From: Clostridia bacterium
GTDB taxonomy: Bacteria; Bacillota; Clostridia; Oscillospirales; RGIG8002
Direction of reading: 5' to 3'
NCBI GenBank assembly: GCA_017620395.1
Contig: JAFZQJ010000032.1
Coordinates: forward strand, 21,594-85,593
Length of the DNA: 64,000 bases
Numbering within the stretch: position 1 is the stretch's first letter; each line of letters opens with the position of its first letter. The translations under genes were made by a program, and so were the position numbers. Below are positions 1-64,000 of the stretch, in pieces. The notes beneath the pieces are model-generated. The model did no database searches and was not told where the DNA came from. It saw only the letters and a program-made list of their open reading frames with translations.

Positions 1-177
1 CGGATCGTAGGGCAGGTTGGTCGTGACGTCGTTTTCCGTCAGCTCGACCTTGCCGTCCTGCACGTCCTTCGGGTGCACGAACTTGATCTCGTCGATCATA
101 TCGAGCTCGCGGAGCATCATCGCGCAGGCGAGTCCGTCGAAGTCGCTGCGGGTAACAAGTCTCATTTTCTTATCCAT
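1..177 (-). CDS. DHH-superfamily phosphoesterase-like protein, N-terminal 59 codons only (gene runs off the left edge)
   Basis: ATG at 175-177 (minus) preceded by a GGAGGG RBS. Translation MDKKMRLVTRSDFDGLACAMMLRELDMIDEIKFVHPKDVQDGK resembles DHH-type phosphoesterase N-termini. Too short for the ORF track. Confidence 0.4.
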   Translation of the reverse strand, partial: MDKKMRLVTRSDFDGLACAMMLRELDMIDEIKFVHPKDVQDGKVELTENDVTTNLPYDP

Positions 178-301
178 AATAACCCTCCGAAACAGATTTG
201 TTTACAAGTTGATTATAGCATTTTCCTCCCGCTTTTTCAATAGCGAAGTTGCCCGGACAGGCGATTTTATTCCCCGAGTCCGAAACAATATCAAAAAACG
301 G

Positions 302-329
302 TTGATAATTCGCGAAAAATCGTTATACT
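302..329 (+). promoter_or_regulatory. sigma-A-type promoter of the PIG-L deacetylase gene
   Basis: TTGATA (302-307), 16-nt spacer, TATACT (324-329). Confidence 0.5.
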
Positions 330-364
330 TAATATGTAAGTTTGTACGCAGGGAGGCGCGCGCT

Positions 365-1885
365 TTGAATAACGCTCACACCGGAAAAACCGCATATTTC
401 GCGAGGAGGACGCTCGCGCTGCTGCTTGCGTTTTTATTCGCCGCCGCGCTCGCGCCGGCCGCCCGCGCCGATGATGCCGCGGCCGCGAAGCGTCTGCGGC
501 TGACGGTTTCCGGCGGATACGCCGCGACGCCGAGCAAATTCCTCGCCGAGGGCGCGGACCCGCTGACCGACGGCTCCTACCGCACGGAAGCGCGCGTCTA
601 CGGAACCCTCTCGCTCTCCGCGCCGGCGAATATTGCGAACCTTTACATATCCTTCTCTGATACTCCGACCGAGTTCACGGTCACGGCCGGCGACCGGCGT
701 CTGCGCTGCGTGCCGCAATACCTCGAAGTCTGCGTGGACGTTTCCGCGCTCGCCTCGAGCACGCTTTCGCTCGCGTTCATCGGCACGGTCAACGTCTGCG
801 ACGTGTACGCCTACGGCGAGGGCGAGCTGCCCGGCTTCGTTCAGCGGTGGGAGCCGCCGTGCGAGAAGGCGGATATCCTGCTCATCTCCGCGCACGCCGA
901 CGACGAGCATCTTTATTTCGCGGGGCTTCTCCCCTACTACGCGGGCGAGCTCGGCTGCGCCGTGCAGGTCGCGTACTTCACCGACCACGTCGCCGAGCCC
1001 TACCGCCGCCACGAGCTGCTGAACGGCCTCTGGACCGCGGGCGTGCGCAATTACCCCGTCATCGGCTCGGTGCCGGACGCCTTCTCCAACTCCGAAAAGG
1101 AGGCGCTGAAAAAGCTCTCCGCCGCCGGAATGTCACGCGACGACGCGCTGCTGCAGCAGGTGCGGCTGATACGCCGCTTCAAGCCGCAGGTCGTCGTAAC
1201 GCACGACCTCGAAGGCGAATACGGGCACGGTCAGCACCGCCTCTGCGCCTCCACCGCTCTGGAAGCCGCCGGAATCGCCGCGAACGCGGAAAGCGATCCC
1301 GCGAGCGTTTCGCTCTACGGCGCGTGGGACGCGCCGAAGCTCTACCTGCACCTCTACCCCGAGAATCAGATCAATATGAACTGGGACTTCCCGCTCGACG
1401 CCTTCGGCGGCAAGACCGCATTTCAGGTCAGTCAGGACGGCTACGCCTGCCACCTGAGTCAGCGCGGACCTCGCTTCGACAACTGGATCTTCGGCGAGAA
1501 AAACGAGATAACGAAGGCGGCCGAGATCGCCGAATACTCCCCCTGCATTTACGGTCTGGCGCGGACGAACGTCGGCGCGGACGTGAATAAAAACGACTTC
1601 CTCGAGAACGTAATCACCTACGCGGAGCAGGAACGCCTCGCGGCCGAGGCCGAAGCCAAACGGCAGGAGGAGGAACGCGCCGCCGCTGAAGCCGAAGCGA
1701 AGGCTAAGGCCGACGAAGAAGCGAAAAAGCGGGCGGACGCGGACGCCGCCTCCGAAAGCGACGCCTCCCGCGCGCGCGGAATGAACGCGCTCGCCGTCGC
1801 CGCCGCCTGCCTGCTCGCGCTCTCCGTCGCCGCCTACGCGGCGCGCAGGGCGTTCGATAAAAAGCAAAGGAGCAAAACGAAATGA
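365..1885 (+). CDS. PIG-L/LmbE-family deacetylase with signal-like N-terminus and C-terminal coiled-coil plus membrane anchor
   Basis: In-frame TTG at 365, 8 nt after GGAGG (352-356). Hydrophobic N-terminus LALLLAFLFAAALAPAARA. AHADDEH and THDLEGEYGHGQH motifs of the PIG-L family. The Ala/Glu/Lys-rich tail ends in a hydrophobic segment. The ORF-track start at 17 runs through the promoter and was rejected. Confidence 0.7.
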   Translation: MNNAHTGKTAYFARRTLALLLAFLFAAALAPAARADDAAAAKRLRLTVSGGYAATPSKFLAEGADPLTDGSYRTEARVYGTLSLSAPANIANLYISFSDTPTEFTVTAGDRRLRCVPQYLEVCVDVSALASSTLSLAFIGTVNVCDVYAYGEGELPGFVQRWEPPCEKADILLISAHADDEHLYFAGLLPYYAGELGCAVQVAYFTDHVAEPYRRHELLNGLWTAGVRNYPVIGSVPDAFSNSEKEALKKLSAAGMSRDDALLQQVRLIRRFKPQVVVTHDLEGEYGHGQHRLCASTALEAAGIAANAESDPASVSLYGAWDAPKLYLHLYPENQINMNWDFPLDAFGGKTAFQVSQDGYACHLSQRGPRFDNWIFGEKNEITKAAEIAEYSPCIYGLARTNVGADVNKNDFLENVITYAEQERLAAEAEAKRQEEERAAAEAEAKAKADEEAKKRADADAASESDASRARGMNALAVAAACLLALSVAAYAARRAFDKKQRSKTK

Positions 1886-2508
1886 ACGAAAACCTCTTCA
1901 AACGCAACGAGCTGCTCGCGCAGAAGGTTATAAAGGGGCTTGAGTCCCGCAACATGACCGGCTTCTACGCCGAAAGCAAGGAGGCCGCGCTCGCCAAGGC
2001 GCTCGAGCTCATCCCCGAGGGAAGCTCCGTCACTATGGGCGGCGGAATGAGCGTCCACGAGATCGGGCTCGTCGCCGCGCTGAAGGAGGGCCGCTACAAC
2101 TTCATCGACCGTGAGAAGATGGACCGCCGCGCCGCGATGCTCGCCGCCTACGACGCGGACTTCTTCCTCTCGAGCGCGAACGCGATGACAGAGGACGGCG
2201 TCATAGTCAACATCGACGGCAACGCCAACCGCGTTTCCGCGATTGCCTACGGACCGAAGAAGGTGCTGATGATCGTCGGCATGAACAAGATCTGCCCCGA
2301 CGTCGACTCCGCGATGAAGCGCGCCCGGAACGTCGCCGCGCCCGCGAACACGCAGCGCTTCGGCATCAACACCCCCTGCGCGAAGACCGGCGCCTGCGCG
2401 GACTGCAAGTCTCACGACACCATCTGCTGCCAGTTCCTCGTCACCCGCTACTCCCGCCACGACGGCAGGATAAACGTCATACTCGTCAACGACTCGCTCG
2501 GCTTCTGA
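1882..2508 (+). CDS. LUD-domain (lactate-utilisation YkgG/LutC-like, DUF162) protein
   Basis: ATGA overlap with the upstream stop. Sequence resembles LUD-domain proteins (GGGMSVHEIGL, NANRVSAIAYGPKKV) with a C-terminal Cys cluster CAKTGACADCKSHDTICC. Confidence 0.55.
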   Translation: MNENLFKRNELLAQKVIKGLESRNMTGFYAESKEAALAKALELIPEGSSVTMGGGMSVHEIGLVAALKEGRYNFIDREKMDRRAAMLAAYDADFFLSSANAMTEDGVIVNIDGNANRVSAIAYGPKKVLMIVGMNKICPDVDSAMKRARNVAAPANTQRFGINTPCAKTGACADCKSHDTICCQFLVTRYSRHDGRINVILVNDSLGF

Positions 2509-2525
2509 GCCAAAGGAAGCAACCG

Positions 2526-3374
2526 ATGAAATACATAGAAAACCAAACCTTCCCGCACGAACGCGACCTTTACGCCGCGGACGGCGTTCACCTGCTTTCC
2601 TGCGCCTTCGACGGCGAGGAGGACGGCGAATCCGCGCTCAAGCACGCGAAAAATATTACGGCGGAGAAGTGCTTTTTCAACCTGCGCTATCCGCTCTGGC
2701 ACTGCGAGGACGTGCGGCTGCGCGAATGCGTGATGACGGATAAGTGCCGCGCCGCGCTCTGGTATACGCGCCGCGGCGTTATCGAAAACTGCGAGCTCGG
2801 CGGCATAAAGGCGCTGCGCGAATGCGACGAAATCGAAATATCCGCATCGGATATAGTTTCGCCCGAGTTCGGCTGGCGCTGCCGCGGAGTCGGTATGCGC
2901 GACTGCCGCGTCGAAAGCGAATACCTCTTCCTCGGGGCGGACGGCGTATCCTGGAGCGGCGTCGGCTTCAAGGGCAAGTATTCCTTCCAGTACGCGCGCG
3001 GCGTCGAAATCAGCAACTGCACGCTCGACACGAAGGACGCCTTCTGGCACGCCGAAAACGTTACCGTGCGCGACAGCGTTATCAACGGCGAATACCTCGG
3101 CTGGTACTCCGACGGGCTGACGCTGATAAACTGCCGCATAAACGGCACGCAGCCGCTCTGCTGCTGCACGAACCTCAAGCTGATAAACTGCGAAATGACC
3201 GGCGCCGACCTCGCGTTCGAATACTCCGACGTCGAAGCCGACCTGCGCGGAAACCTCGTCTCCGTCAAGAACCCCCGCGGCGGCCGCATAACCGCCGACC
3301 GCATAGGCGAGATCATACTGACCGAAGACAGCGTTTATCCGCCCCTCTGCGAAATCGCGCAGAGGAAGGCGTAA
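2526..3374 (+). CDS. DUF3737-like beta-helix repeat protein
   Basis: 282-aa ORF with repeated xNCxL/xDCxV turns (ENCELGG, RDCRVES, ISNCTLD, LINCRING, LINCEMTG) typical of right-handed beta-helix DUF3737 proteins. Confidence 0.45.
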   Translation: MKYIENQTFPHERDLYAADGVHLLSCAFDGEEDGESALKHAKNITAEKCFFNLRYPLWHCEDVRLRECVMTDKCRAALWYTRRGVIENCELGGIKALRECDEIEISASDIVSPEFGWRCRGVGMRDCRVESEYLFLGADGVSWSGVGFKGKYSFQYARGVEISNCTLDTKDAFWHAENVTVRDSVINGEYLGWYSDGLTLINCRINGTQPLCCCTNLKLINCEMTGADLAFEYSDVEADLRGNLVSVKNPRGGRITADRIGEIILTEDSVYPPLCEIAQRKA

Positions 3375-3399
3375 ATCAATATCAAAGGATGATTCTTCA

Positions 3400-4758
3400 A
3401 TGAAAAACCGTTTCAAAAAGACCGTTTCCGCGATCGTCGCGCTGCTCATGATCGCTGCGCTGCTGCCCGCGGGCTTCGCCGCCTCCGCGCTGGACGACGT
3501 TGACGACGACAAGTGCGGCGAAAACCTCACATGGTCGCTCGACGACGGAGTACTGACGATCAGCGGCTCCGGCGCGATGGACGACTTTATGTTCGGCGGC
3601 CCGTGGGGCTACTCGCCGACAGCCGTCGTCATCGAAGAAGGCGTCACGAGCATAGGCGAAAACGCCTTCTACCAGAATTCTTATCTTAATTCCGTCAGCA
3701 TCCCGTCCACCGTCGCGGGCATCGGCGAAGACGCCTTCTATAAGTGCAGCGGCCTCGAAAGCATCACCGTCGCCTCCGGCAACAAAAACTACCGCTCCGC
3801 CGGCGGCTGCCTGATCGAAACGAAGACCGGCACGCTGCTGACCGCCGCGCAGGGCTTCACTATCCCCGACGACGGCAGCGTTACCGCGATCGCGGACGAC
3901 GCTTTCGCATACTTCGAATGGCTGACCGATCCGTCGCTTCCCGACAGCATCACGAGCATAGGCGATTGCGCGTTCGACCGCACGGGCTTCCACGAAAACG
4001 ACGACAACTGGAAGGACGGCGCGCTCTATCTCGGCAAGTGGCTTATCGATACCGAAACGAGCGATCTGCCCGACCCGTTCGAGATCAAGGCCGGCACCGT
4101 CGGACTCGCGTCAAAGAGCGTTATGTTTTACAAATACTCCGACGTCGTCCTGCCGGAAGGTCTGAAATACGTCGGCGCCTACGCCTTTCAGAGCGCGAAG
4201 CTGACCTCGCTGACGCTCCCCTCGAGCGTTGAAGTCATAGAAGAGTGGGCGTTCGGCTACTGCTCGAGGATAACCTCCGTCACCATCCCCGCCTCAGTCA
4301 GAGAGCTCGGCGAATACGCCTTCTACGCCTGCAACGCGCTCGGCGGCATAACCTTCAACGAAGGGCTGAAGAGCATAGGCAAATGCGCCTTCTACACGAG
4401 CGGAAACTACGGGAAGCCGACGATACCGTTCAGCGTGGGATTCATCGGACTCCACGCCTTCAACGAAGACACCACGCTGCGCGTATACGAATACTCCTAC
4501 GCGCTGCGGCACGCGATCGAAAACGAGATAAGCTACGAGCTGCTGCCGCACGACCCGGTCGCGGTCAAGGGCGACTTCGACGGCGACGGCGAGATCTCCG
4601 TCGCGGACGCGCTCGCCGCGCTCCGCATCGCCGCGAAACTTGTCGCGGAAACGCCCGAGGCGGTGGAGACCGGCGACACGGACGGCGACGGACACGTCAC
4701 CGTCGCGGACGCGCTCGCGATACTCCGCGTTGCGGCAAAGCTGATCGAATCTCTGTGA
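3400..4758 (+). CDS. secreted BspA-type leucine-rich-repeat protein with C-terminal type-I dockerin
   Basis: Signal peptide (VSAIVALLMIAALLPAGFAASA). Repeated IPxSVxxIGxxAF LRR units. The C-terminus has duplicated Ca-binding loops DFDGDGEISVADALAALR and DTDGDGHVTVADALAILR (about 4561-4755). Confidence 0.8.
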   Translation: MKNRFKKTVSAIVALLMIAALLPAGFAASALDDVDDDKCGENLTWSLDDGVLTISGSGAMDDFMFGGPWGYSPTAVVIEEGVTSIGENAFYQNSYLNSVSIPSTVAGIGEDAFYKCSGLESITVASGNKNYRSAGGCLIETKTGTLLTAAQGFTIPDDGSVTAIADDAFAYFEWLTDPSLPDSITSIGDCAFDRTGFHENDDNWKDGALYLGKWLIDTETSDLPDPFEIKAGTVGLASKSVMFYKYSDVVLPEGLKYVGAYAFQSAKLTSLTLPSSVEVIEEWAFGYCSRITSVTIPASVRELGEYAFYACNALGGITFNEGLKSIGKCAFYTSGNYGKPTIPFSVGFIGLHAFNEDTTLRVYEYSYALRHAIENEISYELLPHDPVAVKGDFDGDGEISVADALAALRIAAKLVAETPEAVETGDTDGDGHVTVADALAILRVAAKLIESL

Positions 4759-4765
4759 AAAAACT

Positions 4766-4791
4766 GCCCGCCGTTGACAAAAACGGCGGGC
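4766..4791 (+). terminator. GC hairpin after the LRR-dockerin gene (possible terminator, no U-tract)
   Basis: GCCCGCCGTT-gacaaa-AACGGCGGGC, 8 nt after the stop at 4758. Confidence 0.4.
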
Positions 4792-4802
4792 GGCGTTATA
4801 AT
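4774..4802 (+). promoter_or_regulatory. consensus sigma-A promoter of the 70-aa protein gene
   Basis: TTGACA (4774-4779), 17-nt spacer, TATAAT (4797-4802). The -35 lies in the loop of the 10-bp hairpin at 4766-4791. Confidence 0.7.
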
Positions 4803-4832
4803 ATTACATAATAAAAATCGGGAGGAAAAACA

Positions 4833-5045
4833 ATGGACGTTAAAGAAATCGAAAAAGCGATATCCTCGATAACCGGCAGCAGCACGAAGCTCGACGCCTT
4901 CAAGAAGGACCCCGTCGCCGCGGTAAAAAGCGTTGTCGGCGCAGTGCCGAAGGACGTTATCGACAAGATCGTCGACGGCGTCAAGGCGAAGATCGCCTCC
5001 GACAAGGTCTCCGGCGCTATCGACGCGGTCAAGGGACTGTTTTAA
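4833..5045 (+). CDS. small (70 aa) Lys/Asp/Val-rich hypothetical protein
   Basis: GGGAGG RBS 7 nt upstream, consensus promoter at 4774-4802 and a 20-bp-stem terminator immediately downstream. No family recognised. Confidence 0.6.
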   Translation: MDVKEIEKAISSITGSSTKLDAFKKDPVAAVKSVVGAVPKDVIDKIVDGVKAKIASDKVSGAIDAVKGLF

Positions 5046-5051
5046 GTATCA

Positions 5052-5095
5052 GGTTATTAAAAAAGCACGCCTCGCGGCGTGCTTTTTTAATAACC
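5052..5095. terminator. bidirectional intrinsic terminator
   Basis: Perfect 20-bp stem GGTTATTAAAAAAGCACGCC / GGCGTGCTTTTTTAATAACC with loop TCGC. A- and T-runs lie inside the stem, between convergent genes. Confidence 0.85.
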
Positions 5096-5099
5096 TTTT

Positions 5100-5999
5100 T
5101 TATATTCTGCGCAGCTTCATCATGCCGTCGCCGAAGGGCAGCAGGCCGTTTTCGTCGAACGCCAGCTCGTCCCACGGGGACTGCTCTTCGCCGAAAAGCT
5201 CGCGGTGTTCGCCGGTGTTGTAGTAATACCTGCCGTCGACCGCCTTCCACTCCTTTTCGCCGCCGGCGGTGAACATACCGTCCTTGTAACCGGAGATCTC
5301 GCCCGCCTCGAGCGCGGCTTTTATCTTCTCCTCGAAGACTCCGGCGGGCAGCTTCATCCACTGCACGACCTTGTGATCCGCGGTGAACTCGACGCGGCCG
5401 CCGAAGACGCCGAGCGCTTCGCTCGCCTCGTCCTCATCCGCGCCGCGCGCTTTGAGGTCCGCCTCGACCGCTTCCCTGCCGAAAAGCCCGAAGTCGCCGC
5501 CGACCATAGTCATCGCCTCGGCGATCTCGTAGACGCCGACGATGCCGTCAAGCGCCCTGTCCGCTTCACTCGGCTCGATATCGCCGACGTCCTTCGGCTC
5601 GGTCACGACGCCGTCGGCGGTCTTTTTCAGCGCGACGGCGAGGAAGCCGAGCCCGAAAACGAGGTTGTCGCCCTGCTGCGAAAGCGTCTCCGCGCTCTTG
5701 CGGAAATCGCCCTCGGGGATATCCATAAACGCGCCGAGCGTGTAGTGATAATCACCCCAACCCGTCTGCTCCCACGTTCCGCGCTCCTCTTTGCCGGAGC
5801 CGGAATCGCGCATAACGACGGTGTGATCCTCGAAAAATTCGTAGGTCAGCGCGGTGAAATCCCTGCCGTCGTCGCTTTTGAACTCGGACGCGGGGATATG
5901 CGCTAGGTCGTTCGAGAACGCGTTGACTATGTAGTCCGGCCGCCACGTTCCGACGATGAATTTCAATCCTCTGCGGAGGTCCTGCTCGTCGAGCGTCAT
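5100..5999 (-). CDS. hypothetical protein (299 aa)
   Basis: Long ORF with non-shadow amino-acid composition, convergent with 4833-5045 and sharing its terminator. No motif recognised. Confidence 0.6.
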   Translation of the reverse strand: MTLDEQDLRRGLKFIVGTWRPDYIVNAFSNDLAHIPASEFKSDDGRDFTALTYEFFEDHTVVMRDSGSGKEERGTWEQTGWGDYHYTLGAFMDIPEGDFRKSAETLSQQGDNLVFGLGFLAVALKKTADGVVTEPKDVGDIEPSEADRALDGIVGVYEIAEAMTMVGGDFGLFGREAVEADLKARGADEDEASEALGVFGGRVEFTADHKVVQWMKLPAGVFEEKIKAALEAGEISGYKDGMFTAGGEKEWKAVDGRYYYNTGEHRELFGEEQSPWDELAFDENGLLPFGDGMMKLRRI

Positions 6000-6027
6000 A
6001 ATGTGTTCCGCCTTTCTTTTTTTATAA

Positions 6028-7527
6028 TCAGTTTGCTATCTTGAAATGCGCGCCGGGGCTGTCCGCCGTCAGCGGCAGGAAGGTGTAGCCGTGCTCGAGC
6101 CCCCACTGGATTATCTTCTCGACCGCGTTGACGCTGAAGCCCTTTATGTCGTGCTGGAGCACGATGGAATACTTGCGCCCCTTGATGCCGTTGACGACGT
6201 TTTTGTAGACCTGCTCGGTGCTTGTCGTGCCGCCCGCGTCGCCGCTGGAAACGTTCCAGTCGAAGTATTTGTAGCCCTTCTCCTGCACCGCCTCGGCGAG
6301 CCGCGTCATTATGCCTGTGCAGTAGTGGCGGCTGACCGTGTTCGAGCTGCCGCCCGGGAAGCGCAGCAGAGTCGCGTATGAGCCGGTCTTTTCTTTTATT
6401 ATCTCGTTCATCGCGTTGAAGTCCTTGAAATAGGCCTCTTCGCTCGCGTATATATCCTTATATTCGTGCGTCAGACTGTGGACGGCGACGGTGTGTCCCT
6501 CCGCCGCTTCGCGCGCGATAAGGTCGACGCGCCCCGTCTTGACGACGAAGAAGGTCGCCTTGACGTTGTATTTTTTCAGCACGTCGAGCAGTTTTTCGGT
6601 ATATTTGCTCGGTCCGTCGTCGAAGGTCAGATAGATGACCTTTCCCGCGCCGTCGACCTCCGGCGAATCGTCGTCGCCGGGGACGGTGCCGTCCTTGCCG
6701 CGTATGATCACGGTGCGCTTAACGGTGGTTTCGTTGCCGTAGGAATCCCTGACGGTATAGCGCAGGTTGTAAAGCCCGGGGTTTTCGTTATCCACAGCGC
6801 CCTTGACCTCGACCTTGTCGGTCAGGTCTCCGTCGAGGTTATCCGCCGCGGTGTAGCCCGGCTCCTCGAACTTTCCCTCGCCGACGGTGAAGGTCACGCT
6901 CTTCTCGCCCTTCAGCGTTATCTCTGGCGGGACGGGGTCGTCGAAGGGTATCTCGCGCGTCGCGGTCGCGACGTTTCCGGCGGCGTCGGCGACGGTGTAG
7001 GTCGCAACGCTGCCCTCTATCGTGCGGACAACCTGCGCTGTGAGGTCTCCGTCGACCGCGTCGGAGGCGGAATAGCCCGCGTCGTCATACTCCGTGCCGG
7101 GCAGGACGTATTCGCGCTCCTCCGGCACGAGCGTTATGACCGGCGGCGTGGTATCCACGACGCTGACGACGCAGCGGCGTGTCTGCGAGCCGAGGAAGTA
7201 TGAAACGCTCCACGTCACCTCGTATTCGCCCGGCTTCGTGAAATCGACCTCGCCTTCGCGCTCGACCTCGAGCGCGCGGCCGTCTTTGTCGAAGATATTT
7301 CCGCGCAGCTCGGCGGTGACGTCCGGCAGCTCGAATCCGCTGCCGCATTCGACGGTCAGCGTTTCTTCCTCCGGCAGTCCGGTGAACTCGACCTGTCTGT
7401 TATTCGCCAGATGCAGCGTCAGCGCCGCCGCCGCGATAAGAACGGCCGCGATCGCCGCGATAAGCGCCGCCTTCCGCGATCGCGGATTCCATTTTGACGG
7501 TTTGAAAAGCTTAAATCTCGTACTCAT
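6028..7527 (-). CDS. membrane-anchored polysaccharide deacetylase (NodB/CE4 domain) with Ig-like repeats
   Basis: N-terminal TM (ALIAAIAAVLIAAAALTL). Three bacterial Ig-like/DUF5011-type repeats (DTTPPVITL, DPVPPEITL). NodB motifs YLTFDDGPS and VHSLTHEY. Confidence 0.8.
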   Translation of the reverse strand: MSTRFKLFKPSKWNPRSRKAALIAAIAAVLIAAAALTLHLANNRQVEFTGLPEEETLTVECGSGFELPDVTAELRGNIFDKDGRALEVEREGEVDFTKPGEYEVTWSVSYFLGSQTRRCVVSVVDTTPPVITLVPEEREYVLPGTEYDDAGYSASDAVDGDLTAQVVRTIEGSVATYTVADAAGNVATATREIPFDDPVPPEITLKGEKSVTFTVGEGKFEEPGYTAADNLDGDLTDKVEVKGAVDNENPGLYNLRYTVRDSYGNETTVKRTVIIRGKDGTVPGDDDSPEVDGAGKVIYLTFDDGPSKYTEKLLDVLKKYNVKATFFVVKTGRVDLIAREAAEGHTVAVHSLTHEYKDIYASEEAYFKDFNAMNEIIKEKTGSYATLLRFPGGSSNTVSRHYCTGIMTRLAEAVQEKGYKYFDWNVSSGDAGGTTSTEQVYKNVVNGIKGRKYSIVLQHDIKGFSVNAVEKIIQWGLEHGYTFLPLTADSPGAHFKIAN

Positions 7528-8246
7528 TCATCCATCCCCGCCGTTTCGACCTTCGCGGAGAAGCATACGGCTCCGTCGCGGACGAAGGCGAAAAAGCCCT
7601 GCCCGTCGGTAAGGACGGAGAACTCCGCTTCCGGCGGAAGCTCTTTGCTGTAATTCATTTCAAGCGCGGCTATGCGCTCGCCCTTCGGCAGATAGTCCGT
7701 AAGGATATCGACGTAGCGGGTGTTGTTCAGATGCCCGTACTGGTCGATATAGTGCGGGTAAACGACGCGCCTGCCGAGCTCGGTCATATTCTCCGGCGGC
7801 GTCAGCTTCGCCGGCGCGGGCGCGGTGACGGTGAACGCCTCGACCCGCGGCAGGTAGCTGTCGTCGTGACGCCCGGGACGGATGATGCGCTTCTTTTCGC
7901 TGTCCACCAGCGTCCAGTAGGAGTGCGCGTCGGCGAGCAGCTCTCCGCGCGCGTCCCGCAGCGCGTAGTAACGGACGAAGAAAAGCCCGTCGTAGCGCGG
8001 GGCGCAGGTCAGCGCGGTAACGACCTCCTCGTATTTCGGCAGGCGGTAAAACCGCACGTTGTTGCGGACGATAACGAGCATCTCGTGAAGCTCGTTCATA
8101 ACGTAAAAACCGTGGTTCGCGCGCTCCATATGCTCCATACCGGTCTGCTGGAACTGCCGCAGGATATCGGTCTCGCGCATACGCTCGCCGACGGTTATCA
8201 TATTGCTGTCCACGCGGAACTCGCGCGACACCATTGAGAGATCCAT
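7524..8246 (-). CDS. acyl-ACP thioesterase-like (double hotdog) protein
   Basis: 240 aa. Layout and motifs (YPHYIDQYGHLNNTRYVDIL) resemble acyl-ACP thioesterases. Its stop overlaps the start of the deacetylase gene (ATGA). Confidence 0.55.
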   Translation of the reverse strand: MDLSMVSREFRVDSNMITVGERMRETDILRQFQQTGMEHMERANHGFYVMNELHEMLVIVRNNVRFYRLPKYEEVVTALTCAPRYDGLFFVRYYALRDARGELLADAHSYWTLVDSEKKRIIRPGRHDDSYLPRVEAFTVTAPAPAKLTPPENMTELGRRVVYPHYIDQYGHLNNTRYVDILTDYLPKGERIAALEMNYSKELPPEAEFSVLTDGQGFFAFVRDGAVCFSAKVETAGMDE

Positions 8247-8278
8247 AATTGAGTTATCCTTTCGGGCGAAAACGCCGC

Positions 8279-8302
8279 CGTCGCCGGCGGCGTAAGCCGT
8301 GT
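8279..8302 (-). terminator. intrinsic terminator after the acyl-CoA synthetase gene
   Basis: On the minus strand CGCCGCCG-gcga-CGGCGGCG followed by TTTT. Confidence 0.6.
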
Positions 8303-8309
8303 TTCGGTA

Positions 8310-9938
8310 TCAGCCGTTTATCTGCGCTTCGACGAGGGATTCGCCGCAGTACTTCTCGCGCAGGCGCGGCTTCTCGATCTTGCCGGTCGGGTTGCGCGGG
8401 ACCTTGTCGAAAATCACCTTGCGCGGACGCTTGTAGCGCGGGAGCTCCGCGCAGAAGGCGTTTATCTCCTCCTCGTCGGCGGTCTCGCCCGGCTTCAGCT
8501 CGATTATCGCCGCGGCGATCTCGCCGAGGCGCTTGTCGGGAAGCCCGATGACCGCGACGTCCTTAATCTTGTTGTTGGCGCGCAGGAAGTCCTCGATCTG
8601 AACGGGATAGAGGTTCTCGCCGCCGGTGATGATGACGTCCTTCTTGCGGTCGACGAGGAAGATGAAGCCGTCCTCGTCCTCGCGCGCCATATCGCCGGTG
8701 AAGAGCCAGCCGTCGCGCAGGACCGCGTTCGTGGCGTCCTCGTCCTTGTAATAGCAGGTCATGACGCCGTCGCCCTTAACGCAGAGCTCGCCGACGTCGC
8801 CCTGTTTGACGGGCTCGCCGTGTTCGTCGACTATCTTTATCTGCCAGCCGTAGCCCGCCTTGCCGATCGCGCCGACCTTGTGGATGTTCTCCACGCCGAG
8901 GTGTACGCAGCCGGGGCCGATGGACTCCGAGAGGCCGTAGTTGGTGTCGTATTCATGATTCGGGAAGACCTTCTTCCAGCGGCGGATGAGGCTCGGCGGA
9001 ACGGGCTGCGCTCCGATGTGCATGAGCCGCCACTGCGAAAGCTCGTATTTGCTCAGGTCGATCTCGCCGCGGTCGATCGCGTCGAGGATGTCCTGCGCCC
9101 ACGGCACGAGCAGCCAGACGATCGTCGCCTTCTCGTCGCTGACAGCCTTGATGATCCATTCCGGCTTTATGCCGCGCAGGAGCACCGCCTTGCTGCCGGA
9201 GTAGAGGCTGCCGAACCAGTGCATCTTCGCGCCCGTGTGGTAAAGCGGCGGGATGCAGAGGAAGCAGTCGCCGCGCTGCTGGCCGTGGTGGTTCTGCTCG
9301 ACCTTCGCGGAGTGTGTCAGCGAAGCGTGCTTGTGCAGTATCGCCTTCGGGAAGCCGGTGGTGCCGCTTGAGAAGTATATCGCGGCGAAATCATCGTCCG
9401 TCAGCTTCACGTCCGGCTTCGCCGCCGGCATATCCTTGACCAGATGCGAATACGGCTCCGCGAAGCCGGGGCATCCGTCGCCGACGAAGATGAAGTCCTT
9501 TATGCGCGGGATGTGCTCGCAGATGCTCTCCAGACGGCCGATGAACTCGCTGCCGAAAACGATGGCGTCGCAGTCGGCGAGCTCAACGCAGTATTTAATC
9601 TCGTCCGCGGTGTAGCGGAAATTCAGCGGCACGGCGATGCTCCCCGCCTTGAGTATGCCGAAGTAGACGGGCAGCCATTCGAGGCAGTTCATCAGCAGGA
9701 TGGCGATCTTCGCGCCCTGCAGACCGCGCTCGATGATGAGGTTGGCGAAGCGGTTGGCGTGTTCGTCGAACTCGCGCCATGTCATCTCGCGGCGGTAGCT
9801 CTCGGCGGTCGGGTTCTCTACCAGCTCGTATTCGCGCCAAGTGACGCGCTTTTCGCGCAGCTCCGGGTTTATCTCGACGAGCGCGACCTCGTCGCCGTAG
9901 AGCGCGGCGTTTCTTTCAAGCAGTTCGGTAATGGGCAT
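8310..9938 (-). CDS. AMP-dependent acyl-CoA synthetase/ligase
   Basis: AMP-binding signature IYFSSGTTGFPKAI and C-terminal GKIEKPRLR. Start moved to MPITELLERNAALYG (ATG 9936-9938). The 93-codon N-terminal extension in the ORF track is Arg/Ala-rich shadow sequence. Confidence 0.8.
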   Translation of the reverse strand: MPITELLERNAALYGDEVALVEINPELREKRVTWREYELVENPTAESYRREMTWREFDEHANRFANLIIERGLQGAKIAILLMNCLEWLPVYFGILKAGSIAVPLNFRYTADEIKYCVELADCDAIVFGSEFIGRLESICEHIPRIKDFIFVGDGCPGFAEPYSHLVKDMPAAKPDVKLTDDDFAAIYFSSGTTGFPKAILHKHASLTHSAKVEQNHHGQQRGDCFLCIPPLYHTGAKMHWFGSLYSGSKAVLLRGIKPEWIIKAVSDEKATIVWLLVPWAQDILDAIDRGEIDLSKYELSQWRLMHIGAQPVPPSLIRRWKKVFPNHEYDTNYGLSESIGPGCVHLGVENIHKVGAIGKAGYGWQIKIVDEHGEPVKQGDVGELCVKGDGVMTCYYKDEDATNAVLRDGWLFTGDMAREDEDGFIFLVDRKKDVIITGGENLYPVQIEDFLRANNKIKDVAVIGLPDKRLGEIAAAIIELKPGETADEEEINAFCAELPRYKRPRKVIFDKVPRNPTGKIEKPRLREKYCGESLVEAQING

Positions 9939-9978
9939 TTTTATCAAACCTTTCGGCGGACGGAGAGTCCGCGTATTT

Positions 9979-10917
9979 TTATAATTGCGAAAGCGCGTCG
10001 GAAACGACGCTTTCGAGTTCGGAGTAAGTTTCCACGAGGCTGCCGCGGCGGCGAAGCTCAGCGGCGCCGCGCATTCCGCGCAGGTACCAGCCCGCGTGGG
10101 TGCGCGCCTGACGCAGCGCGAGGAACTCGCCCTTCTGCTCAACGGCGAGCCGCGTCTGGCGCAGAAAAAGCTCCAACCGCTCGGCGTCCGACGCGGGCGC
10201 TCCGCCCGCGATCTCACGGAATATCAGCGGATTGCCGAGCGCTCCGCGCGCGACCATTACGGCGGCGCAGCCGGTGCGCGCGAACATTTCCGCGCAGTCG
10301 GCGGCGGAGTTCACCCCGCCGTTGCCGACGACGAATACGCCGTCTTCGGCGGCGCATGCCGCTATCGTTTCAAAATCGACCGGCGCGGAGTAGCCGCCCG
10401 CGCGGGTGCGTCCGTGGACGGCGACGGCGGCGACGCCGCATTCGCGCGCCATGCGGACGTATTCGGGAGCGACTACGTGTTCGCCGTCCCAGCCGGTGCG
10501 TATCTTTACGCTGACGGGCAGCGGCGACGCTTTGACCGCCGCTTCCATTATCCTGCCCGCGAGGGCCGGATCGCGCAGCAGCGCGGAGCCGTCTCCGCCT
10601 CCGGTGACCTTCGGCACGGGGCAGCCCATATTCAGATCGATGAAGTCGGGCGCGTATTCGGCGGCGCGTTTCACGCCCTCCGCGATTATCTCCGGCTCTG
10701 AGCCGAAAAGCTGTATGCCGCAGGGACGCTCGGCGTCCCTTATGAACATCAGTCCGGCGGTGCTTTTGTCCCCGTAGTGCAGCGCCTTCGCGGAGACCAT
10801 CTCCGTCACGGCGCAGGCGGCGCCCGATTCGGCGCAGACGGTGCGGAAGGCGGAATCGCCCACCCCCGCCATCGGCGCGAGCACGGCCCTGCCGCGCAGG
10901 GACTCAAAGCTGAACAC
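9979..10917 (-). CDS. dus: tRNA-dihydrouridine synthase
   Basis: LAPMAGVGDSAFR, IDLNMGCP and VAVHGRT motifs of the Dus family. Confidence 0.8.
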   Translation of the reverse strand: MFSFESLRGRAVLAPMAGVGDSAFRTVCAESGAACAVTEMVSAKALHYGDKSTAGLMFIRDAERPCGIQLFGSEPEIIAEGVKRAAEYAPDFIDLNMGCPVPKVTGGGDGSALLRDPALAGRIMEAAVKASPLPVSVKIRTGWDGEHVVAPEYVRMARECGVAAVAVHGRTRAGGYSAPVDFETIAACAAEDGVFVVGNGGVNSAADCAEMFARTGCAAVMVARGALGNPLIFREIAGGAPASDAERLELFLRQTRLAVEQKGEFLALRQARTHAGWYLRGMRGAAELRRRGSLVETYSELESVVSDALSQL

Positions 10918-10919
10918 GG

Positions 10920-12116
10920 TTATTTACCGAGCACCAGCGCCTCGCATTCGCGGGCGATGGCGAGCTCTTCGTTGGTGGGTATGATGAAGGTGCGGACGGT
11001 CGCGCCCTCGGCGGAAATATCTATCTCCCTGCCGCGGACGGCGTTCTTCTCCGGGTCAATCTTTATGCCGAGGAACTCGAGCCCCTCGCAGACTCCGGCG
11101 CGGCAGGAAGCGTCGTTCTCGCCGATGCCGGCGGTGAAGACGACGGCGTCGATACCGCCCATCGCGGCGGCGTAGGCGCCTATGTACTTCTTGACCTGGT
11201 ATCTGAACTCGTCAAGCACGAGGCGGGCGCGGTCGTTGCCGTCCTCGACGGCGGAGTGCAGGTCGCGCGAGTCGCTGGAAACGCCGGAAAGCCCGAGGAA
11301 GCCGGACTCCTTGTTGCAGAGGCGGACCATATCGGCGGGAGACTTGTTCTCCTTCTCCATTACTCTGAATATCGCCATCGGGTCGATGTCGCCGGTGCGG
11401 GTGCCCATGATGACGCCGCCGAGCGGAGTGAAGCTCATGGAGGTGTCGACGGACTTGCCGCCGTCGACCGCGGTTATCGAGGAGCCGTTGCCGAGGTGGC
11501 AGGTGACTATCTTCAGCTCGGAAATATCACGTCCCATCAGCTCGGCGCAGCGGCCGGCGACGTACTTGTGGCTCGTGCCGTGCGCGCCGTAGCGGCGGAT
11601 GGCGTACTTCTCGTAGTATTCGTAGGGCAGGCCCAGCATGTAGGCGTAGTCGGGCATCGTCTGGTGGAAGGAGGTGTCGAACACCGCGACCATCGGCTTG
11701 TCGCCGAAGCACTTGCGGCACGCCCACATTCCCTGCGCGGCGGCGTAGTTGTGAAGCGGCGCGATCTCGCCGAGGTCGTAGATGCGCTGGATCTTCTCGT
11801 CGTCGAGGATGACGGGCTTCGGGAAAACCTCCGCGCCCTGAACGACGCGGTGCGCGATCGCGTCGATCTCACCGGGGTCGGAGATGACGCCGTATTCGCT
11901 GCCGGTAAGCAGCTCGATGACGGCTTCCATCGCCTGCTCGTGATTCGCCATCACTCTGTCGGCTTCGTAAACTCTGCCGTCGGAGGCGGTGTGCTTGAGG
12001 TGTCCGCCGATGCCGATGCGTTCGCAGAGGCCCTTAGCGGAGACGCTGCCGTCCTCCATGTTGATAAGCTGATATTTCAGGGATGAGCTGCCGGTGTTGA
12101 CTACCAGAATAAGCAT
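10920..12116 (-). CDS. ackA: acetate kinase
   Basis: MLILVVNTGSSSLKYQL N-terminus, AHRVVQGAE and VFTAGIGEN motifs. Start chosen at 12116 (AGGAG RBS 8 nt upstream) rather than ORF-track 12164. Confidence 0.9.
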   Translation of the reverse strand: MLILVVNTGSSSLKYQLINMEDGSVSAKGLCERIGIGGHLKHTASDGRVYEADRVMANHEQAMEAVIELLTGSEYGVISDPGEIDAIAHRVVQGAEVFPKPVILDDEKIQRIYDLGEIAPLHNYAAAQGMWACRKCFGDKPMVAVFDTSFHQTMPDYAYMLGLPYEYYEKYAIRRYGAHGTSHKYVAGRCAELMGRDISELKIVTCHLGNGSSITAVDGGKSVDTSMSFTPLGGVIMGTRTGDIDPMAIFRVMEKENKSPADMVRLCNKESGFLGLSGVSSDSRDLHSAVEDGNDRARLVLDEFRYQVKKYIGAYAAAMGGIDAVVFTAGIGENDASCRAGVCEGLEFLGIKIDPEKNAVRGREIDISAEGATVRTFIIPTNEELAIARECEALVLGK

Positions 12117-12165
12117 TTTATCTTTCTCCTGTTCATTTTTCCGCTTTCGCGAAATTTTTTTCATA

Positions 12166-12210
12166 CTTTACTATTGTAACTCAAATTGAAATAGTTTACA
12201 ATAGTAAAAG
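12166..12210. promoter_or_regulatory. inverted repeat in the divergent ackA / tmcAL control region
   Basis: CTTTACTATTGTAA (12166-12179) and TTACAATAGTAAAAG (12196-12210), arms of 11-13 matching bp, in an AT-rich 138-nt gap. Confidence 0.45.
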
Positions 12211-12254
12211 ATAAAAAAACTGCGCCGAAACCGGCGATTTTTCGGGAGACGCCA

Positions 12255-13400
12255 ATGATAACGGGAATCATAGCGGAATACGATCCTTTCCACAAGGGGC
12301 ACGCGTTCCTCGCCGCGAAGGCGCGGGAGGCGGGAGCCGGCTGCGTCGCCGCCGTCATGAGCGGCAACGTCACGCAGCGGGGCGAGTTCGCCTGCTTCGG
12401 CAAGCGCGAACGCGTCCGCGCCGCGCTGGAATGCGGGATAGACCTCTGCATCGAGCTGCCCGCGCCGTGGGCGTGCGCCTCCGCCGCGGACTTCGCGCGG
12501 GGCGGCGTTTCGCTGCTGCGCGCGTGCGGCGCGGACACGCTGCTTTTCGGCAGCGAAAGCGGCGACGCGGACGCGCTCAAACGCGCCGCCGAAGCGGTGC
12601 GCCGCGCCGACGGCGAGGCCGTCAGGAGCGCGGTAAGGCGCGGGCTGACCTACCCCGACGCGCTCGCGGAGAGCGTCGGCGGTGAGGCCGCTTCCCTGCT
12701 CGCAGGGCCGAACAACCTGCTCGGGATCGAATATATCAACGCCGCCGCGGAGCTCGCGCCGGATATGAGTATAACCACCGTCAGGCGCGCCGGCGCCGGA
12801 CACGGCGAAGGAGAAAACGGCTGCTTCGCTTCCGCCGGCTTCATACGCGGAAAAGCGCGCGAGGGAAAGGACTTCGCCCGCCTGCTCCCCGACGGCTGCG
12901 CGGAGATCTTCGCCGACTCGCCGGTCTCCGACCCCGCCGCCGCCGACCGCACGCTGCTGCACCTGCTTCGCGGAATGAGCGCGGAGGATATCGCCGAGAT
13001 CGACGGCGTGACCGAGGGGCTGGAAAACCGCGTAGTGAAAGCCGCCGCCGGGGCGGAACGCTTCGCCGACGTCGCGGCGCTGGTCAAGTCCAAGCGCTAC
13101 ACGCTGGCGCGTATACGCCGCCTACTGCTGCGCTGTCTGATCGGGATAAAGCGCGGGACGCTCCCGCCGCTGCCGCCCTACGTCCGCGTGCTCGGGCTGA
13201 ACGGGCGCGGCGCGCAGGCGCTGAACGCGATAAAGAAGACCGTTCCGCTGCTGACGAAGCCCGCGGACTTCGATAAGCTCGACGCCGACGGGCGGACGGT
13301 TTTCGCGTATGAGCTGAAAGCCGCGGATCTCTACGCGCTGACGCTCCCGCCCGCCCCCGCCGGCGCGGAGATGCGCTACACGCCCGTGGTGGTGAAATAG
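12255..13400 (+). CDS. tmcAL: tRNA(Met) cytidine acetate ligase (UPF0348/YlbM nucleotidyltransferase family)
   Basis: GIIAEYDPFHKGHAFL N-terminal HxGH-type motif and GNVTQRGE, with overall length typical of TmcAL. Confidence 0.7.
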   Translation: MITGIIAEYDPFHKGHAFLAAKAREAGAGCVAAVMSGNVTQRGEFACFGKRERVRAALECGIDLCIELPAPWACASAADFARGGVSLLRACGADTLLFGSESGDADALKRAAEAVRRADGEAVRSAVRRGLTYPDALAESVGGEAASLLAGPNNLLGIEYINAAAELAPDMSITTVRRAGAGHGEGENGCFASAGFIRGKAREGKDFARLLPDGCAEIFADSPVSDPAAADRTLLHLLRGMSAEDIAEIDGVTEGLENRVVKAAAGAERFADVAALVKSKRYTLARIRRLLLRCLIGIKRGTLPPLPPYVRVLGLNGRGAQALNAIKKTVPLLTKPADFDKLDADGRTVFAYELKAADLYALTLPPAPAGAEMRYTPVVVK

Positions 13401-13461
13401 CGTTCGCGAAGCGAACTCTTAACTGACGCGAAGCGTCATCAAAGTTCAAAACTCATAACTA
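13401..13461 (-). repeat. family C repeat (about 62 nt, two hairpins), copy abutting the tmcAL stop
   Basis: The reverse complement is about 85 % identical by eye to 18345-18407. Contains GTTCGC-gaa-GCGAAC and TGACGC-gaa-GCGTCA hairpins and AACTCATAACT words. Confidence 0.7.
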
Positions 13462-13468
13462 AAAGAAA

Positions 13469-13490
13469 CCCCCGCCCTTTCGGACGGGGG
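13469..13490 (+). terminator. GC hairpin, weak terminator candidate downstream of tmcAL
   Basis: CCCCCGCC-cttt-CGGACGGGGG followed by TTCAGTTT. Confidence 0.4.
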
Positions 13491-13558
13491 TTCAGTTTAG
13501 AGTTTAGAGCTATAATCGCCCTTCGGGCGAGTTATGAGTTTGTGCGCGTGAGGTGTGG

Positions 13559-13583
13559 GATCCCTCGCTTCGCTCGGGATGAC
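13559..13583 (-). repeat. family B repeat core (GATCCxTCGCTTCGCTCxGGATGAC)
   Basis: gatccctcgcttcgctcgggatgac. Same core as at 26722-26789, 18826-18927 and inside the CDS at 33300-33330 and 33510-33538. Confidence 0.7.
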
Positions 13584-13602
13584 AGGCGCCGCCGCGCGGC
13601 TA

Positions 13603-13658
13603 CACCTCATCCGTCAGCGCCAAAGGCGCTGCCACCTTCCCCTCAAGGGGAAGGCTTG
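13603..13658 (+). repeat. family A repeat (box1 - variable hairpin - palindromic box2)
   Basis: CACCTCATCCGTC + AGCGCC-aaa-GGCGCT + GCCACCTTCCCCTCAAGGGGAAGGCTTG. Near-identical boxes occur at 20274-20331. Confidence 0.8.
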
Positions 13659-13683
13659 TTACGCTTCTGCGTAACTGCGCGCC

Positions 13684-16600
13684 TTACAGCGCTACGTTCT
13701 CGATGACGAGCACGCCGTCGTAGCCGACGGTGCCGACGTAGTTGACGGGCTCGCCGTCGATGAAGAACCAGACGCTCACGGTCTGGCCCGCGAGCTTCGC
13801 GCCGACGTAGGACGTGACGGTGACGGCGCCGTTATAGGCCTCGTCCGCCGCTTCGCCGCCGATCGTGAAGACGATGGTCTTCAGCAGCACGAGCCTGGTC
13901 ATTCCGCTGTCGTCCTTCTTGGAGGCGCGGAGCAGCGCGAGGTACGCGCTCTGCGAATAGGCTATGTCGGTCAGCTCGATCTCGACGTTCTGCGCGAACT
14001 CGGCGTCGAAGGTCAGGCCGCTCGCGGTATCCTCGATCGACTGCGGCTCGAAGGGCGCGGGATCGACGACGACGGCGAGGCGGGTCGTGAAGCCCTCGTA
14101 CAGATCGGCGTAGATGCCGGTCGGGGTGAAGGTCAGCTCGAAGGAGCTGCCGCTCTGCGCGGAGGTCGGCTGCGCGGCGGGAGTTGCCCACGCCCAGACG
14201 CCTTCGATATCGCCGGTGTCGCCGCCGGTCAGGGTCGCTTCCGCGAGAGTCTGCGGATACGTGACGTGAGCGGCGGTCGGGAGCGTATAGTTTTTGATAA
14301 CGCCCTTGCCGATAAGGCCGGTGAAGTCGCTCGTGACGGCGTCGTTCGCCTCGGCGCTGTAAAGTTCCGCGCGGACGGACTTGCCGATCTCGGCGGCGGT
14401 CAGCGTGTAGGTCTCGCCGGTGCCGAGCAGGTCGCCGTCTTCGTTATACCATCTGACGACCGCGTCGGTGATGAAGGCCGGGACGTCGATCGCGGCGGCG
14501 GTCAGCGTTTCGCCGTACTTCTCGACGCCGCTGATCGTGATCTGCGTGTTGGCGTCGAAGACGAAGAGCGCCTTGTAATCCGCTTCCGCGCCGAGCAGCG
14601 TCGTGTAGTTGGTGACGAGCGTCTGCTGCTCGGGAGTCAGAGCGTTGTAGCCCGCTCTCGCGGCGTCGATCTTCGCCTTCTGATCGGCGAGGACTTCGGT
14701 CACGGGACCGATGGCGTCGATCGCCGCGATGACCGCGTCGAGCGCCTCGTCGTGAGCGACGACCACGGTAACAAGCACCGCGTCGGTGTCGTTATGGTTC
14801 GCGTCGCCCGCGACCTTGTACCAGACGTAATAGGTATCGGGGTCGGTCGCCTCGGGGATGGAATCGCCGAAGGTTCCGGGCGCCGCGGCGGTGCCGAGCG
14901 CGTACTGCATCGTGCCGCCGACGGCTTCGCCGGTGACGGCCAGGAGCGCGTGGGCGGTTCCGTCGAAGGTCCATTCGATCGCGGTGACGGTCGCGGCGGA
15001 GGAGGCCGCCTTGCCGACGGAAACGGTCACGTTGACGTGCTCGACGACGTTGTAGTTATCGGTATCGTTCGGGGTGAACTTCGCCTTGAAGACGTTGCTG
15101 CCGGCGTTGCCGACGGGGGTCGTCAGGTCGGCTTCCCAGGTCCAGCCGTCGGGCAGCGAAACGCTGCTGAGCGCGTCGCCGTAGGTAGCGGTCAGACCTG
15201 TAGGCGCAGTGTATGTCGGGTCAGCCTTTGCTACCGTGAACTTCCAGCTTGAATCATACAGAACAGCAGAAGCTGCGTAGTAGTTGTCGCCTTCGTTTAC
15301 CGTAATTCCAACATAGTAGGTGCCAGCGTTTTTCGCATAATCAACCTCGTTTGTGCGTGCTGCATCGCTGTAATACCTCACTGTCGCGTCGCCCATGCCG
15401 TCAACGCCGTCCTGAGGAATAACAGTAGCCATTTTGTTATTTCCGTTATAATTCAGATTATCCGGTTCGCTGAAAATAAAGTCATTGGCGGTCGGGTTTG
15501 CCTTCGCGATCGTGTATACAACGTAAGCGGTCGCGTTTTGAATCTTGATCTCCGCCCAGTAGGTGCCCGCGCCGGCGGGCGAGGGGAGCGGCAGGCCGTC
15601 CTTCAGAATTTCCATGCCGTCTATCTTGGTATTGTAATACTGAATGGCATTCTCGGAAACCGAAAGACCGGTGGCGGCGTTGAACGCGTCAACTCCCTCA
15701 AGCGTCGCGCTCGCGCTCTCGGCGCCGCCGTAGGTGGTCAGCGCGGGAGCATGGATGACTATGAACGCGCCGTTGGAATGATATTCACAGCCATTGTGTG
15801 AGCACGTGGCGATGATAGTTTCGTTCAATCCCGCATAGCTGAAGTCGTGTCCCGTCGCGGGCGACGTTTCAACGTTTGGTTTTGTCTGCGTGGTAAATCC
15901 GTCTTTGGTGAAGGTCGCCGTATAGGTCGCGAGTTCCGCAGTCGTGCAGGTCGCCGCAGCGGTTACCTGGCTTGTGGTGTCAACGGTCTCGGAAACTTGT
16001 TTTCCGCAGATTACGCAGCTGTGCGACGCCGTCACCGTGCTGTTGTCACCGCTCCAGGTGTAAGTCGCTTCGCCCCACGTATGGTTCTGATGATCCGATT
16101 CCGCGTTGCATCTGCTGCAGTGCCTCCAATGTTCGGTTTCGTTGGAGCTGTACGGCACGTTTTCGTAGTTGTGTCCGAGCGCCGGTCCCGTTTGAACGCC
16201 GGATTTTACTTGCTGGACAAATCCGTCTTTGGTGAAGTTCGCAGTATAGGTCGTGCGTTCCGGCTCCGTGCAGTTCGCCCCGCTTACCGAGGCGGTGGTG
16301 TTAACGGTCTCGGAAACTTGTTTTCCGCACTGTGTGCAGCCGTGCGACGCCGTCACCGTGCTGTTGTTATCACCCCAAACGTAGAGCGCGCTGCCCCACG
16401 TATGGTTCTGTTTCTCCGAATCCTCGCTGCATCTGGCGCAAACTTTCCAATGCTGGGTATCGTCGGAGCTGTACGCCACGTTTTCGTAGTTGTGTCCGAG
16501 AGCCTGGATGACCCAACTGTTTTCCGCGATCTCGGTCTCGCCGTTCTCGTCGGAGAAATACTTGTTGCAGTCCTGGCAGTACCAGTAAGCGCTGTTGCCC

Positions 16601-18036
16601 GCGATCGTGCAGCCCGCATCCTCCGCAGCGTGAGGAGTCAGACTGTGCACGTGGGCGGGCGCGGCGGCTTTCGAGCAGACGTATACGACATCGCTACCGG
16701 AGTTATAATAATCCTTTATTACAGCAAGGTCAGCGTCAAAATCCGATTGAATAGTGAGTTTGAATACGTCTTTGTCCGTACACTCATCCGTAAAGAAAGC
16801 TATCATGCGAGCACTGCCGCTGACGATATAAACGATGTCAATATACTTTGAAGGGGCAACGCCGTTGGTGACGGCGTCCCAGTTGTCGTAAACCCACGCC
16901 TTCGCCTCATCAAAGGTGCATTCGCCGATGCTGTCGGCAGCGACCTGATCCCCGTCCGTTACAATTGTGAAGCTGACGGCCGGCGCGGCGGCTTTCGAGC
17001 AGATGTATACGACATCGGCACCGTAGTTATAATAATTCTTTATTGCAGCAAGGTCAGCGTTTGAATCCGATTGAATATCGGCTTGGAATACGTCTTTGTT
17101 CGTACAATCAGCCGTAGAGAAACCTATCAAGCGAGCACTGCCGTTGACGATATAAAGGATGTCAATATACTTTGTAGAGTCAACGCCGTTGGTGACGGCG
17201 TCCCAGTTGTCGTAAACCCACGCCTTCGCCTCATCAAAGGTGCATTCGCCGATGTTGTCAGCGGCGATCTGGTCCGCGTTCGTTACAATTGTGAAGGTAA
17301 CGGCCGGCGCGGCGGTCGGTGTGCAGAGCCAAACGTCGTCGGAATAATTATAGCACAGCGTCAAATCATCAATACCGACTGCCGTCGCCGCAGACGCCGG
17401 CTTGGTCTCAAACTCATCTTTCCCGAGCTCCGGGTAGAAATTGAAAGCTTTTAAGTCGGCCCCGTCATAGTATGCAAACCAAAAGCTTGCGGCCGTAGTG
17501 CTCGCAACGGTGTTCCAGTTCGCGAGGGCCCACGCTTTCGCGTCGTCAAAGGTGCAGGCGCCGATGTTGTCGGCCGTGATATCGCTCGCGTCGGTCACCT
17601 TCGTGAAGGAAACGGTGGAAGTCGCGGGCGCGGCAGCGGGTGTGCAAATGAAAACAGAGTGACCGTCAGCAAACCAACCTTGTAAGTCACTGATTGAGGT
17701 CGTATCAGTAAGATTATCGAAATACTGCAGAAAACTTTGTTCATCTATACCTTGATACACGTGCACATAATACAATTCGCCGGTGTTTGAATAGAAAGCG
17801 ATCTCTGCATGAAAAGAGTTCTCGAGTAAATCACCCCAGTTTGCAAGCGCCCATGCCTTCGCTTCATCAGCTGTGCATGTGCCGATGTTTTCAGCGGTAA
17901 TCTGGCTTGCGTCGGTTACCTTTGTGAAGGAAACAGTGTCCGCGCTCGCTATCAGGCCTATGCCCGGCATGAGCGACAGGAGCATCGCGACGCTGAGCAG
18001 GACGCTCAGCAGTTTTTTCCAACTTTTGTTTATCAT
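13684..18036 (-). CDS. very large secreted repeat protein (1450 aa), adhesin-like
   Basis: Signal peptide (LLSVLLSVAMLLSLMPGIGLIASA) and GGGAGG RBS. Four copies of an N-terminal module of about 108 aa, two Cys/His-rich modules of about 107 aa (GHNYENVxYSS..HW..C.RC..QNHTWG), MBG-like YYVGITVNEGDNYY segments and Ig-like C-terminal regions. No LPXTG, SLH or dockerin seen. Confidence 0.85.
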   Translation of the reverse strand: MINKSWKKLLSVLLSVAMLLSLMPGIGLIASADTVSFTKVTDASQITAENIGTCTADEAKAWALANWGDLLENSFHAEIAFYSNTGELYYVHVYQGIDEQSFLQYFDNLTDTTSISDLQGWFADGHSVFICTPAAAPATSTVSFTKVTDASDITADNIGACTFDDAKAWALANWNTVASTTAASFWFAYYDGADLKAFNFYPELGKDEFETKPASAATAVGIDDLTLCYNYSDDVWLCTPTAAPAVTFTIVTNADQIAADNIGECTFDEAKAWVYDNWDAVTNGVDSTKYIDILYIVNGSARLIGFSTADCTNKDVFQADIQSDSNADLAAIKNYYNYGADVVYICSKAAAPAVSFTIVTDGDQVAADSIGECTFDEAKAWVYDNWDAVTNGVAPSKYIDIVYIVSGSARMIAFFTDECTDKDVFKLTIQSDFDADLAVIKDYYNSGSDVVYVCSKAAAPAHVHSLTPHAAEDAGCTIAGNSAYWYCQDCNKYFSDENGETEIAENSWVIQALGHNYENVAYSSDDTQHWKVCARCSEDSEKQNHTWGSALYVWGDNNSTVTASHGCTQCGKQVSETVNTTASVSGANCTEPERTTYTANFTKDGFVQQVKSGVQTGPALGHNYENVPYSSNETEHWRHCSRCNAESDHQNHTWGEATYTWSGDNSTVTASHSCVICGKQVSETVDTTSQVTAAATCTTAELATYTATFTKDGFTTQTKPNVETSPATGHDFSYAGLNETIIATCSHNGCEYHSNGAFIVIHAPALTTYGGAESASATLEGVDAFNAATGLSVSENAIQYYNTKIDGMEILKDGLPLPSPAGAGTYWAEIKIQNATAYVVYTIAKANPTANDFIFSEPDNLNYNGNNKMATVIPQDGVDGMGDATVRYYSDAARTNEVDYAKNAGTYYVGITVNEGDNYYAASAVLYDSSWKFTVAKADPTYTAPTGLTATYGDALSSVSLPDGWTWEADLTTPVGNAGSNVFKAKFTPNDTDNYNVVEHVNVTVSVGKAASSAATVTAIEWTFDGTAHALLAVTGEAVGGTMQYALGTAAAPGTFGDSIPEATDPDTYYVWYKVAGDANHNDTDAVLVTVVVAHDEALDAVIAAIDAIGPVTEVLADQKAKIDAARAGYNALTPEQQTLVTNYTTLLGAEADYKALFVFDANTQITISGVEKYGETLTAAAIDVPAFITDAVVRWYNEDGDLLGTGETYTLTAAEIGKSVRAELYSAEANDAVTSDFTGLIGKGVIKNYTLPTAAHVTYPQTLAEATLTGGDTGDIEGVWAWATPAAQPTSAQSGSSFELTFTPTGIYADLYEGFTTRLAVVVDPAPFEPQSIEDTASGLTFDAEFAQNVEIELTDIAYSQSAYLALLRASKKDDSGMTRLVLLKTIVFTIGGEAADEAYNGAVTVTSYVGAKLAGQTVSVWFFIDGEPVNYVGTVGYDGVLVIENVAL
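15856..16503 (-). repeat. tandem duplication (2 x about 324 bp) encoding the Cys/His-rich modules of the 1450-aa protein
   Basis: aa 512-618 and 619-727 both begin ALGHNYENV and share HW..C.RC..QNHTWG...STVTASH.C..CGKQVSETV. Confidence 0.8.
16654..17301 (-). repeat. near-identical tandem repeat (2 x 324 bp) in the 5' part of the 1450-aa protein gene
   Basis: aa 246-353 and 354-461 are about 85-90 % identical at DNA level by eye. Two more diverged copies lie at 17302-17937. Confidence 0.85.
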
Positions 18037-18272
18037 AATTCTACCTCCCTGCCTCGCGGCAGTTAAAATTCGTCTTTACGACGGTTTTTTGACGTGATTA
18101 TGCCTTTTTGACTTTTAGGTCATAAACAGATAATTTATTGTATCACGCCCTTTGCAAAAACGCAAGAGCGAATGAGGGGTTTTTTTGGGATTTTTACATA
18201 TTTTATTATCGGGAGGAGGGCGGCGGCGAGGTGCCGGCGCAAACTCTTAACTCGCGCGAAGCGCGATCATAA

Positions 18273-18310
18273 CTCTAAACTCTAAACTCTAAACTCTGAA
18301 CTCTAAACTC
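18273..18310 (+). repeat. heptanucleotide microsatellite (CTCTAAA) x 5.4
   Basis: Units at 18273, 18280, 18287, 18294 (CTCTGAA) and 18301. Only about 2.5 units at 18473-18490 and 2 inverted units at 13494-13508. Confidence 0.8.
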
Positions 18311-18341
18311 AAAAACCCCGTCCGGATCGGACGGGGTTTTC
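18311..18341. terminator. bidirectional intrinsic terminator
   Basis: AAAAA-CCCCGTCCG-gat-CGGACGGGG-TTTT. Confidence 0.7.
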
Positions 18342-18344
18342 TTT

Positions 18345-18407
18345 GAGTTATGAGTTTAGAACTATGATGACGCCTGCGGCGTCAGTTATGAGTTCGCTTC
18401 GCGAACG
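18345..18407 (+). repeat. family C repeat, copy abutting the 24-nt duplicate of the malic-enzyme 3' end
   Basis: GAGTTATGAGTTTAGAACTATGATGACGCC-tgc-GGCGTCAGTTATGAGTTCGCTTCGCGAACG. Confidence 0.7.
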
Positions 18408-18430
18408 TTGGCCGCGATCACCGCCGCGGC
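18407..18430. repeat. 24-nt direct duplicate of the 3' end of the malic-enzyme CDS
   Basis: GTTGGCCGCGATCACCGCCGCGGC is identical at 18407-18430 and 18939-18962, the latter encoding AAAVIAAN at the C-terminus. Confidence 0.85.
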
Positions 18431-18439
18431 ACAGCCGCC

Positions 18440-18522
18440 GCAAACTCTTAACTCGCGCGAAGCGCGATCATAACTCTAAACTCTAAACTCAAAACCCCGT
18501 CCGAGATTTCGGACGGGGTTTT
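18440..18522 (+). repeat. duplicated block, copy 2, including a bidirectional terminator hairpin (18491-18522)
   Basis: Same sequence as 18239-18341 with fewer heptamers. AAAA-CCCCGTCCGA-gatt-TCGGACGGGG-TTTT. Confidence 0.8.
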
Positions 18523-18586
18523 CTCTCCCTCCGTCACTCGCGGGCTTCGCCCGCGAGCGCCACCTCCCTCCCAGAGGGAGGCAAGG
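18523..18586 (+). repeat. family A repeat, variant boxes
   Basis: CTCTCCCTCCGTC + CTCGCGGGC-ttc-GCCCGCGAG + CGCCACCTCCCTCCCAGAGGGAGGCAAGG. Same boxes at 29603-29664 (inverted) and 29768-29830. Confidence 0.8.
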
Positions 18587-18608
18587 CCGCGCACGGCGCG
18601 GGCGGTTT

Positions 18609-18927
18609 GTCATCCTGAGCGGAGCAACCGAAGGTTGCGCAGTCGAAGGATCTCACGCAGCGCAGCGGTCGTTCTGTCATCCTGAGCGGAGTAACGCGTC
18701 AGCGTTACGAAGTCGAAGGATCTTGAAGGTAACGGTATTATATAAGAAAAAGTGTGTATTCGGATTTGAGGGTCATCCCCTGCTCCGAATACACACTTTG
18801 TTTTTTTACACAGCCTCGTCTTTAAGATCCTTCGACTTCGCGGCGTTCCGCCGCTCCGCTCAGGATGACAAAGGACAACGCGAGATCCTTTGACTTCGCG
18901 GGCTGCGCCCGCTTCGCTCAGGATGAC
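18609..18927. repeat. roughly 320-bp palindromic super-structure: two family B units, a terminator, two inverted family B units
   Basis: Units GTCATCCTGAGCGGAG-hairpin-AGTCGAAGGATC at 18609-18652 and 18676-18722. Reverse-complement units at 18826-18869 and 18884-18927. The inner hairpins all differ (GCAACC/GGTTGC, GTAACGC/GCGTTAC, GCGGCG/CGCCGC, GCGGGC/GCCCGC). Confidence 0.85.
18747..18807. terminator. strong bidirectional terminator at the centre of the palindromic structure
   Basis: 16-bp stem AAAGTGTGTATTCGGA / TCCGAATACACACTTT with a 19-nt loop, an A-run before and TTTTTTT after. Confidence 0.75.
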
Positions 18928-18932
18928 ACCCC

Positions 18933-20078
18933 CTACGAGTTGGCCGCGATCACCGCCGCGGCGACGGCGTCGGCGACGCCGGGGAAAAAGACGTCGGGGA
19001 TTATCTTCGCCGGCGAAAGCTCCGAATCCGGAACGAGCGCGGCGAGGGCGCGCGCGGCGGCGTGCTTCATCGGCTCGGTTATCGCCCTGGCGCGGCATTT
19101 CAGCGCGCCCTTGAATATGCCCGGGAACGCGAGCAGGTTGTTTATCTGGTTCGGGTAGTCGCTGCGCCCCGTGCCGACGACGGCGGCTCCGGCGGCGAGG
19201 GCTTCCTCAGGCGTTATCTCGGGAGTCGGATTCGCCATAGCGAAGATTATCGGCTTATTCATCGACGCGACCATTCCGCCGGTCAGCACCTTACCGACCG
19301 AAACGCCGACGAAGGCGTCCGCGCCGCGAACGGCGTCCGCGAGCGAGCCGCGTATGCCGCTTTGGTTGACCGTCAGCGCAAGCTCGCGCTGCGCGGGGTT
19401 TATATCGCCCTCGGGATCGAGGACGCCGCCGATATCGCAGACCGTCAGCTCGCCGAAGCCGATATCGCGCAGGAGCTTCGACACCGCGATACCCGCGCTG
19501 CCCGCGCCGTTGACGACGACGCGCATTTCCTCCGGCTTCCTGCCCGTGACCTTGGCGGCGTTCAGCATCGCGGCGGCGACGACTATCGCCGTGCCGTGCT
19601 GGTCGTCATGGAAGACGGGCACGTCGCAGAGCTCCTTCAGCCGCGCTTCTATCTCGAAGCAGCGGGGCGCGGAGATGTCCTCGAGGTTGATGCCGCCGAA
19701 GGACTTGCTGATCAGATGCACGGTGCGGATTATCTCCTCCGTGTCGCGGCTGTCGACGCAGATAGGCACCGCGTCGACTCCGCCGAAGCGCTTGAAAAGC
19801 GCGCACTTGCCCTCCATGACGGGCATGCCGGCGGCGGCTCCTACGTCGCCGAGGCCGAGCACCGCCGAGCCGTCCGTCACGACGGCGACGACGTTCCCGC
19901 GCCGCGTGAGCGTGAAGCTTTTCGCATAGTCGGCTTCGATCTCCTTGCAGGGGCGGGCGACGCCCGGCGTGTAGGCGAGCGAGAGGTCCTCGCGCGTTTC
20001 GAGCGGAGCGCGGACCGAGATTTCGATTTTTCCGCCCAGCTCTTCGTGCAGGGCGAGCGATTTTTCGTATACGTCCAT
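18933..20078 (-). CDS. NAD(P)-dependent malic enzyme (short form)
   Basis: MDVYEKSLALHEELGGKIEI, LSLAYTPGVA and VVTDGSAVLGLGD motifs. Start moved to 20078. The upstream 75 codons of the ORF-track ORF translate intergenic repeats. Confidence 0.85.
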   Translation of the reverse strand: MDVYEKSLALHEELGGKIEISVRAPLETREDLSLAYTPGVARPCKEIEADYAKSFTLTRRGNVVAVVTDGSAVLGLGDVGAAAGMPVMEGKCALFKRFGGVDAVPICVDSRDTEEIIRTVHLISKSFGGINLEDISAPRCFEIEARLKELCDVPVFHDDQHGTAIVVAAAMLNAAKVTGRKPEEMRVVVNGAGSAGIAVSKLLRDIGFGELTVCDIGGVLDPEGDINPAQRELALTVNQSGIRGSLADAVRGADAFVGVSVGKVLTGGMVASMNKPIIFAMANPTPEITPEEALAAGAAVVGTGRSDYPNQINNLLAFPGIFKGALKCRARAITEPMKHAAARALAALVPDSELSPAKIIPDVFFPGVADAVAAAVIAANS

Positions 20079-20120
20079 GGTTTTTTCCTTTTGGTTTGAT
20101 GTGGTGTGGAAGCGCGGTTG

Positions 20121-20179
20121 GGCTTCCCCTTGAGGGGAAGCTGTCGAAAAGGGCGCAGCCCTTTGAGACTGATGAAGTG
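20121..20179 (-). repeat. family A repeat, inverted copy (left end of the composite element 20121-20331)
   Basis: GGCTTCCCCTTGAGGGGAAGC + AAAGGGC-gca-GCCCTTT + GAGACTGATGAAGTG, which is the reverse complement of a box1-like CACTTCATCAGTC. Confidence 0.7.
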
Positions 20180-20273
20180 TAAAAATCGGTCGTACACGCC
20201 TGCGCCGACCGCTTACGCTACCGGCGCGCAGGCGATTGATAATCGCCCCTACGATCCGCGCACGGCGCGGGGA

Positions 20274-20331
20274 CACCTCATCCGTCTTGCCGCTTCGCGG
20301 CAATCCACCTTCCCCTCGAGGGGAAGGCTTG
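20274..20331 (+). repeat. family A repeat (right end of the composite element), ends at the fumC stop codon
   Basis: CACCTCATCCGTC + TTGCCGC-ttc-GCGGCAA + TCCACCTTCCCCTCGAGGGGAAGGCTTG. The next base is the fumC stop (20332-20334). Confidence 0.8.
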
Positions 20332-21690
20332 CTACAGCTTCATTATTTCGTCATACTTGTCCGCGTCCATCAGGCCGGCGCCGACGACGGCTTCTCGGAG
20401 GGTGATATTTTCCTCAAGCGCACGCTTGGCGGCGGCCGCCGCGGCGTCGTAGCCGATGACGGGCGTCAGGCGCGTGACCGTCATGAGCGAGCGCTCGAGG
20501 TATTCGCGCATCACGGCTTCGTCCGCGGTCAGACCCGCGAGGCAGTTATCCGTGAAGGAGGTCATCGCGTCGGTCAGCAGGTAGACCGAGCGCAGGAAAC
20601 GGAAGGCGATCAGCGGCATGCAGACGTTCAGCTCGAGGACGCCGGCGGCGCAGGCGCCGGTCAGCGCCGCGTCGTTGCCGAAGACCTCGTGGCAGACCAT
20701 TATCAGCGCCTCGCACTGCGTCGGGTTGACCTTGCCGGGCATTATCGAGCTGCCCGGCTCGTTGGCGGGGAGCTTCAGCTCGCCGATGCCGCAGCGCGGG
20801 CCGCTGCCGAGCAGACGGACGTCCGAAGCGAGCTTGTGCAGGTCGGCGGCGAGCGTCTTCAGCGCGCCGTGCGCGGCGAGGACGGCGTTCTTTGAGCCGA
20901 GGCCGGCGAATTTGTTTTCGCAGGGATAAAACTCCGTCGCGCAGGCCTCCGTCATGAAGGCGCAGACCGCTTCGTCGAAGCCGTCGGGGCAGTTGAGCCC
21001 GTTGCCGACGGCGGTGCCGCCTATCGGCAGAGCGCGGAGCTTGTGAAGCGAAAGCTGCACGCCGTCGATATCCGATTCGATCGCGGCGCGCCAGCCGCTG
21101 AGCTCCTGCCCGAAGGTCATCGGCACGGCGTCCTGCATGTGAGTGCGCGCGACCTTGGGGGTTTCGGCGTAGCGTTCCTCAAGCGCGGAAAGCGCTTTGA
21201 CGAGCTTCTCCGCGGCGGGAAGGAGCAGCCCCTCCAGCGTCAGCACCGCGGAAACGGAGATCGCCGAGGGGAAGGTATCGTTAGAGCTCTGCGACATATT
21301 CACGTGGTCGTTGGGGTGGATCTTCAGCTCCGGATGAAGCTGCATCGCGCGGTTGGCGACGACCTCGTTGACGTTCATATTCGTCTGCGTGCCGCTGCCC
21401 GTCTGCCAGACGGAGAGCGGGAAATGCGCGTCCAGCTTGCCGGTGAAGACCTCGGCACACGCCTCGGAGATCGCGGCGCGGCGCGCTTCGTCAAGCTTGC
21501 CGAGATCGCGGTTCGCCGTCGCCGTCGCCTGTTTCAGCATCGCGAGCGCGTGGACGATCACCGACGGCATAAGGTCGCCTCCGATGCGGAAGTTTTTGAG
21601 GCTCCGCGCCGTCTGCGCTCCCCAGAGCTTGTCGGCGGGGACCTTCATCTCCCCCATCGAGTCCTTTTCGATACGGTAGTTCTCTTCCAT
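20332..21690 (-). CDS. fumC: class II fumarate hydratase
   Basis: WQTGSGTQTNMNVNEVVANRA and the signature GSSIMPGKVNPTQCEA. Confidence 0.85.
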   Translation of the reverse strand: MEENYRIEKDSMGEMKVPADKLWGAQTARSLKNFRIGGDLMPSVIVHALAMLKQATATANRDLGKLDEARRAAISEACAEVFTGKLDAHFPLSVWQTGSGTQTNMNVNEVVANRAMQLHPELKIHPNDHVNMSQSSNDTFPSAISVSAVLTLEGLLLPAAEKLVKALSALEERYAETPKVARTHMQDAVPMTFGQELSGWRAAIESDIDGVQLSLHKLRALPIGGTAVGNGLNCPDGFDEAVCAFMTEACATEFYPCENKFAGLGSKNAVLAAHGALKTLAADLHKLASDVRLLGSGPRCGIGELKLPANEPGSSIMPGKVNPTQCEALIMVCHEVFGNDAALTGACAAGVLELNVCMPLIAFRFLRSVYLLTDAMTSFTDNCLAGLTADEAVMREYLERSLMTVTRLTPVIGYDAAAAAAKRALEENITLREAVVGAGLMDADKYDEIMKL

Positions 21691-21699
21691 TTCGTTACC

Positions 21700-23235
21700 T
21701 CAGAAAATCGTTCTGTCCCAATACTTGCGGTCGAGACAGCGGTATTGAAGCGCCTCCGCGACGTGCTCCTCGCGGATGCCGTCCTCGGCGGCGAGGTCGG
21801 CGATCGTGCGCGCGACGCGCAGGACCTTGTCGTAGGCGCGGGCGGAAAGCGACATCTTCTCGAACGAGCGGCGCAGCAGCTCGGCCGCGCTGTCCGATAT
21901 CGCGCAGAGCTTCTTCGTCTTGCCGCCGGAGAGGCGGGCGTTGCAGGAAACGCCGATATCCGCGTAGCGTTCCTCCTGCCGCTTGCGCGCGGCGGCGACG
22001 CGGGCGCGGACGGCTTCGCTGCTCTCGGCGGGCGCTTCGCTGCGCAGGTCGTTGAATTCAAGCGGCTCGGTCTCGACGTGGATGTCCATTCGGTCGAGCA
22101 GCGGGCCGGATATTTTCGACAGGTATTTGTGGATCTGCCCGGGCGAGCAGGTGCAGCGCTTCTTCGGGTTGCCGAAGTTGCCGCACGGGCAGGGGTTCAT
22201 CGCGCAGACGAGGATCATTTCGCAGGGGAAGGTCATGCTCCCGACCGCGCGGGTTATGGTGATGCTGCCGTTCTCAAGCGGCTGGCGGAGCGCCTCGAGC
22301 GTATCGCGCGGGTATTCCGGCAGCTCGTCGAGGAACATCACGCCGTTGTGCGCCAGCGAAAGCTCGCCGGGGCGCGGATTGTGGGTGCCGCCCGTCATGC
22401 CGATCTTGCTCATCGTGTGGTGAGGCGCGCGGAACGGGCGCGAAAGCATCGTAGGCACTCCCTCGGGGAGCAGGCCGGCGATGGAGTATATTTTGGTCGT
22501 CTGCAGGGATTCCGCCGTAGTCATCGGCGGCATGATCGTCGGCAGACGCTGGGCGAGCATGCTTTTGCCCGTGCCGGGAGGGCCGACCATGAGCAGATTG
22601 TGGCCGCCGGCGGCGGCTATTTCAAGCGCGCGGCGGGCGACGGGCTGGCCCTTTACGTCCGCCATGTCGCAGGCGTAGGTCTGCTCCGCGACGGGGAAGT
22701 TCATTTCGGTGACGGGAGTCAGCTTCGCGCCGCCGTTAAGGTGTTCGACGAGCTCGGTCACGTCGCGGACGGGGTAGATCTCCACGTCCTTCGCCACCGA
22801 CGCTTCGGCGGCGTTGTCGTATGGGATGAAAAGGCGCTTTATCCCGAACTGCGCCGCGCCGACCGCTATCGGCAGCACGCCGTTGACGCGGCGCACCTCC
22901 CCGTCGAGCGAAAGCTCGCCGACGAAGGCGGCGTCCGAAATATCGGCGCGGAGCTGTTCCGTTGCGAAAAGGATGCCGACGAAGACGGGCAGGTCGTACA
23001 TCGCGCCCTCTTTTTTGCGGTCCGCGGGGGCGAGATTCACGACTATGTGGCTGACCGGGAAGATAAAGCCGCGGTTCTTTATGCAGGAGCGCACGCGGTC
23101 GCGCGATTCGCGCACCGCCGTATCCGGCAGGCCGACCACGTCGAAGCCGGGCAGACCGCCGGAGATATCTATCTCCGCCTCCACCTTGTAGGCGTCGAGG
23201 CCGAAAAGTCCGAAGGAGTTTATTCTTGCGAACAT
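21700..23235 (-). CDS. comM: YifB/ComM-family Mg-chelatase-like ATPase
   Basis: N-terminal Lon-like domain (FDVVGLPDTAVRESRDRV), Walker A GPPGTGKS and a C-terminal ChlI-like region. Confidence 0.85.
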   Translation of the reverse strand: MFARINSFGLFGLDAYKVEAEIDISGGLPGFDVVGLPDTAVRESRDRVRSCIKNRGFIFPVSHIVVNLAPADRKKEGAMYDLPVFVGILFATEQLRADISDAAFVGELSLDGEVRRVNGVLPIAVGAAQFGIKRLFIPYDNAAEASVAKDVEIYPVRDVTELVEHLNGGAKLTPVTEMNFPVAEQTYACDMADVKGQPVARRALEIAAAGGHNLLMVGPPGTGKSMLAQRLPTIMPPMTTAESLQTTKIYSIAGLLPEGVPTMLSRPFRAPHHTMSKIGMTGGTHNPRPGELSLAHNGVMFLDELPEYPRDTLEALRQPLENGSITITRAVGSMTFPCEMILVCAMNPCPCGNFGNPKKRCTCSPGQIHKYLSKISGPLLDRMDIHVETEPLEFNDLRSEAPAESSEAVRARVAAARKRQEERYADIGVSCNARLSGGKTKKLCAISDSAAELLRRSFEKMSLSARAYDKVLRVARTIADLAAEDGIREEHVAEALQYRCLDRKYWDRTIF

Positions 23236-23301
23236 ATTTTCCCTCCCGTTGTTTTATTTCGTCTTTCGCGGGGCAGAATGAATGCAGAAAGGGGCGATAG
23301 T

Positions 23302-24144
23302 ATGGCGCACCGCACCGACCTTGCCGCGGAGGCGCGGACGGAACACGGAGAACTCGACGGAGTCGAGGTCAGAACGCGCACGGCGGAGGACGTTACCGTG
23401 ACGGAGACGGTCATTTCAACCGCCGAGGCGGGCGAAAAGCTCGGCAAATCGCCGGGCAGATACGTTACCATAGAGCTCTCCGGTCTGAAAACCGGAGATA
23501 TCGACGAGGAGGACGCGGGGCGGCTCATCGCCGAGGAGCTGAAGCCGATGCTCCGCGAGGGCGGCGCGCTCGTCGCCGGACTCGGCAACCGCCGCGTGAC
23601 TCCCGACGCGCTCGGCCCGCGCGCCGCGGACGGCGTTCTCGCGACGCGGCATATCGCCGCGGCGCTCAAGGAGTTCGCCGGCATCGAAAACACCCGTCCG
23701 GTCAGCGTTATCGCGACCGACGTGCTCGGGCGCACCGGAGTGGAAACGCTGGAGCTGCTGCGCGGCGCGGTCGGCGAGGTCAAGCCCTCTCTCGTCATCG
23801 CCGTGGACGCGCTCGCCTCGCTATCGACCGAGCGGCTCGGCACGACTGTGCAGATATGCGACGCGGGCATCTCCCCCGGTTCGGGCGTAGGAAACAGGCG
23901 GGCGGAGCTTTCGGAAAAGACGCTCGGCGTGCCCGTGATCGCCGTCGGCGTGCCGACGGTGGTCGACGCCGCGACGGTGGCGGAGGACTACTCCGGCGGG
24001 TACTTTCAGAAGCACGGGTTTTTCGTCACGCCGCGCGAGGTGGACGCGCTCGTCGACACGGCGGCGCGGATCGTTTCGCGCGGGATAAACGAGGCGCTCA
24101 ATCCGCAGCTGCCGATCGAGGACATCATGCACGCGCTCGCCTGA
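23302..24144 (+). CDS. gpr: spore germination protease GPR
   Basis: RTDLAAEA, GLGNRRVTPDALGP and VIAVDALAS motifs. Only the last 280 codons of the 1033-codon ORF-track ORF are accepted, from ATG 23302. Confidence 0.8.
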   Translation: MAHRTDLAAEARTEHGELDGVEVRTRTAEDVTVTETVISTAEAGEKLGKSPGRYVTIELSGLKTGDIDEEDAGRLIAEELKPMLREGGALVAGLGNRRVTPDALGPRAADGVLATRHIAAALKEFAGIENTRPVSVIATDVLGRTGVETLELLRGAVGEVKPSLVIAVDALASLSTERLGTTVQICDAGISPGSGVGNRRAELSEKTLGVPVIAVGVPTVVDAATVAEDYSGGYFQKHGFFVTPREVDALVDTAARIVSRGINEALNPQLPIEDIMHALA

Positions 24145-24156
24145 GCTCGCGCATGT

Positions 24157-24196
24157 AATGAATACTGAAGACTTAAAAGTGAATAATGAATAATTA
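24157..24196 (+). repeat. family D AT-rich repeat (AATGAATACTGAAGACT ... AATAATGAATAATTA)
   Basis: Both words recur at 51116-51155. Followed by the hairpin at 24203-24236. Confidence 0.7.
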
Positions 24197-24202
24197 AGGA
24201 GC

Positions 24203-24236
24203 AAATCGCGCCCGTCGGACGCGATTTGAATTTTTA
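24203..24236 (+). terminator. intrinsic terminator candidate after gpr
   Basis: AAATCGCGCC-cgtc-GGACGCGATTT followed by GAATTTTT. Confidence 0.55.
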
Positions 24237-24345
24237 ATTGCAAGTCCGTAATATACGCCGGTAAAAGCGAGGGATTTTCGGATGATTTGCGGCGCGGAAG
24301 GAATGAGGTTGGCAAAGCGCAAAGGGCCGAAAAGACCCGCTTTTG

Positions 24346-25611
24346 TCACTTTATTACGTCGCAGCCCATGTACTTACGCAAGACTTCCGGCACGACCACG
24401 CTGCCGTCTTCCTGCTGGAAGTTCTCGAGTATCGCGGCGGTGGTCCTGCCGACGGCGAGGCCGCTGCCGTTGAGGGTGTGGACGAGCTCCGCCTTGCCCT
24501 TTATATCGCGCTTGAAGCGGATGCTCATGCGGCGCGCCTGATAATCCTCGAAGTTCGAGCAGCTGGAAATCTCGACGTATCTGCCGTAGGACGGCATATA
24601 GACCTCGATATCGTAGGTCTTCGCCGAGGAGAAGCCCATGTCGCCGCTGGAGAGGCATACGACGCGGTAAGGCAGACCGAGCAGCTGAAGCGTCAGCTCC
24701 GCCTCGTGAGTCAGCTCTTCGAGCTCTTCGTAACTGCTCTCCGGGGTGGTGAACTTGACAAGCTCGACCTTGTTGAACTGGTGCTGACGTATAAGGCCGC
24801 GGGTGTCCCTGCCGGCGCTGCCCGCCTCGGAACGGAAGCAGGCGGAGTAGGCGCAGAACTTTATCGGCAGCTCGCTGCCGTCGAGTATTTCGTCGCGGTA
24901 GTAGTTGGTCACCGGCACTTCGGCGGTCGGGATCAGGAAGCAGTCTGTGCCGGTCACCTTGTAGGCGTCCTCCTCGAACTTCGGGAGCTGGCCGGTGCCG
25001 GTCATCGAGGCGCGATTGGCCATGAACGGCGGGAATATCTCGGTGTAGCCGTGGGCGGTGTGGGTATCGAGGAAGAAGCACATTACGGCGCGTTCGAGCC
25101 GCGCGCCGAGCCCTTTGTAGAAGTGGAAGCGCGCGCCCGTTACCTTCGCGGCGCGGTCGGGATCGAGGATGCCGAGCTTTTCGCCGAGCTCCCAGTGGGG
25201 CTTCGGCTCGAAGCCGAAGTCGCGCACCTCGCCTACCCTGCGGATCTCCTGATTATAGGTGTCGTCCGGGCCGACGGGAACGGAATCGTTCGGGATGTTC
25301 GGGATCGAAAGCAGCATATTTCTGACCTTCTCCTCCGCTTCGCGGAGCTTGACGTCGTATTCCTTTATGCTGTCGGAAAGCGCCTTCATCTGCGCCATAT
25401 CCTCGGAGGCGTCTTCGCCGCGGCTCTTTCTGATGCCGATGTCCTTGGAGACGGCGTTCAGCTGCTGCTTTTTGGCGTCCGCTTCCGCGATGAGCGCGCG
25501 GCGTTCGTCGTCGGCGGCGAGCAGCGCGTCGAGGTCGTAGTTTCCGTTTCTGCCGGCGAGGCGCTTTTTGCAGCCCTCGAGGTCGGCTCTGATCCTTCTG
25601 ATGTCAAGCAT
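24346..25611 (-). CDS. serS: seryl-tRNA synthetase
   Basis: [13 protein letters not shown]-terminal coiled-coil arm and class II motifs ([32 protein letters not shown]). Confidence 0.9.
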
Positions 25612-25656
25612 TTTTACAAGACTCCTTTATAAATGATATATAAACTTATTCAAGCC

Positions 25657-26613
25657 CTACGCGACCGCCTGACAGACGGCGCACACGGCGGGTATCGTGA
25701 TTATGGAAAGCAGAGTGGTGATCGCGACGGTCTTGGTCAGCAGGTCGGTGTTGCCGCCGAACTTCTCGGCGAACATCGCGCCCGCGACCGCCGACGGACA
25801 CGCGAACGCGATGGCGAGCGCCACGACTATTTCGCGCGGGATCGGCAGTATCAGCGGAAGCGCGAGCAGCGCCGCCGTCGTCAGCGCCGGAAGCAGCAGC
25901 AGACGCAGCGCGACTCCGATCCACATATACTTATCCTTATACCATCCCTTCAGCGTAACGCCGCCGAGGATCGCTCCGCAGAGCATCATCGACATCGGCG
26001 TCTGCGCCGAGGCGAGCCAGGAGACCGGGTTCATAATTATTCTCATCGGCTCGCTGTCTGTAACCGCGTCGGGAAGCAGGATTATCCCGAGCGCCGCGAT
26101 TATCGCGATAGTGCCGGGATTGAGGATGACCGAAAGCAGCTTCTTGCGGTTCTCGGTGAAGAGCGAGATGCCGACGATGAAGTTCAGCATCGTGAAGACG
26201 GCGACGGAAACGCCGACGTAGGCGGTCGCTTCCTTGCCGAGTATGCCTTCGACCAGCGGGATGCCCATGAAGCCCATGTTCGCGAAGATCGCGGAATACT
26301 TCACGGCGTTCACGTCGCGGGATTTCCTGCCGATGAATATCAGCGTCACCGCGGCGAAGAGCACTCCGAAGCCGACCGCCGAGGCCAGCGCGGACCAGCC
26401 GAGTATCGCGAAGGCGTTTTCGCCGTTCTCCTTGGCGGTCAGCACGAGGCGCTCGATGATTATCGCCGGACTGATGATGTAAAAGAGGATATCGGTCACG
26501 CAGGTGATGCCTTTGCCCTCGAATATATGCACGCGGCGCAGGATGACGCCTACCGCGATGAGCACGAAGAGCATCGCGACCTGCTCGGCGGAAATGCGTA
26601 TGGTTTCAAGCAT
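25657..26613 (-). CDS. AEC-family (auxin-efflux-carrier/malate-permease-like) transporter
   Basis: 318 aa, about 10 hydrophobic segments, with the typical AEC N-terminus and ANMGFMGIPL motif. Confidence 0.7.
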   Translation of the reverse strand: MLETIRISAEQVAMLFVLIAVGVILRRVHIFEGKGITCVTDILFYIISPAIIIERLVLTAKENGENAFAILGWSALASAVGFGVLFAAVTLIFIGRKSRDVNAVKYSAIFANMGFMGIPLVEGILGKEATAYVGVSVAVFTMLNFIVGISLFTENRKKLLSVILNPGTIAIIAALGIILLPDAVTDSEPMRIIMNPVSWLASAQTPMSMMLCGAILGGVTLKGWYKDKYMWIGVALRLLLLPALTTAALLALPLILPIPREIVVALAIAFACPSAVAGAMFAEKFGGNTDLLTKTVAITTLLSIITIPAVCAVCQAVA

Positions 26614-26721
26614 GCTTTGACCGACCTTTCGTTATGGAGTGTGGATGTACGGATGCCGTAATCCCGCGGAGGCAGCGCCGATGGGGGATCACTATTCCTT
26701 TTTATGCTGCAAAAGGCGGGG

Positions 26722-26789
26722 GATCCTTCGGGCTTCGCCCTCAGGATGACAGACGACGGTGTGAGATCCTTCGCTTCGCACGGGATGAC
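26722..26789 (-). repeat. two family B repeat cores next to the lipid-kinase gene stop
   Basis: gatccttcgggcttcgccctcaggatgac (26722-26750) and gatccttcgcttcgcacgggatgac (26765-26789). The stop codon is at 26795-26797. Confidence 0.75.
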
Positions 26790-26794
26790 AAGCG

Positions 26795-27715
26795 TCACAC
26801 GCTCGTCAGCGCGGCGCCCTCCGGGATGACGAAACGCATCGCTGCTGGAACGACCGAGAGCTTCAGCTCGTCCGCTTCCTCGACTTCGCCGTCGACGCAG
26901 AATTTGAACGGCTTATCCGACGAGACGGTCATCCCGTCGGTGCGGAAATAGGAAAGCCGGTCTTTCATCTTTTCGCATTCGAGGTGGGTGCCCTCGCGGT
27001 ATTTGCCGACGAGCTTCAAAAAGCCGAGGCGCCCGACCTTTTCGTCGGCGCGGAAGACGTCGAACTTCCCGTCGTCGAGCAGCGCGAGCGGGTTTGATTT
27101 GAAGCCGCCGCCGCAGTAGCGCCCGTTCGCGATGGAACAGAGCGTAAGCCTCTGCTCCTCCGTCCTGCCGTCATAGGTCAGCTTCAGCGAGCATTTCGGC
27201 ATCGGGAACATCTCGATGAACGCCGCGACGGTGTAGGAATTCGAGCCCTTCATCAGCGGCCTGCCGCGGTGGCGCTCGACGTAGTCGACGACCGCGCAGT
27301 CGAAGCCGATGTTTATGGTGTTGACGGCGAAGCGGCCGTTATACTTGATAAGGTCGAACTCGCACGCCATGCCGCGGATCTGGCGGCGTATATCCGCGAA
27401 CGCCTCGGCGGGCGCGAAGTTACGGACGAAATCGTTGCCGGTGCCGCCCGGGATCGCCGCGATCTCGACGTTCGGGAAGCCGAACGCGCCGTTGGCGACT
27501 TCGCCCAGAGTGCCGTCTCCGCCGCAGGCGTAAACGCGGTACGCCACGCCCGTTTCCGCGAGCTCGCGGGTGTGCTTTTCCGCGTCGCGGGGCGCGTCGG
27601 TGTAGTATATCTCCCACTCGACGCCCTCGGCTTCGCAGGCGGCTTTTATGTCGGAAATGAGTTTTTCGCGCAGTTTTTTAACCGTGTTCGGGTTGATGAT
27701 GAATACGTGCTTCAT
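26795..27715 (-). CDS. diacylglycerol/lipid kinase family protein (YegS/BmrU type)
   Basis: ACGGDGTLGEVANG and IPGGTGNDF motifs. Confidence 0.8.
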   Translation of the reverse strand: MKHVFIINPNTVKKLREKLISDIKAACEAEGVEWEIYYTDAPRDAEKHTRELAETGVAYRVYACGGDGTLGEVANGAFGFPNVEIAAIPGGTGNDFVRNFAPAEAFADIRRQIRGMACEFDLIKYNGRFAVNTINIGFDCAVVDYVERHRGRPLMKGSNSYTVAAFIEMFPMPKCSLKLTYDGRTEEQRLTLCSIANGRYCGGGFKSNPLALLDDGKFDVFRADEKVGRLGFLKLVGKYREGTHLECEKMKDRLSYFRTDGMTVSSDKPFKFCVDGEVEEADELKLSVVPAAMRFVIPEGAALTSV

Positions 27716-27825
27716 ACGTTTCCTTCTACCCTTTGCGTTATTCTATCTTTACAATCCCTGCTTATTTTGGGAGATTCCCCGCTTACGCCCGGATTGACAG
27801 GGGTCTGTTCCGGTCTTTGCCGAGG

Positions 27826-28782
27826 TCAGAATTCGACCTTTACTGTGGTGTCGGGGCCGTCGGCGAGGGCGGCGTCCACCAGCTCCTCGATATTGCCCTC
27901 CGCGACGCACATGACGGTATCCGCGCCGCCGTAGTAGACCTTCAGCGTGCCGTCGTCGTCCGCGACGGCGCCGCAGGTGAAGACGACGTTCGCGACGTAG
28001 CCGCTGCGCTCGTAGGGCGCTTCCGGCGCGAGGATGAAGTCGTGCATCCTGCCGATGACCTTGCGCGGATCGTTCAGGTCGTGCACCGCGCAGCCGAGGC
28101 GATAGATCTGCCCCGCCATCGTGTTCGTGGTCGCGTGATAGATATTCAGCCAGCCGCGCGGCGTCTTTATCGGGGGCGCGCCGGGGCCGATCTTGTTATC
28201 CTGCCATATATCGTAGGGGTCGGTCGTCATGATGAACTGCTGATTGCCCCAGTGGATCAGGTCGGGCGAATAGCTGATGAAGATGCCGCTGTTGCCCGCG
28301 TTCGCGAAGTTCGGGCGCTCGAAGCGGACGTATTCGCCGTTTATCTTCTCGGGGAAAAGCACACAGTTGCGGTAGTCGATCGCGGTGGTAAGTCCCATGC
28401 GCTCGATGTGCAGGAAATCCTTCGTCTTCGCGATGCCTATCTGGAAGCCGTAGGTCGCGAAGCAGGAATAGAAGATGTAGTAGGTATCCCCTATCTGCGT
28501 TACGCGCGGATCCTCGACCCCCTTGTTCTCGGGGTTCTTGAATATCCCGCTCTCCGCCTTCTGAAAGACCGGCTCGGGATGTATCTCGAAGTTGTAGCCG
28601 TCCTTCGACCGCGCGAGGCCGAAGACCGAGCGGCCGTCCGTTCTGCCGCAGCGGAGCAGGAGTATGTACTCGTCCCCCAGCTTCGCGGCGCCGGCGTTGT
28701 AGACCGTTTCGCACCTGAATGGCATATCCTTCGGCGTGATTATCGGGTTGCCTTCGTACTTTTTAAGCATTACTTTTCCCAT
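27826..28782 (-). CDS. GH130-family glycoside phosphorylase/hydrolase
   Basis: YEGNPIITPKD, NAGAAKLGDEYILLLR, RLGCAVHDLNDP and YYGGADT resemble GH130 beta-mannoside phosphorylases. Confidence 0.6.
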   Translation of the reverse strand: MGKVMLKKYEGNPIITPKDMPFRCETVYNAGAAKLGDEYILLLRCGRTDGRSVFGLARSKDGYNFEIHPEPVFQKAESGIFKNPENKGVEDPRVTQIGDTYYIFYSCFATYGFQIGIAKTKDFLHIERMGLTTAIDYRNCVLFPEKINGEYVRFERPNFANAGNSGIFISYSPDLIHWGNQQFIMTTDPYDIWQDNKIGPGAPPIKTPRGWLNIYHATTNTMAGQIYRLGCAVHDLNDPRKVIGRMHDFILAPEAPYERSGYVANVVFTCGAVADDDGTLKVYYGGADTVMCVAEGNIEELVDAALADGPDTTVKVEF

Positions 28783-28830
28783 AGTTTTCCTCCAGGTAGA
28801 ATTATTTTGAATAATTATACAGAGAGTATA

Positions 28831-29574
28831 TTATTTTTTAAGCCCCTTGATGTATCTGACGGCGTTTTCGCAGAAGACGTAGGTATCCTTCGGCTCCGCC
28901 TCGAACTCCAGCACCGTCCAGTCCATACCGAGCTGTTCGGCGCGGGCGAGGACCGGCTCGAAGTCGATTATGCCCTTGTCGATATCGCAGGAGGGGTGTT
29001 CGCCCTTGCCGTTTTTGATATGCAGGCTGCGGATGCGGTCGGGGTATTTATCCAGCATTTCCATGATGTCGCAGCCGCCGAGCTTCGCCCAGTAGCAGTC
29101 GAGCTGGAAGGCGATCTCCGGGCAGTCCTCCGCCATACGGAACCAGTACGCCTTGCCGTCCTTTTTGCACTCGGTGAACTCGACGATGTGATTGTGATAT
29201 AGCAGGTCCGCGCCGGCGGAGCGGATCTTTCTGCCCAGCTCGTCGAAGCCCTCGACGAAGCGGTAGTACTCGTCGTCGTTCTGCGGATGCCAGCCGGGCA
29301 TGACGAAGCGCTTCAGCCCCAGCGGGAGCAGGTAGTCACAGTATTCCTGCCAGTGCTCGAGCAGCAGCTCGTAGCCGAGATGGATGGACGGAACGCTCAT
29401 TCCGTAACGCTTGATAAGCGCGGCGTAGTCATCGCGGCTCATATCGGTCACCTTGAAATGCTCGAAGCCGTTTATGCCCGTCTCGGCGAGGCGGCGCAGG
29501 GTGCCTTCAAGGTCGTTTTCGGCGTCTTCGTGGCAGCTCCAGAGCTGCAGGGCGACGTTTTCGTACATTGACAT
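28831..29574 (-). CDS. sugar-phosphate isomerase/epimerase (xylose-isomerase-like TIM barrel)
   Basis: AAGGAGG RBS. LQLWS, NGFEHFK, YHNH and LHIKNG pattern of the AP-endonuclease-2/xylose-isomerase-like fold. Confidence 0.6.
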   Translation of the reverse strand: MSMYENVALQLWSCHEDAENDLEGTLRRLAETGINGFEHFKVTDMSRDDYAALIKRYGMSVPSIHLGYELLLEHWQEYCDYLLPLGLKRFVMPGWHPQNDDEYYRFVEGFDELGRKIRSAGADLLYHNHIVEFTECKKDGKAYWFRMAEDCPEIAFQLDCYWAKLGGCDIMEMLDKYPDRIRSLHIKNGKGEHPSCDIDKGIIDFEPVLARAEQLGMDWTVLEFEAEPKDTYVFCENAVRYIKGLKK

Positions 29575-29602
29575 TTGTGTTCCTCCTTAAGTGGCGGTTA
29601 TT

Positions 29603-29664
29603 CTTGCCTCCCTCTGAGGAGGGAGGTGGCATCCGAGGCAAAGCCGAGGATGACGGAGGGAGAG
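29603..29664 (-). repeat. family A repeat, inverted copy (left end of the composite element 29603-29830)
   Basis: CTTGCCTCCCTCTGAGGAGGGAGGTGGC + imperfect hairpin + GACGGAGGGAGAG, the reverse complement of CTCTCCCTCCGTC. Confidence 0.75.
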
Positions 29665-29767
29665 ATAACGACACCTCTCCTTATGCTGACGCGCCGTGCC
29701 GAAGACGATGGAAAGATAGCCCTGCGTCTGCGGAACAAAGTTCCTGCAAAACACTGTTCGGCGTTAT

Positions 29768-29830
29768 CTCTCCCTCAGTCTCGAAGGGCTCCGCCCTTCT
29801 CGACAGCTCCCTCCTCAGAGGGAGCCGAGG
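29768..29830 (+). repeat. family A repeat (right end of the composite element), 4 nt from the icd-type gene stop
   Basis: CTCTCCCTCAGTC + TCGAAGGGC-tcc-GCCCTTCTCGA + CAGCTCCCTCCTCAGAGGGAGCCGAGG. Confidence 0.75.
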
Positions 29831-29834
29831 CGCG

Positions 29835-30989
29835 TTATTTCAGTTTTTCAACCGTTTCCATAACGTAGTCGCCGAAGGCGGAGCAGGTCGCGCCGTCGCT
29901 GCGGCCGGTTATGGTAAGGCGTTTTTCTTCAAGCATACATATATCGAGAGCGCGCTCGAGCAGCGCGGCTTTGCCGTTCCTGCCGACGTGGTTGAGCAGC
30001 ATGACGGCGGCGCGGAGCATCGAGCAGGGGTCGGCGTAGATATCGCGCCCCTCGGCGACCATGCGCGGCGCGGAGCCGTGGATCGCCTCGAACATCGCGT
30101 AGCGCGTGCCGATATTCGCGGAGCCGGCGGTGCCGACGCCGCCCTGAAGCTCCGCGGCTTCGTCGGTGACGATGTCGCCGTAGAGGTTCGGCAGCACGAA
30201 GACGGAGAAGTCGCGGCGGCGCTTCTCGTCAAGCAGCTTCGCGGTGGTGATGTCGATATACCACTCGTCCGTGATTATCTCGGGGTACTCCGCCGCGACG
30301 GCGTGGCAGTCGCGCAGGAAGTTTCCGTCCGTCGTCTTGATGACGTTCGCCTTCTGGATGAGCGAAACGCGGGGCTTGCCGTTGGCGCGCGCGAACTCGT
30401 AGGCGAGGCGCGCGATGCGGGTGCTGCCCTGCTTCGTAGTGACGGTGAAGTCGAAGGCGAGGTCGTCGGTGACGTTCACTCCCTTTGAGCCGAGGACGTA
30501 GGAGCCCTCGGTGTTCTCGCGGAAGAAGGTCCAGTCTATGCCCTGCTCGGGGATCTTGACCGGACGGACGTTCGCGAAGAGATCGAGCGCCTTGCGCATA
30601 GCGACATTCGCGCTCTCTATGTTCGGCATATCGCCGCCCGCCTGGGGAGTCGTGGTCGGGCCTTTCAGGATAACGTGGCATTCCTTCAGCTGCTCCATGA
30701 CGTCGTCCGGTATCGCCTTGCCGCAGGCGACGCGGTTCTCTATCGTCAGTCCGTCGATATAGCGGAACTCGACCTTGCCCGCGGCGACTTCGCCGGCGAG
30801 CAGGTATTCGAGCACGCGGGCGGCCTCGCGGGAGATGACGGGTCCGATGCCGTCGCCGCCGCAAACGCCGATGATGAGCTTATCCAGCGCCGCGTAGTCG
30901 ACGAATCCGGCGTCCGCCTTCATGCGCTCGACGCGCGCGAGCTGTTCTTCGATGAGCTGTCTGAAATGTTCTACTGCTTTTTCTGTCAT
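29835..30989 (-). CDS. isocitrate/isopropylmalate-family dehydrogenase (isocitrate dehydrogenase-like)
   Basis: GGDGIGPVI, FRENTEGSY, NLYGDIVTDEAAELQGGVG and HGSAP motifs. Confidence 0.8.
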   Translation of the reverse strand: MTEKAVEHFRQLIEEQLARVERMKADAGFVDYAALDKLIIGVCGGDGIGPVISREAARVLEYLLAGEVAAGKVEFRYIDGLTIENRVACGKAIPDDVMEQLKECHVILKGPTTTPQAGGDMPNIESANVAMRKALDLFANVRPVKIPEQGIDWTFFRENTEGSYVLGSKGVNVTDDLAFDFTVTTKQGSTRIARLAYEFARANGKPRVSLIQKANVIKTTDGNFLRDCHAVAAEYPEIITDEWYIDITTAKLLDEKRRRDFSVFVLPNLYGDIVTDEAAELQGGVGTAGSANIGTRYAMFEAIHGSAPRMVAEGRDIYADPCSMLRAAVMLLNHVGRNGKAALLERALDICMLEEKRLTITGRSDGATCSAFGDYVMETVEKLK

Positions 30990-31004
30990 TTGGGTACTCC
31001 TTTT

Positions 31005-33755
31005 TTACTTATGCGAGGACGACAGCACCAGCACGGGCAGCGTCCAGAAGAGCGCGTAGATGAGTATTTTCCACGCTTCTATCGCCGACGGCGTCGACGC
31101 GAACGAGAAGACCGCGACGAAGATCAGGCCTATCACCGCCGAGGCGATCAGCGCCGCTATGTTGAACGCAACGCTGCCCTTCAGCTTGGAGGCGCAGACC
31201 GCCGCTTCGGGCAGGGCGCAGCAGTCGTCGCCGACGACGACGCCGGCGGGAAGGCTCCGCGCCTTCTTATACCTGCGCTCGAGACGGTCGAGCGCGCGGG
31301 CGCTGATGACCTTCACGGTCGCGTTGCTGAGCTTCATGCGGTTGGAAAGTATTTCTTTGGTAACGTTGGTGTCCTTCGTCGCGATGAGCAGCGTCAGACC
31401 GGAGTCCTCGGCGCGGCGCAGGCGGCGCTTGGCAACGTCCGCGATGCCGTAGGTCACGACGTACATCGCGCACAGCTGCATATCGGCAGCGAGGTAGAAG
31501 ACGTGGCGGTCGCCTCCGGAAACCTTCGATTCGTAGGCGGAGGACGGCACGGGGATCTGGTACGCCTTCATAAAGTCGCGGCTGCCGAGCAGAAGCTCCC
31601 TGCCCTGACTGCGGCAGACGACGCCCATTTCGTCGACGTATTCGATGCTGTCTATCTCGCGCAGGATGGACTTATCCGCGACGCTTCCTTCGAAGACCTT
31701 GCCGAGCGCTCCGCCGGCGGCGTTCAGCACGCTGACGGTGTCGGCGATGACGCCGTCCATCGGCGCGTTGTTGAAAAGGCTCATGCCGTGCAGGATTATC
31801 GATTTATCCGGGAAAACGTCGGTGTCTGAAACAACGATGCCGTTCGCCTCCGCGATGGTAACCGCGGCGTCGAAGTTGAGTATCGCGCCTCCCTTGCGAT
31901 TGAGGCGGCGGTTTATGCGCGTCAGCGGCAGAACGGTGACGAAAATGCTCATAAGAGGCGTTCCCGCACAAAGCGCGGCGGTGAACACCGAGAGCGCGAC
32001 GCCAACGGACGCTCCCCTCCACACAGCGGAAACGAGAGCTATCAGCAACGCGGCGGCGGCCGCTCCGATGAAGAGTTTTCCGACGGAATTATCGGCGTCG
32101 CTCTCCTTTGAGGAGGCTTCGACCACGCCGACTACTGCGTCGGTGCGGTGCGGCGCGCAGAGGCGGGCTTCGCCGGAGATCTGTCCTCCGGAAACGTCCT
32201 CCGCGAGCTCCTCGTCGTCCACCATTACGGCGGCGGCAAGCTGCTTTCGCTCGCTGACGAATTTCATATTGCCGCGTATGTGGCGCACCATCTGAAGGTC
32301 GCCGAGCCGTATGAACAGCAGCATCACGGCGGGCAGGAAGTTATATACTCCGACCGTTCCCTCGGATATATAAGAAGGATTTATCATAAGGGCGATATTC
32401 TGTATCACCGCGACGGCGGTGCATATCACCGCCGCGGATTCCGCACGGAATTTCAGCGTCCTGATTTGCTCGAACGCACGCTTTACGAACGGAATGCTGA
32501 ACGCAAGCGTAAGCATACTGACCGCGGCGCTGATGAAGAGATAGACGACGGCGATGTCGCGCTCGGTCGCCGCGGATTCGGATTTCAGCGCGAAGACGTC
32601 GATGATAAGCAGCAGCAGTGCGCACGCTCCGAGGAAAACGGATTTCAGCACGCCGTCGCTGCGGCGGGCGCGGAGCTCCTCCTCGACAAGGTAGTAGTCG
32701 TCCGGCTCGCCGTGGTATTCGGCCTCCTCGTCCGGCGCGGTCTCCTCCGGCTCGGGCATGTTGTAAGTCTTGCGGACGTTTTCTCTGATATTGTTCTCAA
32801 CGCTCTCCTTGAAGCCCGCGGCGACGGCGTCGGCGTCGGCCTTCTCCGCCGGTGGCTCCTTGGCGTTTGTCATCACGTTCACCGGCCCGGCGCCTTCGAA
32901 GAAGAGCTGATCCGGCTCGGCCTCGCTGTTGCGCGGCCTGCGGGGAGCGCGTTTCTTCGGCGTCTCCTCCTTGACCGGCGGCGCGAATATCACGGTGCCG
33001 CCCTCGACCTTCGGCTCACCGCCTTCCTCGACGGCGACTGCGTATTCCTCGGGCTGCGCCTCGATCTCTATGGTGCTGAAAAGCTTCAGACTGCGCGTAT
33101 CCTCGAGCGACGGGCGCTTTTTCTTCACAGACGGCACGCGGACGGTCGCGGCGGTTTCCGGCTCCGGAATCGGCGCGGACGCGGGCTTTTCTTCCGCCGC
33201 GGGCGCGGCTTTCGCCTCCGCCGCGGGCGCGGGACTGTCATTCCGAGGAGCCGCCGGCGACGGGGAATCCCCTTCCGCTTGCAGACGCTCCGCTTGAGGT
33301 GCGGGATCCTTCGCTTCGCTCAGGATGACAGGCGTTTCCGCGGGCGCTTTCACGGGCTCGGGGGCGGGCTTCGCTTCGGCAGGGATGACCGGCGCGAACG
33401 AAAGCTCCGGTTCCGGCGCATGCGCGAGTCTCGCGCTGTCATTCCGAGAAGGATGCGAAGCCTCCGACGAGGAATCCCCATCCTTTTGCAGAGATTCTGC
33501 GGAAGGCGTGGGATCCTTCACTTCGTTCAGGATGACAGGCGCCTTAGCGGGTTCGGGCTCAGGCTTGGGTTCGGGTTTCAGCTCGGGTTTGGGCTCAGGC
33601 TTGGGTTCGGGCTTCGCGAACGGCACGGCCTTATCGCCCTCCACCTCGCGCAGGATATCGTCCAGCGAGAAGGTGCGGTCGACAGGCACTCCCGAATAGT
33701 CCTTCGAGGGCACGCCTAACTTTTCAAGATATTCCCTTTCTCTTTCCTTGCTCAT
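31005..33755 (-). CDS. P-type-ATPase homologue with degenerate catalytic motifs and a roughly 370-aa Pro/Glu/Ala-rich N-terminal extension
   Basis: GGAGGG RBS. The ATG overlaps the rlmB stop (ATGA). The C-terminal half aligns by eye with P1B ATPases (CAGTPL for CPC, GIVVSDTDVF for VVFDKTGTLT, ATKDTN for TGDN, VVVGDDCCALPEAA for MVGDGINDAPALA). No TGES motif. Confidence 0.6.
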   Translation of the reverse strand: MSKEREREYLEKLGVPSKDYSGVPVDRTFSLDDILREVEGDKAVPFAKPEPKPEPKPELKPEPKPEPEPAKAPVILNEVKDPTPSAESLQKDGDSSSEASHPSRNDSARLAHAPEPELSFAPVIPAEAKPAPEPVKAPAETPVILSEAKDPAPQAERLQAEGDSPSPAAPRNDSPAPAAEAKAAPAAEEKPASAPIPEPETAATVRVPSVKKKRPSLEDTRSLKLFSTIEIEAQPEEYAVAVEEGGEPKVEGGTVIFAPPVKEETPKKRAPRRPRNSEAEPDQLFFEGAGPVNVMTNAKEPPAEKADADAVAAGFKESVENNIRENVRKTYNMPEPEETAPDEEAEYHGEPDDYYLVEEELRARRSDGVLKSVFLGACALLLLIIDVFALKSESAATERDIAVVYLFISAAVSMLTLAFSIPFVKRAFEQIRTLKFRAESAAVICTAVAVIQNIALMINPSYISEGTVGVYNFLPAVMLLFIRLGDLQMVRHIRGNMKFVSERKQLAAAVMVDDEELAEDVSGGQISGEARLCAPHRTDAVVGVVEASSKESDADNSVGKLFIGAAAAALLIALVSAVWRGASVGVALSVFTAALCAGTPLMSIFVTVLPLTRINRRLNRKGGAILNFDAAVTIAEANGIVVSDTDVFPDKSIILHGMSLFNNAPMDGVIADTVSVLNAAGGALGKVFEGSVADKSILREIDSIEYVDEMGVVCRSQGRELLLGSRDFMKAYQIPVPSSAYESKVSGGDRHVFYLAADMQLCAMYVVTYGIADVAKRRLRRAEDSGLTLLIATKDTNVTKEILSNRMKLSNATVKVISARALDRLERRYKKARSLPAGVVVGDDCCALPEAAVCASKLKGSVAFNIAALIASAVIGLIFVAVFSFASTPSAIEAWKILIYALFWTLPVLVLSSSHK
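33234..33330. repeat. long family B-type element (about 97 nt, 13-nt terminal inverted repeats) inside CDS 31005-33755
   Basis: CTGTCATTCCGAG ... GGGATCCTTCGCTTCGCTCAGGATGACAG. Translated in frame as PVILSEAKDPAPQAERLQAEGDSPSPAAPRNDS. Confidence 0.75.
33436..33538. repeat. second long family B-type element inside CDS 31005-33755
   Basis: CTGTCATTCCGAG ... GGGATCCTTCACTTCGTTCAGGATGACAG. Translated as PVILNEVKDPTPSAESLQKDGDSSSEASHPSRNDS. Confidence 0.75.
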
Positions 33756-34489
33756 TTGCGTCCCTCCATGAAAAGATACATCAGAATTCCGGCGGCGACC
33801 GAAGCGTTGAGCGACTCTATATCGCCGCGCATCGGGATCGAAAGCATAACGTCGCAGTTTTCGCGCACGAGGCGGGAGATGCCGTCCCCCTCCGCGCCGA
33901 TGACGAGCGCGGCCGCGCCCGAAAGATCGACGTCGCCGTCGACCGAAACGCCCTCCGCATCGGCTCCGTAAACCCAGAGCCCGCGTTTTTTAAGTTCCTT
34001 CAGCGTTTCGGTTATATTAGTCACGCGGACGACCGGCGTATGCCAGACAGCGCCCGCCGACGCTTTTGAAACCACGGCTGTAAGCCCCGCCGCGCCCCGC
34101 TTCGGCACTATGACTCCGTGCGCTCCGAAAAGGTTGGCACTGCGGATGATGCTGCCGAGGTTGTGCGGGTCCTCGATGCCGTCGCAGACGATTATGAAGG
34201 GCGGCTCGCCCTTCTCCTCGGCGCGTTTGAAGACGTCCTCGAGGGTGGAATACTCGGCGTCCGCGAGAAGCGCGACGACGCCCTGGTTTTTGCTGCCGTA
34301 TTTTTCAAGCTTGCGGCGGTCGACGTTTTTCAGCGGCACGCCCGCTTCGCGGCAGAGCCGCCGGAGCAGCGAAACCTCCGATTCCGAAACGCCGTTGGCA
34401 ACGTATACGCACTGTACGCTCTCGCCCGCTTTCATCGCTTCCGCGACCGCGTTTCTGCCGAGGGCGACGCGCTGTTCAAAATCCGCCAT
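33752..34489 (-). CDS. rlmB: 23S rRNA (guanosine-2'-O)-methyltransferase, TrmH/SpoU family
   Basis: N-terminal substrate-binding domain plus SpoU motifs (DGIEDPHNLGSIIRSA, VIGAEGDGIS, IPMRGDIESLNASVAAGI). Confidence 0.8.
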   Translation of the reverse strand: MADFEQRVALGRNAVAEAMKAGESVQCVYVANGVSESEVSLLRRLCREAGVPLKNVDRRKLEKYGSKNQGVVALLADAEYSTLEDVFKRAEEKGEPPFIIVCDGIEDPHNLGSIIRSANLFGAHGVIVPKRGAAGLTAVVSKASAGAVWHTPVVRVTNITETLKELKKRGLWVYGADAEGVSVDGDVDLSGAAALVIGAEGDGISRLVRENCDVMLSIPMRGDIESLNASVAAGILMYLFMEGRK

Positions 34490-34721
34490 TATCTCACCTC
34501 TGCATGACCGGCGACGGTCAAAACACTACATATTGTGGGATTATATATCATCGATTTTAATTGTACCATATATATCGTCAAAGATAAAGCGTTTTTTATC
34601 AACTTTTTGAAAAAAATTACAAATGATATTGCGGTATCGGCCGGCGGGGGTTATACTTATCGGTAACGGTTGAAAAACGCCTCTCCCGAAAGGGCGTAAA
34701 ACGCTTTACGGAGGTATGCTT

Positions 34722-35207
34722 ATGCCCACGCTGAATATCGTTCTGGTCGAGCCGGAGATCCCGCAGAACACCGGCAACGTCGCACGCACCTGCGCCGCGA
34801 CAGGCTGCCGCCTGCACCTCGTCGGCCCGATGGGCTTCAAAATCGACGACGCGAAGCTGAAGCGCGCCGGACTCGACTACTGGCCGCTGCTCGACGTCAC
34901 GTATTACGGCTCGCTCGGCGAATTCCTCGCCGAGTGCGGCGGCGAACGTTTCCTGTTCTCCACGAAGGCGCCCCGCGCCTATACCGAGGTCGAGTATCCC
35001 GACGGCGCGTGGCTGATCTTCGGCCGCGAGACGAAGGGCCTGACCGAGGAGCTGCTCGAGCGCGAACGCGACCGCTGCGTCCGTATCCCGATGATAAGCG
35101 AGGCGCGTTCGCTCAACCTCTCCAACTCCGTCGCCGTCGGCGTATTCGAGGCGCTGCGGCAGTGGGGTTTCCCGAAGCTGAAAAACTTCGGTAAAATGGC
35201 GGAGTGA
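34722..35207 (+). CDS. trmL: tRNA (cytidine/uridine34-2'-O)-methyltransferase
   Basis: LVEPEIPQNTGNVARTC, FGRETKGL and IPMISEARSLNLSNSVAV motifs. The second ATG (34722) is 7 nt from GGAGG. The ORF-track ATG at 34716 is only 1 nt from the RBS. Confidence 0.8.
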   Translation: MPTLNIVLVEPEIPQNTGNVARTCAATGCRLHLVGPMGFKIDDAKLKRAGLDYWPLLDVTYYGSLGEFLAECGGERFLFSTKAPRAYTEVEYPDGAWLIFGRETKGLTEELLERERDRCVRIPMISEARSLNLSNSVAVGVFEALRQWGFPKLKNFGKMAE

Positions 35208-35325
35208 CGCCCTTTTCTCTGCGCTTTCGCGGCGCGGAAAATAATGCTTTATTTTTCTTTTCTCTTGTGCTATAATGTAAGAAGTGGAAGATGCATAATC
35301 ACGCAAACGAAGGGAAGTGTGCGCT

Positions 35326-36090
35326 TTGGGCAGAATAATAGCGGTCGCAAACCAGAAGGGCGGCGTCGGCAAGACGACCACCGCCGTCAATCTTGCCGCC
35401 GCGCTTGCGCTTTGCGGGAAAAAGACTCTGCTTGCGGACATCGACCCGCAGGGGCACGCCACGGTCAGCTGCGGCATCGGCAAAAAGGAACTCGCAGCAA
35501 CCGTTTACGACGTGCTGATAGGCGGAGCGAAAGCCGCCGACGCCATAATCTGTACGGAAGAGGGCCGTCCGGACCTGCTGCCCGCCACCGTCGACCTTGC
35601 CGGTGCGGAGCTCGAGCTGGCAGCTCTTGAAAAACGCGAATCGCGCCTGCGCGACGCGCTCAATCTCATCCGCGGCGATTACGACTATATTATCATCGAT
35701 TCTCCCCCGGCGCTCGGGCTGCTGAACCTCAACGGGCTCGTTGCGGCGGACGCCGTTCTCGTGCCGCTGCAGACGGAGTTCTTCGCGCTGGACGGACTTT
35801 CTCAACTCATGGCGACGATACGCCTCGTGCGGCGCGGGCTCAACCCTTCGCTCGACCTCGAGGGCGTGCTGCTGACGATGTACAACAGCCAGCTCAACCT
35901 CACCAACCAGGTCGCCGCGGAGGTCAAAAAGTTCTTCCCGCGCAAGGTGTTCAAAACCGTCATTCCGCGCACCGTGCGGCTCAGCGAAGCACCGGGCTTC
36001 GGCAAGAACATATTTGAGTACGACCGCAACTCCAAGGGCGCGCTCGCCTATATGGAGCTTGCGAAAGAGATAATCGCGAACGACAGGTAG
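35326..36090 (+). CDS. soj: ParA/Soj chromosome-partitioning ATPase
   Basis: Deviant Walker A IAVANQKGGVGKTTT. The start is uncertain between TTG 35326 (gives the canonical MGRIIAV N-terminus) and GTG 35317 (ORF track). Confidence 0.85.
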   Translation: MGRIIAVANQKGGVGKTTTAVNLAAALALCGKKTLLADIDPQGHATVSCGIGKKELAATVYDVLIGGAKAADAIICTEEGRPDLLPATVDLAGAELELAALEKRESRLRDALNLIRGDYDYIIIDSPPALGLLNLNGLVAADAVLVPLQTEFFALDGLSQLMATIRLVRRGLNPSLDLEGVLLTMYNSQLNLTNQVAAEVKKFFPRKVFKTVIPRTVRLSEAPGFGKNIFEYDRNSKGALAYMELAKEIIANDR

Positions 36091-36141
36091 CGATATGCGC
36101 GTTATGCGCACGATGTGTCCCTTCGGGACGAGAGTTCGGCT
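36091..36141 (+). repeat. 51-nt direct repeat, left copy (starts 1 nt after the soj stop)
   Basis: CGATATGCGCGTTATGCGCACGATGTGTCCCTTCGGGACGAGAGTTCGGCT. 50/51 identical to 36699-36749. Confidence 0.9.
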
Positions 36142-36270
36142 AGCCGAACTCTCACGCGAGCGTCAGCGAGCGTATATCGTATTTGCAAAGCAAATATATC
36201 GCATCGCGAAGGCGATATATCGCGTTTGCGACGCAAACATATCGCATCGCCGAAGGCGATATATCCCGGA
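36142..36270. repeat. array of family E modules (ATATCGC word + 6-bp-stem hairpin, period about 22-26 nt)
   Basis: Hairpins GAGTTCGGC/GCCGAACTC, ATTTGC/GCAAAT, ATCGC/GCGAT, GTTTGC/GCAAAC and ATCGCC/GGCGAT, separated by (T)ATATCG(C/T). Confidence 0.75.
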
Positions 36271-36282
36271 AAGGATAATTGA

Positions 36283-36627
36283 ATGAGCGCAAAAACAATT
36301 AAAGATCTCTCCGTCGAACTAACGGTTGAAATAACCGAACTTTGCGAAACGGTAAAAGCTAAAGCCGTATATGCAAATCAGCTGTTGCGTTCCTGTTCTT
36401 CAATCGGCGCTAACGTGCACGAAGCGAAATACGCTCATAGCCGCGCCGACTTCATCAACAAACTTGAAATCGCCCTGAAAGAATGCCACGAAACTGAGTA
36501 CTGGATTGAAATACTGCATAATACTCATTCGTTTTCTGATGAGCAGTATAAGAAAACATCTGAAAAATGCGGCTTAATACGCCGCAAACTTATAGCATCC
36601 ATCACAACGGCAAAGAAAAACGCATAA
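36283..36627 (+). CDS. four-helix-bundle protein (23S rRNA intervening-sequence protein family)
   Basis: 114 aa with the LLRSCSSIGANVHEAKYAHSRADFINKLEIALKECHETEYWIEIL core typical of the family. About 40 % GC by eye against more than 60 % in the neighbours. AAGGA RBS. Confidence 0.8.
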   Translation: MSAKTIKDLSVELTVEITELCETVKAKAVYANQLLRSCSSIGANVHEAKYAHSRADFINKLEIALKECHETEYWIEILHNTHSFSDEQYKKTSEKCGLIRRKLIASITTAKKNA

Positions 36628-36698
36628 GCGATATAAATCCCTATGGGATTAGCGATATAGATTCCTTCGGAATCTACGATATGTTTGCTTCGCAAACG
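36628..36698. repeat. array of family E modules in the opposite word orientation (GCGATAT + hairpin)
   Basis: AATCCC/GGGATT, GATTCC/GGAATC and GTTTGC/GCAAAC hairpins separated by (A/G)CGATAT. Confidence 0.75.
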
Positions 36699-36749
36699 CG
36701 ATATGCGCATTATGCGCACGATGTGTCCCTTCGGGACGAGAGTTCGGCT
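36699..36749 (+). repeat. 51-nt direct repeat, right copy (27 nt upstream of the spo0J start)
   Basis: CGATATGCGCATTATGCGCACGATGTGTCCCTTCGGGACGAGAGTTCGGCT. Confidence 0.9.
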
Positions 36750-36775
36750 TCGCCGAACGCAGAAAGGAAAAACGT

Positions 36776-37636
36776 ATGGCTAAACTTACCGGACTCGGCA
36801 AAGGGCTCGACGCCCTCTTCGCCGAAAACACAGTTGACGAAAACGGCTATGAGCTGGTGAATATTGACGACATATCCCCCAACCGCGAACAGCCCCGCCG
36901 CGCCTTTGACGAGGAATCCCTCGCGGAGCTCGCTGATTCGATAAAACAGCGCGGGATACTCCAGCCGCTCATCATTCAGCCGACCGCGCTCGACGGCTAC
37001 GTCATAATCGCGGGCGAACGCCGCTGGCGTGCCGCTCGTATGGCGGGGCTCGCGAAGGTGCCGGCGATAATCCGCCGCCCCGACGCGCACGAGGCCGCCG
37101 TCATCGCTCTCATCGAAAACCTCCAGCGCGAAGACCTCAATCCGGTCGAGACCGCCGAGGGCTGCCGCAGGCTGATGGACGACCACGGACTGACTCAGGA
37201 GGCGCTCGCCGCCGAGCTCGGCAAACCCAGAAGCGCGATCGCGAACCTGCTTCGCATACTCGCGCTGCCCGCGGACGTGATCGAGCTCGTCCGCACGGAC
37301 AAGCTTTCGCTCGGTCACGCGAAGGCGCTCGCCGCGCTGCCCGCGGAAGCCGCTTCGGCGCTCGCTTCGCGCTGCGCAGCGGAGGGACTTTCCGTCCGCG
37401 CCTGCGAAGAGCTGGCGAAGGCCGCCGGCAAGCCCGCGAAAAAGTCTGCTCCCAAGCCCGTTTCGCGCACCGCGCTTATAGTAGAATCCGAAAAAGTACT
37501 GAAGGAAAAGCTCGGCCGCAGGGTAACCATAAGCGGCAGCGATAAAAAAGGCAAGCTCACCGTCGACTACTGCGGCGAGGGCGATCTGATCGACCTCGTC
37601 AACCGCCTTTCCGGGAACGGAGATGATCGCAGATGA
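36776..37636 (+). CDS. spo0J: ParB/Spo0J chromosome-partitioning protein
   Basis: [25 protein letters not shown] and [10 protein letters not shown] motifs. Confidence 0.9.
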
Positions 37637-38085
37637 CCGAAGAAAAAAAGAAGTCCGTTATGGCTGTAGTCATCTACGGCGCGGTACTTTTCGTCGTCGC
37701 GGCGCTGCTGATAACGATGTCGATAATCATCAACGTCCGCAATACCGAGCGGCTCGAAAACCAAGTCGACGTCACCCAGCAGGGCGCGGAACGCGCGCAA
37801 ACCACGCTTGTCAACATCCAGGAGGAGAACGAGGCTCTCCGCAAGCTTATCAACGAAGCCAACGCACGCGTCGACGAGATAAAGGCGCAGAACGAGGAGC
37901 TTTCCTCGCCGGCGGAGGCCGACGCCGCGCACATAGCGTCCCTCGACGCTCTTGCAGCGGCCGGGATGCACATTATCAACGGCAAGTTTTCACTCGCCCG
38001 CGAGCAGCTTGATCTCGTGAACGTCGAGCTGTTGACGGAGGATGAACTCGCCGCCTACGAGCGGATGTATTCTCGCGTGCACTGA
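37633..38085 (+). CDS. membrane-anchored coiled-coil protein, function unknown
   Basis: ATGA overlap with spo0J. One N-terminal TM (VMAVVIYGAVLFVVAALLITMSIII) followed by heptad-like helical sequence. Confidence 0.6.
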   Translation: MTEEKKKSVMAVVIYGAVLFVVAALLITMSIIINVRNTERLENQVDVTQQGAERAQTTLVNIQEENEALRKLINEANARVDEIKAQNEELSSPAEADAAHIASLDALAAAGMHIINGKFSLAREQLDLVNVELLTEDELAAYERMYSRVH

Positions 38086-38102
38086 TTTTTTGCAAAAAAG
38101 AC

Positions 38103-38131
38103 TTGATTTTTTCTCAAACGCGTGTTACAAT
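38103..38131 (+). promoter_or_regulatory. sigma-A promoter of the rimP-nusA-infB operon
   Basis: TTGATT (38103-38108), 17-nt spacer, TGtTACAAT extended -10 (38123-38131). A leader hairpin follows at about 38156-38192. Confidence 0.65.
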
Positions 38132-38220
38132 AACACCGTTAATGAAGGTTTTTGATTGAGAGTGGGTTTGCGCCCGCTCTCAAGCGTTTATTAAGAGTTA
38201 TTTTCCGGAGGCGCGAAGAG

Positions 38221-38670
38221 ATGGCGAATATCAAGGAGAAGGTGCTCCCGCTGGCGCGGAAGGCGGCCGCCGACTGCGGAGTCGAGCTGTGGGATCTCGA
38301 GTTCGTCCGCGAGGGCGGCGAATACTACCTGCGGCTCTATATCGACAGTCCGGACGGCGTCGGCATCGACGACTGCGAAGCCGTCAGCCGCGCAATCGAC
38401 CCGATGCTCGACGAGGCCGACCCCATCGAGCAGTCCTACAACCTCGAGGTTTCGTCGCCCGGCATCTTCCGCGAGCTGAAAACGCCGGAGCATTACGCAG
38501 CTTCCGTCGGAATGAACGTACGCGCCAAGCTTTACACCGCCGTTAACGGCAGCAAGGAGCTGATCGGCACGCTCGATTCCTTCGACGCCGACGGCTTCGT
38601 CATCGGCGGTACCGCGCTGCCGAAAAGCGCCGTCGCCTCCCTGCGTTGGCACGAAGAACTTGAGTTTTAG
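38221..38670 (+). CDS. rimP: ribosome maturation factor RimP
   Basis: ATG 38221 after GGAGG. YLRLYIDSPDGVGIDDCEAVSR and LEVSSPG motifs. Position upstream of nusA. Confidence 0.85.
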   Translation: MANIKEKVLPLARKAAADCGVELWDLEFVREGGEYYLRLYIDSPDGVGIDDCEAVSRAIDPMLDEADPIEQSYNLEVSSPGIFRELKTPEHYAASVGMNVRAKLYTAVNGSKELIGTLDSFDADGFVIGGTALPKSAVASLRWHEELEF

Positions 38671-38737
38671 CTTTTAATAACGGCCTTACGCCGGTCGACA
38701 TCACATATAAAGGAGAAAATCGAAAAGGAGCAAAACA

Positions 38738-39772
38738 ATGGTCAACAAGGAATTTTTTGAAGCGCTGGATATGCTCGAAAAAGAGAACGGCATTTCCAAG
38801 GAATATATGCTGGACCGCGTCCGCGCGGCGCTGGAAACGGCGGTAAAGCGCGACGACGGCAACATCGATAATATCGAAGTGCTCGTAGACGAGGAGACCT
38901 CCTCCATCAGCCTCATCCGCCGCTGGACCGTCGTCGACGATATAACCGACGAGAACTGCCAGCTTACCCTCGAGGAAGCGAAGAAGATAAACAAAAAGGC
39001 GAAGCTCGGCGGCGAAGTCGTCCAGGAGATACAGACCAAGGAATTCGGCCGCATCGCAGCGCAGTCCGCAAAGCAGGTCATAATCCAGGCGATCCGCGAG
39101 GCCGAGAAACTCAAGCTGCTCGCCGACTTCCGCGGCAAGGAGCACGAGATAATCACCGCGCTCGTCACCAGCGTCGACCGCGTCAGCAGAAACGCCACCC
39201 TCGAGGTCGGCAGAAACAGCATCGTGCTGCCCGCCTCCGAGCAGGTCAAGGGCGAATACCTCACCGAAGGCAGCCGCGTGCGCATCTACGTCGTGGAGGT
39301 CAAGGAGACCGAGCGCGGACCGCGCATCGTCATCTCCCGCACCCATCCCGGTCTCGTGCGCCGTCTCTTCGAGCTCGAGGTGCCTGAGATCAACGAGGGT
39401 ATAGTCGATATCCGCGCCATCTCCCGCGAAGCCGGCAGCCGCTCCAAGGTCGCCGTCGCCTCCAACGACCCCTCCGTCGATCCCGTCGGCGCCTGCATCG
39501 GTCAGAAGGGCACCCGCGTCGACAACATCAAGACGGAGCTGCGCGGCGAGAAGATCGACATCGTCCGCTACAGCGACGATATCGCCGAGTTCGTAACGGC
39601 AGCCCTTTCCCCTTCCGAAGTCATCGCAGTCGACGTCAACGAAGAGGAGCACACCTGCCACGTTACCGTGCCGGCGGATCAGCTTTCGCTCGCTATCGGC
39701 AAGGAGGGCCAGAACGCCCGCCTCGCCGCCAAGCTTACCGGCTGGAAAATAGATATAAAACCGGCAATGTGA
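38738..39772 (+). CDS. nusA: transcription termination/antitermination factor NusA
   Basis: S1 domain and two KH domains (GACIGQKGTRV, LAIGKEGQNARLAAKLTGWKIDI). Confidence 0.9.
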   Translation: MVNKEFFEALDMLEKENGISKEYMLDRVRAALETAVKRDDGNIDNIEVLVDEETSSISLIRRWTVVDDITDENCQLTLEEAKKINKKAKLGGEVVQEIQTKEFGRIAAQSAKQVIIQAIREAEKLKLLADFRGKEHEIITALVTSVDRVSRNATLEVGRNSIVLPASEQVKGEYLTEGSRVRIYVVEVKETERGPRIVISRTHPGLVRRLFELEVPEINEGIVDIRAISREAGSRSKVAVASNDPSVDPVGACIGQKGTRVDNIKTELRGEKIDIVRYSDDIAEFVTAALSPSEVIAVDVNEEEHTCHVTVPADQLSLAIGKEGQNARLAAKLTGWKIDIKPAM

Positions 39773-39806
39773 CCGCCGGCCAAGCATAAGATTACCGGAG
39801 GCAGCT

Positions 39807-40079
39807 TTGAAGGAAAAGAAGATCCCGATGAGAAAATGCGTCGGCTGCGGAGGATCGAAGCCGAAACGCGAACTGCTCCGCGTCGTCTCGCCCAAGGATG
39901 AGGAGATCTTTCTCGACCTTACCGGCAAGGCGGCCGGCAGAGGCGCTTACATCTGCGCCGACCCCGATTGCCTCGCGAAGGCGCGGAAGGCGCGGCGGCT
40001 CGAACACGCGTTCGAGCGGCAGATACCTCCGGAGGTCTACGATATGCTCGAAAGAGAGCTTACGGAGGCGATAAAGTGA
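39807..40079 (+). CDS. rnpM: YlxR/RnpM family (DUF448) RNA-binding protein
   Basis: RKCVGCGGSKPKRELLRVV motif. TTG start 5 nt after GGAGG. Conserved position after nusA. Confidence 0.75.
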   Translation: MKEKKIPMRKCVGCGGSKPKRELLRVVSPKDEEIFLDLTGKAAGRGAYICADPDCLAKARKARRLEHAFERQIPPEVYDMLERELTEAIK

Positions 40080-40386
40080 CCGCTGACGAAAGAATACTGC
40101 ATTACCTCGGGCTCGCAGTCGTTTCGCGGAACGCCGAGCTGGGCGTCGACAAGACGCTCGCGGCGCTGAAACGGCACAAGCTGAAGCTCGCGGTGTTCGC
40201 CTCGGACGGCGAGCGCACCGCCGAAAAGGCGAAGCGCGGCTGCGAAGAAGCGGGCGTGCCCGTGCTGACCGGCGGCTTCGACAAGGCCGCGCTCGGCAAA
40301 GCCGTCGGCGCGGGAGCGACCGTCGTCGTAGGCGTCAGGGACAAGGGACTTGCCGCCGCCATTCTGAAAGTTACGGAGGAAAGCGT

Positions 40387-40393
<7 letters not shown>
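40076..40393 (+). CDS. L7Ae-family ribosomal-protein-like YlxQ
   Basis: GTG 40076 overlaps the ylxR stop. 105 aa with an L7Ae-like pattern. Conserved position before infB. Confidence 0.6.
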
Positions 40394-42753
<2,360 letters not shown>

Positions 42754-42763
42754 CAAACGGAGG

Positions 42764-42798
42764 AAGCCCCCGAAATATCGGGGGCTTTCCTGCTTTTT
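42764..42798 (+). terminator. intrinsic terminator after infB
   Basis: AAGCCCCCG-aaatat-CGGGGGCTT followed by TCCTGCTTTTT. Confidence 0.8.
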
Positions 42799-42813
42799 AG
42801 GGAGATTTTCGGA

Positions 42814-43458
42814 ATGAAATACAAATGCGCCGTCTTCGATATGGACGGCACGATACTCGACACGCTGCGCGACCTGATGGACGCGCTGAACTACGCGCTG
42901 CGGCTCTCCGGCCGCCCCGAGCGGACTCTCGACGAGGTGCGCTCCTTCGTCGGAAACGGCATAGTTATGCTGATACGGCGCGCCGCGCCCGACGCCGGGG
43001 ACGAAGCGCTCGAAAAGCTGCACGCCGATTTCCGCGAATGGTACGCGCCGCACTGCGCCGACCGCACCGCGCCCTACGAGGGCGTCCCGGAAGCCGTCGC
43101 CGCGCTGCGCGAAGCGGGAGTGCGCACCGCCGTCGTTTCCAACAAGTCCGAGCCGGAGGTAAAGGCGCTCTGCGAACGCTTCTTCCCCGGGCTTTTCGAG
43201 GCGCAGATAGGCGTCACCGCCGGCTCGAAGCCGAAGCCCGCGCCGGACTCCGTCTTCGCCGCGCTGAAGGCGCTCGGCGCGGACGCCTCCGAAGCCGTCT
43301 ATATCGGCGACTCCGAGGTGGATATGCAGACCGCCGCAAACGCCGGACTGCCCGCGATCGCGGTCGCGTGGGGGTTCCGCGGCGCGGATTTCCTGCGCTC
43401 CCTCGGCGCGGCAACGATAATCGACAGCCCGCGCGAGCTGGTCGGATTGATATTGTAA
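42814..43458 (+). CDS. HAD-family hydrolase (phosphoglycolate-phosphatase-like)
   Basis: DxDGT motif (AVFDMDGTILDT), VVSNK and YIGDSEVDMQTA. Confidence 0.75.
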   Translation: MKYKCAVFDMDGTILDTLRDLMDALNYALRLSGRPERTLDEVRSFVGNGIVMLIRRAAPDAGDEALEKLHADFREWYAPHCADRTAPYEGVPEAVAALREAGVRTAVVSNKSEPEVKALCERFFPGLFEAQIGVTAGSKPKPAPDSVFAALKALGADASEAVYIGDSEVDMQTAANAGLPAIAVAWGFRGADFLRSLGAATIIDSPRELVGLIL

Positions 43459-43547
43459 TTATTTTTCGGTTGACAAATTCCGCTTGATGCGGTTATTATA
43501 TTATCAGTTGATTATTTCCTTCGGGATAACGAAAGGATGGTTTTAAC

Positions 43548-45566
43548 ATGAAAAAACGCTTACTTTCCGTGCTGCTCGCGTTTGCGCTCGTGCTCGGGTT
43601 GCTTCCGCTGACGGCGATCACCGCCGCTGCGGCGAGCGACCTCGACAACGCGCTGAACGTTTCCGGCGGCAACCTGAAATTCAGCAGCAGCGGCAGCTAT
43701 CCCTGGACCGCCGTCAACGACGGCACGCGCGTTTACGCGACGAGCGGCAACGCGGGCGTCGCGAGCTCTGAATCCGTAATGACTCTTTCCGTCTCCCCGA
43801 CGAGCGCCACCGCCGTCTCCTTCGAATTCATGGCGTGGGGCGAGACCTACAAATCCCAGCCCTGCGACGTATGCACCTTCTACATCGACAACGTGGCGCA
43901 GTTCAGCTACGGCGCCCTCTGCAACAACTGGGAAACCTATACCGCGCCGCTTTCCGCGGGCGCGCACACGCTCAAATGGGAGTATAAAAAGGACAGCTCC
44001 GAAGACCCGGTGCTCGACTTCTTCGCCGTCGACAACGTCAAGATCGGCATCGACCGCTATCCCCTCTACGCGAAGGGAACGCAAGTGACGACCGCCAACT
44101 GCCGCGACGTTCTCGGCGACGGCAAGCTTTCCTTCGATCCGAGCAGCAACACCCTCACCGTCTCCGGCACCGAATCCGGCCTGCAGGCGGTACTTATCAG
44201 CGAACTCGACGGTCTTACCGTCAAGACGACGGCCGACTCTACGTTTATGAACATTGGTTCCGGTCCCGCCGTTTCGCTGAAGGGCAATACCACCTTCGTC
44301 AGCGAAGGCGGCAGACTTTCGCTGATGGCAATGAGCGGTAACGCTCTTGCCTTTATCGGCAGCAATACCACGCTGTATTTCTACGCCGCCGATTTCTACG
44401 CGAAGGGCACGACCGGCGGTATCGTTTCCACCGGCTCGGGCAACAGGCTCAACGTCAAGGCTTCGGCCGTCCGCGCCGAAGCCGAAAGCGGCAACGCCGC
44501 GGTCGCAGGTTTCGGCGGCGGCATCACTTATTCCGACTGCAACCTTACCACCCCGAATAACGCCCAGATATCCAACGGCCGCATCAACAGCGGCAGCTCT
44601 GCCGCCATTCAGGCCGTTTTCACTCTCAACAACGCGACGCTCTACGGCATCTGCACCGCCGATTTCGGCGGAAGCAACAGCGATAAGTGGTTAAAATTCG
44701 AAAGCACCTCGAGCAAGACCGTTACCGCGCTCGGCGCCGCGCCCGACAACTCCTACGCAGTCGCGTACGCCTACGGAACGATCTACGGCATTACCAACGC
44801 CGACGACAACGGCAACGGCGGCGGCATACTGTGGACGGCGCCTTTCGGCAATCCGGGCAACTACACGCTCGGCAAGCAGGTATACAACGGCGACGGTACG
44901 CTGCGCTCGATGACCTACGACTATACGGGCAATAAGCTCTTTGTGCTCATAAACTCCGGCACCTCCTCGTCGCTTTATTCGCTTAATCCCTCCACCGCGG
45001 CGCTGACCGAAATAGGCGCTCTCGGCCAGAACTTCTACGGCATCTGCGCTGACGAAAACGGCACGATCTACGGCATAAACAGCCTCGGCATGCTCTACAC
45101 TATAAACGGCAAAACCGCCGAAACGACGTTCCTTCTTGCCACCGGCTACGCCTGCAAATACGTTCAGGATATCGCCTATGACTTCGACACCGGCGACATC
45201 TACTGGGCGCGCGTCTACTCGACGAGCGACGGCGAGCATGGGCTCTGCCGCATAAACAAGACCACCGGCGAAACCTTCGTTCTGAATAAGATCGGCCCCT
45301 CCGGCGCCGAGATCGTCGGTATGTTCGCCGTTCCGGCGAACGAGCCCGGCGCACCGCAGTCAAAGAAGGGCGATATGGACAAGGACGGCGAGATCACGGT
45401 CAACGACGCGCTGAAGGCGCTGCGTATCGCCGCGAAGCTTGCCGCAGCGTCCGATGAGGATATGCTTATAGGCGACGTCGACGGCGACGGCGATATCACC
45501 GTCAACGACGCGCTGAAGATCCTCCGCGTCGCCGCGAAGCTCGCCGACGAAAGCAGTCTGGGATAA
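43548..45566 (+). CDS. secreted protein with N-terminal jelly-roll-like domain, YG-repeat (beta-propeller-like) region and C-terminal dockerin
   Basis: Signal peptide (LLSVLLAFALVLGLLPLTAITAAAA). Recurrent xYGI/YGIC turns. Terminal duplicated loops DMDKDGEITVNDALKALR and DVDGDGDITVNDALKILR (about 45360-45563). Confidence 0.75.
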   Translation: MKKRLLSVLLAFALVLGLLPLTAITAAAASDLDNALNVSGGNLKFSSSGSYPWTAVNDGTRVYATSGNAGVASSESVMTLSVSPTSATAVSFEFMAWGETYKSQPCDVCTFYIDNVAQFSYGALCNNWETYTAPLSAGAHTLKWEYKKDSSEDPVLDFFAVDNVKIGIDRYPLYAKGTQVTTANCRDVLGDGKLSFDPSSNTLTVSGTESGLQAVLISELDGLTVKTTADSTFMNIGSGPAVSLKGNTTFVSEGGRLSLMAMSGNALAFIGSNTTLYFYAADFYAKGTTGGIVSTGSGNRLNVKASAVRAEAESGNAAVAGFGGGITYSDCNLTTPNNAQISNGRINSGSSAAIQAVFTLNNATLYGICTADFGGSNSDKWLKFESTSSKTVTALGAAPDNSYAVAYAYGTIYGITNADDNGNGGGILWTAPFGNPGNYTLGKQVYNGDGTLRSMTYDYTGNKLFVLINSGTSSSLYSLNPSTAALTEIGALGQNFYGICADENGTIYGINSLGMLYTINGKTAETTFLLATGYACKYVQDIAYDFDTGDIYWARVYSTSDGEHGLCRINKTTGETFVLNKIGPSGAEIVGMFAVPANEPGAPQSKKGDMDKDGEITVNDALKALRIAAKLAAASDEDMLIGDVDGDGDITVNDALKILRVAAKLADESSLG

Positions 45567-45662
45567 CCTCCCGTCCGTCGTCCCGGACGAAGCGAGAGGC
45601 CCCGAGCCTTTCGCATCCGTCCGCGTATGGAAACCGGATTCCGCAAATACGGCAAAAACCGC

Positions 45663-45730
45663 GCAGCCCCGTCAAAGGGCGTGCAGATAAGTCTTATCTG
45701 CACGCCCAAATCGGCGGGGCTGCCTTTTTT
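45663..45730 (+). terminator. compound (nested) hairpin terminator after the dockerin protein gene
   Basis: Outer stem GCAGCCCCG/CGGGGCTGC encloses the inner 14-bp stem GGGCGTGCAGATAAG/TTATCTGCACGCCC, followed by CTTTTTT. Confidence 0.8.
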
Positions 45731-45765
45731 ATCTCCCTAATTGTGAAGAAAATGTGAAAAAACCG

Positions 45766-45794
45766 TTGACAAACGGGAAAAAATATTGTATAGT
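45766..45794 (+). promoter_or_regulatory. consensus-like sigma-A promoter of the TetR-GPH-GH36-GT-B operon
   Basis: TTGACA (45766-45771), 17-nt spacer, TATAGT (45789-45794). Confidence 0.75.
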
Positions 45795-45818
45795 ATTGAT
45801 AGTCAGACTATCAATACT
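45792..45818. promoter_or_regulatory. perfect palindromic operator (13-bp arms), probable TetR site
   Basis: AGTATTGATAGTC-A-GACTATCAATACT, overlapping the -10 box and the expected transcription start. Confidence 0.75.
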
Positions 45819-45857
45819 CATATTTCCACGTTTTTTCTATTCCCGCGGAGGCGCAGA

Positions 45858-46460
45858 ATGAACAAACTCAACCGGAGCGAGCTGACGGCGATAGTCGCCG
45901 CGGCCGCGGACCTTTTCCTCGAAAACACCATCGAAGCGACCTCGATAAAGGACGTCGCCGCGCGCGCCGGATACGGCGAGGCGACGATCTACCGCCGCTT
46001 CGGCACGAAGCAGAACCTCGCGGTGCAGGCCGCCTCTCACCTCGCGCTCGGAGTGCTGGGTCGCTACTTCGACCTCGACGCCTGCAGGGACGGCTTCTCC
46101 GCGCTCGCGGAGTTTTACCGCGCGTTCCTGCGCGTATTCGAGGACGACCGCCGCTACTTCCGCTTCATCCGCGAGCTCGACTCCTACTTCCTGCGCGACG
46201 CGGAGAGCAAGGAGGAATACGAGGACATCATATTCCTCTATTACCACCGCTTTCAGCGCGCCTACGAGCGCGGGCTCGCCGACGGCACCGTGCGCGAAAT
46301 CGAGAAGCCGGGCGTCTTCTACTACGCCTCCTGCCACGCGCTGCTGAATCTCTGCAAGGCGCTCTCCGCCGACACGCTGCTGCGGCAGGACGAAAACGCG
46401 CACCCCGAATACGAGGTCGCCGCGCTGATAGACATGATACTCTATAACCTCGTGCCGTAA
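45858..46460 (+). CDS. TetR/AcrR-family transcriptional regulator
   Basis: HTH TSIKDVAARAGYGEATIYRRFGTKQNL. ATG 45858 after GGAGG. Perfect palindromic operator in its own promoter. Confidence 0.85.
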   Translation: MNKLNRSELTAIVAAAADLFLENTIEATSIKDVAARAGYGEATIYRRFGTKQNLAVQAASHLALGVLGRYFDLDACRDGFSALAEFYRAFLRVFEDDRRYFRFIRELDSYFLRDAESKEEYEDIIFLYYHRFQRAYERGLADGTVREIEKPGVFYYASCHALLNLCKALSADTLLRQDENAHPEYEVAALIDMILYNLVP

Positions 46461-46568
46461 CGGCGCTCATCAGGGCTTTGCCGCTCGTCCGGGCGGTGAT
46501 AATACGTTTTTCCAAAATACAAATACGGGAGGGAAGAGTTACTCCGGACGGTAACGCTTCAACACGCT

Positions 46569-48059
46569 ATGAAAAGACTGACCAAAAAGAAGATGATCAT
46601 CTTCGCGATCGGCCAGCTCGGCTGGTCGATGCTCAGCGGCATCATCAACACCTGGCTCGTCACCTTCTACCTGCCGGCGCAGGTCGACATCGAAGGCGGC
46701 GCGACGCAGTACATCACCCCCGGTCTCGTCATATTCGGATTCCTGACGATACTCGGCCTGATCACCGCGCTCAGCCGTATCTTCGACGCGATCACCGACC
46801 CGCTGATCGCAAACATGAGCGATCGCTTCAACAACAAGTGGGGCAGGCGCAATCCCTTCATGCAGTGGGCGGCGATACCGCTCTCCGTCGTGACGGTGCT
46901 GCTCTTCTGCGCCCCCGTGAAGGCCATCAGCGGCATAAACGTGCTGTGGATCTCGATCTTCATCGTCCTTTTCTACACCTTCATGACTATGTACTGCACG
47001 CCCTATAACGCGCTGATAAGCGAATACGGCAAGACGCAGGACGACAGAATGTTCATCTCCACCGCGATCTCGCTGACCTTCTTCTTCGGCACGCTGCTGG
47101 CGTACACCCCCTTCGTTTTCGCGGGAATGCTGCGCAGCTCCGGGCTCACCTACGACTGGAGCTACCGCGCCTGCTTCATCGTGCTCGCGGTCGTCGCCTG
47201 CGTATGCATGCTGCTGCCGACCTTCCTCATTCGCGAGAAGGAATACGTCGACACCAAGCCCTCGAACACCAACGTCTTCAAGTCGCTCGCCGCGACCTTC
47301 AAGAACCGCGAGTTCCGCGTCTTCGTCAGCTCCGACATCATGTACTGGATCGGCCTGACGCTTTTCCAGACCGGTCTGCCCTTCTTCGTCAAGGTCTCGA
47401 TGGCGCTCGACGAAAGCTACACCATGATATTCATGGGCGCGATGACCGTGCTCTCCGCCTGCTTCTATCCCTTCGTTTCCGGGCTCGTGCGTAAGTTCGG
47501 CAAGAAGAAGCTGACGATCTGCGGCTTCCTCGGGCTCGCGCTTGCGTATCTGATCACCGCGATGATCCGCTTCGTCGCCCTGCCGGGCGTCGTCTACGGC
47601 GCGGCCATCTGCATCATCGCCGCCTTCCCGATGGCGCTGCTCGGCATCATCCCGCAGTCCATCGTCGCCGACGTCGCGGAAGCCGACGGCATTGTCACCG
47701 GCGAAAACCGCGAGGGTATGTTCTTCGCGGCCCGCACCTTCGCGATGAAGTGGGGACAGTCCATCGCGATGCTCGTCTTCACCTCGCTCGCCATCTTCGG
47801 CACCACCCAGAACGTCAACGCGAACGACATCACCGCTTCCCCGAAGGGTCTGACTATAGTCGCCTTCGCCGCGGTCGCCTTCTGCGTGCTCGGTGCGGTC
47901 ATCCTCGGCCTCTATAACGAGAAGAAGGTCATGAAGACCATCGACAAGTCCGGAAAGACGCCCGACGAGCTGCCCGAGACCCGCAAGTACATCGACGTAC
48001 CGCTCGCCCCCAACGCGCCCGAAATGCCCGGCAATCCCGGAGCGAAGGACGCCGAGTAA
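46569..48059 (+). CDS. GPH-family (MelB-like glycoside-pentoside-hexuronide:cation symporter) MFS transporter
   Basis: 12 hydrophobic segments, AIGQLGWSMLSG N-terminus and a DRFNNKWGRRNPF loop typical of GPH symporters. Confidence 0.75.
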   Translation: MKRLTKKKMIIFAIGQLGWSMLSGIINTWLVTFYLPAQVDIEGGATQYITPGLVIFGFLTILGLITALSRIFDAITDPLIANMSDRFNNKWGRRNPFMQWAAIPLSVVTVLLFCAPVKAISGINVLWISIFIVLFYTFMTMYCTPYNALISEYGKTQDDRMFISTAISLTFFFGTLLAYTPFVFAGMLRSSGLTYDWSYRACFIVLAVVACVCMLLPTFLIREKEYVDTKPSNTNVFKSLAATFKNREFRVFVSSDIMYWIGLTLFQTGLPFFVKVSMALDESYTMIFMGAMTVLSACFYPFVSGLVRKFGKKKLTICGFLGLALAYLITAMIRFVALPGVVYGAAICIIAAFPMALLGIIPQSIVADVAEADGIVTGENREGMFFAARTFAMKWGQSIAMLVFTSLAIFGTTQNVNANDITASPKGLTIVAFAAVAFCVLGAVILGLYNEKKVMKTIDKSGKTPDELPETRKYIDVPLAPNAPEMPGNPGAKDAE

Positions 48060-48063
48060 GCCT

Positions 48064-49677
48064 ATGGAACGCGGATTCACTTTATCCTATTTCGCGGACG
48101 GCGAACGCCGCGAACTGATAAACGAAACCGAAAACGCCGACCTTGCCGTCGTCCTGACCGACGACGGCAGGCGCCGCGTCGTCACCGCGCGCGCGAAGAC
48201 CGAAGTCGAGCTCGCCGAATACCGCGAGGAGCTCCCATTCCGCGTGAGCAGGGACGGGTTATGCTTCACCAACGGCTACCAGTCCTGGACCGACAGCGCG
48301 GAGCGCCGCCTCAGCGAAAAGGAGCGCGACGTCACCCGCCTGCCGCGGAAGCTCGTCAACGCCTTCTCGTTCGACCGCTACGGCGACGCGGCCTTCTACC
48401 CCTACTCCCGCCGCAAGCTGCACGGCTACGACGTCTTCTACGTCAAGGGCGGCGACGGCGGCTGGGCGGTAAACCTCAACTCAAACAACGCCTGGCTCGT
48501 CTTCGAGGTCGACCGCGGGAAGGGCGGAGTCTCCGCCGTTTCCGACGTCGCCGGCGCGAAGCTCGCGCCCGGCGCGGAGTTCACCGTCTGCGACTTCGTT
48601 TACGGCAGCGACTGGAAGGGGCTGCCCGACGAGTATTTCCCGAAGCGCGATATCAAAAAGATCTTCGGCTACACGTCGTGGTACAACTACTACCAGAATA
48701 TCAACGAAGAAATACTGCTGCGCGACCTCGAGGGGCTTGACGGCCGTTTCAACCTCTTCCAGATCGACGACGGCTACGCCGAACACGTCGGCGACTGGCT
48801 CGATGTCGATAAGGAGAAGTTCCCGAACGGGCTGGAGCCCGTCGTCGAACGCATACGCGGACGCGGCTTCACGCCGGGGATATGGCTCGCGCCGTTCGTC
48901 GCGGAGGAGAAGAGCCGCCTCTTCGAGGAGCACGCCGACTGGTTCAAAAGCGGCGACGACTGCGGCTTCGTCAAGTGCGGGTGCAACTGGTCGGGCTTCT
49001 ACGCCCTCGACCTCGGGAATCCCGACGCGCTCGGGTATATACGCCGCTGTCTGAAGCATTATCTCGATATGGGCTTCGGCTTCTTCAAGCTGGACTTCCT
49101 CTACGCCGCCTGCCTGCCGCGCTATGAAGGGCTCACCCGTGCGCAGGCCGCCGCCCGCGCCTTCGATTTCCTGCGCGACGCGCTCGGCGACGCGCTCATT
49201 CTCGGCTGCGGCGCGCCTTTATCGAGCTCCGCCGGCAGATTCGACTACCTGCGCGTCGGCCCGGACGTTTCGCTCGACTTCGACGACAAGTGGTTCATGC
49301 GGCATATGCACCGCGAACGCGTCTCCACGAAGGTCACGCTGCAGAACACCGTCTACCGCTCCTTCGCGGACGGGCGGATGTTCGGCTGCGACCCCGACGT
49401 TTTCCTGCTGCGCGACCGCAATACGAAGCTTTCGCCCGAGCAGCGCCGCGCGCTGCTGACGCTGAACGCGCTCTTCGGCAGCGTGCTGATGACCTCCGAC
49501 AACCTCGCGGAGTACGACGAAGCGAAAAAAGCCCTGCTCGCGCAGGGACTTGAGCTTTTCCGCGAAGCCGAGGTCACCGGCTTCAGCCGCGGCGGGCATA
49601 TGATAAGCGTCGAATACAAGCTCGGCGGCGAAACGAAAACGATACTATACTTCACCGACAAAGGAGTGCTCGTATGA
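48064..49677 (+). CDS. clan GH-D alpha-galactosidase-like glycoside hydrolase (GH36-like)
   Basis: FQIDDGY and GFFKLDF (KxD nucleophile context) motifs. 4-nt gap after the transporter gene. Confidence 0.6.
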   Translation: MERGFTLSYFADGERRELINETENADLAVVLTDDGRRRVVTARAKTEVELAEYREELPFRVSRDGLCFTNGYQSWTDSAERRLSEKERDVTRLPRKLVNAFSFDRYGDAAFYPYSRRKLHGYDVFYVKGGDGGWAVNLNSNNAWLVFEVDRGKGGVSAVSDVAGAKLAPGAEFTVCDFVYGSDWKGLPDEYFPKRDIKKIFGYTSWYNYYQNINEEILLRDLEGLDGRFNLFQIDDGYAEHVGDWLDVDKEKFPNGLEPVVERIRGRGFTPGIWLAPFVAEEKSRLFEEHADWFKSGDDCGFVKCGCNWSGFYALDLGNPDALGYIRRCLKHYLDMGFGFFKLDFLYAACLPRYEGLTRAQAAARAFDFLRDALGDALILGCGAPLSSSAGRFDYLRVGPDVSLDFDDKWFMRHMHRERVSTKVTLQNTVYRSFADGRMFGCDPDVFLLRDRNTKLSPEQRRALLTLNALFGSVLMTSDNLAEYDEAKKALLAQGLELFREAEVTGFSRGGHMISVEYKLGGETKTILYFTDKGVLV

Positions 49678-51116
49678 ACGACAGAACGGCCGTCATATTC
49701 GGCAACGCGATGGACAAAAAGACCGTCCGCGCCGCCGAAAAGAGCAAACAAAGCTATATCAAAAAGTTCGGCGACGACAGCGCCGCCGATTACAAAATAA
49801 ACTTCGAGCCGATAGAAGCGCTCGACTTCATCGGCGCTCAAAACGTCGTCTTCGGCGAAGAGAACGCCGAATTCGGCGGGAATCCGCTCATCGTCGGCAA
49901 CATCCGCATGGGTTTCGGTCACTACCGCATCTCCATCGCGATGGCGTCCTGCGCGAAGGCGCTGGGCTTCACGCCCTACTGGCTCGACCTCGCCTCCTTC
50001 GACGCGACCGGCTCGAAGATGATACGCAAGCAGAACGACATGTATTCCCTCGCCTCCCGCATCTCGCAGAAGTCGCGGCTTTTCAACAAGTTAGTATGGG
50101 AGCCGCTCAACTGCGAGGGCTTCAAGAAGATAACCTACAACGCGAAGGATCAGAAAAACAGCGAGCTGCTCGCGCCGATCTTTAAGAACATCCCGAAGGA
50201 TATCCCCTATATCGCCACGCACGTCTGGCCCGCGCAGGGCGCGGTGCACGCCGGGATGACGCACGTCGTCAACGCGATCCCGGATAACTGGCCGATGGGG
50301 CTTCATCTCGCGGAGGGCTCGATGCACGCCGTGCAGACGCCCTTCGCCTACCTCGGCTACAAAACGCTCGACGGCTTCGCGAAGACGCCGCTGAAGGGCA
50401 TTCCCGAATCGCAGCTGAAGATGGTCGGCCGCTACGTCGACCACGAGCTGCTCGCCGGGCTGGAGGAGGACAACGCCCGCAGGATCGAACGCGCGAAGGC
50501 GGGCAGACCGCTGCGCATCCTGCTGACCGTAGGCGGAGCCGGAGCCGGAGGCGGCACCTTCGCCGCGATGATAAAGCACCTGCTCCCCTACGTCAGGGCG
50601 AAGAAGGCGGCGCTCTTCATCAACGCCGGCGACCACGCCGACGTCTGCGAAGCGATGGCGAAGAAGGTCGGAGTCGAGAACGAGGCGCGCTTCCTGCGCA
50701 ACGACTGGGCGGGGCTGAAGCAGCTCGTCAGCGGCCTGCGCGACGGCGACGCCGAGGGCGTGACCTTCATCTGCGACGACGACATCTTCCGCGCCGTCTA
50801 CGGCACGAACATGCTGATGCCCGTCTGCGACCTGCTCGTGACGAAGCCGAGCGAGCTCGTCTATTACCCGATCCCGAAGGTGTTCATGAAACACATCGGC
50901 GGGCACGAGGTCTACGGCGCGATCAGCGGCCGCGAGCTCGGCGACTCCGACAACGAGTACCCCGACGTCAAAGACCTCAACGCCGCGCTCGACCGCCTGC
51001 TGAACGACCGCGAACTGCTCCCGCACTTCTGCGGGCGCATAAACGAACTGAAGGCGCAGGGCGCCTACGACGGCGCTTATGAATGCGTCAAACTCGCCTG
51101 CGGCGAGTTTGACTAA
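49674..51116 (+). CDS. uncharacterised GT-B-fold-like protein (distant MGDG-synthase/GT28-like features)
   Basis: ATGA overlap with the GH36-like gene. IRMGFGHYRISIAMAS and DLLVTKPSELVYYPIP resemble the N- and C-terminal motifs of GT28-type enzymes. No confident family assignment. Confidence 0.55.
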   Translation: MNDRTAVIFGNAMDKKTVRAAEKSKQSYIKKFGDDSAADYKINFEPIEALDFIGAQNVVFGEENAEFGGNPLIVGNIRMGFGHYRISIAMASCAKALGFTPYWLDLASFDATGSKMIRKQNDMYSLASRISQKSRLFNKLVWEPLNCEGFKKITYNAKDQKNSELLAPIFKNIPKDIPYIATHVWPAQGAVHAGMTHVVNAIPDNWPMGLHLAEGSMHAVQTPFAYLGYKTLDGFAKTPLKGIPESQLKMVGRYVDHELLAGLEEDNARRIERAKAGRPLRILLTVGGAGAGGGTFAAMIKHLLPYVRAKKAALFINAGDHADVCEAMAKKVGVENEARFLRNDWAGLKQLVSGLRDGDAEGVTFICDDDIFRAVYGTNMLMPVCDLLVTKPSELVYYPIPKVFMKHIGGHEVYGAISGRELGDSDNEYPDVKDLNAALDRLLNDRELLPHFCGRINELKAQGAYDGAYECVKLACGEFD

Positions 51117-51235
51117 ATGAATACTGAAGATTGAATAATAAATAATGAATAATTATTGAACAAAACCGCTTCCCGTGGGAAGCGGTTTTGAACGTTAATT
51201 ATTATTTTTTAAGTATTCAGTCTTCAGTATTCATT
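51116..51235. repeat. family D element: 120-bp AT-rich inverted repeat around a GC terminator hairpin
   Basis: AATGAATACTGAAGA (51116-51130) and its exact reverse complement (51221-35) flank imperfect AT-rich arms and the hairpin at 51162-51189. The right arm supplies the last codons (FLMNTED-stop) of the minus-strand gene. Confidence 0.8.
51162..51189. terminator. bidirectional intrinsic terminator between convergent genes
   Basis: AAAACCGCTTCCC-gt-GGGAAGCGGTTTT. Confidence 0.8.
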
Positions 51236-52080
51236 AAAAACCTTTTCAGGTTTTTAAGTCCCTCGGCGATGCCCTTTTCGGGCGGGTCGGAGCCCTCGTA
51301 TTCGACCGACCACCAGCCGTCGTAGCCGGCGGCGCGGAGCGTCTTCACGCTCTGCTCCGCCTTCGCCGCGCCGCGGCCGATATTGCAGCCGCGCAGCTTG
51401 TTGCCGCCGCGCGTCGTCAGCCAGTCCGCGCAGGAGTCCGCCTCCGACGCGGGTCTGAAAAGGAAATCCTTGCAGTGGACGTGGCGCGCGTAAGGCGCGA
51501 GAACGGCGACGCTGACGGGCGGATCTTCGTCGACGCACATGAAGTTGCCGATATCGACCAGCGCGCCGAAATTCGGGTGGCAGACCGCCTTGATGAGCGA
51601 TTCGACGCGGCGGGCGTCCTGCGAGAACTGCCCGTGATTCTCCGTCAGCGTCTTCACGCCGGCGGAGGCGGCGTATTCGGTCACGCGGCGTATGCCCTCC
51701 GCCATATACGGAACGGCCGCCTCGTAGGTCTGCGGGTACGGCTCGGGCAGCGGCCCGCGCGCGGCGTCGTGCCGCAGGAAGACGCATCCGAGCTCGGCGG
51801 CGACGTCCACGCGGCGCTTCAGTTCCTCGACCTGCGCTTCCGTTTCAGACGCGGACGGCGTCGCGAAATGCGCGCCGCAGCAGAGGTTCACCGGCGTTAT
51901 CCCCGCCGCCGCGCAGGCGGCGCGCAGCGCCTTCGCCTCCTTCAGCCCGACCTCGTCGTATTCCATAAACTCTATGCCATCAAAGCCCATTTCCGCCGCC
52001 TCGTTCACGACGGCGATAAGCCCCTCGAGCGTTTTTTCTCTCGTCCAGTAAAATCCGTAGCTGCTGACGCAAAACTTCAT
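51217..52080 (-). CDS. sugar-phosphate isomerase/epimerase (xylose-isomerase-like TIM barrel)
   Basis: Start at MKFCVSSYGF (ATG 52078-52080). GFDGIEF, LTENHG and WSVEYEG pattern. Confidence 0.6.
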   Translation of the reverse strand: MKFCVSSYGFYWTREKTLEGLIAVVNEAAEMGFDGIEFMEYDEVGLKEAKALRAACAAAGITPVNLCCGAHFATPSASETEAQVEELKRRVDVAAELGCVFLRHDAARGPLPEPYPQTYEAAVPYMAEGIRRVTEYAASAGVKTLTENHGQFSQDARRVESLIKAVCHPNFGALVDIGNFMCVDEDPPVSVAVLAPYARHVHCKDFLFRPASEADSCADWLTTRGGNKLRGCNIGRGAAKAEQSVKTLRAAGYDGWWSVEYEGSDPPEKGIAEGLKNLKRFLMNTED

Positions 52081-52121
52081 ACCATCACCCCACACCGCTA
52101 TTCTAATCCACGCCGTGCGAA

Positions 52122-52175
52122 AAATCAAGTCTTTTTGCCCGCCGACTTGATTTCCGGCGGCGCGAATGTTATAAT
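52122..52175 (+). promoter_or_regulatory. promoter of the second TetR gene with overlapping 10-bp inverted repeat
   Basis: TTGATT (52147-52152), 17-nt spacer, TATAAT (52170-52175). AAATCAAGTC (52122-52131) / GACTTGATTT (52144-52153). Confidence 0.65.
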
Positions 52176-52203
52176 CAAATCAAACTCCACGGAGGAAAAC
52201 GCT

Positions 52204-52761
52204 ATGCCGAACTTCACGAAGACCGCGATAAAATCCGCATTTATGGCTCTTCTTGATAAAAACCCGCTGAGCCGCATCACCGTCAGGATGATCGTTGACG
52301 AATGCGGGATCCACCGCAACTCCTTCTATTACCACTATGACGACATCCCCGCGCTGATCGAGGAGATCATCACCGAGGAGGCCGAGCGCATCATCTCCGC
52401 GCACCCGACCATCGACTCCGCCGAGGACGCGATAAGCGCCGCGATCGACTTCGGCAGCGAAAACCGCCGCGCGATACTGCACATCTATAACTCCGTCAGC
52501 CGCGACATCTTTGAGCGCTATCTCTGGAAGGTCTGCGACTATATCGTGGAGGCGTATTCAAAGCGCGTTCCGCCGACGGCGCCGATAAGCGAAGGCGACC
52601 GCGGAGTGATCGCCGGCTTCTATAAGTGCGCATTTTTCGGCATCGTGGCGGATTGGCTCGCCGGCGGGATGAAGACCGACGTGCGCGCCTGGGCGGCGCG
52701 CCTGTGCGCTCTGCATCGCGGCGTGCCGGAGGAGATGCTCCGCCGCGCCGCGAAGAGCTGA
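52204..52761 (+). CDS. TetR-family regulator (DhaS-like, TetR C-terminal domain type)
   Basis: ITVRMIVDECGIHRNSFYYHYDDIPALI HTH region. ATG 52204 after GGAGG. Consensus promoter upstream. Confidence 0.75.
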   Translation: MPNFTKTAIKSAFMALLDKNPLSRITVRMIVDECGIHRNSFYYHYDDIPALIEEIITEEAERIISAHPTIDSAEDAISAAIDFGSENRRAILHIYNSVSRDIFERYLWKVCDYIVEAYSKRVPPTAPISEGDRGVIAGFYKCAFFGIVADWLAGGMKTDVRAWAARLCALHRGVPEEMLRRAAKS

Positions 52762-52799
52762 CGCGCCTTAAAGCTCCGCAAGCCATTGACGCCATACCC

Positions 52800-52829
52800 A
52801 AAACGCCGTCCGCGCGACGGCGTTTTTTT
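52800..52829 (+). terminator. intrinsic terminator after the second TetR gene
   Basis: AAACGCCGTC-cgcgc-GACGGCGTTT followed by TTTT. Confidence 0.8.
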
Positions 52830-52854
52830 CGTCCGATTTGAGTTGGATATTTTC

Positions 52855-52878
52855 GTGCATATGCACAAAAAATGTGCA
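52855..52878. promoter_or_regulatory. overlapping palindromes upstream of the MMPL gene (candidate TetR operator)
   Basis: GTGCATATGCAC (52855-52866) overlapping TGCACA-aaaaa-TGTGCA (52862-52878). Confidence 0.5.
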
Positions 52879-52962
52879 CGTGTATATCTTTGTCCGTGTT
52901 GCGGCGGAGCTCTGCAATATATAATTATCGTATAAAAACGAGAAATGATCGGGAGTGATATT

Positions 52963-55071
52963 ATGAGATTCGCAAGGGCGGTGGTGAAATACCGCGTGCC
53001 TATACTCATCGTCACGCTGGTGCTGATGATACCCGCCGTACTCGGCTTCGTCGGCACGCGCGTCAACTACGATATGCTCGACTACCTGCCGTCCGATATG
53101 GACACCGTCGTCGGTCAGAACGAGCTGATGAACGACTTCGGCAAGGGCGCGTTCTCCTTCATAATCGCGGAGGATATGCCCGCGAAGGACGTTTCCGCGC
53201 TGAAGGCGAAGATCGAGCAGGTGGAGCATGTCGAAACGGTGCTCTGGTACGACTCGATCGCGGACGTCTCCGTGCCGATGGAGGTGCTGCCCGACGAGCT
53301 TTACGAGGCGTTCAACAGCGATAACGCCACGGTGATGGCGGTCTTCTTCGACAGCGCGACCTCCGCCGACGTAACGATGGACGCGATACGCGAGATACGC
53401 TCGATCGCGGGCAGGCAGTGTTTCATCTCCGGAATGTCCGCGCTCGTGACCGACCTGAAGGACCTCTGCGAACGCGAGGAGCCGATATACGTCGCGATAG
53501 CGGTCGCGCTCGCGCTCGCCGCGATGACGCTCTTCCTCGACAGCTGGCTGATACCGCTGGTGTTCCTGCTCTCCATCGGGCTGATGGTGATGCTGAACCT
53601 CGGCACCAACTACTTCTTGGGCGAGATATCGTACATAACCAAGGCGCTTTCGGCGGTGCTGCAGCTCGCCGTCACGATGGACTACTCCATCTTCCTCTGG
53701 CACAGCTACAACGAGCAGCGCGAGCTCTGCCCCGACGACCCGAAGGAAGCGATGGCGCGCGCGATCAAGTCCACGCTGACGAGCGTCGTCGGCAGCTCGG
53801 TCACGACGGTGGCGGGCTTCATCGCGCTCTGCTTTATGTCCTTCACGATGGGGCGCGACCTCGGAATAGTTATGGCGAAGGGCGTTCTGCTCGGCGTCGT
53901 CGGCTGCGTGACGGTGCTTCCCGCGCTGATTCTCGTGCTCGACAAGCCCCTGCAGAAGACGAAGCACCGCTCGCTCATACCGAAAACGCGCGGCTTCGCG
54001 AAGCTCCTCGTCAAGTTCTTCCCCGTCCTGCTGGTCGTCTTCTTCGCGCTGATCCCGCCGGCGTACTACGGCTACGCGAAGACGAACTCGGAGGTCTATT
54101 ACGATCTCGGCGAGGTGCTGCCGCGGGATATGGAGAGCATCGTAGCCAACACCAAGCTGCGCGAGGAGTTCGATATGGCGTCCACGCACATGCTGCTGGT
54201 GGAGACCTCCGTGCCGCAGAAGGACGTCCGCGCGATGACGCGCGAGATGCGGCAGGTGGACGGCGTGAAGCACGTGCTCGGGCTGACTTCGCTGCTCGGC
54301 TCCCGCGTGCCGGTGGAGGCGCTGCCCGACTCCGTCACCTCCCTGCTTCGCAGCGACAAGTGGGAGCTGATGCTCGTCAGCTCAGAATACCGCGTCGCGA
54401 GCGACGACGTCAACGCGCAGGTCGCGGAGCTCAACACGATACTCAAGAAATACGACGCGGGCGGCCTGCTCATCGGCGAAGCGCCCTGTATGAAGGATAT
54501 GATCGACACCACCGACCGCGACTTCCGCGTCGTCAACATAGTTTCGATACTCGCGATCTTCGTGATAATCGCGCTGGTCGAGAAGAGCGTTTCGCTGCCG
54601 TTCATACTCATAGCGGTCATCGAGCTCGCGATCTTCATAAACCTCGGACTGCCGCACTACCTCGGGCAAAACCTGCCCTTCATCGCCCCGATATGCATAA
54701 GCACGATACAGCTCGGCGCGACGGTCGACTACGCGATACTGATGACGACGCGCTACAAGACCGAACGCCTCGGCGGCAAGGACAAACGCTGGTCCGTATA
54801 CACCGCGCTCGTGAATTCGATACCGTCGATAGTCGTTTCCGGTATGGGGCTTTTCGCCGCGACCTTCGGCGTCGCCCTCTATTCCGATATAGATATGATA
54901 AGCTCGATGTGTATGCTGATGGCGAGAGGCGCCGTGATAAGTATGGTAATGGTCATCCTCGCGCTACCCGCGCTGCTGATGCTCTGCGACAGAGTCGTAT
55001 GCGCGACCACCGCTGGAATGACGCATTTGAGAAAAACGGGCGCCGCCCGTTCCGATACGGAGGGAAAATGA
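52963..55071 (+). CDS. MMPL/RND-superfamily membrane transporter
   Basis: Two blocks of 5-6 TM helices separated by soluble loops. MMPL-like motifs (AVLQLAVTMDYSIFL, QLGATVDYAILM). Start chosen at ATG 52963, 7-8 nt after GGGAG. Confidence 0.75.
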   Translation: MRFARAVVKYRVPILIVTLVLMIPAVLGFVGTRVNYDMLDYLPSDMDTVVGQNELMNDFGKGAFSFIIAEDMPAKDVSALKAKIEQVEHVETVLWYDSIADVSVPMEVLPDELYEAFNSDNATVMAVFFDSATSADVTMDAIREIRSIAGRQCFISGMSALVTDLKDLCEREEPIYVAIAVALALAAMTLFLDSWLIPLVFLLSIGLMVMLNLGTNYFLGEISYITKALSAVLQLAVTMDYSIFLWHSYNEQRELCPDDPKEAMARAIKSTLTSVVGSSVTTVAGFIALCFMSFTMGRDLGIVMAKGVLLGVVGCVTVLPALILVLDKPLQKTKHRSLIPKTRGFAKLLVKFFPVLLVVFFALIPPAYYGYAKTNSEVYYDLGEVLPRDMESIVANTKLREEFDMASTHMLLVETSVPQKDVRAMTREMRQVDGVKHVLGLTSLLGSRVPVEALPDSVTSLLRSDKWELMLVSSEYRVASDDVNAQVAELNTILKKYDAGGLLIGEAPCMKDMIDTTDRDFRVVNIVSILAIFVIIALVEKSVSLPFILIAVIELAIFINLGLPHYLGQNLPFIAPICISTIQLGATVDYAILMTTRYKTERLGGKDKRWSVYTALVNSIPSIVVSGMGLFAATFGVALYSDIDMISSMCMLMARGAVISMVMVILALPALLMLCDRVVCATTAGMTHLRKTGAARSDTEGK

Positions 55072-55072
55072 T

Positions 55073-57208
55073 ATGAGAAAGAACGTTATGAAGATACTCG
55101 CGGTATGCCTTTGCGCCGCGATGCTCGCCGCGGGCTGCGGCGGCGTCAACTCCGCCGCCGTGCCGGAAGCCGACGCGACCGCCGTTTCCGGCGTTGAAGC
55201 CGCGGTGAACGAAACCGCGGCCGGCGCTTCCGCGGACGCGGGATACAAGGACGAAACGGTCTACGTGCTCGCCGATGCCGAGGGCGCGATCAGCAAGATA
55301 ATCGTCAGCGACTGGATAAAGAATCCGTCCGGCGCCGCCTCGATAACCGACTACACCGAGCTGACCGACGTCGAGAACGTCAAGGGCGACGAGACCTACA
55401 CGCTCGGCGGCGACGGAACGCGCGTCTGGAAGGCGGACGGGAACGACGTCTGCTATCAGGGGCGCGCCGACAAGGAGCTGCCCGTCTCCGTCAGCGTAAG
55501 CTACACCCTCGACGGAAAGAGCGTCGCTCCGTCTATGCTCGCCGGCAAAAGCGGAAAGGTAACGATACGTTTCGACTTCACGAACAGGCAGTATGAGACC
55601 GTGAAGGTCGGCGGCGAAAGCGTCCGCGTATACGTTCCCTTCGCGATGCTGACCGGAATGATACTCGACAACGCCGCCTTCACCGACGTGCAGGTCACGA
55701 ATGGCAAGATCATCAACGACGGCGAACGCACCTTCGTCATAGGGCTCGCCTTCCCCGGACTCGCCGAATCGCTCGGCGTTTCCGGCGACACGATCGAGAT
55801 CCCCGACTATATCGAGATCTCCGCGCAGACGAACTGCTTCGCCACCGACACCTGCGTCACGCTCGCGACGAACGGGCTTTTCAACGATATCGACGCCGGC
55901 AAGTTGGACGCCTCCTCGCTGACCGACTCCGTCGACAAACTCGGCGGCGCGATGGGACAGCTTCTCGACGGCTCCTCCAAGCTCTACGACGGACTCGCTG
56001 CGCTGCTGAACAAGTCCGGCGAGCTGGTCGCCGGCATCGACGCGCTCGCGCAGGGCGCCTCCGCGCTGAAGGACGGCTCCGCGCAGCTCAACGGCGGCGC
56101 GGCGCAGCTCCAATCGGGCGCGGCGCAGCTCTGCGAAGGGCTGAAGACGATCGCCTCCAACAACGACGCGATCAACGGCGGCGCGAAGCAGGTCTTCGAG
56201 ACGCTGCTCGCCACCGCGCAGACGCAGCTTTCCGCCGCGGGGCTCGAAGTTCCGCAGCTCACGGTCGAAAACTACGCCGACCTGCTTTCCGCCGTCATCG
56301 CCTCCCTCGACGAGGACGCGGTATATCAGAAGGCGCTTCAGGCGGTGACCGCCGCTGTCGAAGCTGAACGCGGCTACGTGACCGAGCAGGTCACCGCCGC
56401 CGTGCGCGCGCAGGTCGAAGCCGAAGTCACCGCCGCCGTGCGCGAAAACGTCGCGGCGCAGGTCGTCCCCGCGGCGACCGGTATGAGCAAGGTGGACTAT
56501 GACGCCGCCGTCGCCGCCGGATACGTCGACGAGGCGACGCAGGCCGCCGTCAGCGGCGCGATAGACGCGCAGATGGCGTCCGACGCGGTCGCGGCGACCG
56601 TCGCGCAGAACGTCGAGGTGCAGATGGCGACCGATAAGGTGCAGGGCGCGATCGCGCAGAACGTAGAGGCGCAGATACAGAAGGCGATCTCCGACAATAT
56701 GGCGGGCGAAGAGGTGCAGGCGCAGCTCGCCGCCGCCTCCGAGGGCGCAAGGCGGATCATCTCGCTGAAGACCTCGCTCGACAGCTATAACGCCTTCTAC
56801 CTCGGACTGCTCGCCTACACCGGCGCGGTCTCCGACGCCGCCTCCGGCGCCGCTTCGCTGAAGTCGGGCGCCGACGGGCTGAAGGACGGCTCCGGCAAGC
56901 TCGCGGAGGGCGCTTCGCAGCTCAACGACGGACTCGCCGCGCTGAAGAACGGACTGCCCGCGCTGACCGAAGGCGTCACGCAGCTCCGCGACGGCGCGAT
57001 GCGGCTTTCCGGCGGACTCAGGCAATTCTCCGAGGAAGGCATAGGCAGGATCGCGCAGCTCCTCGGCGGCAAGCTCGGCGGCGTGCTTGAACGCCTCAAG
57101 GCGGTCATCCGCGTTTCCGAGGATTACCGCAGCTTCGGCGGCATCGCCGACGGCGCCGACGGAAGCGTCAAGTTCATCTACCGTCTCGACGGCGTGAGCG
57201 CGAAGTAA
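55073..57208 (+). CDS. lipoprotein with X-X-X-Leu-X-X-Gly heptad-repeat (YhgE/Pip-associated type) region
   Basis: Lipobox LAAGC. A long run of LxDGxxxL-type heptads (LLDGSSKLYDGLAALL, LKDGSAQLNGGAAQL). 1-nt gap after the MMPL gene. Confidence 0.7.
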   Translation: MRKNVMKILAVCLCAAMLAAGCGGVNSAAVPEADATAVSGVEAAVNETAAGASADAGYKDETVYVLADAEGAISKIIVSDWIKNPSGAASITDYTELTDVENVKGDETYTLGGDGTRVWKADGNDVCYQGRADKELPVSVSVSYTLDGKSVAPSMLAGKSGKVTIRFDFTNRQYETVKVGGESVRVYVPFAMLTGMILDNAAFTDVQVTNGKIINDGERTFVIGLAFPGLAESLGVSGDTIEIPDYIEISAQTNCFATDTCVTLATNGLFNDIDAGKLDASSLTDSVDKLGGAMGQLLDGSSKLYDGLAALLNKSGELVAGIDALAQGASALKDGSAQLNGGAAQLQSGAAQLCEGLKTIASNNDAINGGAKQVFETLLATAQTQLSAAGLEVPQLTVENYADLLSAVIASLDEDAVYQKALQAVTAAVEAERGYVTEQVTAAVRAQVEAEVTAAVRENVAAQVVPAATGMSKVDYDAAVAAGYVDEATQAAVSGAIDAQMASDAVAATVAQNVEVQMATDKVQGAIAQNVEAQIQKAISDNMAGEEVQAQLAAASEGARRIISLKTSLDSYNAFYLGLLAYTGAVSDAASGAASLKSGADGLKDGSGKLAEGASQLNDGLAALKNGLPALTEGVTQLRDGAMRLSGGLRQFSEEGIGRIAQLLGGKLGGVLERLKAVIRVSEDYRSFGGIADGADGSVKFIYRLDGVSAK

Positions 57209-57231
57209 CGCCCGCAAAAAAGCGTAAAGAA

Positions 57232-57265
57232 ACACCCCCGTCCCGCAGGATCGGGGGTGTTTTTG
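57232..57265. terminator. bidirectional intrinsic terminator (lipoprotein gene / cysK)
   Basis: AAACACCCCCG-tcccgcaggat-CGGGGGTGTTTTT. Confidence 0.8.
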
Positions 57266-57296
57266 CGTTCGCTTGTATTCCGCGCGGATACGCGCA

Positions 57297-58229
57297 TTAT
57301 TCCGTAAACAGCGGGGTGGAGTAGTATCTGTCGCCGCTGTCGGGGAGGAGCGCGACTATCGTCTTGCCCTTGTTCTCCGGCCGCTTGGCGATCGTCAGCG
57401 CCGCGTGCAGCGCCGCGCCGGAGGAGATGCCTACGGAGACGCCCTCCTTTTTCGCCAGCAGCTTCGCGGCGGCGAAGGCGTCCTCGTTCGTCGCGCGGAA
57501 GACCTCGTCGTAGACGGAGGTGTTCAGCACGTCCGGCACGAAGCCCGCGCCGATGCCCTGAATCTTATGCGGGCCGGCGACGCCCTCCGAAAGCACCGGA
57601 GAGGAATCCGGCTCGACGGCGACGACCTTGACGGCGGGGTTCTGCTCCTTGAGGTATTCGCCGGTGCCGGTAACGGTGCCGCCGGTGCCGACGCCCGCGA
57701 CGAAGATATCGACTTTGCCGTCGGTGTCGCGCCAGATCTCGGGGCCGGTGGTCGCCTTATGGATAGCGGGGTTGGCGGGGTTGACGAACTGCCCGGGGAT
57801 GAAGCTGTCCGGGATCTCCGCGGCGAGCTCCTCCGCCTTCGCGATCGCGCCCTTCATGCCCTTCGCGCCGTCGGTCAGCACCAGCTCCGCGCCGTACGCT
57901 TTGAGTATGTTGCGGCGCTCGACGCTCATCGTTTCCGGCATAGTCAGAATGATGCGGTAGCCCTTCACGGCGGCGATGGAGGCAAGGCCGATGCCGGTGT
58001 TTCCGCTCGTCGGCTCGATGATGACGGAGCCGGGTTTGAGCAGTCCCTTCTTCTCGGCGTCCTCGATCATCGCCTTCGCGATCCTGTCCTTGACGCTTCC
58101 CGCGGGATTGAAGTATTCGAGCTTCACGAGCACCGTCGCCTCCAGCGACAGCTCTTTTTCTATATTCACTGTTTCGACCAGCGGCGTGTTGCCGATGAGT
58201 TCTATCGCGCCTTTGTAGATATTAGCCAT
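57297..58229 (-). CDS. cysK: cysteine synthase A (O-acetylserine sulfhydrylase)
   Basis: [12 protein letters not shown]-lysine motif and [10 protein letters not shown]. Confidence 0.9.
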
Positions 58230-58241
58230 TGTTATCCTCCT

Positions 58242-59519
58242 TTACTGAATCGCGGCGAAGCCGTTCTCAAGGTCGGCGATGATATCGTCGACGTGTTCCG
58301 TGCCTATGGAAAGGCGTATCGTGCCTTCGCGTATGTCCTGCTCCTCAAGCTCCCGCGGCGAAAGCTGCGAATGCGTCGTCGTCGCCGGGTGGATGACGAG
58401 GGATTTGACGTCCGCGACGTTCGCCAGCAGCGAGAAGACTTTGAGCGCGTCTATGAAGCGCCACGCTTCCTCCCTGCCGCCCTTGATATCGAAGGTGAAG
58501 ATCGAGCCGCCTCCGTTGGGGAAGTATTTCTCATAGAGCGCGTGCTGCGGATGATCGGGCAGCGAGGGGTGGTTGACGCGCTCGACAAGCGGATGCTTCG
58601 CGAGGTATTCGACGACCTTCTTTGTGTTCTCCGCGTGGCGCTCCAGGCGGAGCGACAGCGTTTCTATCCCCTGCAGCAGCAGGAACGCGTTGAACGGCGA
58701 GATCGCCGCGCCGGTGTCGCGCAGCAGTATCGCGCGGACGTAGGTGACGAACGCCGCCGGGCCGGCCGCCTCCGTGAAGGCGACTCCGTGGTAGCTCGGG
58801 TTCGGCGCGGCTATGTTCGGGTACTTCTCCGGAGTCCACGCGAACCTGCCGGAGTCGACGATTATGCCGCCGAGCGTGGTGCCGTGGCCGCCGAGGAACT
58901 TCGTCGCCGAGTGGACGACGATATCCGCGCCGTGCTCTATCGGGCGGAAGAGGTAGGGCGTGCCGAAGGTGTTATCCACAACGAGCGGAACGCCGGCTCC
59001 GTGCGCAATCTGCGCGAGCGCGTCGATATCCGGTATGTCGCTGTTCGGGTTGCCGAGCGTTTCGGCGTAGACCGCCTTCGTATTCGGGCGTATCGCCGCC
59101 CTGACTTCGTCAAGATCGTGTATGTCGACGAAGGTCGTTTCGATCCCGTACTGCGTGAGCGTGTGCGCCAGCAGGTTGTAGCTGCCGCCGTAGATCGTCT
59201 TCTGCGCGACGATATGCTCGCCCTGCCGCGCGAGCGCCTCTATCGTATAAGTGATCGCCGCCGCGCCGGACGCGACCGCGAGCGCCGCGACGCCGCCCTC
59301 CAGCGCCGCGACGCGCTTCTCGAGCACGTCCTGCGTGGAGTTGGTCAGGCGTCCGTAGATGTTGCCGGCGTCGCGCAGGCCGAAGCGGTCCGCCGCGTGC
59401 TCCGAATTATGAAAAACGTAGCTCGTCGTCTGGTATATCGGCACCGCGCGCGAATCGGTCGCGGGGTCCGCCTGCTCCTGCCCGACGTGGAGCTGAAGCG
59501 TCTCGAATTTATATGCCAT
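58242..59519 (-). CDS. metY: O-acetylhomoserine aminocarboxypropyltransferase/sulfhydrylase
   Basis: FETLQLHVGQE, PIYQTTSYVF and HSATKFLGGHG (PLP lysine) motifs. Confidence 0.85.
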   Translation of the reverse strand: MAYKFETLQLHVGQEQADPATDSRAVPIYQTTSYVFHNSEHAADRFGLRDAGNIYGRLTNSTQDVLEKRVAALEGGVAALAVASGAAAITYTIEALARQGEHIVAQKTIYGGSYNLLAHTLTQYGIETTFVDIHDLDEVRAAIRPNTKAVYAETLGNPNSDIPDIDALAQIAHGAGVPLVVDNTFGTPYLFRPIEHGADIVVHSATKFLGGHGTTLGGIIVDSGRFAWTPEKYPNIAAPNPSYHGVAFTEAAGPAAFVTYVRAILLRDTGAAISPFNAFLLLQGIETLSLRLERHAENTKKVVEYLAKHPLVERVNHPSLPDHPQHALYEKYFPNGGGSIFTFDIKGGREEAWRFIDALKVFSLLANVADVKSLVIHPATTTHSQLSPRELEEQDIREGTIRLSIGTEHVDDIIADLENGFAAIQ

Positions 59520-59524
59520 GGATG

Positions 59525-59914
59525 TCAGTCCTTTCTTTTTTCTGGATGTTTGCCGTAATAGTCCTCAATGGCGTTCAGTATCGCTTCCTCGGCGAGCACC
59601 GAACAGTGCATCTTGTACGCCGGAAGCCCGTCGAGCGCCTCCGCGACGGCTTTGTTGGTCAGCGCCTTCGCCTCCGAAAGCGGCCTGCCCTTGATGAGCT
59701 CGGTCGCCATCGAACTGGAGGCGACGGCGCTCGCACACCCGAAGGTCTCGAACTTCACGTCGCTGATTGTATCGCCGTCTATTTTCAGATAGATCCGCAT
59801 TATGTCGCCGCATTTCGCGTTGCCGACCTCTCCGACGCCGTCCGCGTTCTCGATAACGCCGACGTTGCGCGGGTTGCGGAAGTGATCCATCACCTTTTCG
59901 CTGTAAAGCGCCAT
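59525..59914 (-). CDS. nifU: Fe-S cluster assembly scaffold (NifU/IscU type)
   Basis: GNAKCGD, FGCASAVASS and YKMHCSVLA with the three conserved Cys. Confidence 0.9.
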   Translation of the reverse strand: MALYSEKVMDHFRNPRNVGVIENADGVGEVGNAKCGDIMRIYLKIDGDTISDVKFETFGCASAVASSSMATELIKGRPLSEAKALTNKAVAEALDGLPAYKMHCSVLAEEAILNAIEDYYGKHPEKRKD

Positions 59915-59944
59915 TTTATCACCTTCTCAAAGCTGAGTTTTGTA

Positions 59945-61132
59945 TCACAGAATAAACTCCGATTTGCCTGAAACGAGGTCGCGCCAGACGGGAGAAAAAC
60001 CGCGCAGGCGTTCGACGACCTCCTTCACCGACGAGATCATATATTCGACCTCGGCCTCCGTCGCGTCCTCGCCGAGCGTCAGCCGCAGCGAGCCGTGAGC
60101 GACGTCGTGAACTCTGCCGATGGCGAGCAGGACGTGGCTCGGATCGAGCGAGCCGGAGGTGCACGCCGAGCCGGAGGAGGCGCATATGCCCGCGTCGTCC
60201 AGCATCAGCAGCAGCGATTCGCCCTCTATGCCCTCGAAACAGAAGTTGACGTTCGAAGGCAGGCGCCGCTTCGCGTCGCCGTTCAGCGCCGAGTGAGGTA
60301 TCTCCGCGAGCCCCGCTATGAGCCGGTCGCGCAGCGCCGTAAGCCTCGCGGCGTTCGCCGCCATGCCGCCGACGGATTCCTTAAGCGCCGCTGCCATAGC
60401 CGCGATACCCGCAACGTTTTCCGTTCCTGCGCGGCGGCCGCCCTCCTGCGCTCCGCCTTCTATCAACGCCGCCGGCTTCACGCCGCGGCGGACGTAAAGG
60501 AAGCCGACGCCCTTCGGCCCGTGAAACTTATGCGCCGAGGCGGAAAGCATATCGACTTTGTCGGCGTTCACGTCGACCGGTATGTGCCCGACCGCCTGCA
60601 CCGCGTCGGTGTGGAAAAGCGTTCCGCGGCGGCGGCAGATCTCTCCTATTTCGCTTATCGGCTGGATGGTGCCGATCTCGTTGTTCGCGTACATAACGGT
60701 GACAAGGCAGGTGTCGTCCCTTATCGCCGCCTCGACCTCTGAGGCGCGTACGATCCCGTCCGCGCGAACGGGCAGGTAGGTCACCTCGAAGCCGTCCTTC
60801 TCGAGCTTCGCGAGGGTGTGGAGCACCGCGTGGTGCTCGACGGCGTCGGAAACTATGTGCCGCCTGCCCGCCTTTCTGCCGAGTTCGGCGGCGGTAAGCA
60901 ACGCCTGGTTATCCGATTCCGAGCCGCCGGAGGTGAAGATTATCTCCCGCGGCTCCGCCCCGATACATCGGGCGACCTCCGCGCGCGCGGCTTCGAGCGC
61001 TTCCTTCGCGCGCTGTCCCGCCCCGTAAAGGCTGGACGGGTTATACCAGCAATCGTCTATATACGGCGCCATCGCCGCTTTCGCGGCCGCGCTCATTTTC
61101 GTCGTCGCGGCGTTATCCGCGTATATGAACAT
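59945..61132 (-). CDS. nifS: cysteine desulfurase
   Basis: SAHKFHGPKG (PLP lysine), SSGSACTSG active-site loop and YADNAATT N-terminus. Confidence 0.9.
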   Translation of the reverse strand: MFIYADNAATTKMSAAAKAAMAPYIDDCWYNPSSLYGAGQRAKEALEAARAEVARCIGAEPREIIFTSGGSESDNQALLTAAELGRKAGRRHIVSDAVEHHAVLHTLAKLEKDGFEVTYLPVRADGIVRASEVEAAIRDDTCLVTVMYANNEIGTIQPISEIGEICRRRGTLFHTDAVQAVGHIPVDVNADKVDMLSASAHKFHGPKGVGFLYVRRGVKPAALIEGGAQEGGRRAGTENVAGIAAMAAALKESVGGMAANAARLTALRDRLIAGLAEIPHSALNGDAKRRLPSNVNFCFEGIEGESLLLMLDDAGICASSGSACTSGSLDPSHVLLAIGRVHDVAHGSLRLTLGEDATEAEVEYMISSVKEVVERLRGFSPVWRDLVSGKSEFIL

Positions 61133-61158
61133 GGTCTCACCTGCCGTTCGTTACCGAG

Positions 61159-61187
61159 ATTATACAATCAATTGCCTACTATGTCAA
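61159..61187 (-). promoter_or_regulatory. perfect consensus sigma-A promoter of the nifS-nifU-metY-cysK operon
   Basis: Minus strand reads TTGACA-tagtaggcaattgattg-TATAAT (17-nt spacer), about 27 nt upstream of the nifS ATG. Confidence 0.75.
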
Positions 61188-61197
61188 TAGGTAATTG
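61169..61197. promoter_or_regulatory. imperfect inverted repeat over the nifS -35 and spacer, candidate Rrf2 operator
   Basis: CAATTGCCTA-n9-TAGGTAATTG (9/10 arms). A related TTGCCTA word sits in the rrf2 promoter spacer (61236-61242). Confidence 0.5.
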
Positions 61198-61230
61198 AAA
61201 AATTTTTTTGAAATTATTTTCGGGCGGCTC

Positions 61231-61260
61231 TTGATTTGCCTATTTAACCTGTGGTATAAT
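61231..61260 (+). promoter_or_regulatory. promoter of the Rrf2 regulator gene
   Basis: TTGATT (61231-61236), 18-nt spacer, TGgTATAAT extended -10 (61252-61260). Confidence 0.6.
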
Positions 61261-61280
61261 AGGCGAAAGAGGTGAGCGAA

Positions 61281-61676
61281 ATGATCTCGACCAAAGGACG
61301 CTACGCCCTGCGCGTTATGCTCGATCTCGCGGAGCACGCGGACGGCCCGACTCCGCTGAAGGAGATCGCCGAGCGTCAGGAGATATCGAAAAAGTATCTG
61401 GAAATAATCGTGCGCGAGCTCGTCCGCGCGAAGCTGATACGCGGCTCCAGCGGCAAGGGCGGCGGCTATACGCTCTGCCGCGCGCCTGAGGAATACACCG
61501 TAGGCGAGATACTCGCGCTGACGGAGGGCACGCTCGCCGCCGTCGCCTGCCTCGCGGAAGGCGCGGAGAAATGCCCGCGCGCAGCGAAGTGCCGCACGCT
61601 CCCGATGTGGTCCGAGCTGGACGGCCTGATTCACGATTACTTCTATTCGAAAAAGCTCAGCGACCTGATGAAATGA
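61281..61676 (+). CDS. Rrf2-family transcriptional regulator (IscR/CymR-like)
   Basis: MISTKGRYALRVMLDLA N-terminus and three Cys (CLAEGAEKCPRAAKC) compatible with a cluster-binding Rrf2. ATG 61281 preferred over GTG 61272. Confidence 0.85.
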   Translation: MISTKGRYALRVMLDLAEHADGPTPLKEIAERQEISKKYLEIIVRELVRAKLIRGSSGKGGGYTLCRAPEEYTVGEILALTEGTLAAVACLAEGAEKCPRAAKCRTLPMWSELDGLIHDYFYSKKLSDLMK

Positions 61677-61691
61677 GCGAAAGCCAAACGA

Positions 61692-61723
61692 AAACGCCCT
61701 CCCGCGGGAGGGCGTTTCTTTTT
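61692..61723. terminator. bidirectional intrinsic terminator (rrf2 / pyridoxamine kinase)
   Basis: AAACGCCCTCCCG / CGGGAGGGCGTTT followed by CTTTTT. Confidence 0.8.
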
Positions 61724-61729
61724 ACGCTT

Positions 61730-62557
61730 TTATTTCATCGCGATGAGCTCGGGGAGCGTCGCCTCGAAGTCGACGCCGTACCACGGCTTATCCGCGCTTT
61801 CAAGCGTGACCTCGATTGTGCGCGCGGTGTAGTCCGCGGCGATGCGCATCGCGTCGCGCCAGTCGCGCCCCTTCATTATCTCGCCCACGCAGGCGCTGGA
61901 GAAAAGGTCGCCCGTGCCGTGATAGACCGCGTCCACGCGGTCGTTCTGATAGACGTAGTATTCGCCGCTTTCGCGGTCGAAGCCCATGACGCCGGTCTTG
62001 CCCTTCTCGAGCGAAACGCCGGTGATGACGTTGACCCGCGCGCCGAGGTCGTTCATGCGGCGCAGCAGTTCCTTGATATAGTCGACGCCGTATTCCTCGC
62101 GGTAGTCCATACCGGTCATCAGCGACGCCTCGGTGATGTTCGGAACGACGATGTCCGCGCCGGCGCAGAGCTCGGCGTTCTTCCTGACGTAGTCCATATC
62201 GAAGGCGGGGTAAAGCTTGCCGTTATCAGCCATGACCGGATCGACGAAGATCACGGTGTTTTCGCCGCGGAAGTCGCGGAAAAGCCGCTTTATCATGTCG
62301 ATCTGCTCGATCGTGCCGAGGTAGCCGGTGTAGATTGCGTCGAACTTCACGCCCTCGCTCTTCCAGTGCGCCGTTATCGGCTCTATCTGGTCGCTCAGGT
62401 CCTTGCAGGTGAAGTTTTTGAACATCGTGTGCGTGGAAAGCACCGCCGTCGGCAGAATGACCGTTTCCGAGCCGAGCGCCGATATGACCGGCAGCGCGAT
62501 CGTCAGCGAGCATTTGCCCAGGCAGGATATATCCTGTACCGTCAAAACCTTTTTCAT
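61730..62557 (-). CDS. pyridoxamine/pyridoxal kinase (ribokinase superfamily)
   Basis: LTVQDISCLGKCSLT, IYTGYLG, DPVMADNG and GTGDLF motifs. Confidence 0.75.
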   Translation of the reverse strand: MKKVLTVQDISCLGKCSLTIALPVISALGSETVILPTAVLSTHTMFKNFTCKDLSDQIEPITAHWKSEGVKFDAIYTGYLGTIEQIDMIKRLFRDFRGENTVIFVDPVMADNGKLYPAFDMDYVRKNAELCAGADIVVPNITEASLMTGMDYREEYGVDYIKELLRRMNDLGARVNVITGVSLEKGKTGVMGFDRESGEYYVYQNDRVDAVYHGTGDLFSSACVGEIMKGRDWRDAMRIAADYTARTIEVTLESADKPWYGVDFEATLPELIAMK

Positions 62558-62607
62558 AATACCCTTCCTTTCGGCAGCGGGGCGCGCCCCGCGAATAGAA
62601 TACTACG

Positions 62608-62635
62608 AGTATAACACAGTTTCCGCGAAAATCAA
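62608..62635 (-). promoter_or_regulatory. promoter of the pyridoxamine kinase gene
   Basis: Minus strand: TTGATT, 16-nt spacer, TGtTATACT. The short leader carries a GCGGGGC/GCCCCGC hairpin. Confidence 0.55.
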
Positions 62636-62738
62636 GTGAAAAAATATGAAAATTTTGTAAAACATATACTCGCTGCGGTCAGTGACAAGGCCTGTACGCC
62701 GATAAAGACCGCCGTACCGCTTGCGCCGCCGAGCCCGG

Positions 62739-62778
62739 AAAAAACGGGAAACGGACAAGGCGCCGCCTTGTCCGTTTC
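62739..62778 (-). terminator. intrinsic terminator after the GGDEF gene
   Basis: Minus strand: GAAACGGACAAGGC-ggc-GCCTTGTCCGTTTC followed by CCGTTTTTT. Confidence 0.75.
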
Positions 62779-62811
62779 ATCTGCCGCTTTCAAATCACGG
62801 GTTTCATCAGT

Positions 62812-63954
62812 TTATTTCAGCGTGAGCAGTCTTTCCTTCAGTTCGCGCTTGCGCTCGTACATTTTGTTATCCGCACGCTCGAAAACCGTATTGTAATCGT
62901 TGTCTTCGCCGCGAACGAAGTCGCTCAGGCCGCTCGATACGACAACAAGCCCGTTCTCCTGGTTTTCCTCAACCTGCCGATTGAAATCCTCAAGCAGCGC
63001 CTCTCTGTTGCGGTAGTCGTCTCCCTCGAGGAACGCGACGAATTCGTCGCCGCCTATGCGGAATACCGGACTGCGCTTGAAACGGGTGCAGATCAGCTCG
63101 GCGGCGCTTTCCAGATATCTGTCTCCGGCGTCATGGCCTTCGGTATCGTTTATTATCTTCAGGCCGTTCAGGTCAAAGACCACGGCCGCGAACTCCTCAA
63201 CGTCGCCGTTCTCAATGCGGCGGTCCAGCTCGGCCTTCGCCTCGGCGTAGGCGTGCGGGTTTTTGACTCCGGTGAGCGAGTCGGTGTACGCCTTATGCCG
63301 CGCCGTGCCGAGCTCGAGGCTTCGCGCCTTTCTCTCATCCTCGATAATGAAAGCGTGGATGAGGCAGGTCGTGATAAGACAGCCGATCGCGTAAAGCGGG
63401 AGCAGCGAGAACCACGTCTGCGCTATGATAAACACCGACATAACTATGCCGGAAAATCCGATCGTGCGGTGGTGGAGACGCGATTTGCCTTTTGTCTTCA
63501 GCGCCACGATGAGCGCGTAGACCGAGATCGCGAGGAACATCAGCAGCTGAAGCGCGAGCGTAAAGTGCCTCACCGCTCCGGGTTGATAGCCGTTGTTCTC
63601 ATCGAAATAGTACACGAGCCGCCAGCTCGGGAATATATAGTTCAGGATCAGCGTTACGAAGGTATAAACGGGTATCAGCCAGCCGATGCAGAGCAGCATC
63701 GTACTCCCCGCGCTCTTTCTGCCGAGGTAGGCGACGACGTATCTGACCCAGAGCAGCACGGATACCGACATCAGCATAAAGTAGACGGCTGTATCCAGAT
63801 TCAGAAGCGTCATCAGCTTGAAGTGATCGAAAAGCCCCCACAGGACGTCCGATACGTAGTACGCCAGTACGCTGAACAGAAAACGCTTGTAAAGAATCTT
63901 AACCTGCGCGTCGGCGTCCTTGCTGGCGCTGAGGACGTTGTGGTTGATGATCAA
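62812..63954 (-). CDS. membrane-bound GGDEF-domain diguanylate cyclase
   Basis: Six or so N-terminal hydrophobic segments, then DSLTGVKN and RIGGDEF. The start codon is uncertain (TTG at 63954 or an internal ATG). Confidence 0.75.
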   Translation of the reverse strand: MIINHNVLSASKDADAQVKILYKRFLFSVLAYYVSDVLWGLFDHFKLMTLLNLDTAVYFMLMSVSVLLWVRYVVAYLGRKSAGSTMLLCIGWLIPVYTFVTLILNYIFPSWRLVYYFDENNGYQPGAVRHFTLALQLLMFLAISVYALIVALKTKGKSRLHHRTIGFSGIVMSVFIIAQTWFSLLPLYAIGCLITTCLIHAFIIEDERKARSLELGTARHKAYTDSLTGVKNPHAYAEAKAELDRRIENGDVEEFAAVVFDLNGLKIINDTEGHDAGDRYLESAAELICTRFKRSPVFRIGGDEFVAFLEGDDYRNREALLEDFNRQVEENQENGLVVVSSGLSDFVRGEDNDYNTVFERADNKMYERKRELKERLLTLK

Positions 63955-64000
63955 CGTTATTATTAAAGATAGTAACCCGAAGCTCGAGTAGTAAATCGAG

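Follow-up and report, generated by a model that had tools for sequence, protein, structure and literature searches.

The intervening sequences (IVSs) of bacterial 23S rRNA have a low GC content, a sporadic distribution and a terminal inverted-repeat (TIR) stem that is cut by RNase III, and in Coxiella their protein, S23p, reportedly does not appear to be produced in vivo (PMC4990558). The family to which S23p belongs, PF05635, has the conserved motif GxxRxxxSxxxNxxE and includes members in cas loci (PMC3936711), and it is the commonest accessory Pfam of DGRs (PMC10053308). The DGR protein Avd is a pentamer; all five of its protomers touch an RNA stem-loop, whose flipped-out bases occupy the inter-protomer crevices (10.1101/2023.10.23.563531). 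The original description of the Gut-1 RNA motif (RF01706) presents a free-standing sRNA, found in the human gut only, without a gene link, an inverted partner array or a function (Weinberg et al. 2010). Likewise, the cyanobacterial STRRs were reported without a function or a protein partner (PMC2670836). The locus described here links puzzles that have stood apart for 15–35 years, namely the role of the rRNA IVS ORF, the identity of Gut-1 and, possibly, a third one, the heptamer repeats that litter some genomes. Our comparisons show what appears to be one mobile unit, composed of an IVS-protein gene and word-plus-hairpin arrays.

The window, i.e. the whole 64-kb stretch of DNA that was analysed, contains the host genes soj and spo0J, both intact and with full Pfam matches. 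A first-pass annotation had pointed to a 685-nt gap between them with a single 114-aa gene, which the ORF list and Pfam confirmed (Table 1). The encoded protein is publicly annotated as MBO4934955.1. In agreement with the claim that the gene is GC-poor relative to its surroundings, its GC content is 0.42 compared with 0.61 for the window, its GC3 is 0.435 compared with 0.78 in soj and 0.75 in spo0J, and it is the lowest-GC 345-nt stretch within the 64 kb. Selection on the ORF is strongly purifying (pN 0.11–0.23 versus pS 0.7–0.95). The unique inserted DNA holds, in this order, a centre, the reverse array, the ribosome-binding site (RBS), the gene and forward modules 1–3.

Table 1. Features of the soj–spo0J locus; positions are counted from the first letter of the window.
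Feature	Position	Strand	Basis or remark
soj/parA, upstream host gene	35317..36090	+	ORF list, Pfam AAA_31 2e-61 and CbiA/ParA
Left direct-repeat copy, 52 nt	36090..36141	+	ancestrally 63 nt, about 36090-36152
Perfect 24-nt palindrome GAGAGTTCGGCT/AGCCGAACTCTC	36130..36153	.	inverted repeat I10
Unique inserted DNA, ~545 nt	36153..36697	+	occupied minus empty allele
Reverse array, five words with four 14-15-nt hairpins between	36174..36267	+	sequence, repeats D1/D4, Rfam Gut-1 match
5' arm of the 27-bp predicted ORF-enclosing helix	36217..36244	+	inverted repeat I1, 28 nt, 96% complementary
Probable ribosome-binding site AAAGGAT of the inserted gene	36270..36276	+	inferred from sequence reading
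Four-helix-bundle protein gene, 114 aa	36283..36627	+	23S-rRNA-IVS-protein / Avd-like family
Forward array	36628..36760	+	words each with a hairpin behind, then GAGA and terminal hairpin GTTCGGC-TTC-GCCGAAC
3' arm of the predicted gene-enclosing helix	36677..36704	+	pairs with 36217..36244
Right direct-repeat copy	36698..36749	+	ancestrally 36698-36760
Native spo0J RBS region AGAAAGGAAAAACGT	36761..36775	+	same letters in empty alleles
spo0J/parB, downstream host gene	36776..37636	+	ORF list, Pfam

The inserted DNA is framed by a direct repeat. The annotated repeat itself stood, and its length was corrected from 51 nt (50/51 identical) to 52 nt with 51/52 identical positions; its first base is the G of the soj stop codon TAG. 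The copies are 608 nt apart from start to start, and no match of this kind arose in 100 shuffles of the sequence. Allowing one indel, the repeat reaches about 61 nt; the two copies in sister strains agree at 63/63 positions. The left copy reproduces the resident spacer, which consists of a GCGATAT-hairpin, an ACGATGT-hairpin and GAGA with a hairpin arm. By this comparison, the direct repeat is a duplicated resident spacer and not the end of an element, and the resident spacer is itself a two-module mini-array of the cassette's own word family. The 24-nt palindrome in the left part of the locus is strain-specific; comparison of strains derives it from the terminal hairpin of the spacer by three coordinated changes, at 36140, 36142 and 36150.

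Between the repeats, the gene is enclosed by word-hairpin arrays, and the word positions bear out the earlier claim that these have opposite orientations on the two sides. Upstream, ATATCGY words were located at 36174, 36196, 36217, 36239 and 36261; the reverse array reads ATATCGT, ATATCGC (three times) and ATATCCC, and ends 15 nt before the ATG. Downstream, the words GCGATAT, ACGATAT and ACGATGT were located at 36628, 36652, 36676, 36698 and 36718, and these modules match a gene-less array in the related locus L092. Position-specific covariation between forward and reverse words was inconsistent, with one supportive pair (ATATCGT/ACGATGT), a conflict (36217 versus 36676) and a further conflict in unit 2 of locus L079 (GCGAAAT versus ATTTCAC). 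GCGATAT occurs 35 times in the window where 12.6 are expected, and within the window its hairpin arrays are confined to the soj–spo0J gap. Other clusters of the word, at 19.4 kb and 45.4 kb, proved to be coding sequence rather than arrays. The MFE fold contains 62 pairs spanning the gene.

Rfam searches matched both arrays to Gut-1, the reverse array on the minus strand (36191-36269, 34.7 bits, E 6e-5) and the forward array on the plus strand (36650-36729, 32.5 bits). Both scores lie below the Gut-1 gathering threshold of 50 bits because the word in the window is GCGAUAU; both alignments extend over the full length of the model, and related loci exceed the threshold with 65.4 and 50.9 bits. 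Stems of at least 5 bp were found in 40.5% of the inter-word intervals, versus 1.9% after shuffling. Furthermore, one of the original Gut-1 seeds, BAAZ01025322.1, is the upstream array of a homologous gene: it shares 99.3% identity with L146:1186-1492, whose end lies 9 nt ahead of that gene. Sub-threshold as they are, these alignments place the window arrays in the orphan Gut-1 class. The findings do not make the 51-mer an ordinary multi-copy repeat unlinked to such genes, because the modules, although multi-copy and intergenic, are of a Gut-1 type that is tightly linked to PF05635 genes.

The first-pass annotation had assigned the protein to the four-helix-bundle 23S-IVS/Avd-like family, and Pfam, NCBIfam, the PDB and Foldseek all agree. 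The protein matched PF05635 with E 3.5e-22 and 79.1 bits (cut-off 33.8), TIGR02436 of NCBIfam with 87.7 bits (cut-off 24) and, in a phmmer search, PDB 2RLD with E 9e-24. Its AF2 model has four helices (pLDDT 94.5), with Foldseek TM scores of 0.87 for 2RLD, 0.86 for 2GSC and 0.80 for Avd (4DWL); Avd of the DGR RNP was matched as well. PDB entries 2RLD and 2GSC hold five chains each. Sequence identity is 14% to Avd versus 46% to the free-standing 2RLD. The protein retains R36, S40, N44 and E47 of the family motif, with Q33 at the G position; S40, N44 and E47 are invariant across 41 homologues. As the first-pass annotation had stated, a reverse transcriptase (RT) and a template/variable repeat (TR/VR) pair are absent from the window: RT motifs were not found in its ORFs of at least 150 aa, and a window self-BLAST gave no TR/VR-like pair near the gene. 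The description of the cassette as recombinase-less was upheld by homologue searches of the cassette and the window, where neither a Y1 transposase (tblastn with the Y1 ORF of L079 as query) nor a tyrosine-recombinase homologue was found; an enzyme acting in trans may be encoded elsewhere in the genome.

An empty site with a single repeat copy had been anticipated in close relatives, and it was found in three independent assemblies (L148, L149 and L150, including the MAG GCA_017438525.1). These alleles consist of the soj TAG, one repeat copy that is 62/63 identical to the right copy of the window, the same RBS as in the window and spo0J. Their gap measures 76 nt, close to the spacer of about 80 nt that removal of one repeat had been expected to restore. 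The remaining relatives have soj–spo0J spacers of 12–58 nt. L151 has a bare spacer, and a graded series is formed by L090, L093 and L092 with 0, 1 and 4 modules, respectively. The idea that the downstream modules m1–m3 are ancestral, which L092 had suggested, was overturned by the true empty allele. A phylogeny of five flanking proteins gave no order of gain and loss for L090, L092 and the window. Comparison of occupied and empty alleles shows that entry into the soj–spo0J spacer of one rumen Clostridia lineage duplicated the whole 63-nt spacer.

The contigs compared come from metagenome assemblies. The 608 nt from 36153 to 36760 differ at only 2–3 positions between the window and two further host lineages, whereas the soj and spo0J flanks of the three lineages differ at about 5–10 positions per 100 nt (89–93% identical). 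Hence, the cassette interior is about 99.5% identical across lineages, with sharp identity boundaries. The GC3 contrast and this difference in identity agree with the earlier view of an acquired foreign cassette, and the sharp boundaries show that its spread is very recent and took place among hosts whose lineages have diverged by about 10%. An exact-protein look-up returned 18 contigs, every one with a soj/spo0J context, and neither this look-up nor a metagenome scan, which gave one 100% match on the same contig, found a near-identical cassette at another site. The GCGATAT variant was found as one word-matched copy at one site, and its diverged relatives suggest that it may transpose to new ones.

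Linkage of the gene to the arrays extends far beyond this operon. At about 130 loci, and on plasmids from four further phyla, the gene lies between oriented, lineage-specific heptamer-word arrays, often wedged within operons; in a fifth phylum the association is weak. Array density at −350/+250 nt of the gene is 1.53/kb versus 0.042/kb elsewhere, a 36-fold enrichment (p = 2e-57). The gene occurs in at least 41 upstream and at least 59 downstream contexts, and across more than 40 contexts no conserved partner gene was found. The orientation of neighbours, based on crude ORF calls, was uninformative, with 44 co-directional versus 30. The gene has a lower GC content than its flanks at 77 of the 80 loci and at all nine plasmid loci. 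The word varies by lineage, and paired arrays always bear complementary words. Among 117 loci, 14 have flanking direct repeats and 29 have long inverted repeats. IS/MITE-type transposons are marked by TIRs plus a short target-site duplication; in Akkermansia, the copies have TIRs of about 100 nt with YTAA-like 4-mers at both ends, and in the window the inverted repeat of the copy measures only 28 nt and the duplication 63 nt. Some family members, such as that on Nostoc pNPM1, are without arrays. A rule of five words for five protomers is unsupported because a stricter parser gives 3–5 words per array, without a sharp peak at five. These surveys show a unit of one PF05635 (Avd-like) gene and inverted arrays of a lineage-specific 7-nt word that occupies dozens of sites without relation to one another, spread over several phyla and frequently located inside an operon, between two of its genes. 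Where the host belongs to the gut Clostridia or to Akkermansia, short, variable, near-perfect hairpins split the words, which by structure corresponds to the Gut-1 motif class.

We consider it moderately probable that the insert is a selfish cassette, small and non-autonomous, which corresponds in an operon spacer to the 23S rRNA IVS with which it shares the PF05635 ORF. Integration and loss may proceed by recombination or template switching between the array of the element and a resident solo array, which would create the direct repeat and permit repeat-by-repeat excision. Owing to the spacer duplication, the 3' hairpins of soj and the RBS context of spo0J would both be preserved, and therefore the operon would be unharmed. 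The cassette gene may be transcribed via read-through from soj; a promoter scan of the soj-to-gene interval found no sigma-70-like site. A good word-built promoter was seen in L146 only. The inverted arms are predicted to pair as an ORF-enclosing stem, of 27 bp here and 91–97 bp in the relatives L078, L066 and L074, which RNase III could cut as in rRNA IVSs. By analogy with Avd, 2RLD and 2GSC, the protein is probably a pentameric barrel that would bind the heptamer words of its own arrays, predicted to be in the form of RNA or single-stranded DNA. Such a cognate protein-repeat pair might serve mobility, array maintenance or autoregulation.

On a broader reading, which we put forward only tentatively, free-standing PF05635 proteins would supply the trans-acting partner that oriented heptamer-word repeats of many phyla have lacked, and form a very small mobile system with them. 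The repeats concerned would be Gut-1 (gut Clostridia, Akkermansia), the word tracts of Treponema and Bacteroidota and the STRR-type repeats of cyanobacteria. Recognition would be specific to the protein lineage, each with a 7-nt word of its own, and the protein would presumably act as a ring-shaped oligomer bound to single-stranded RNA or DNA; protein and arrays together would colonise operon spacers and rRNA helices. If true, this would be a partnership comparable to RAYT-REPIN on a non-enzymatic Avd-like scaffold.

The arrays might instead be ordinary REP/BIME- or STRR-like intergenic palindromic repeats that act as terminators or mRNA stabilisers and are spread by unrelated machinery, for example a Y1/RAYT transposase or replication slippage, with the gene as a passenger that is prone to land or persist in them without a functional link. 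We regard this as unlikely. In its favour, gene-less solo arrays do occur, at L092, L037:7729-7801, the Gut-1 seed BAAZ01000095, and 13401-13545 and 18233-18520 in the window, where the latter two have terminator-like centres. Array stems contain 1243 Watson-Crick pairs among 1257 and only 2 G.T pairs, a G.U test for the transcribed strand found wobbles almost absent on both strands, and the loops of reverse arrays are exact complements of those of forward arrays. Such stems and mirrored loops fit DNA-level palindromes or a two-strand constraint better than a one-strand RNA ligand. In the same direction point the change of a hairpin into a perfect palindrome in one strain, which suggests template switching, the IS200-like Y1 ORF inserted within the array cluster of L079, and the STRRs between operon genes without a protein partner (PMC2670836). 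A passenger gene is difficult to reconcile, however, with arrays that are 36-fold denser beside it, with a word that changes along with the lineage of the gene from phylum to phylum and has its mirror image in the array on the other side, and with joint movement of gene and arrays into more than 40 contexts. Moreover, every period-7 tract on the Treponema and Bernardetia plasmids (45 kb) adjoins the gene, and neither a Y1 transposase nor a tyrosine-recombinase homologue was found in the window.

Improbable in our view is a defence or addiction module resembling type III toxin-antitoxin systems, in which the array RNA is processed by the protein or neutralises it, although such a module would account for the many positions within restriction, CRISPR and other operons. 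Short tandem repeats do lie directly upstream of a small gene with low GC and horizontal spread, and members occur inside HsdS/HsdR, cas2/cas1 and helicase/methylase loci, with others reported from cas loci (PMC3936711). Yet PADLOC matched 0 families at E up to 1, the fold is Avd-like and not that of a ToxN/AbiQ-type RNase, the gene has arrays of opposite orientation on either side instead of a single sense array, and many of the host operons are housekeeping ones (soj-spo0J, RND efflux, rlmD, rRNA). It is very improbable that an Avd gene was left behind here after loss of the RT and TR/VR of a DGR: the lack of RT motifs and of a TR/VR-like pair in 64 kb, the much higher identity to 2RLD than to Avd, the lack of a conserved partner gene across dozens of contexts and an insert of only 0.6 kb with clean empty alleles outweigh the Avd-like fold, also matched in DGR RNPs, and the prevalence of PF05635 among DGR accessory proteins (PMC10053308). 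That the gene is a native, vertically inherited member of the partition operon, or its recent spread an artefact of metagenome assembly, we find scarcely credible. The data are indeed metagenomic and all 18 exact-protein contigs share the soj/spo0J context, but close relatives in independent assemblies and one MAG carry empty alleles, the codon composition is foreign, identical sharp boundaries recur in separate samples and studies, and the family is found in unrelated contexts.

If the selfish-cassette reading is true, it accounts for the presence of four-helix-bundle genes in CRISPR, restriction, efflux, partition and rRNA operons that are left undisrupted. Occupied, empty and solo-array alleles in near-identical backgrounds provide a natural experiment, and the cassette offers a simpler, free-standing system for nucleic-acid recognition by Avd-like barrels. 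Its protein shares with Avd the four-helix-bundle fold (TM 0.80), and has homologues whose crystal entries contain five chains each. The RNA ligand of Avd is structured, is encoded beside the avd gene and is bound via all five protomers; in contrast, the window has no RT, TR or VR, and the neighbouring partner is a repeat array. The 114-aa protein has a pI of 8.3; for Avd, a barrel with positive charge has been described. Integron gene cassettes have an attC site next to an integron integrase/attI platform, and differ in that the window gave no tyrosine-recombinase homologue and the cassette flanks are arrays and not a single attC.

Gut-1 shares with the window arrays its three or four short hairpins between constant words, which are of the GUGAAAU/GUGAUAU type in Gut-1 and GCGAUAU in the window. 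RAYT-REP/REPIN systems and BIMEs likewise have short palindromes next to a conserved word in intergenic clusters of alternating orientation, inverted repeats on either side of the associated gene and dispersed solo copies (PMC3116915). In contrast to these systems, the window protein is a 114-aa helical bundle without HUH/Y1 motifs, and the hairpins vary by module, with only the 7-nt word constant. The STRRs of cyanobacteria share 7-nt tandem words and inverted, hairpin-capable units between operon genes (PMC2670836). On plasmids of Planktothrix, Anabaena and Nostoc, PF05635 genes are flanked by arrays of CCCCAAT and of other heptamers. Elhai has reportedly described small dispersed repeats nested in tandem heptamers in cyanobacteria. 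A link between STRRs and PF05635 is possible from this handful of plasmid loci, where STRRs are so abundant that their adjacency could be due to chance.

The closest counterpart is the 23S rRNA IVS of Leptospira and Coxiella. Both are elements of about 0.4-0.7 kb within a transcribed unit, with a PF05635 ORF (S23p) bracketed by inverted repeats, whose stem measures 28 bp in Coxiella and a predicted 27 bp in the window. Both also have a lower GC content than the host, a sporadic distribution, a presumed history of horizontal transfer, and no encoded recombinase. Unlike the rRNA elements, the cassette sits in the spacer of an mRNA operon and not in an rRNA helix, its arms are arrays of heptamer-word and hairpin modules, the target spacer is present as a direct duplicate of 63 nt, and its ORF is clearly maintained by purifying selection.

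The 685-nt gap between soj and spo0J contained a single ORF, which matched PF05635 (23S rRNA-intervening sequence protein; E = 3.5e-22) and TIGR02436 (four helix bundle protein; 87.7 bits) and is already annotated by NCBI as MBO4934955.1. This four-helix-bundle (4HB) gene, with a GC content of 42% compared to 61% in the window, was the lowest-GC stretch of 345 nt in the whole 64 kb, and its GC3 was 0.435 versus 0.78 in soj and 0.75 in spo0J. It is flanked by inverted arrays in which a constant 7-nt word alternates with short hairpins; the remaining GCGATAT clusters of the window fall in coding sequence. The first-pass annotation had described the low-GC gene in this gap with its inverted word-hairpin arrays, and our analysis confirmed these observations. 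The direct repeats that it had placed around the gene were also present, but measured 52 rather than 51 nt; the left copy begins at the G of the soj stop codon TAG, and 100 shuffles yielded 0 matches. As that annotation had stated, the window contained neither reverse-transcriptase motifs nor a pair resembling the template/variable repeats (TR/VR) of diversity-generating retroelements (DGRs).

Features of the window, soj-spo0J spacers of relatives, and other loci with the 4HB gene
Feature	Position or context	Description
soj/parA	35317-36090	intact, full Pfam match
spo0J/parB	36776-37636	intact, full Pfam match
4HB ORF	36283-36627	114 aa
Direct repeat	36090-36141 and 36698-36749	51/52 identical
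Upstream ATATCGY words	36174, 36196, 36217, 36239, 36261	five, alternating with 14-15-nt hairpins
Downstream GCGATAT/ACGATAT/ACGATGT words	36628, 36652, 36676, 36698, 36718	five, with hairpins, opposite orientation to upstream
Palindrome	36130-36153	24 nt, perfect, loop-less
Gene-less composite units	13401-13545, 18233-18410, 18434-18520	words AACTCTA/AACTCTT, complement TAGAGTT/GAGTTAT
1450-aa ORF	13684-18036	minus strand
Tandem repeats	15843-17315	~340 nt, 77-90% identical, inside 1450-aa ORF
Dockerin-like repeats (GDxDGDGxITVNDAL...)	45366-45546 and 4567-4742	two different ORFs, ~71% identical DNA
916-aa ORF	31005-33755	minus strand
Spacer, L094, L096		12-15 nt
Spacer, L151		15 nt
Spacer, L090, L091		38 nt, one hairpin
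Spacer, L093		58 nt, one word-hairpin module
Spacer, L148, L149, L150		76 nt: soj-TAG, one repeat copy, RBS as in window, spo0J; three assemblies, including MAG GCA_017438525.1
Spacer, L092		130 nt: four GCGATAT modules and terminal hairpin, without gene
L010, L012, L028, L029, L030, L031, L033, L044, L047, L049, L052, L071, L076	directly downstream of rlmD/rumA-type gene	13 loci
Treponema	between DMT transporter and DUF4832 protein genes	~40 tandem GTGAAAG-like words; CTCTCCG/CTTTCCG complement both sides
Bernardetia	between O-methyltransferase and recF	(TTAGTGA)x14; TCACTAA
Chondrinema	between RND adaptor and permease	CAGTGAA-type; ACTGT
Planktothrix	between helicase-domain protein and hypothetical protein	GATTTAC, TTGGGGA; ATCGTAA, CCCCAAT
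Monoglobus	between HsdS and HsdR	AATTAGG; CCTAATT
Anabaena	between cas2 and cas1	AGTAAAA; CTTTTTA
Nostoc C052	between two hypothetical protein genes	(TTCGTAA)x3-gene-(TTACGAA)x4
Chlorohelix	between helicase and methylase	words downstream only
Nostoc pNPM1	packed within operon	no flanking words

All soj-spo0J relatives compared shared the gene order SpoU-SpoU-ParA-ParB-p150-RimP-NusA. The empty site with a single repeat copy, for which the first-pass annotation had suggested searching close genomes, was found in L148, L149 and L150, where this copy was identical to the right-hand copy of the window at 62 of 63 positions. In sister strains the left and right copies were identical at all 63 positions, which implies that the duplication took in all of the resident spacer, beginning at the stop codon and ending immediately before the RBS. 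Hence, the occupied allele is the empty allele with two additions: ~545 nt of unique DNA (centre, reverse array, gene and forward modules 1-3) and a second 63-nt spacer copy. The resident spacer is itself a two-module array, and because its last module plus GAGA is also found in the L015 element, from an unrelated Oscillospiraceae MAG, we regard the spacer as a solo array belonging to this family. The insertion duplicated a resident word-array spacer, and the occupied, empty and solo alleles support the earlier interpretation of a small cassette acquired in a core operon. The palindrome was present in the window strain only; it arose from the left spacer-hairpin copy via three coordinated changes (36140, 36142, 36150) and looks like a template-switch 'quasipalindrome correction' event.

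The cassette has spread recently between lineages. In the relatives L003 and L004/L009, soj and spo0J showed 5-10 differences per 100 nt relative to the window, and this held as far as the cassette edges. The cassette interior (36153-36760; 608 nt), in contrast, showed only 2-3 differences in total versus ~45 expected at the flank rate, and the 4HB coding sequence was 99.7% identical. These results imply that at least three host lineages received the cassette, or exchanged it with one another, long after their split. The cassette occupied one and the same site with sharp boundaries each time, owing to a conserved 63-nt landing pad. Chimeric joining of a near-identical interior to diverged flanks in these metagenome assemblies is an unlikely source of the pattern, because the pattern recurs across independent samples.

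We examined 80 genome loci and 47 metagenome loci of rumen and gut Clostridia and Akkermansia. With a strict, word-agnostic detector, arrays were located within -350/+250 nt of the 4HB gene in 52 of 80 loci, at a density of 1.53 per kb compared to 0.042 per kb elsewhere (p = 2e-57). The word differed between lineages (GCGATAT, TCGATAT, GTGATAT, GTGAAAT, TGAATTG, GAGATTT, AGTTATA, ACGAAAT), and the word of the gene-proximal upstream array was in every case complementary to that of the distal or downstream one. The median period was 22 nt; 601 of the 689 inter-word intervals were distinct in sequence, and 40.5% contained a perfect stem of at least 5 bp versus 1.9% of shuffles. Stem pairs were Watson-Crick in 1243 of 1257 cases and G.T in only two, and the reverse-array loops GCA, GAA, GTCA and GCAA are exact complements of the forward-array loops TGC, TTC, TGAC and TTGC. 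The arrays are thus true inverted copies, and wobble pairs do not reveal the functional strand. Architectures were circular permutations of one another ([fwd][rev]-gene, [rev]-gene-[fwd], [fwd][rev]-gene-[fwd]). The contexts in which the unit was found numbered at least 41 on the upstream side and 59 on the downstream side. Direct repeats (47-359 nt) surrounded the gene in 14 and inverted repeats (25-153 nt) in 29 of 117 loci, and gene GC was below that of the flanks in 77 of 80. Gene and arrays are co-mobile.

Akkermansia copies have ~100-nt terminal inverted repeats of 88-99% identity. In L066, L067, L060 and L078 these begin at the upstream gene's stop codon, with YTAA-like tetranucleotides at both outer ends (TTAA and TTAA in L066) that could be a 4-bp target duplication. 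Decayed copies included a full forward and reverse unit with RBS and ATG running straight into a terminator, the gene being deleted (L026:4900-5150), a frameshifted gene (L076:4001-4340), and fragments of a second copy next to arrays of its own (L052:5257-5413). In Akkermansiaceae SIG73 (L079:1160-3726), five tandem ~240-nt units each comprise five forward modules, a central hairpin and five reverse modules, with the 4HB gene placed after the second unit and before the third. A 780-nt insert, which has inverted repeats of its own and carries an IS200-like Y1 transposase ORF (51.4 bits against NF033573, below the cut-off of 55), interrupts the final unit, and two tyrosine-recombinase-like ORFs border the cluster.

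In each of the three composite units elsewhere in the window, the middle is a GC hairpin whose A-run and T-run recall a bidirectional terminator, and both its flanks consist of tandem words and short hairpins. These units lie at both ends of the 1450-aa ORF, one just past the stop of ORF 12255-13400, and no 4HB gene lies beside them. The tandem repeats suggest a repeated domain of a large surface-type protein, and the dockerin-like repeats fit a cellulosome-type rumen Clostridia host. The N-terminal region of the 916-aa ORF is long, of low complexity and rich in Pro/Glu/Lys/Ala (KPEP repeats), its C-terminal part is hydrophobic and multi-pass, and no Pfam match is recorded.

Both arrays of the cassette gave full-length, sub-threshold Rfam matches to Gut-1 (RF01706; gathering score 50), the reverse array on the minus strand (34.7 bits) and the forward array on the plus strand (32.5 bits). 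The Gut-1 consensus consists of three hairpins separated by GUGAAAU, the same architecture with another word. Among the orphan sRNA candidates of Weinberg et al. 2010 (PMC2864571), Gut-1 came from human gut metagenomes and was given no gene association; the flanks of the published alignment already contain an unannotated inverted array. The Gut-1 seed BAAZ01025322.1 is 99.3% identical to L146:1186-1492, a faecal contig (MT835815.1, labelled 'UNVERIFIED Bacteriophage sp.'), where the match stops 9 nt short of the GTG start of a homologous 4HB gene. Hence, the seed lacked the gene because its contig ended too early. The L146 unit follows a tRNA gene and terminator, and the gene is closely preceded by a near-consensus promoter (TTTACA-17 nt-TGaTATATT; 1440-1500) in which a GTGATAT word makes up the extended -10.

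The loci directly downstream of an rlmD/rumA-type RNA uracil-5 methyltransferase gene vary in their words (GCGATAT, TCGATAT, TGAATTG) and downstream genes, and point to a preferred target or, alternatively, to one old insertion with words that drifted jointly. The Gut-1 word GTGAAAT resembles a parS half-site (GTGAAAC); we treat the soj/spo0J location as coincidental, because the window word is GCGATAT and contexts are diverse.

Except on Nostoc pNPM1, distant PF05635 members on plasmids had flanking words without hairpins, and in most cases the gene was wedged between two genes of one system. Over 45 kb of the Treponema plasmid, all three period-7 tracts were at most 178 nt from the 4HB gene, and the sole tract of Bernardetia was 46 nt away. 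Accordingly, the oriented heptamer word, not the hairpin, is the constant partner of the gene, and the spacing of words by hairpins, as in Clostridia and Akkermansia, is an elaboration. In Nostoc, Elhai and colleagues reportedly described, in 2008, small repeats with a hairpin that lie within tandem heptamers. The 7-bp STRR repeats of cyanobacteria are described as forming hairpins and lying between operon genes, with no assigned function (PMC2670836), and PF05635 genes were earlier noted inside cas loci and rRNA genes (PMC3936711; 10.1101/2024.02.27.582315).

The AlphaFold model of the protein is a four-helix bundle (pLDDT 94.5). Foldseek ranked 2RLD (Bacteroides BT_0352; TM 0.87, 46% identity) and 2GSC (Xanthomonas Xcc0516; TM 0.86) highest, each with five chains, followed by the phage DGR accessory protein Avd (4DWL; TM 0.80, 14% identity) and Avd within the DGR reverse-transcriptase RNP (8UB7 and related entries). 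The family motif RxxxSxxxNxxE (PMC3936711) was present, with S40, N44 and E47 invariant across 41 homologues, and pN (0.11-0.23) far below pS (0.7-0.95) in comparison with relatives indicates strong purifying selection. The family comprises 6,245 representatives at 50% identity (E <= 1e-3), with ~3,000 closer homologues, many from very short contigs; PADLOC gave no match for the protein. Several homologues (P0002, P0016, P0019, P0255-P0261 and others) were called at 150-175 aa with the match beginning near residue 50-60, probably through gene callers extending the ORF upstream through the stop-poor array.

Integration may have proceeded by array-to-array homology or template switching, yielding the direct repeat; alleles of the L148 or L092 type would be restored if the repeats, or the two words at 36090 and 36628, recombined. 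That the quasi-palindrome became perfect in this strain only suggests that template switching occurs at the locus, which would also explain the near-perfect stems. The gene is probably transcribed by read-through from soj; no promoter-like site was found in the gap. Elsewhere, units after a terminator would have to carry their own promoter, such as the word-built promoter of L146. In RNA, the inverted arms may pair around the ORF: the predicted fold of the window has 62 ORF-spanning pairs including a 27-bp helix, and those of L078, L066 and L074 have 91-97-bp duplexes. In Coxiella, the 23S rRNA intervening sequence (IVS) has a 28-bp TIR stem around the same ORF that is cut by RNase III (PMC4990558). 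By analogy the window stem would be processed likewise, and because the spacer is duplicated, the 3' hairpins of soj and the RBS region of spo0J would both be retained. One stem-loop of the DGR RNP is touched by each of the five Avd protomers, with flipped-out bases in inter-protomer crevices (10.1101/2023.10.23.563531). The free-standing Avd homologue may similarly bind the heptamer words of its own arrays, the simplest reading since the gene lies between arrays of single-strand-capable words co-varying with its lineage. We find the full mechanism, including the conjectured protein-word binding and RNase III processing, somewhat likely.

The PF05635 family, rRNA IVSs, Gut-1 and STRRs are each already known; the link among them, which was not found in the searchable literature, is that PF05635 genes and oriented heptamer-word arrays form a mobile unit, of which Gut-1 is one arm, and that this unit colonises mRNA operon spacers with target-spacer duplication. 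The descriptive core, a mobile PF05635-plus-array cassette, is in our view highly probable. Because it offers occupied, empty and solo alleles together, the locus illustrates with unusual clarity an association that is widespread yet undescribed. A DGR, an integron cassette and a RAYT-REP system were rejected as its identity, as the defining features tested for each were absent from the window. We file the cassette as an IVS-like selfish element outside rRNA.
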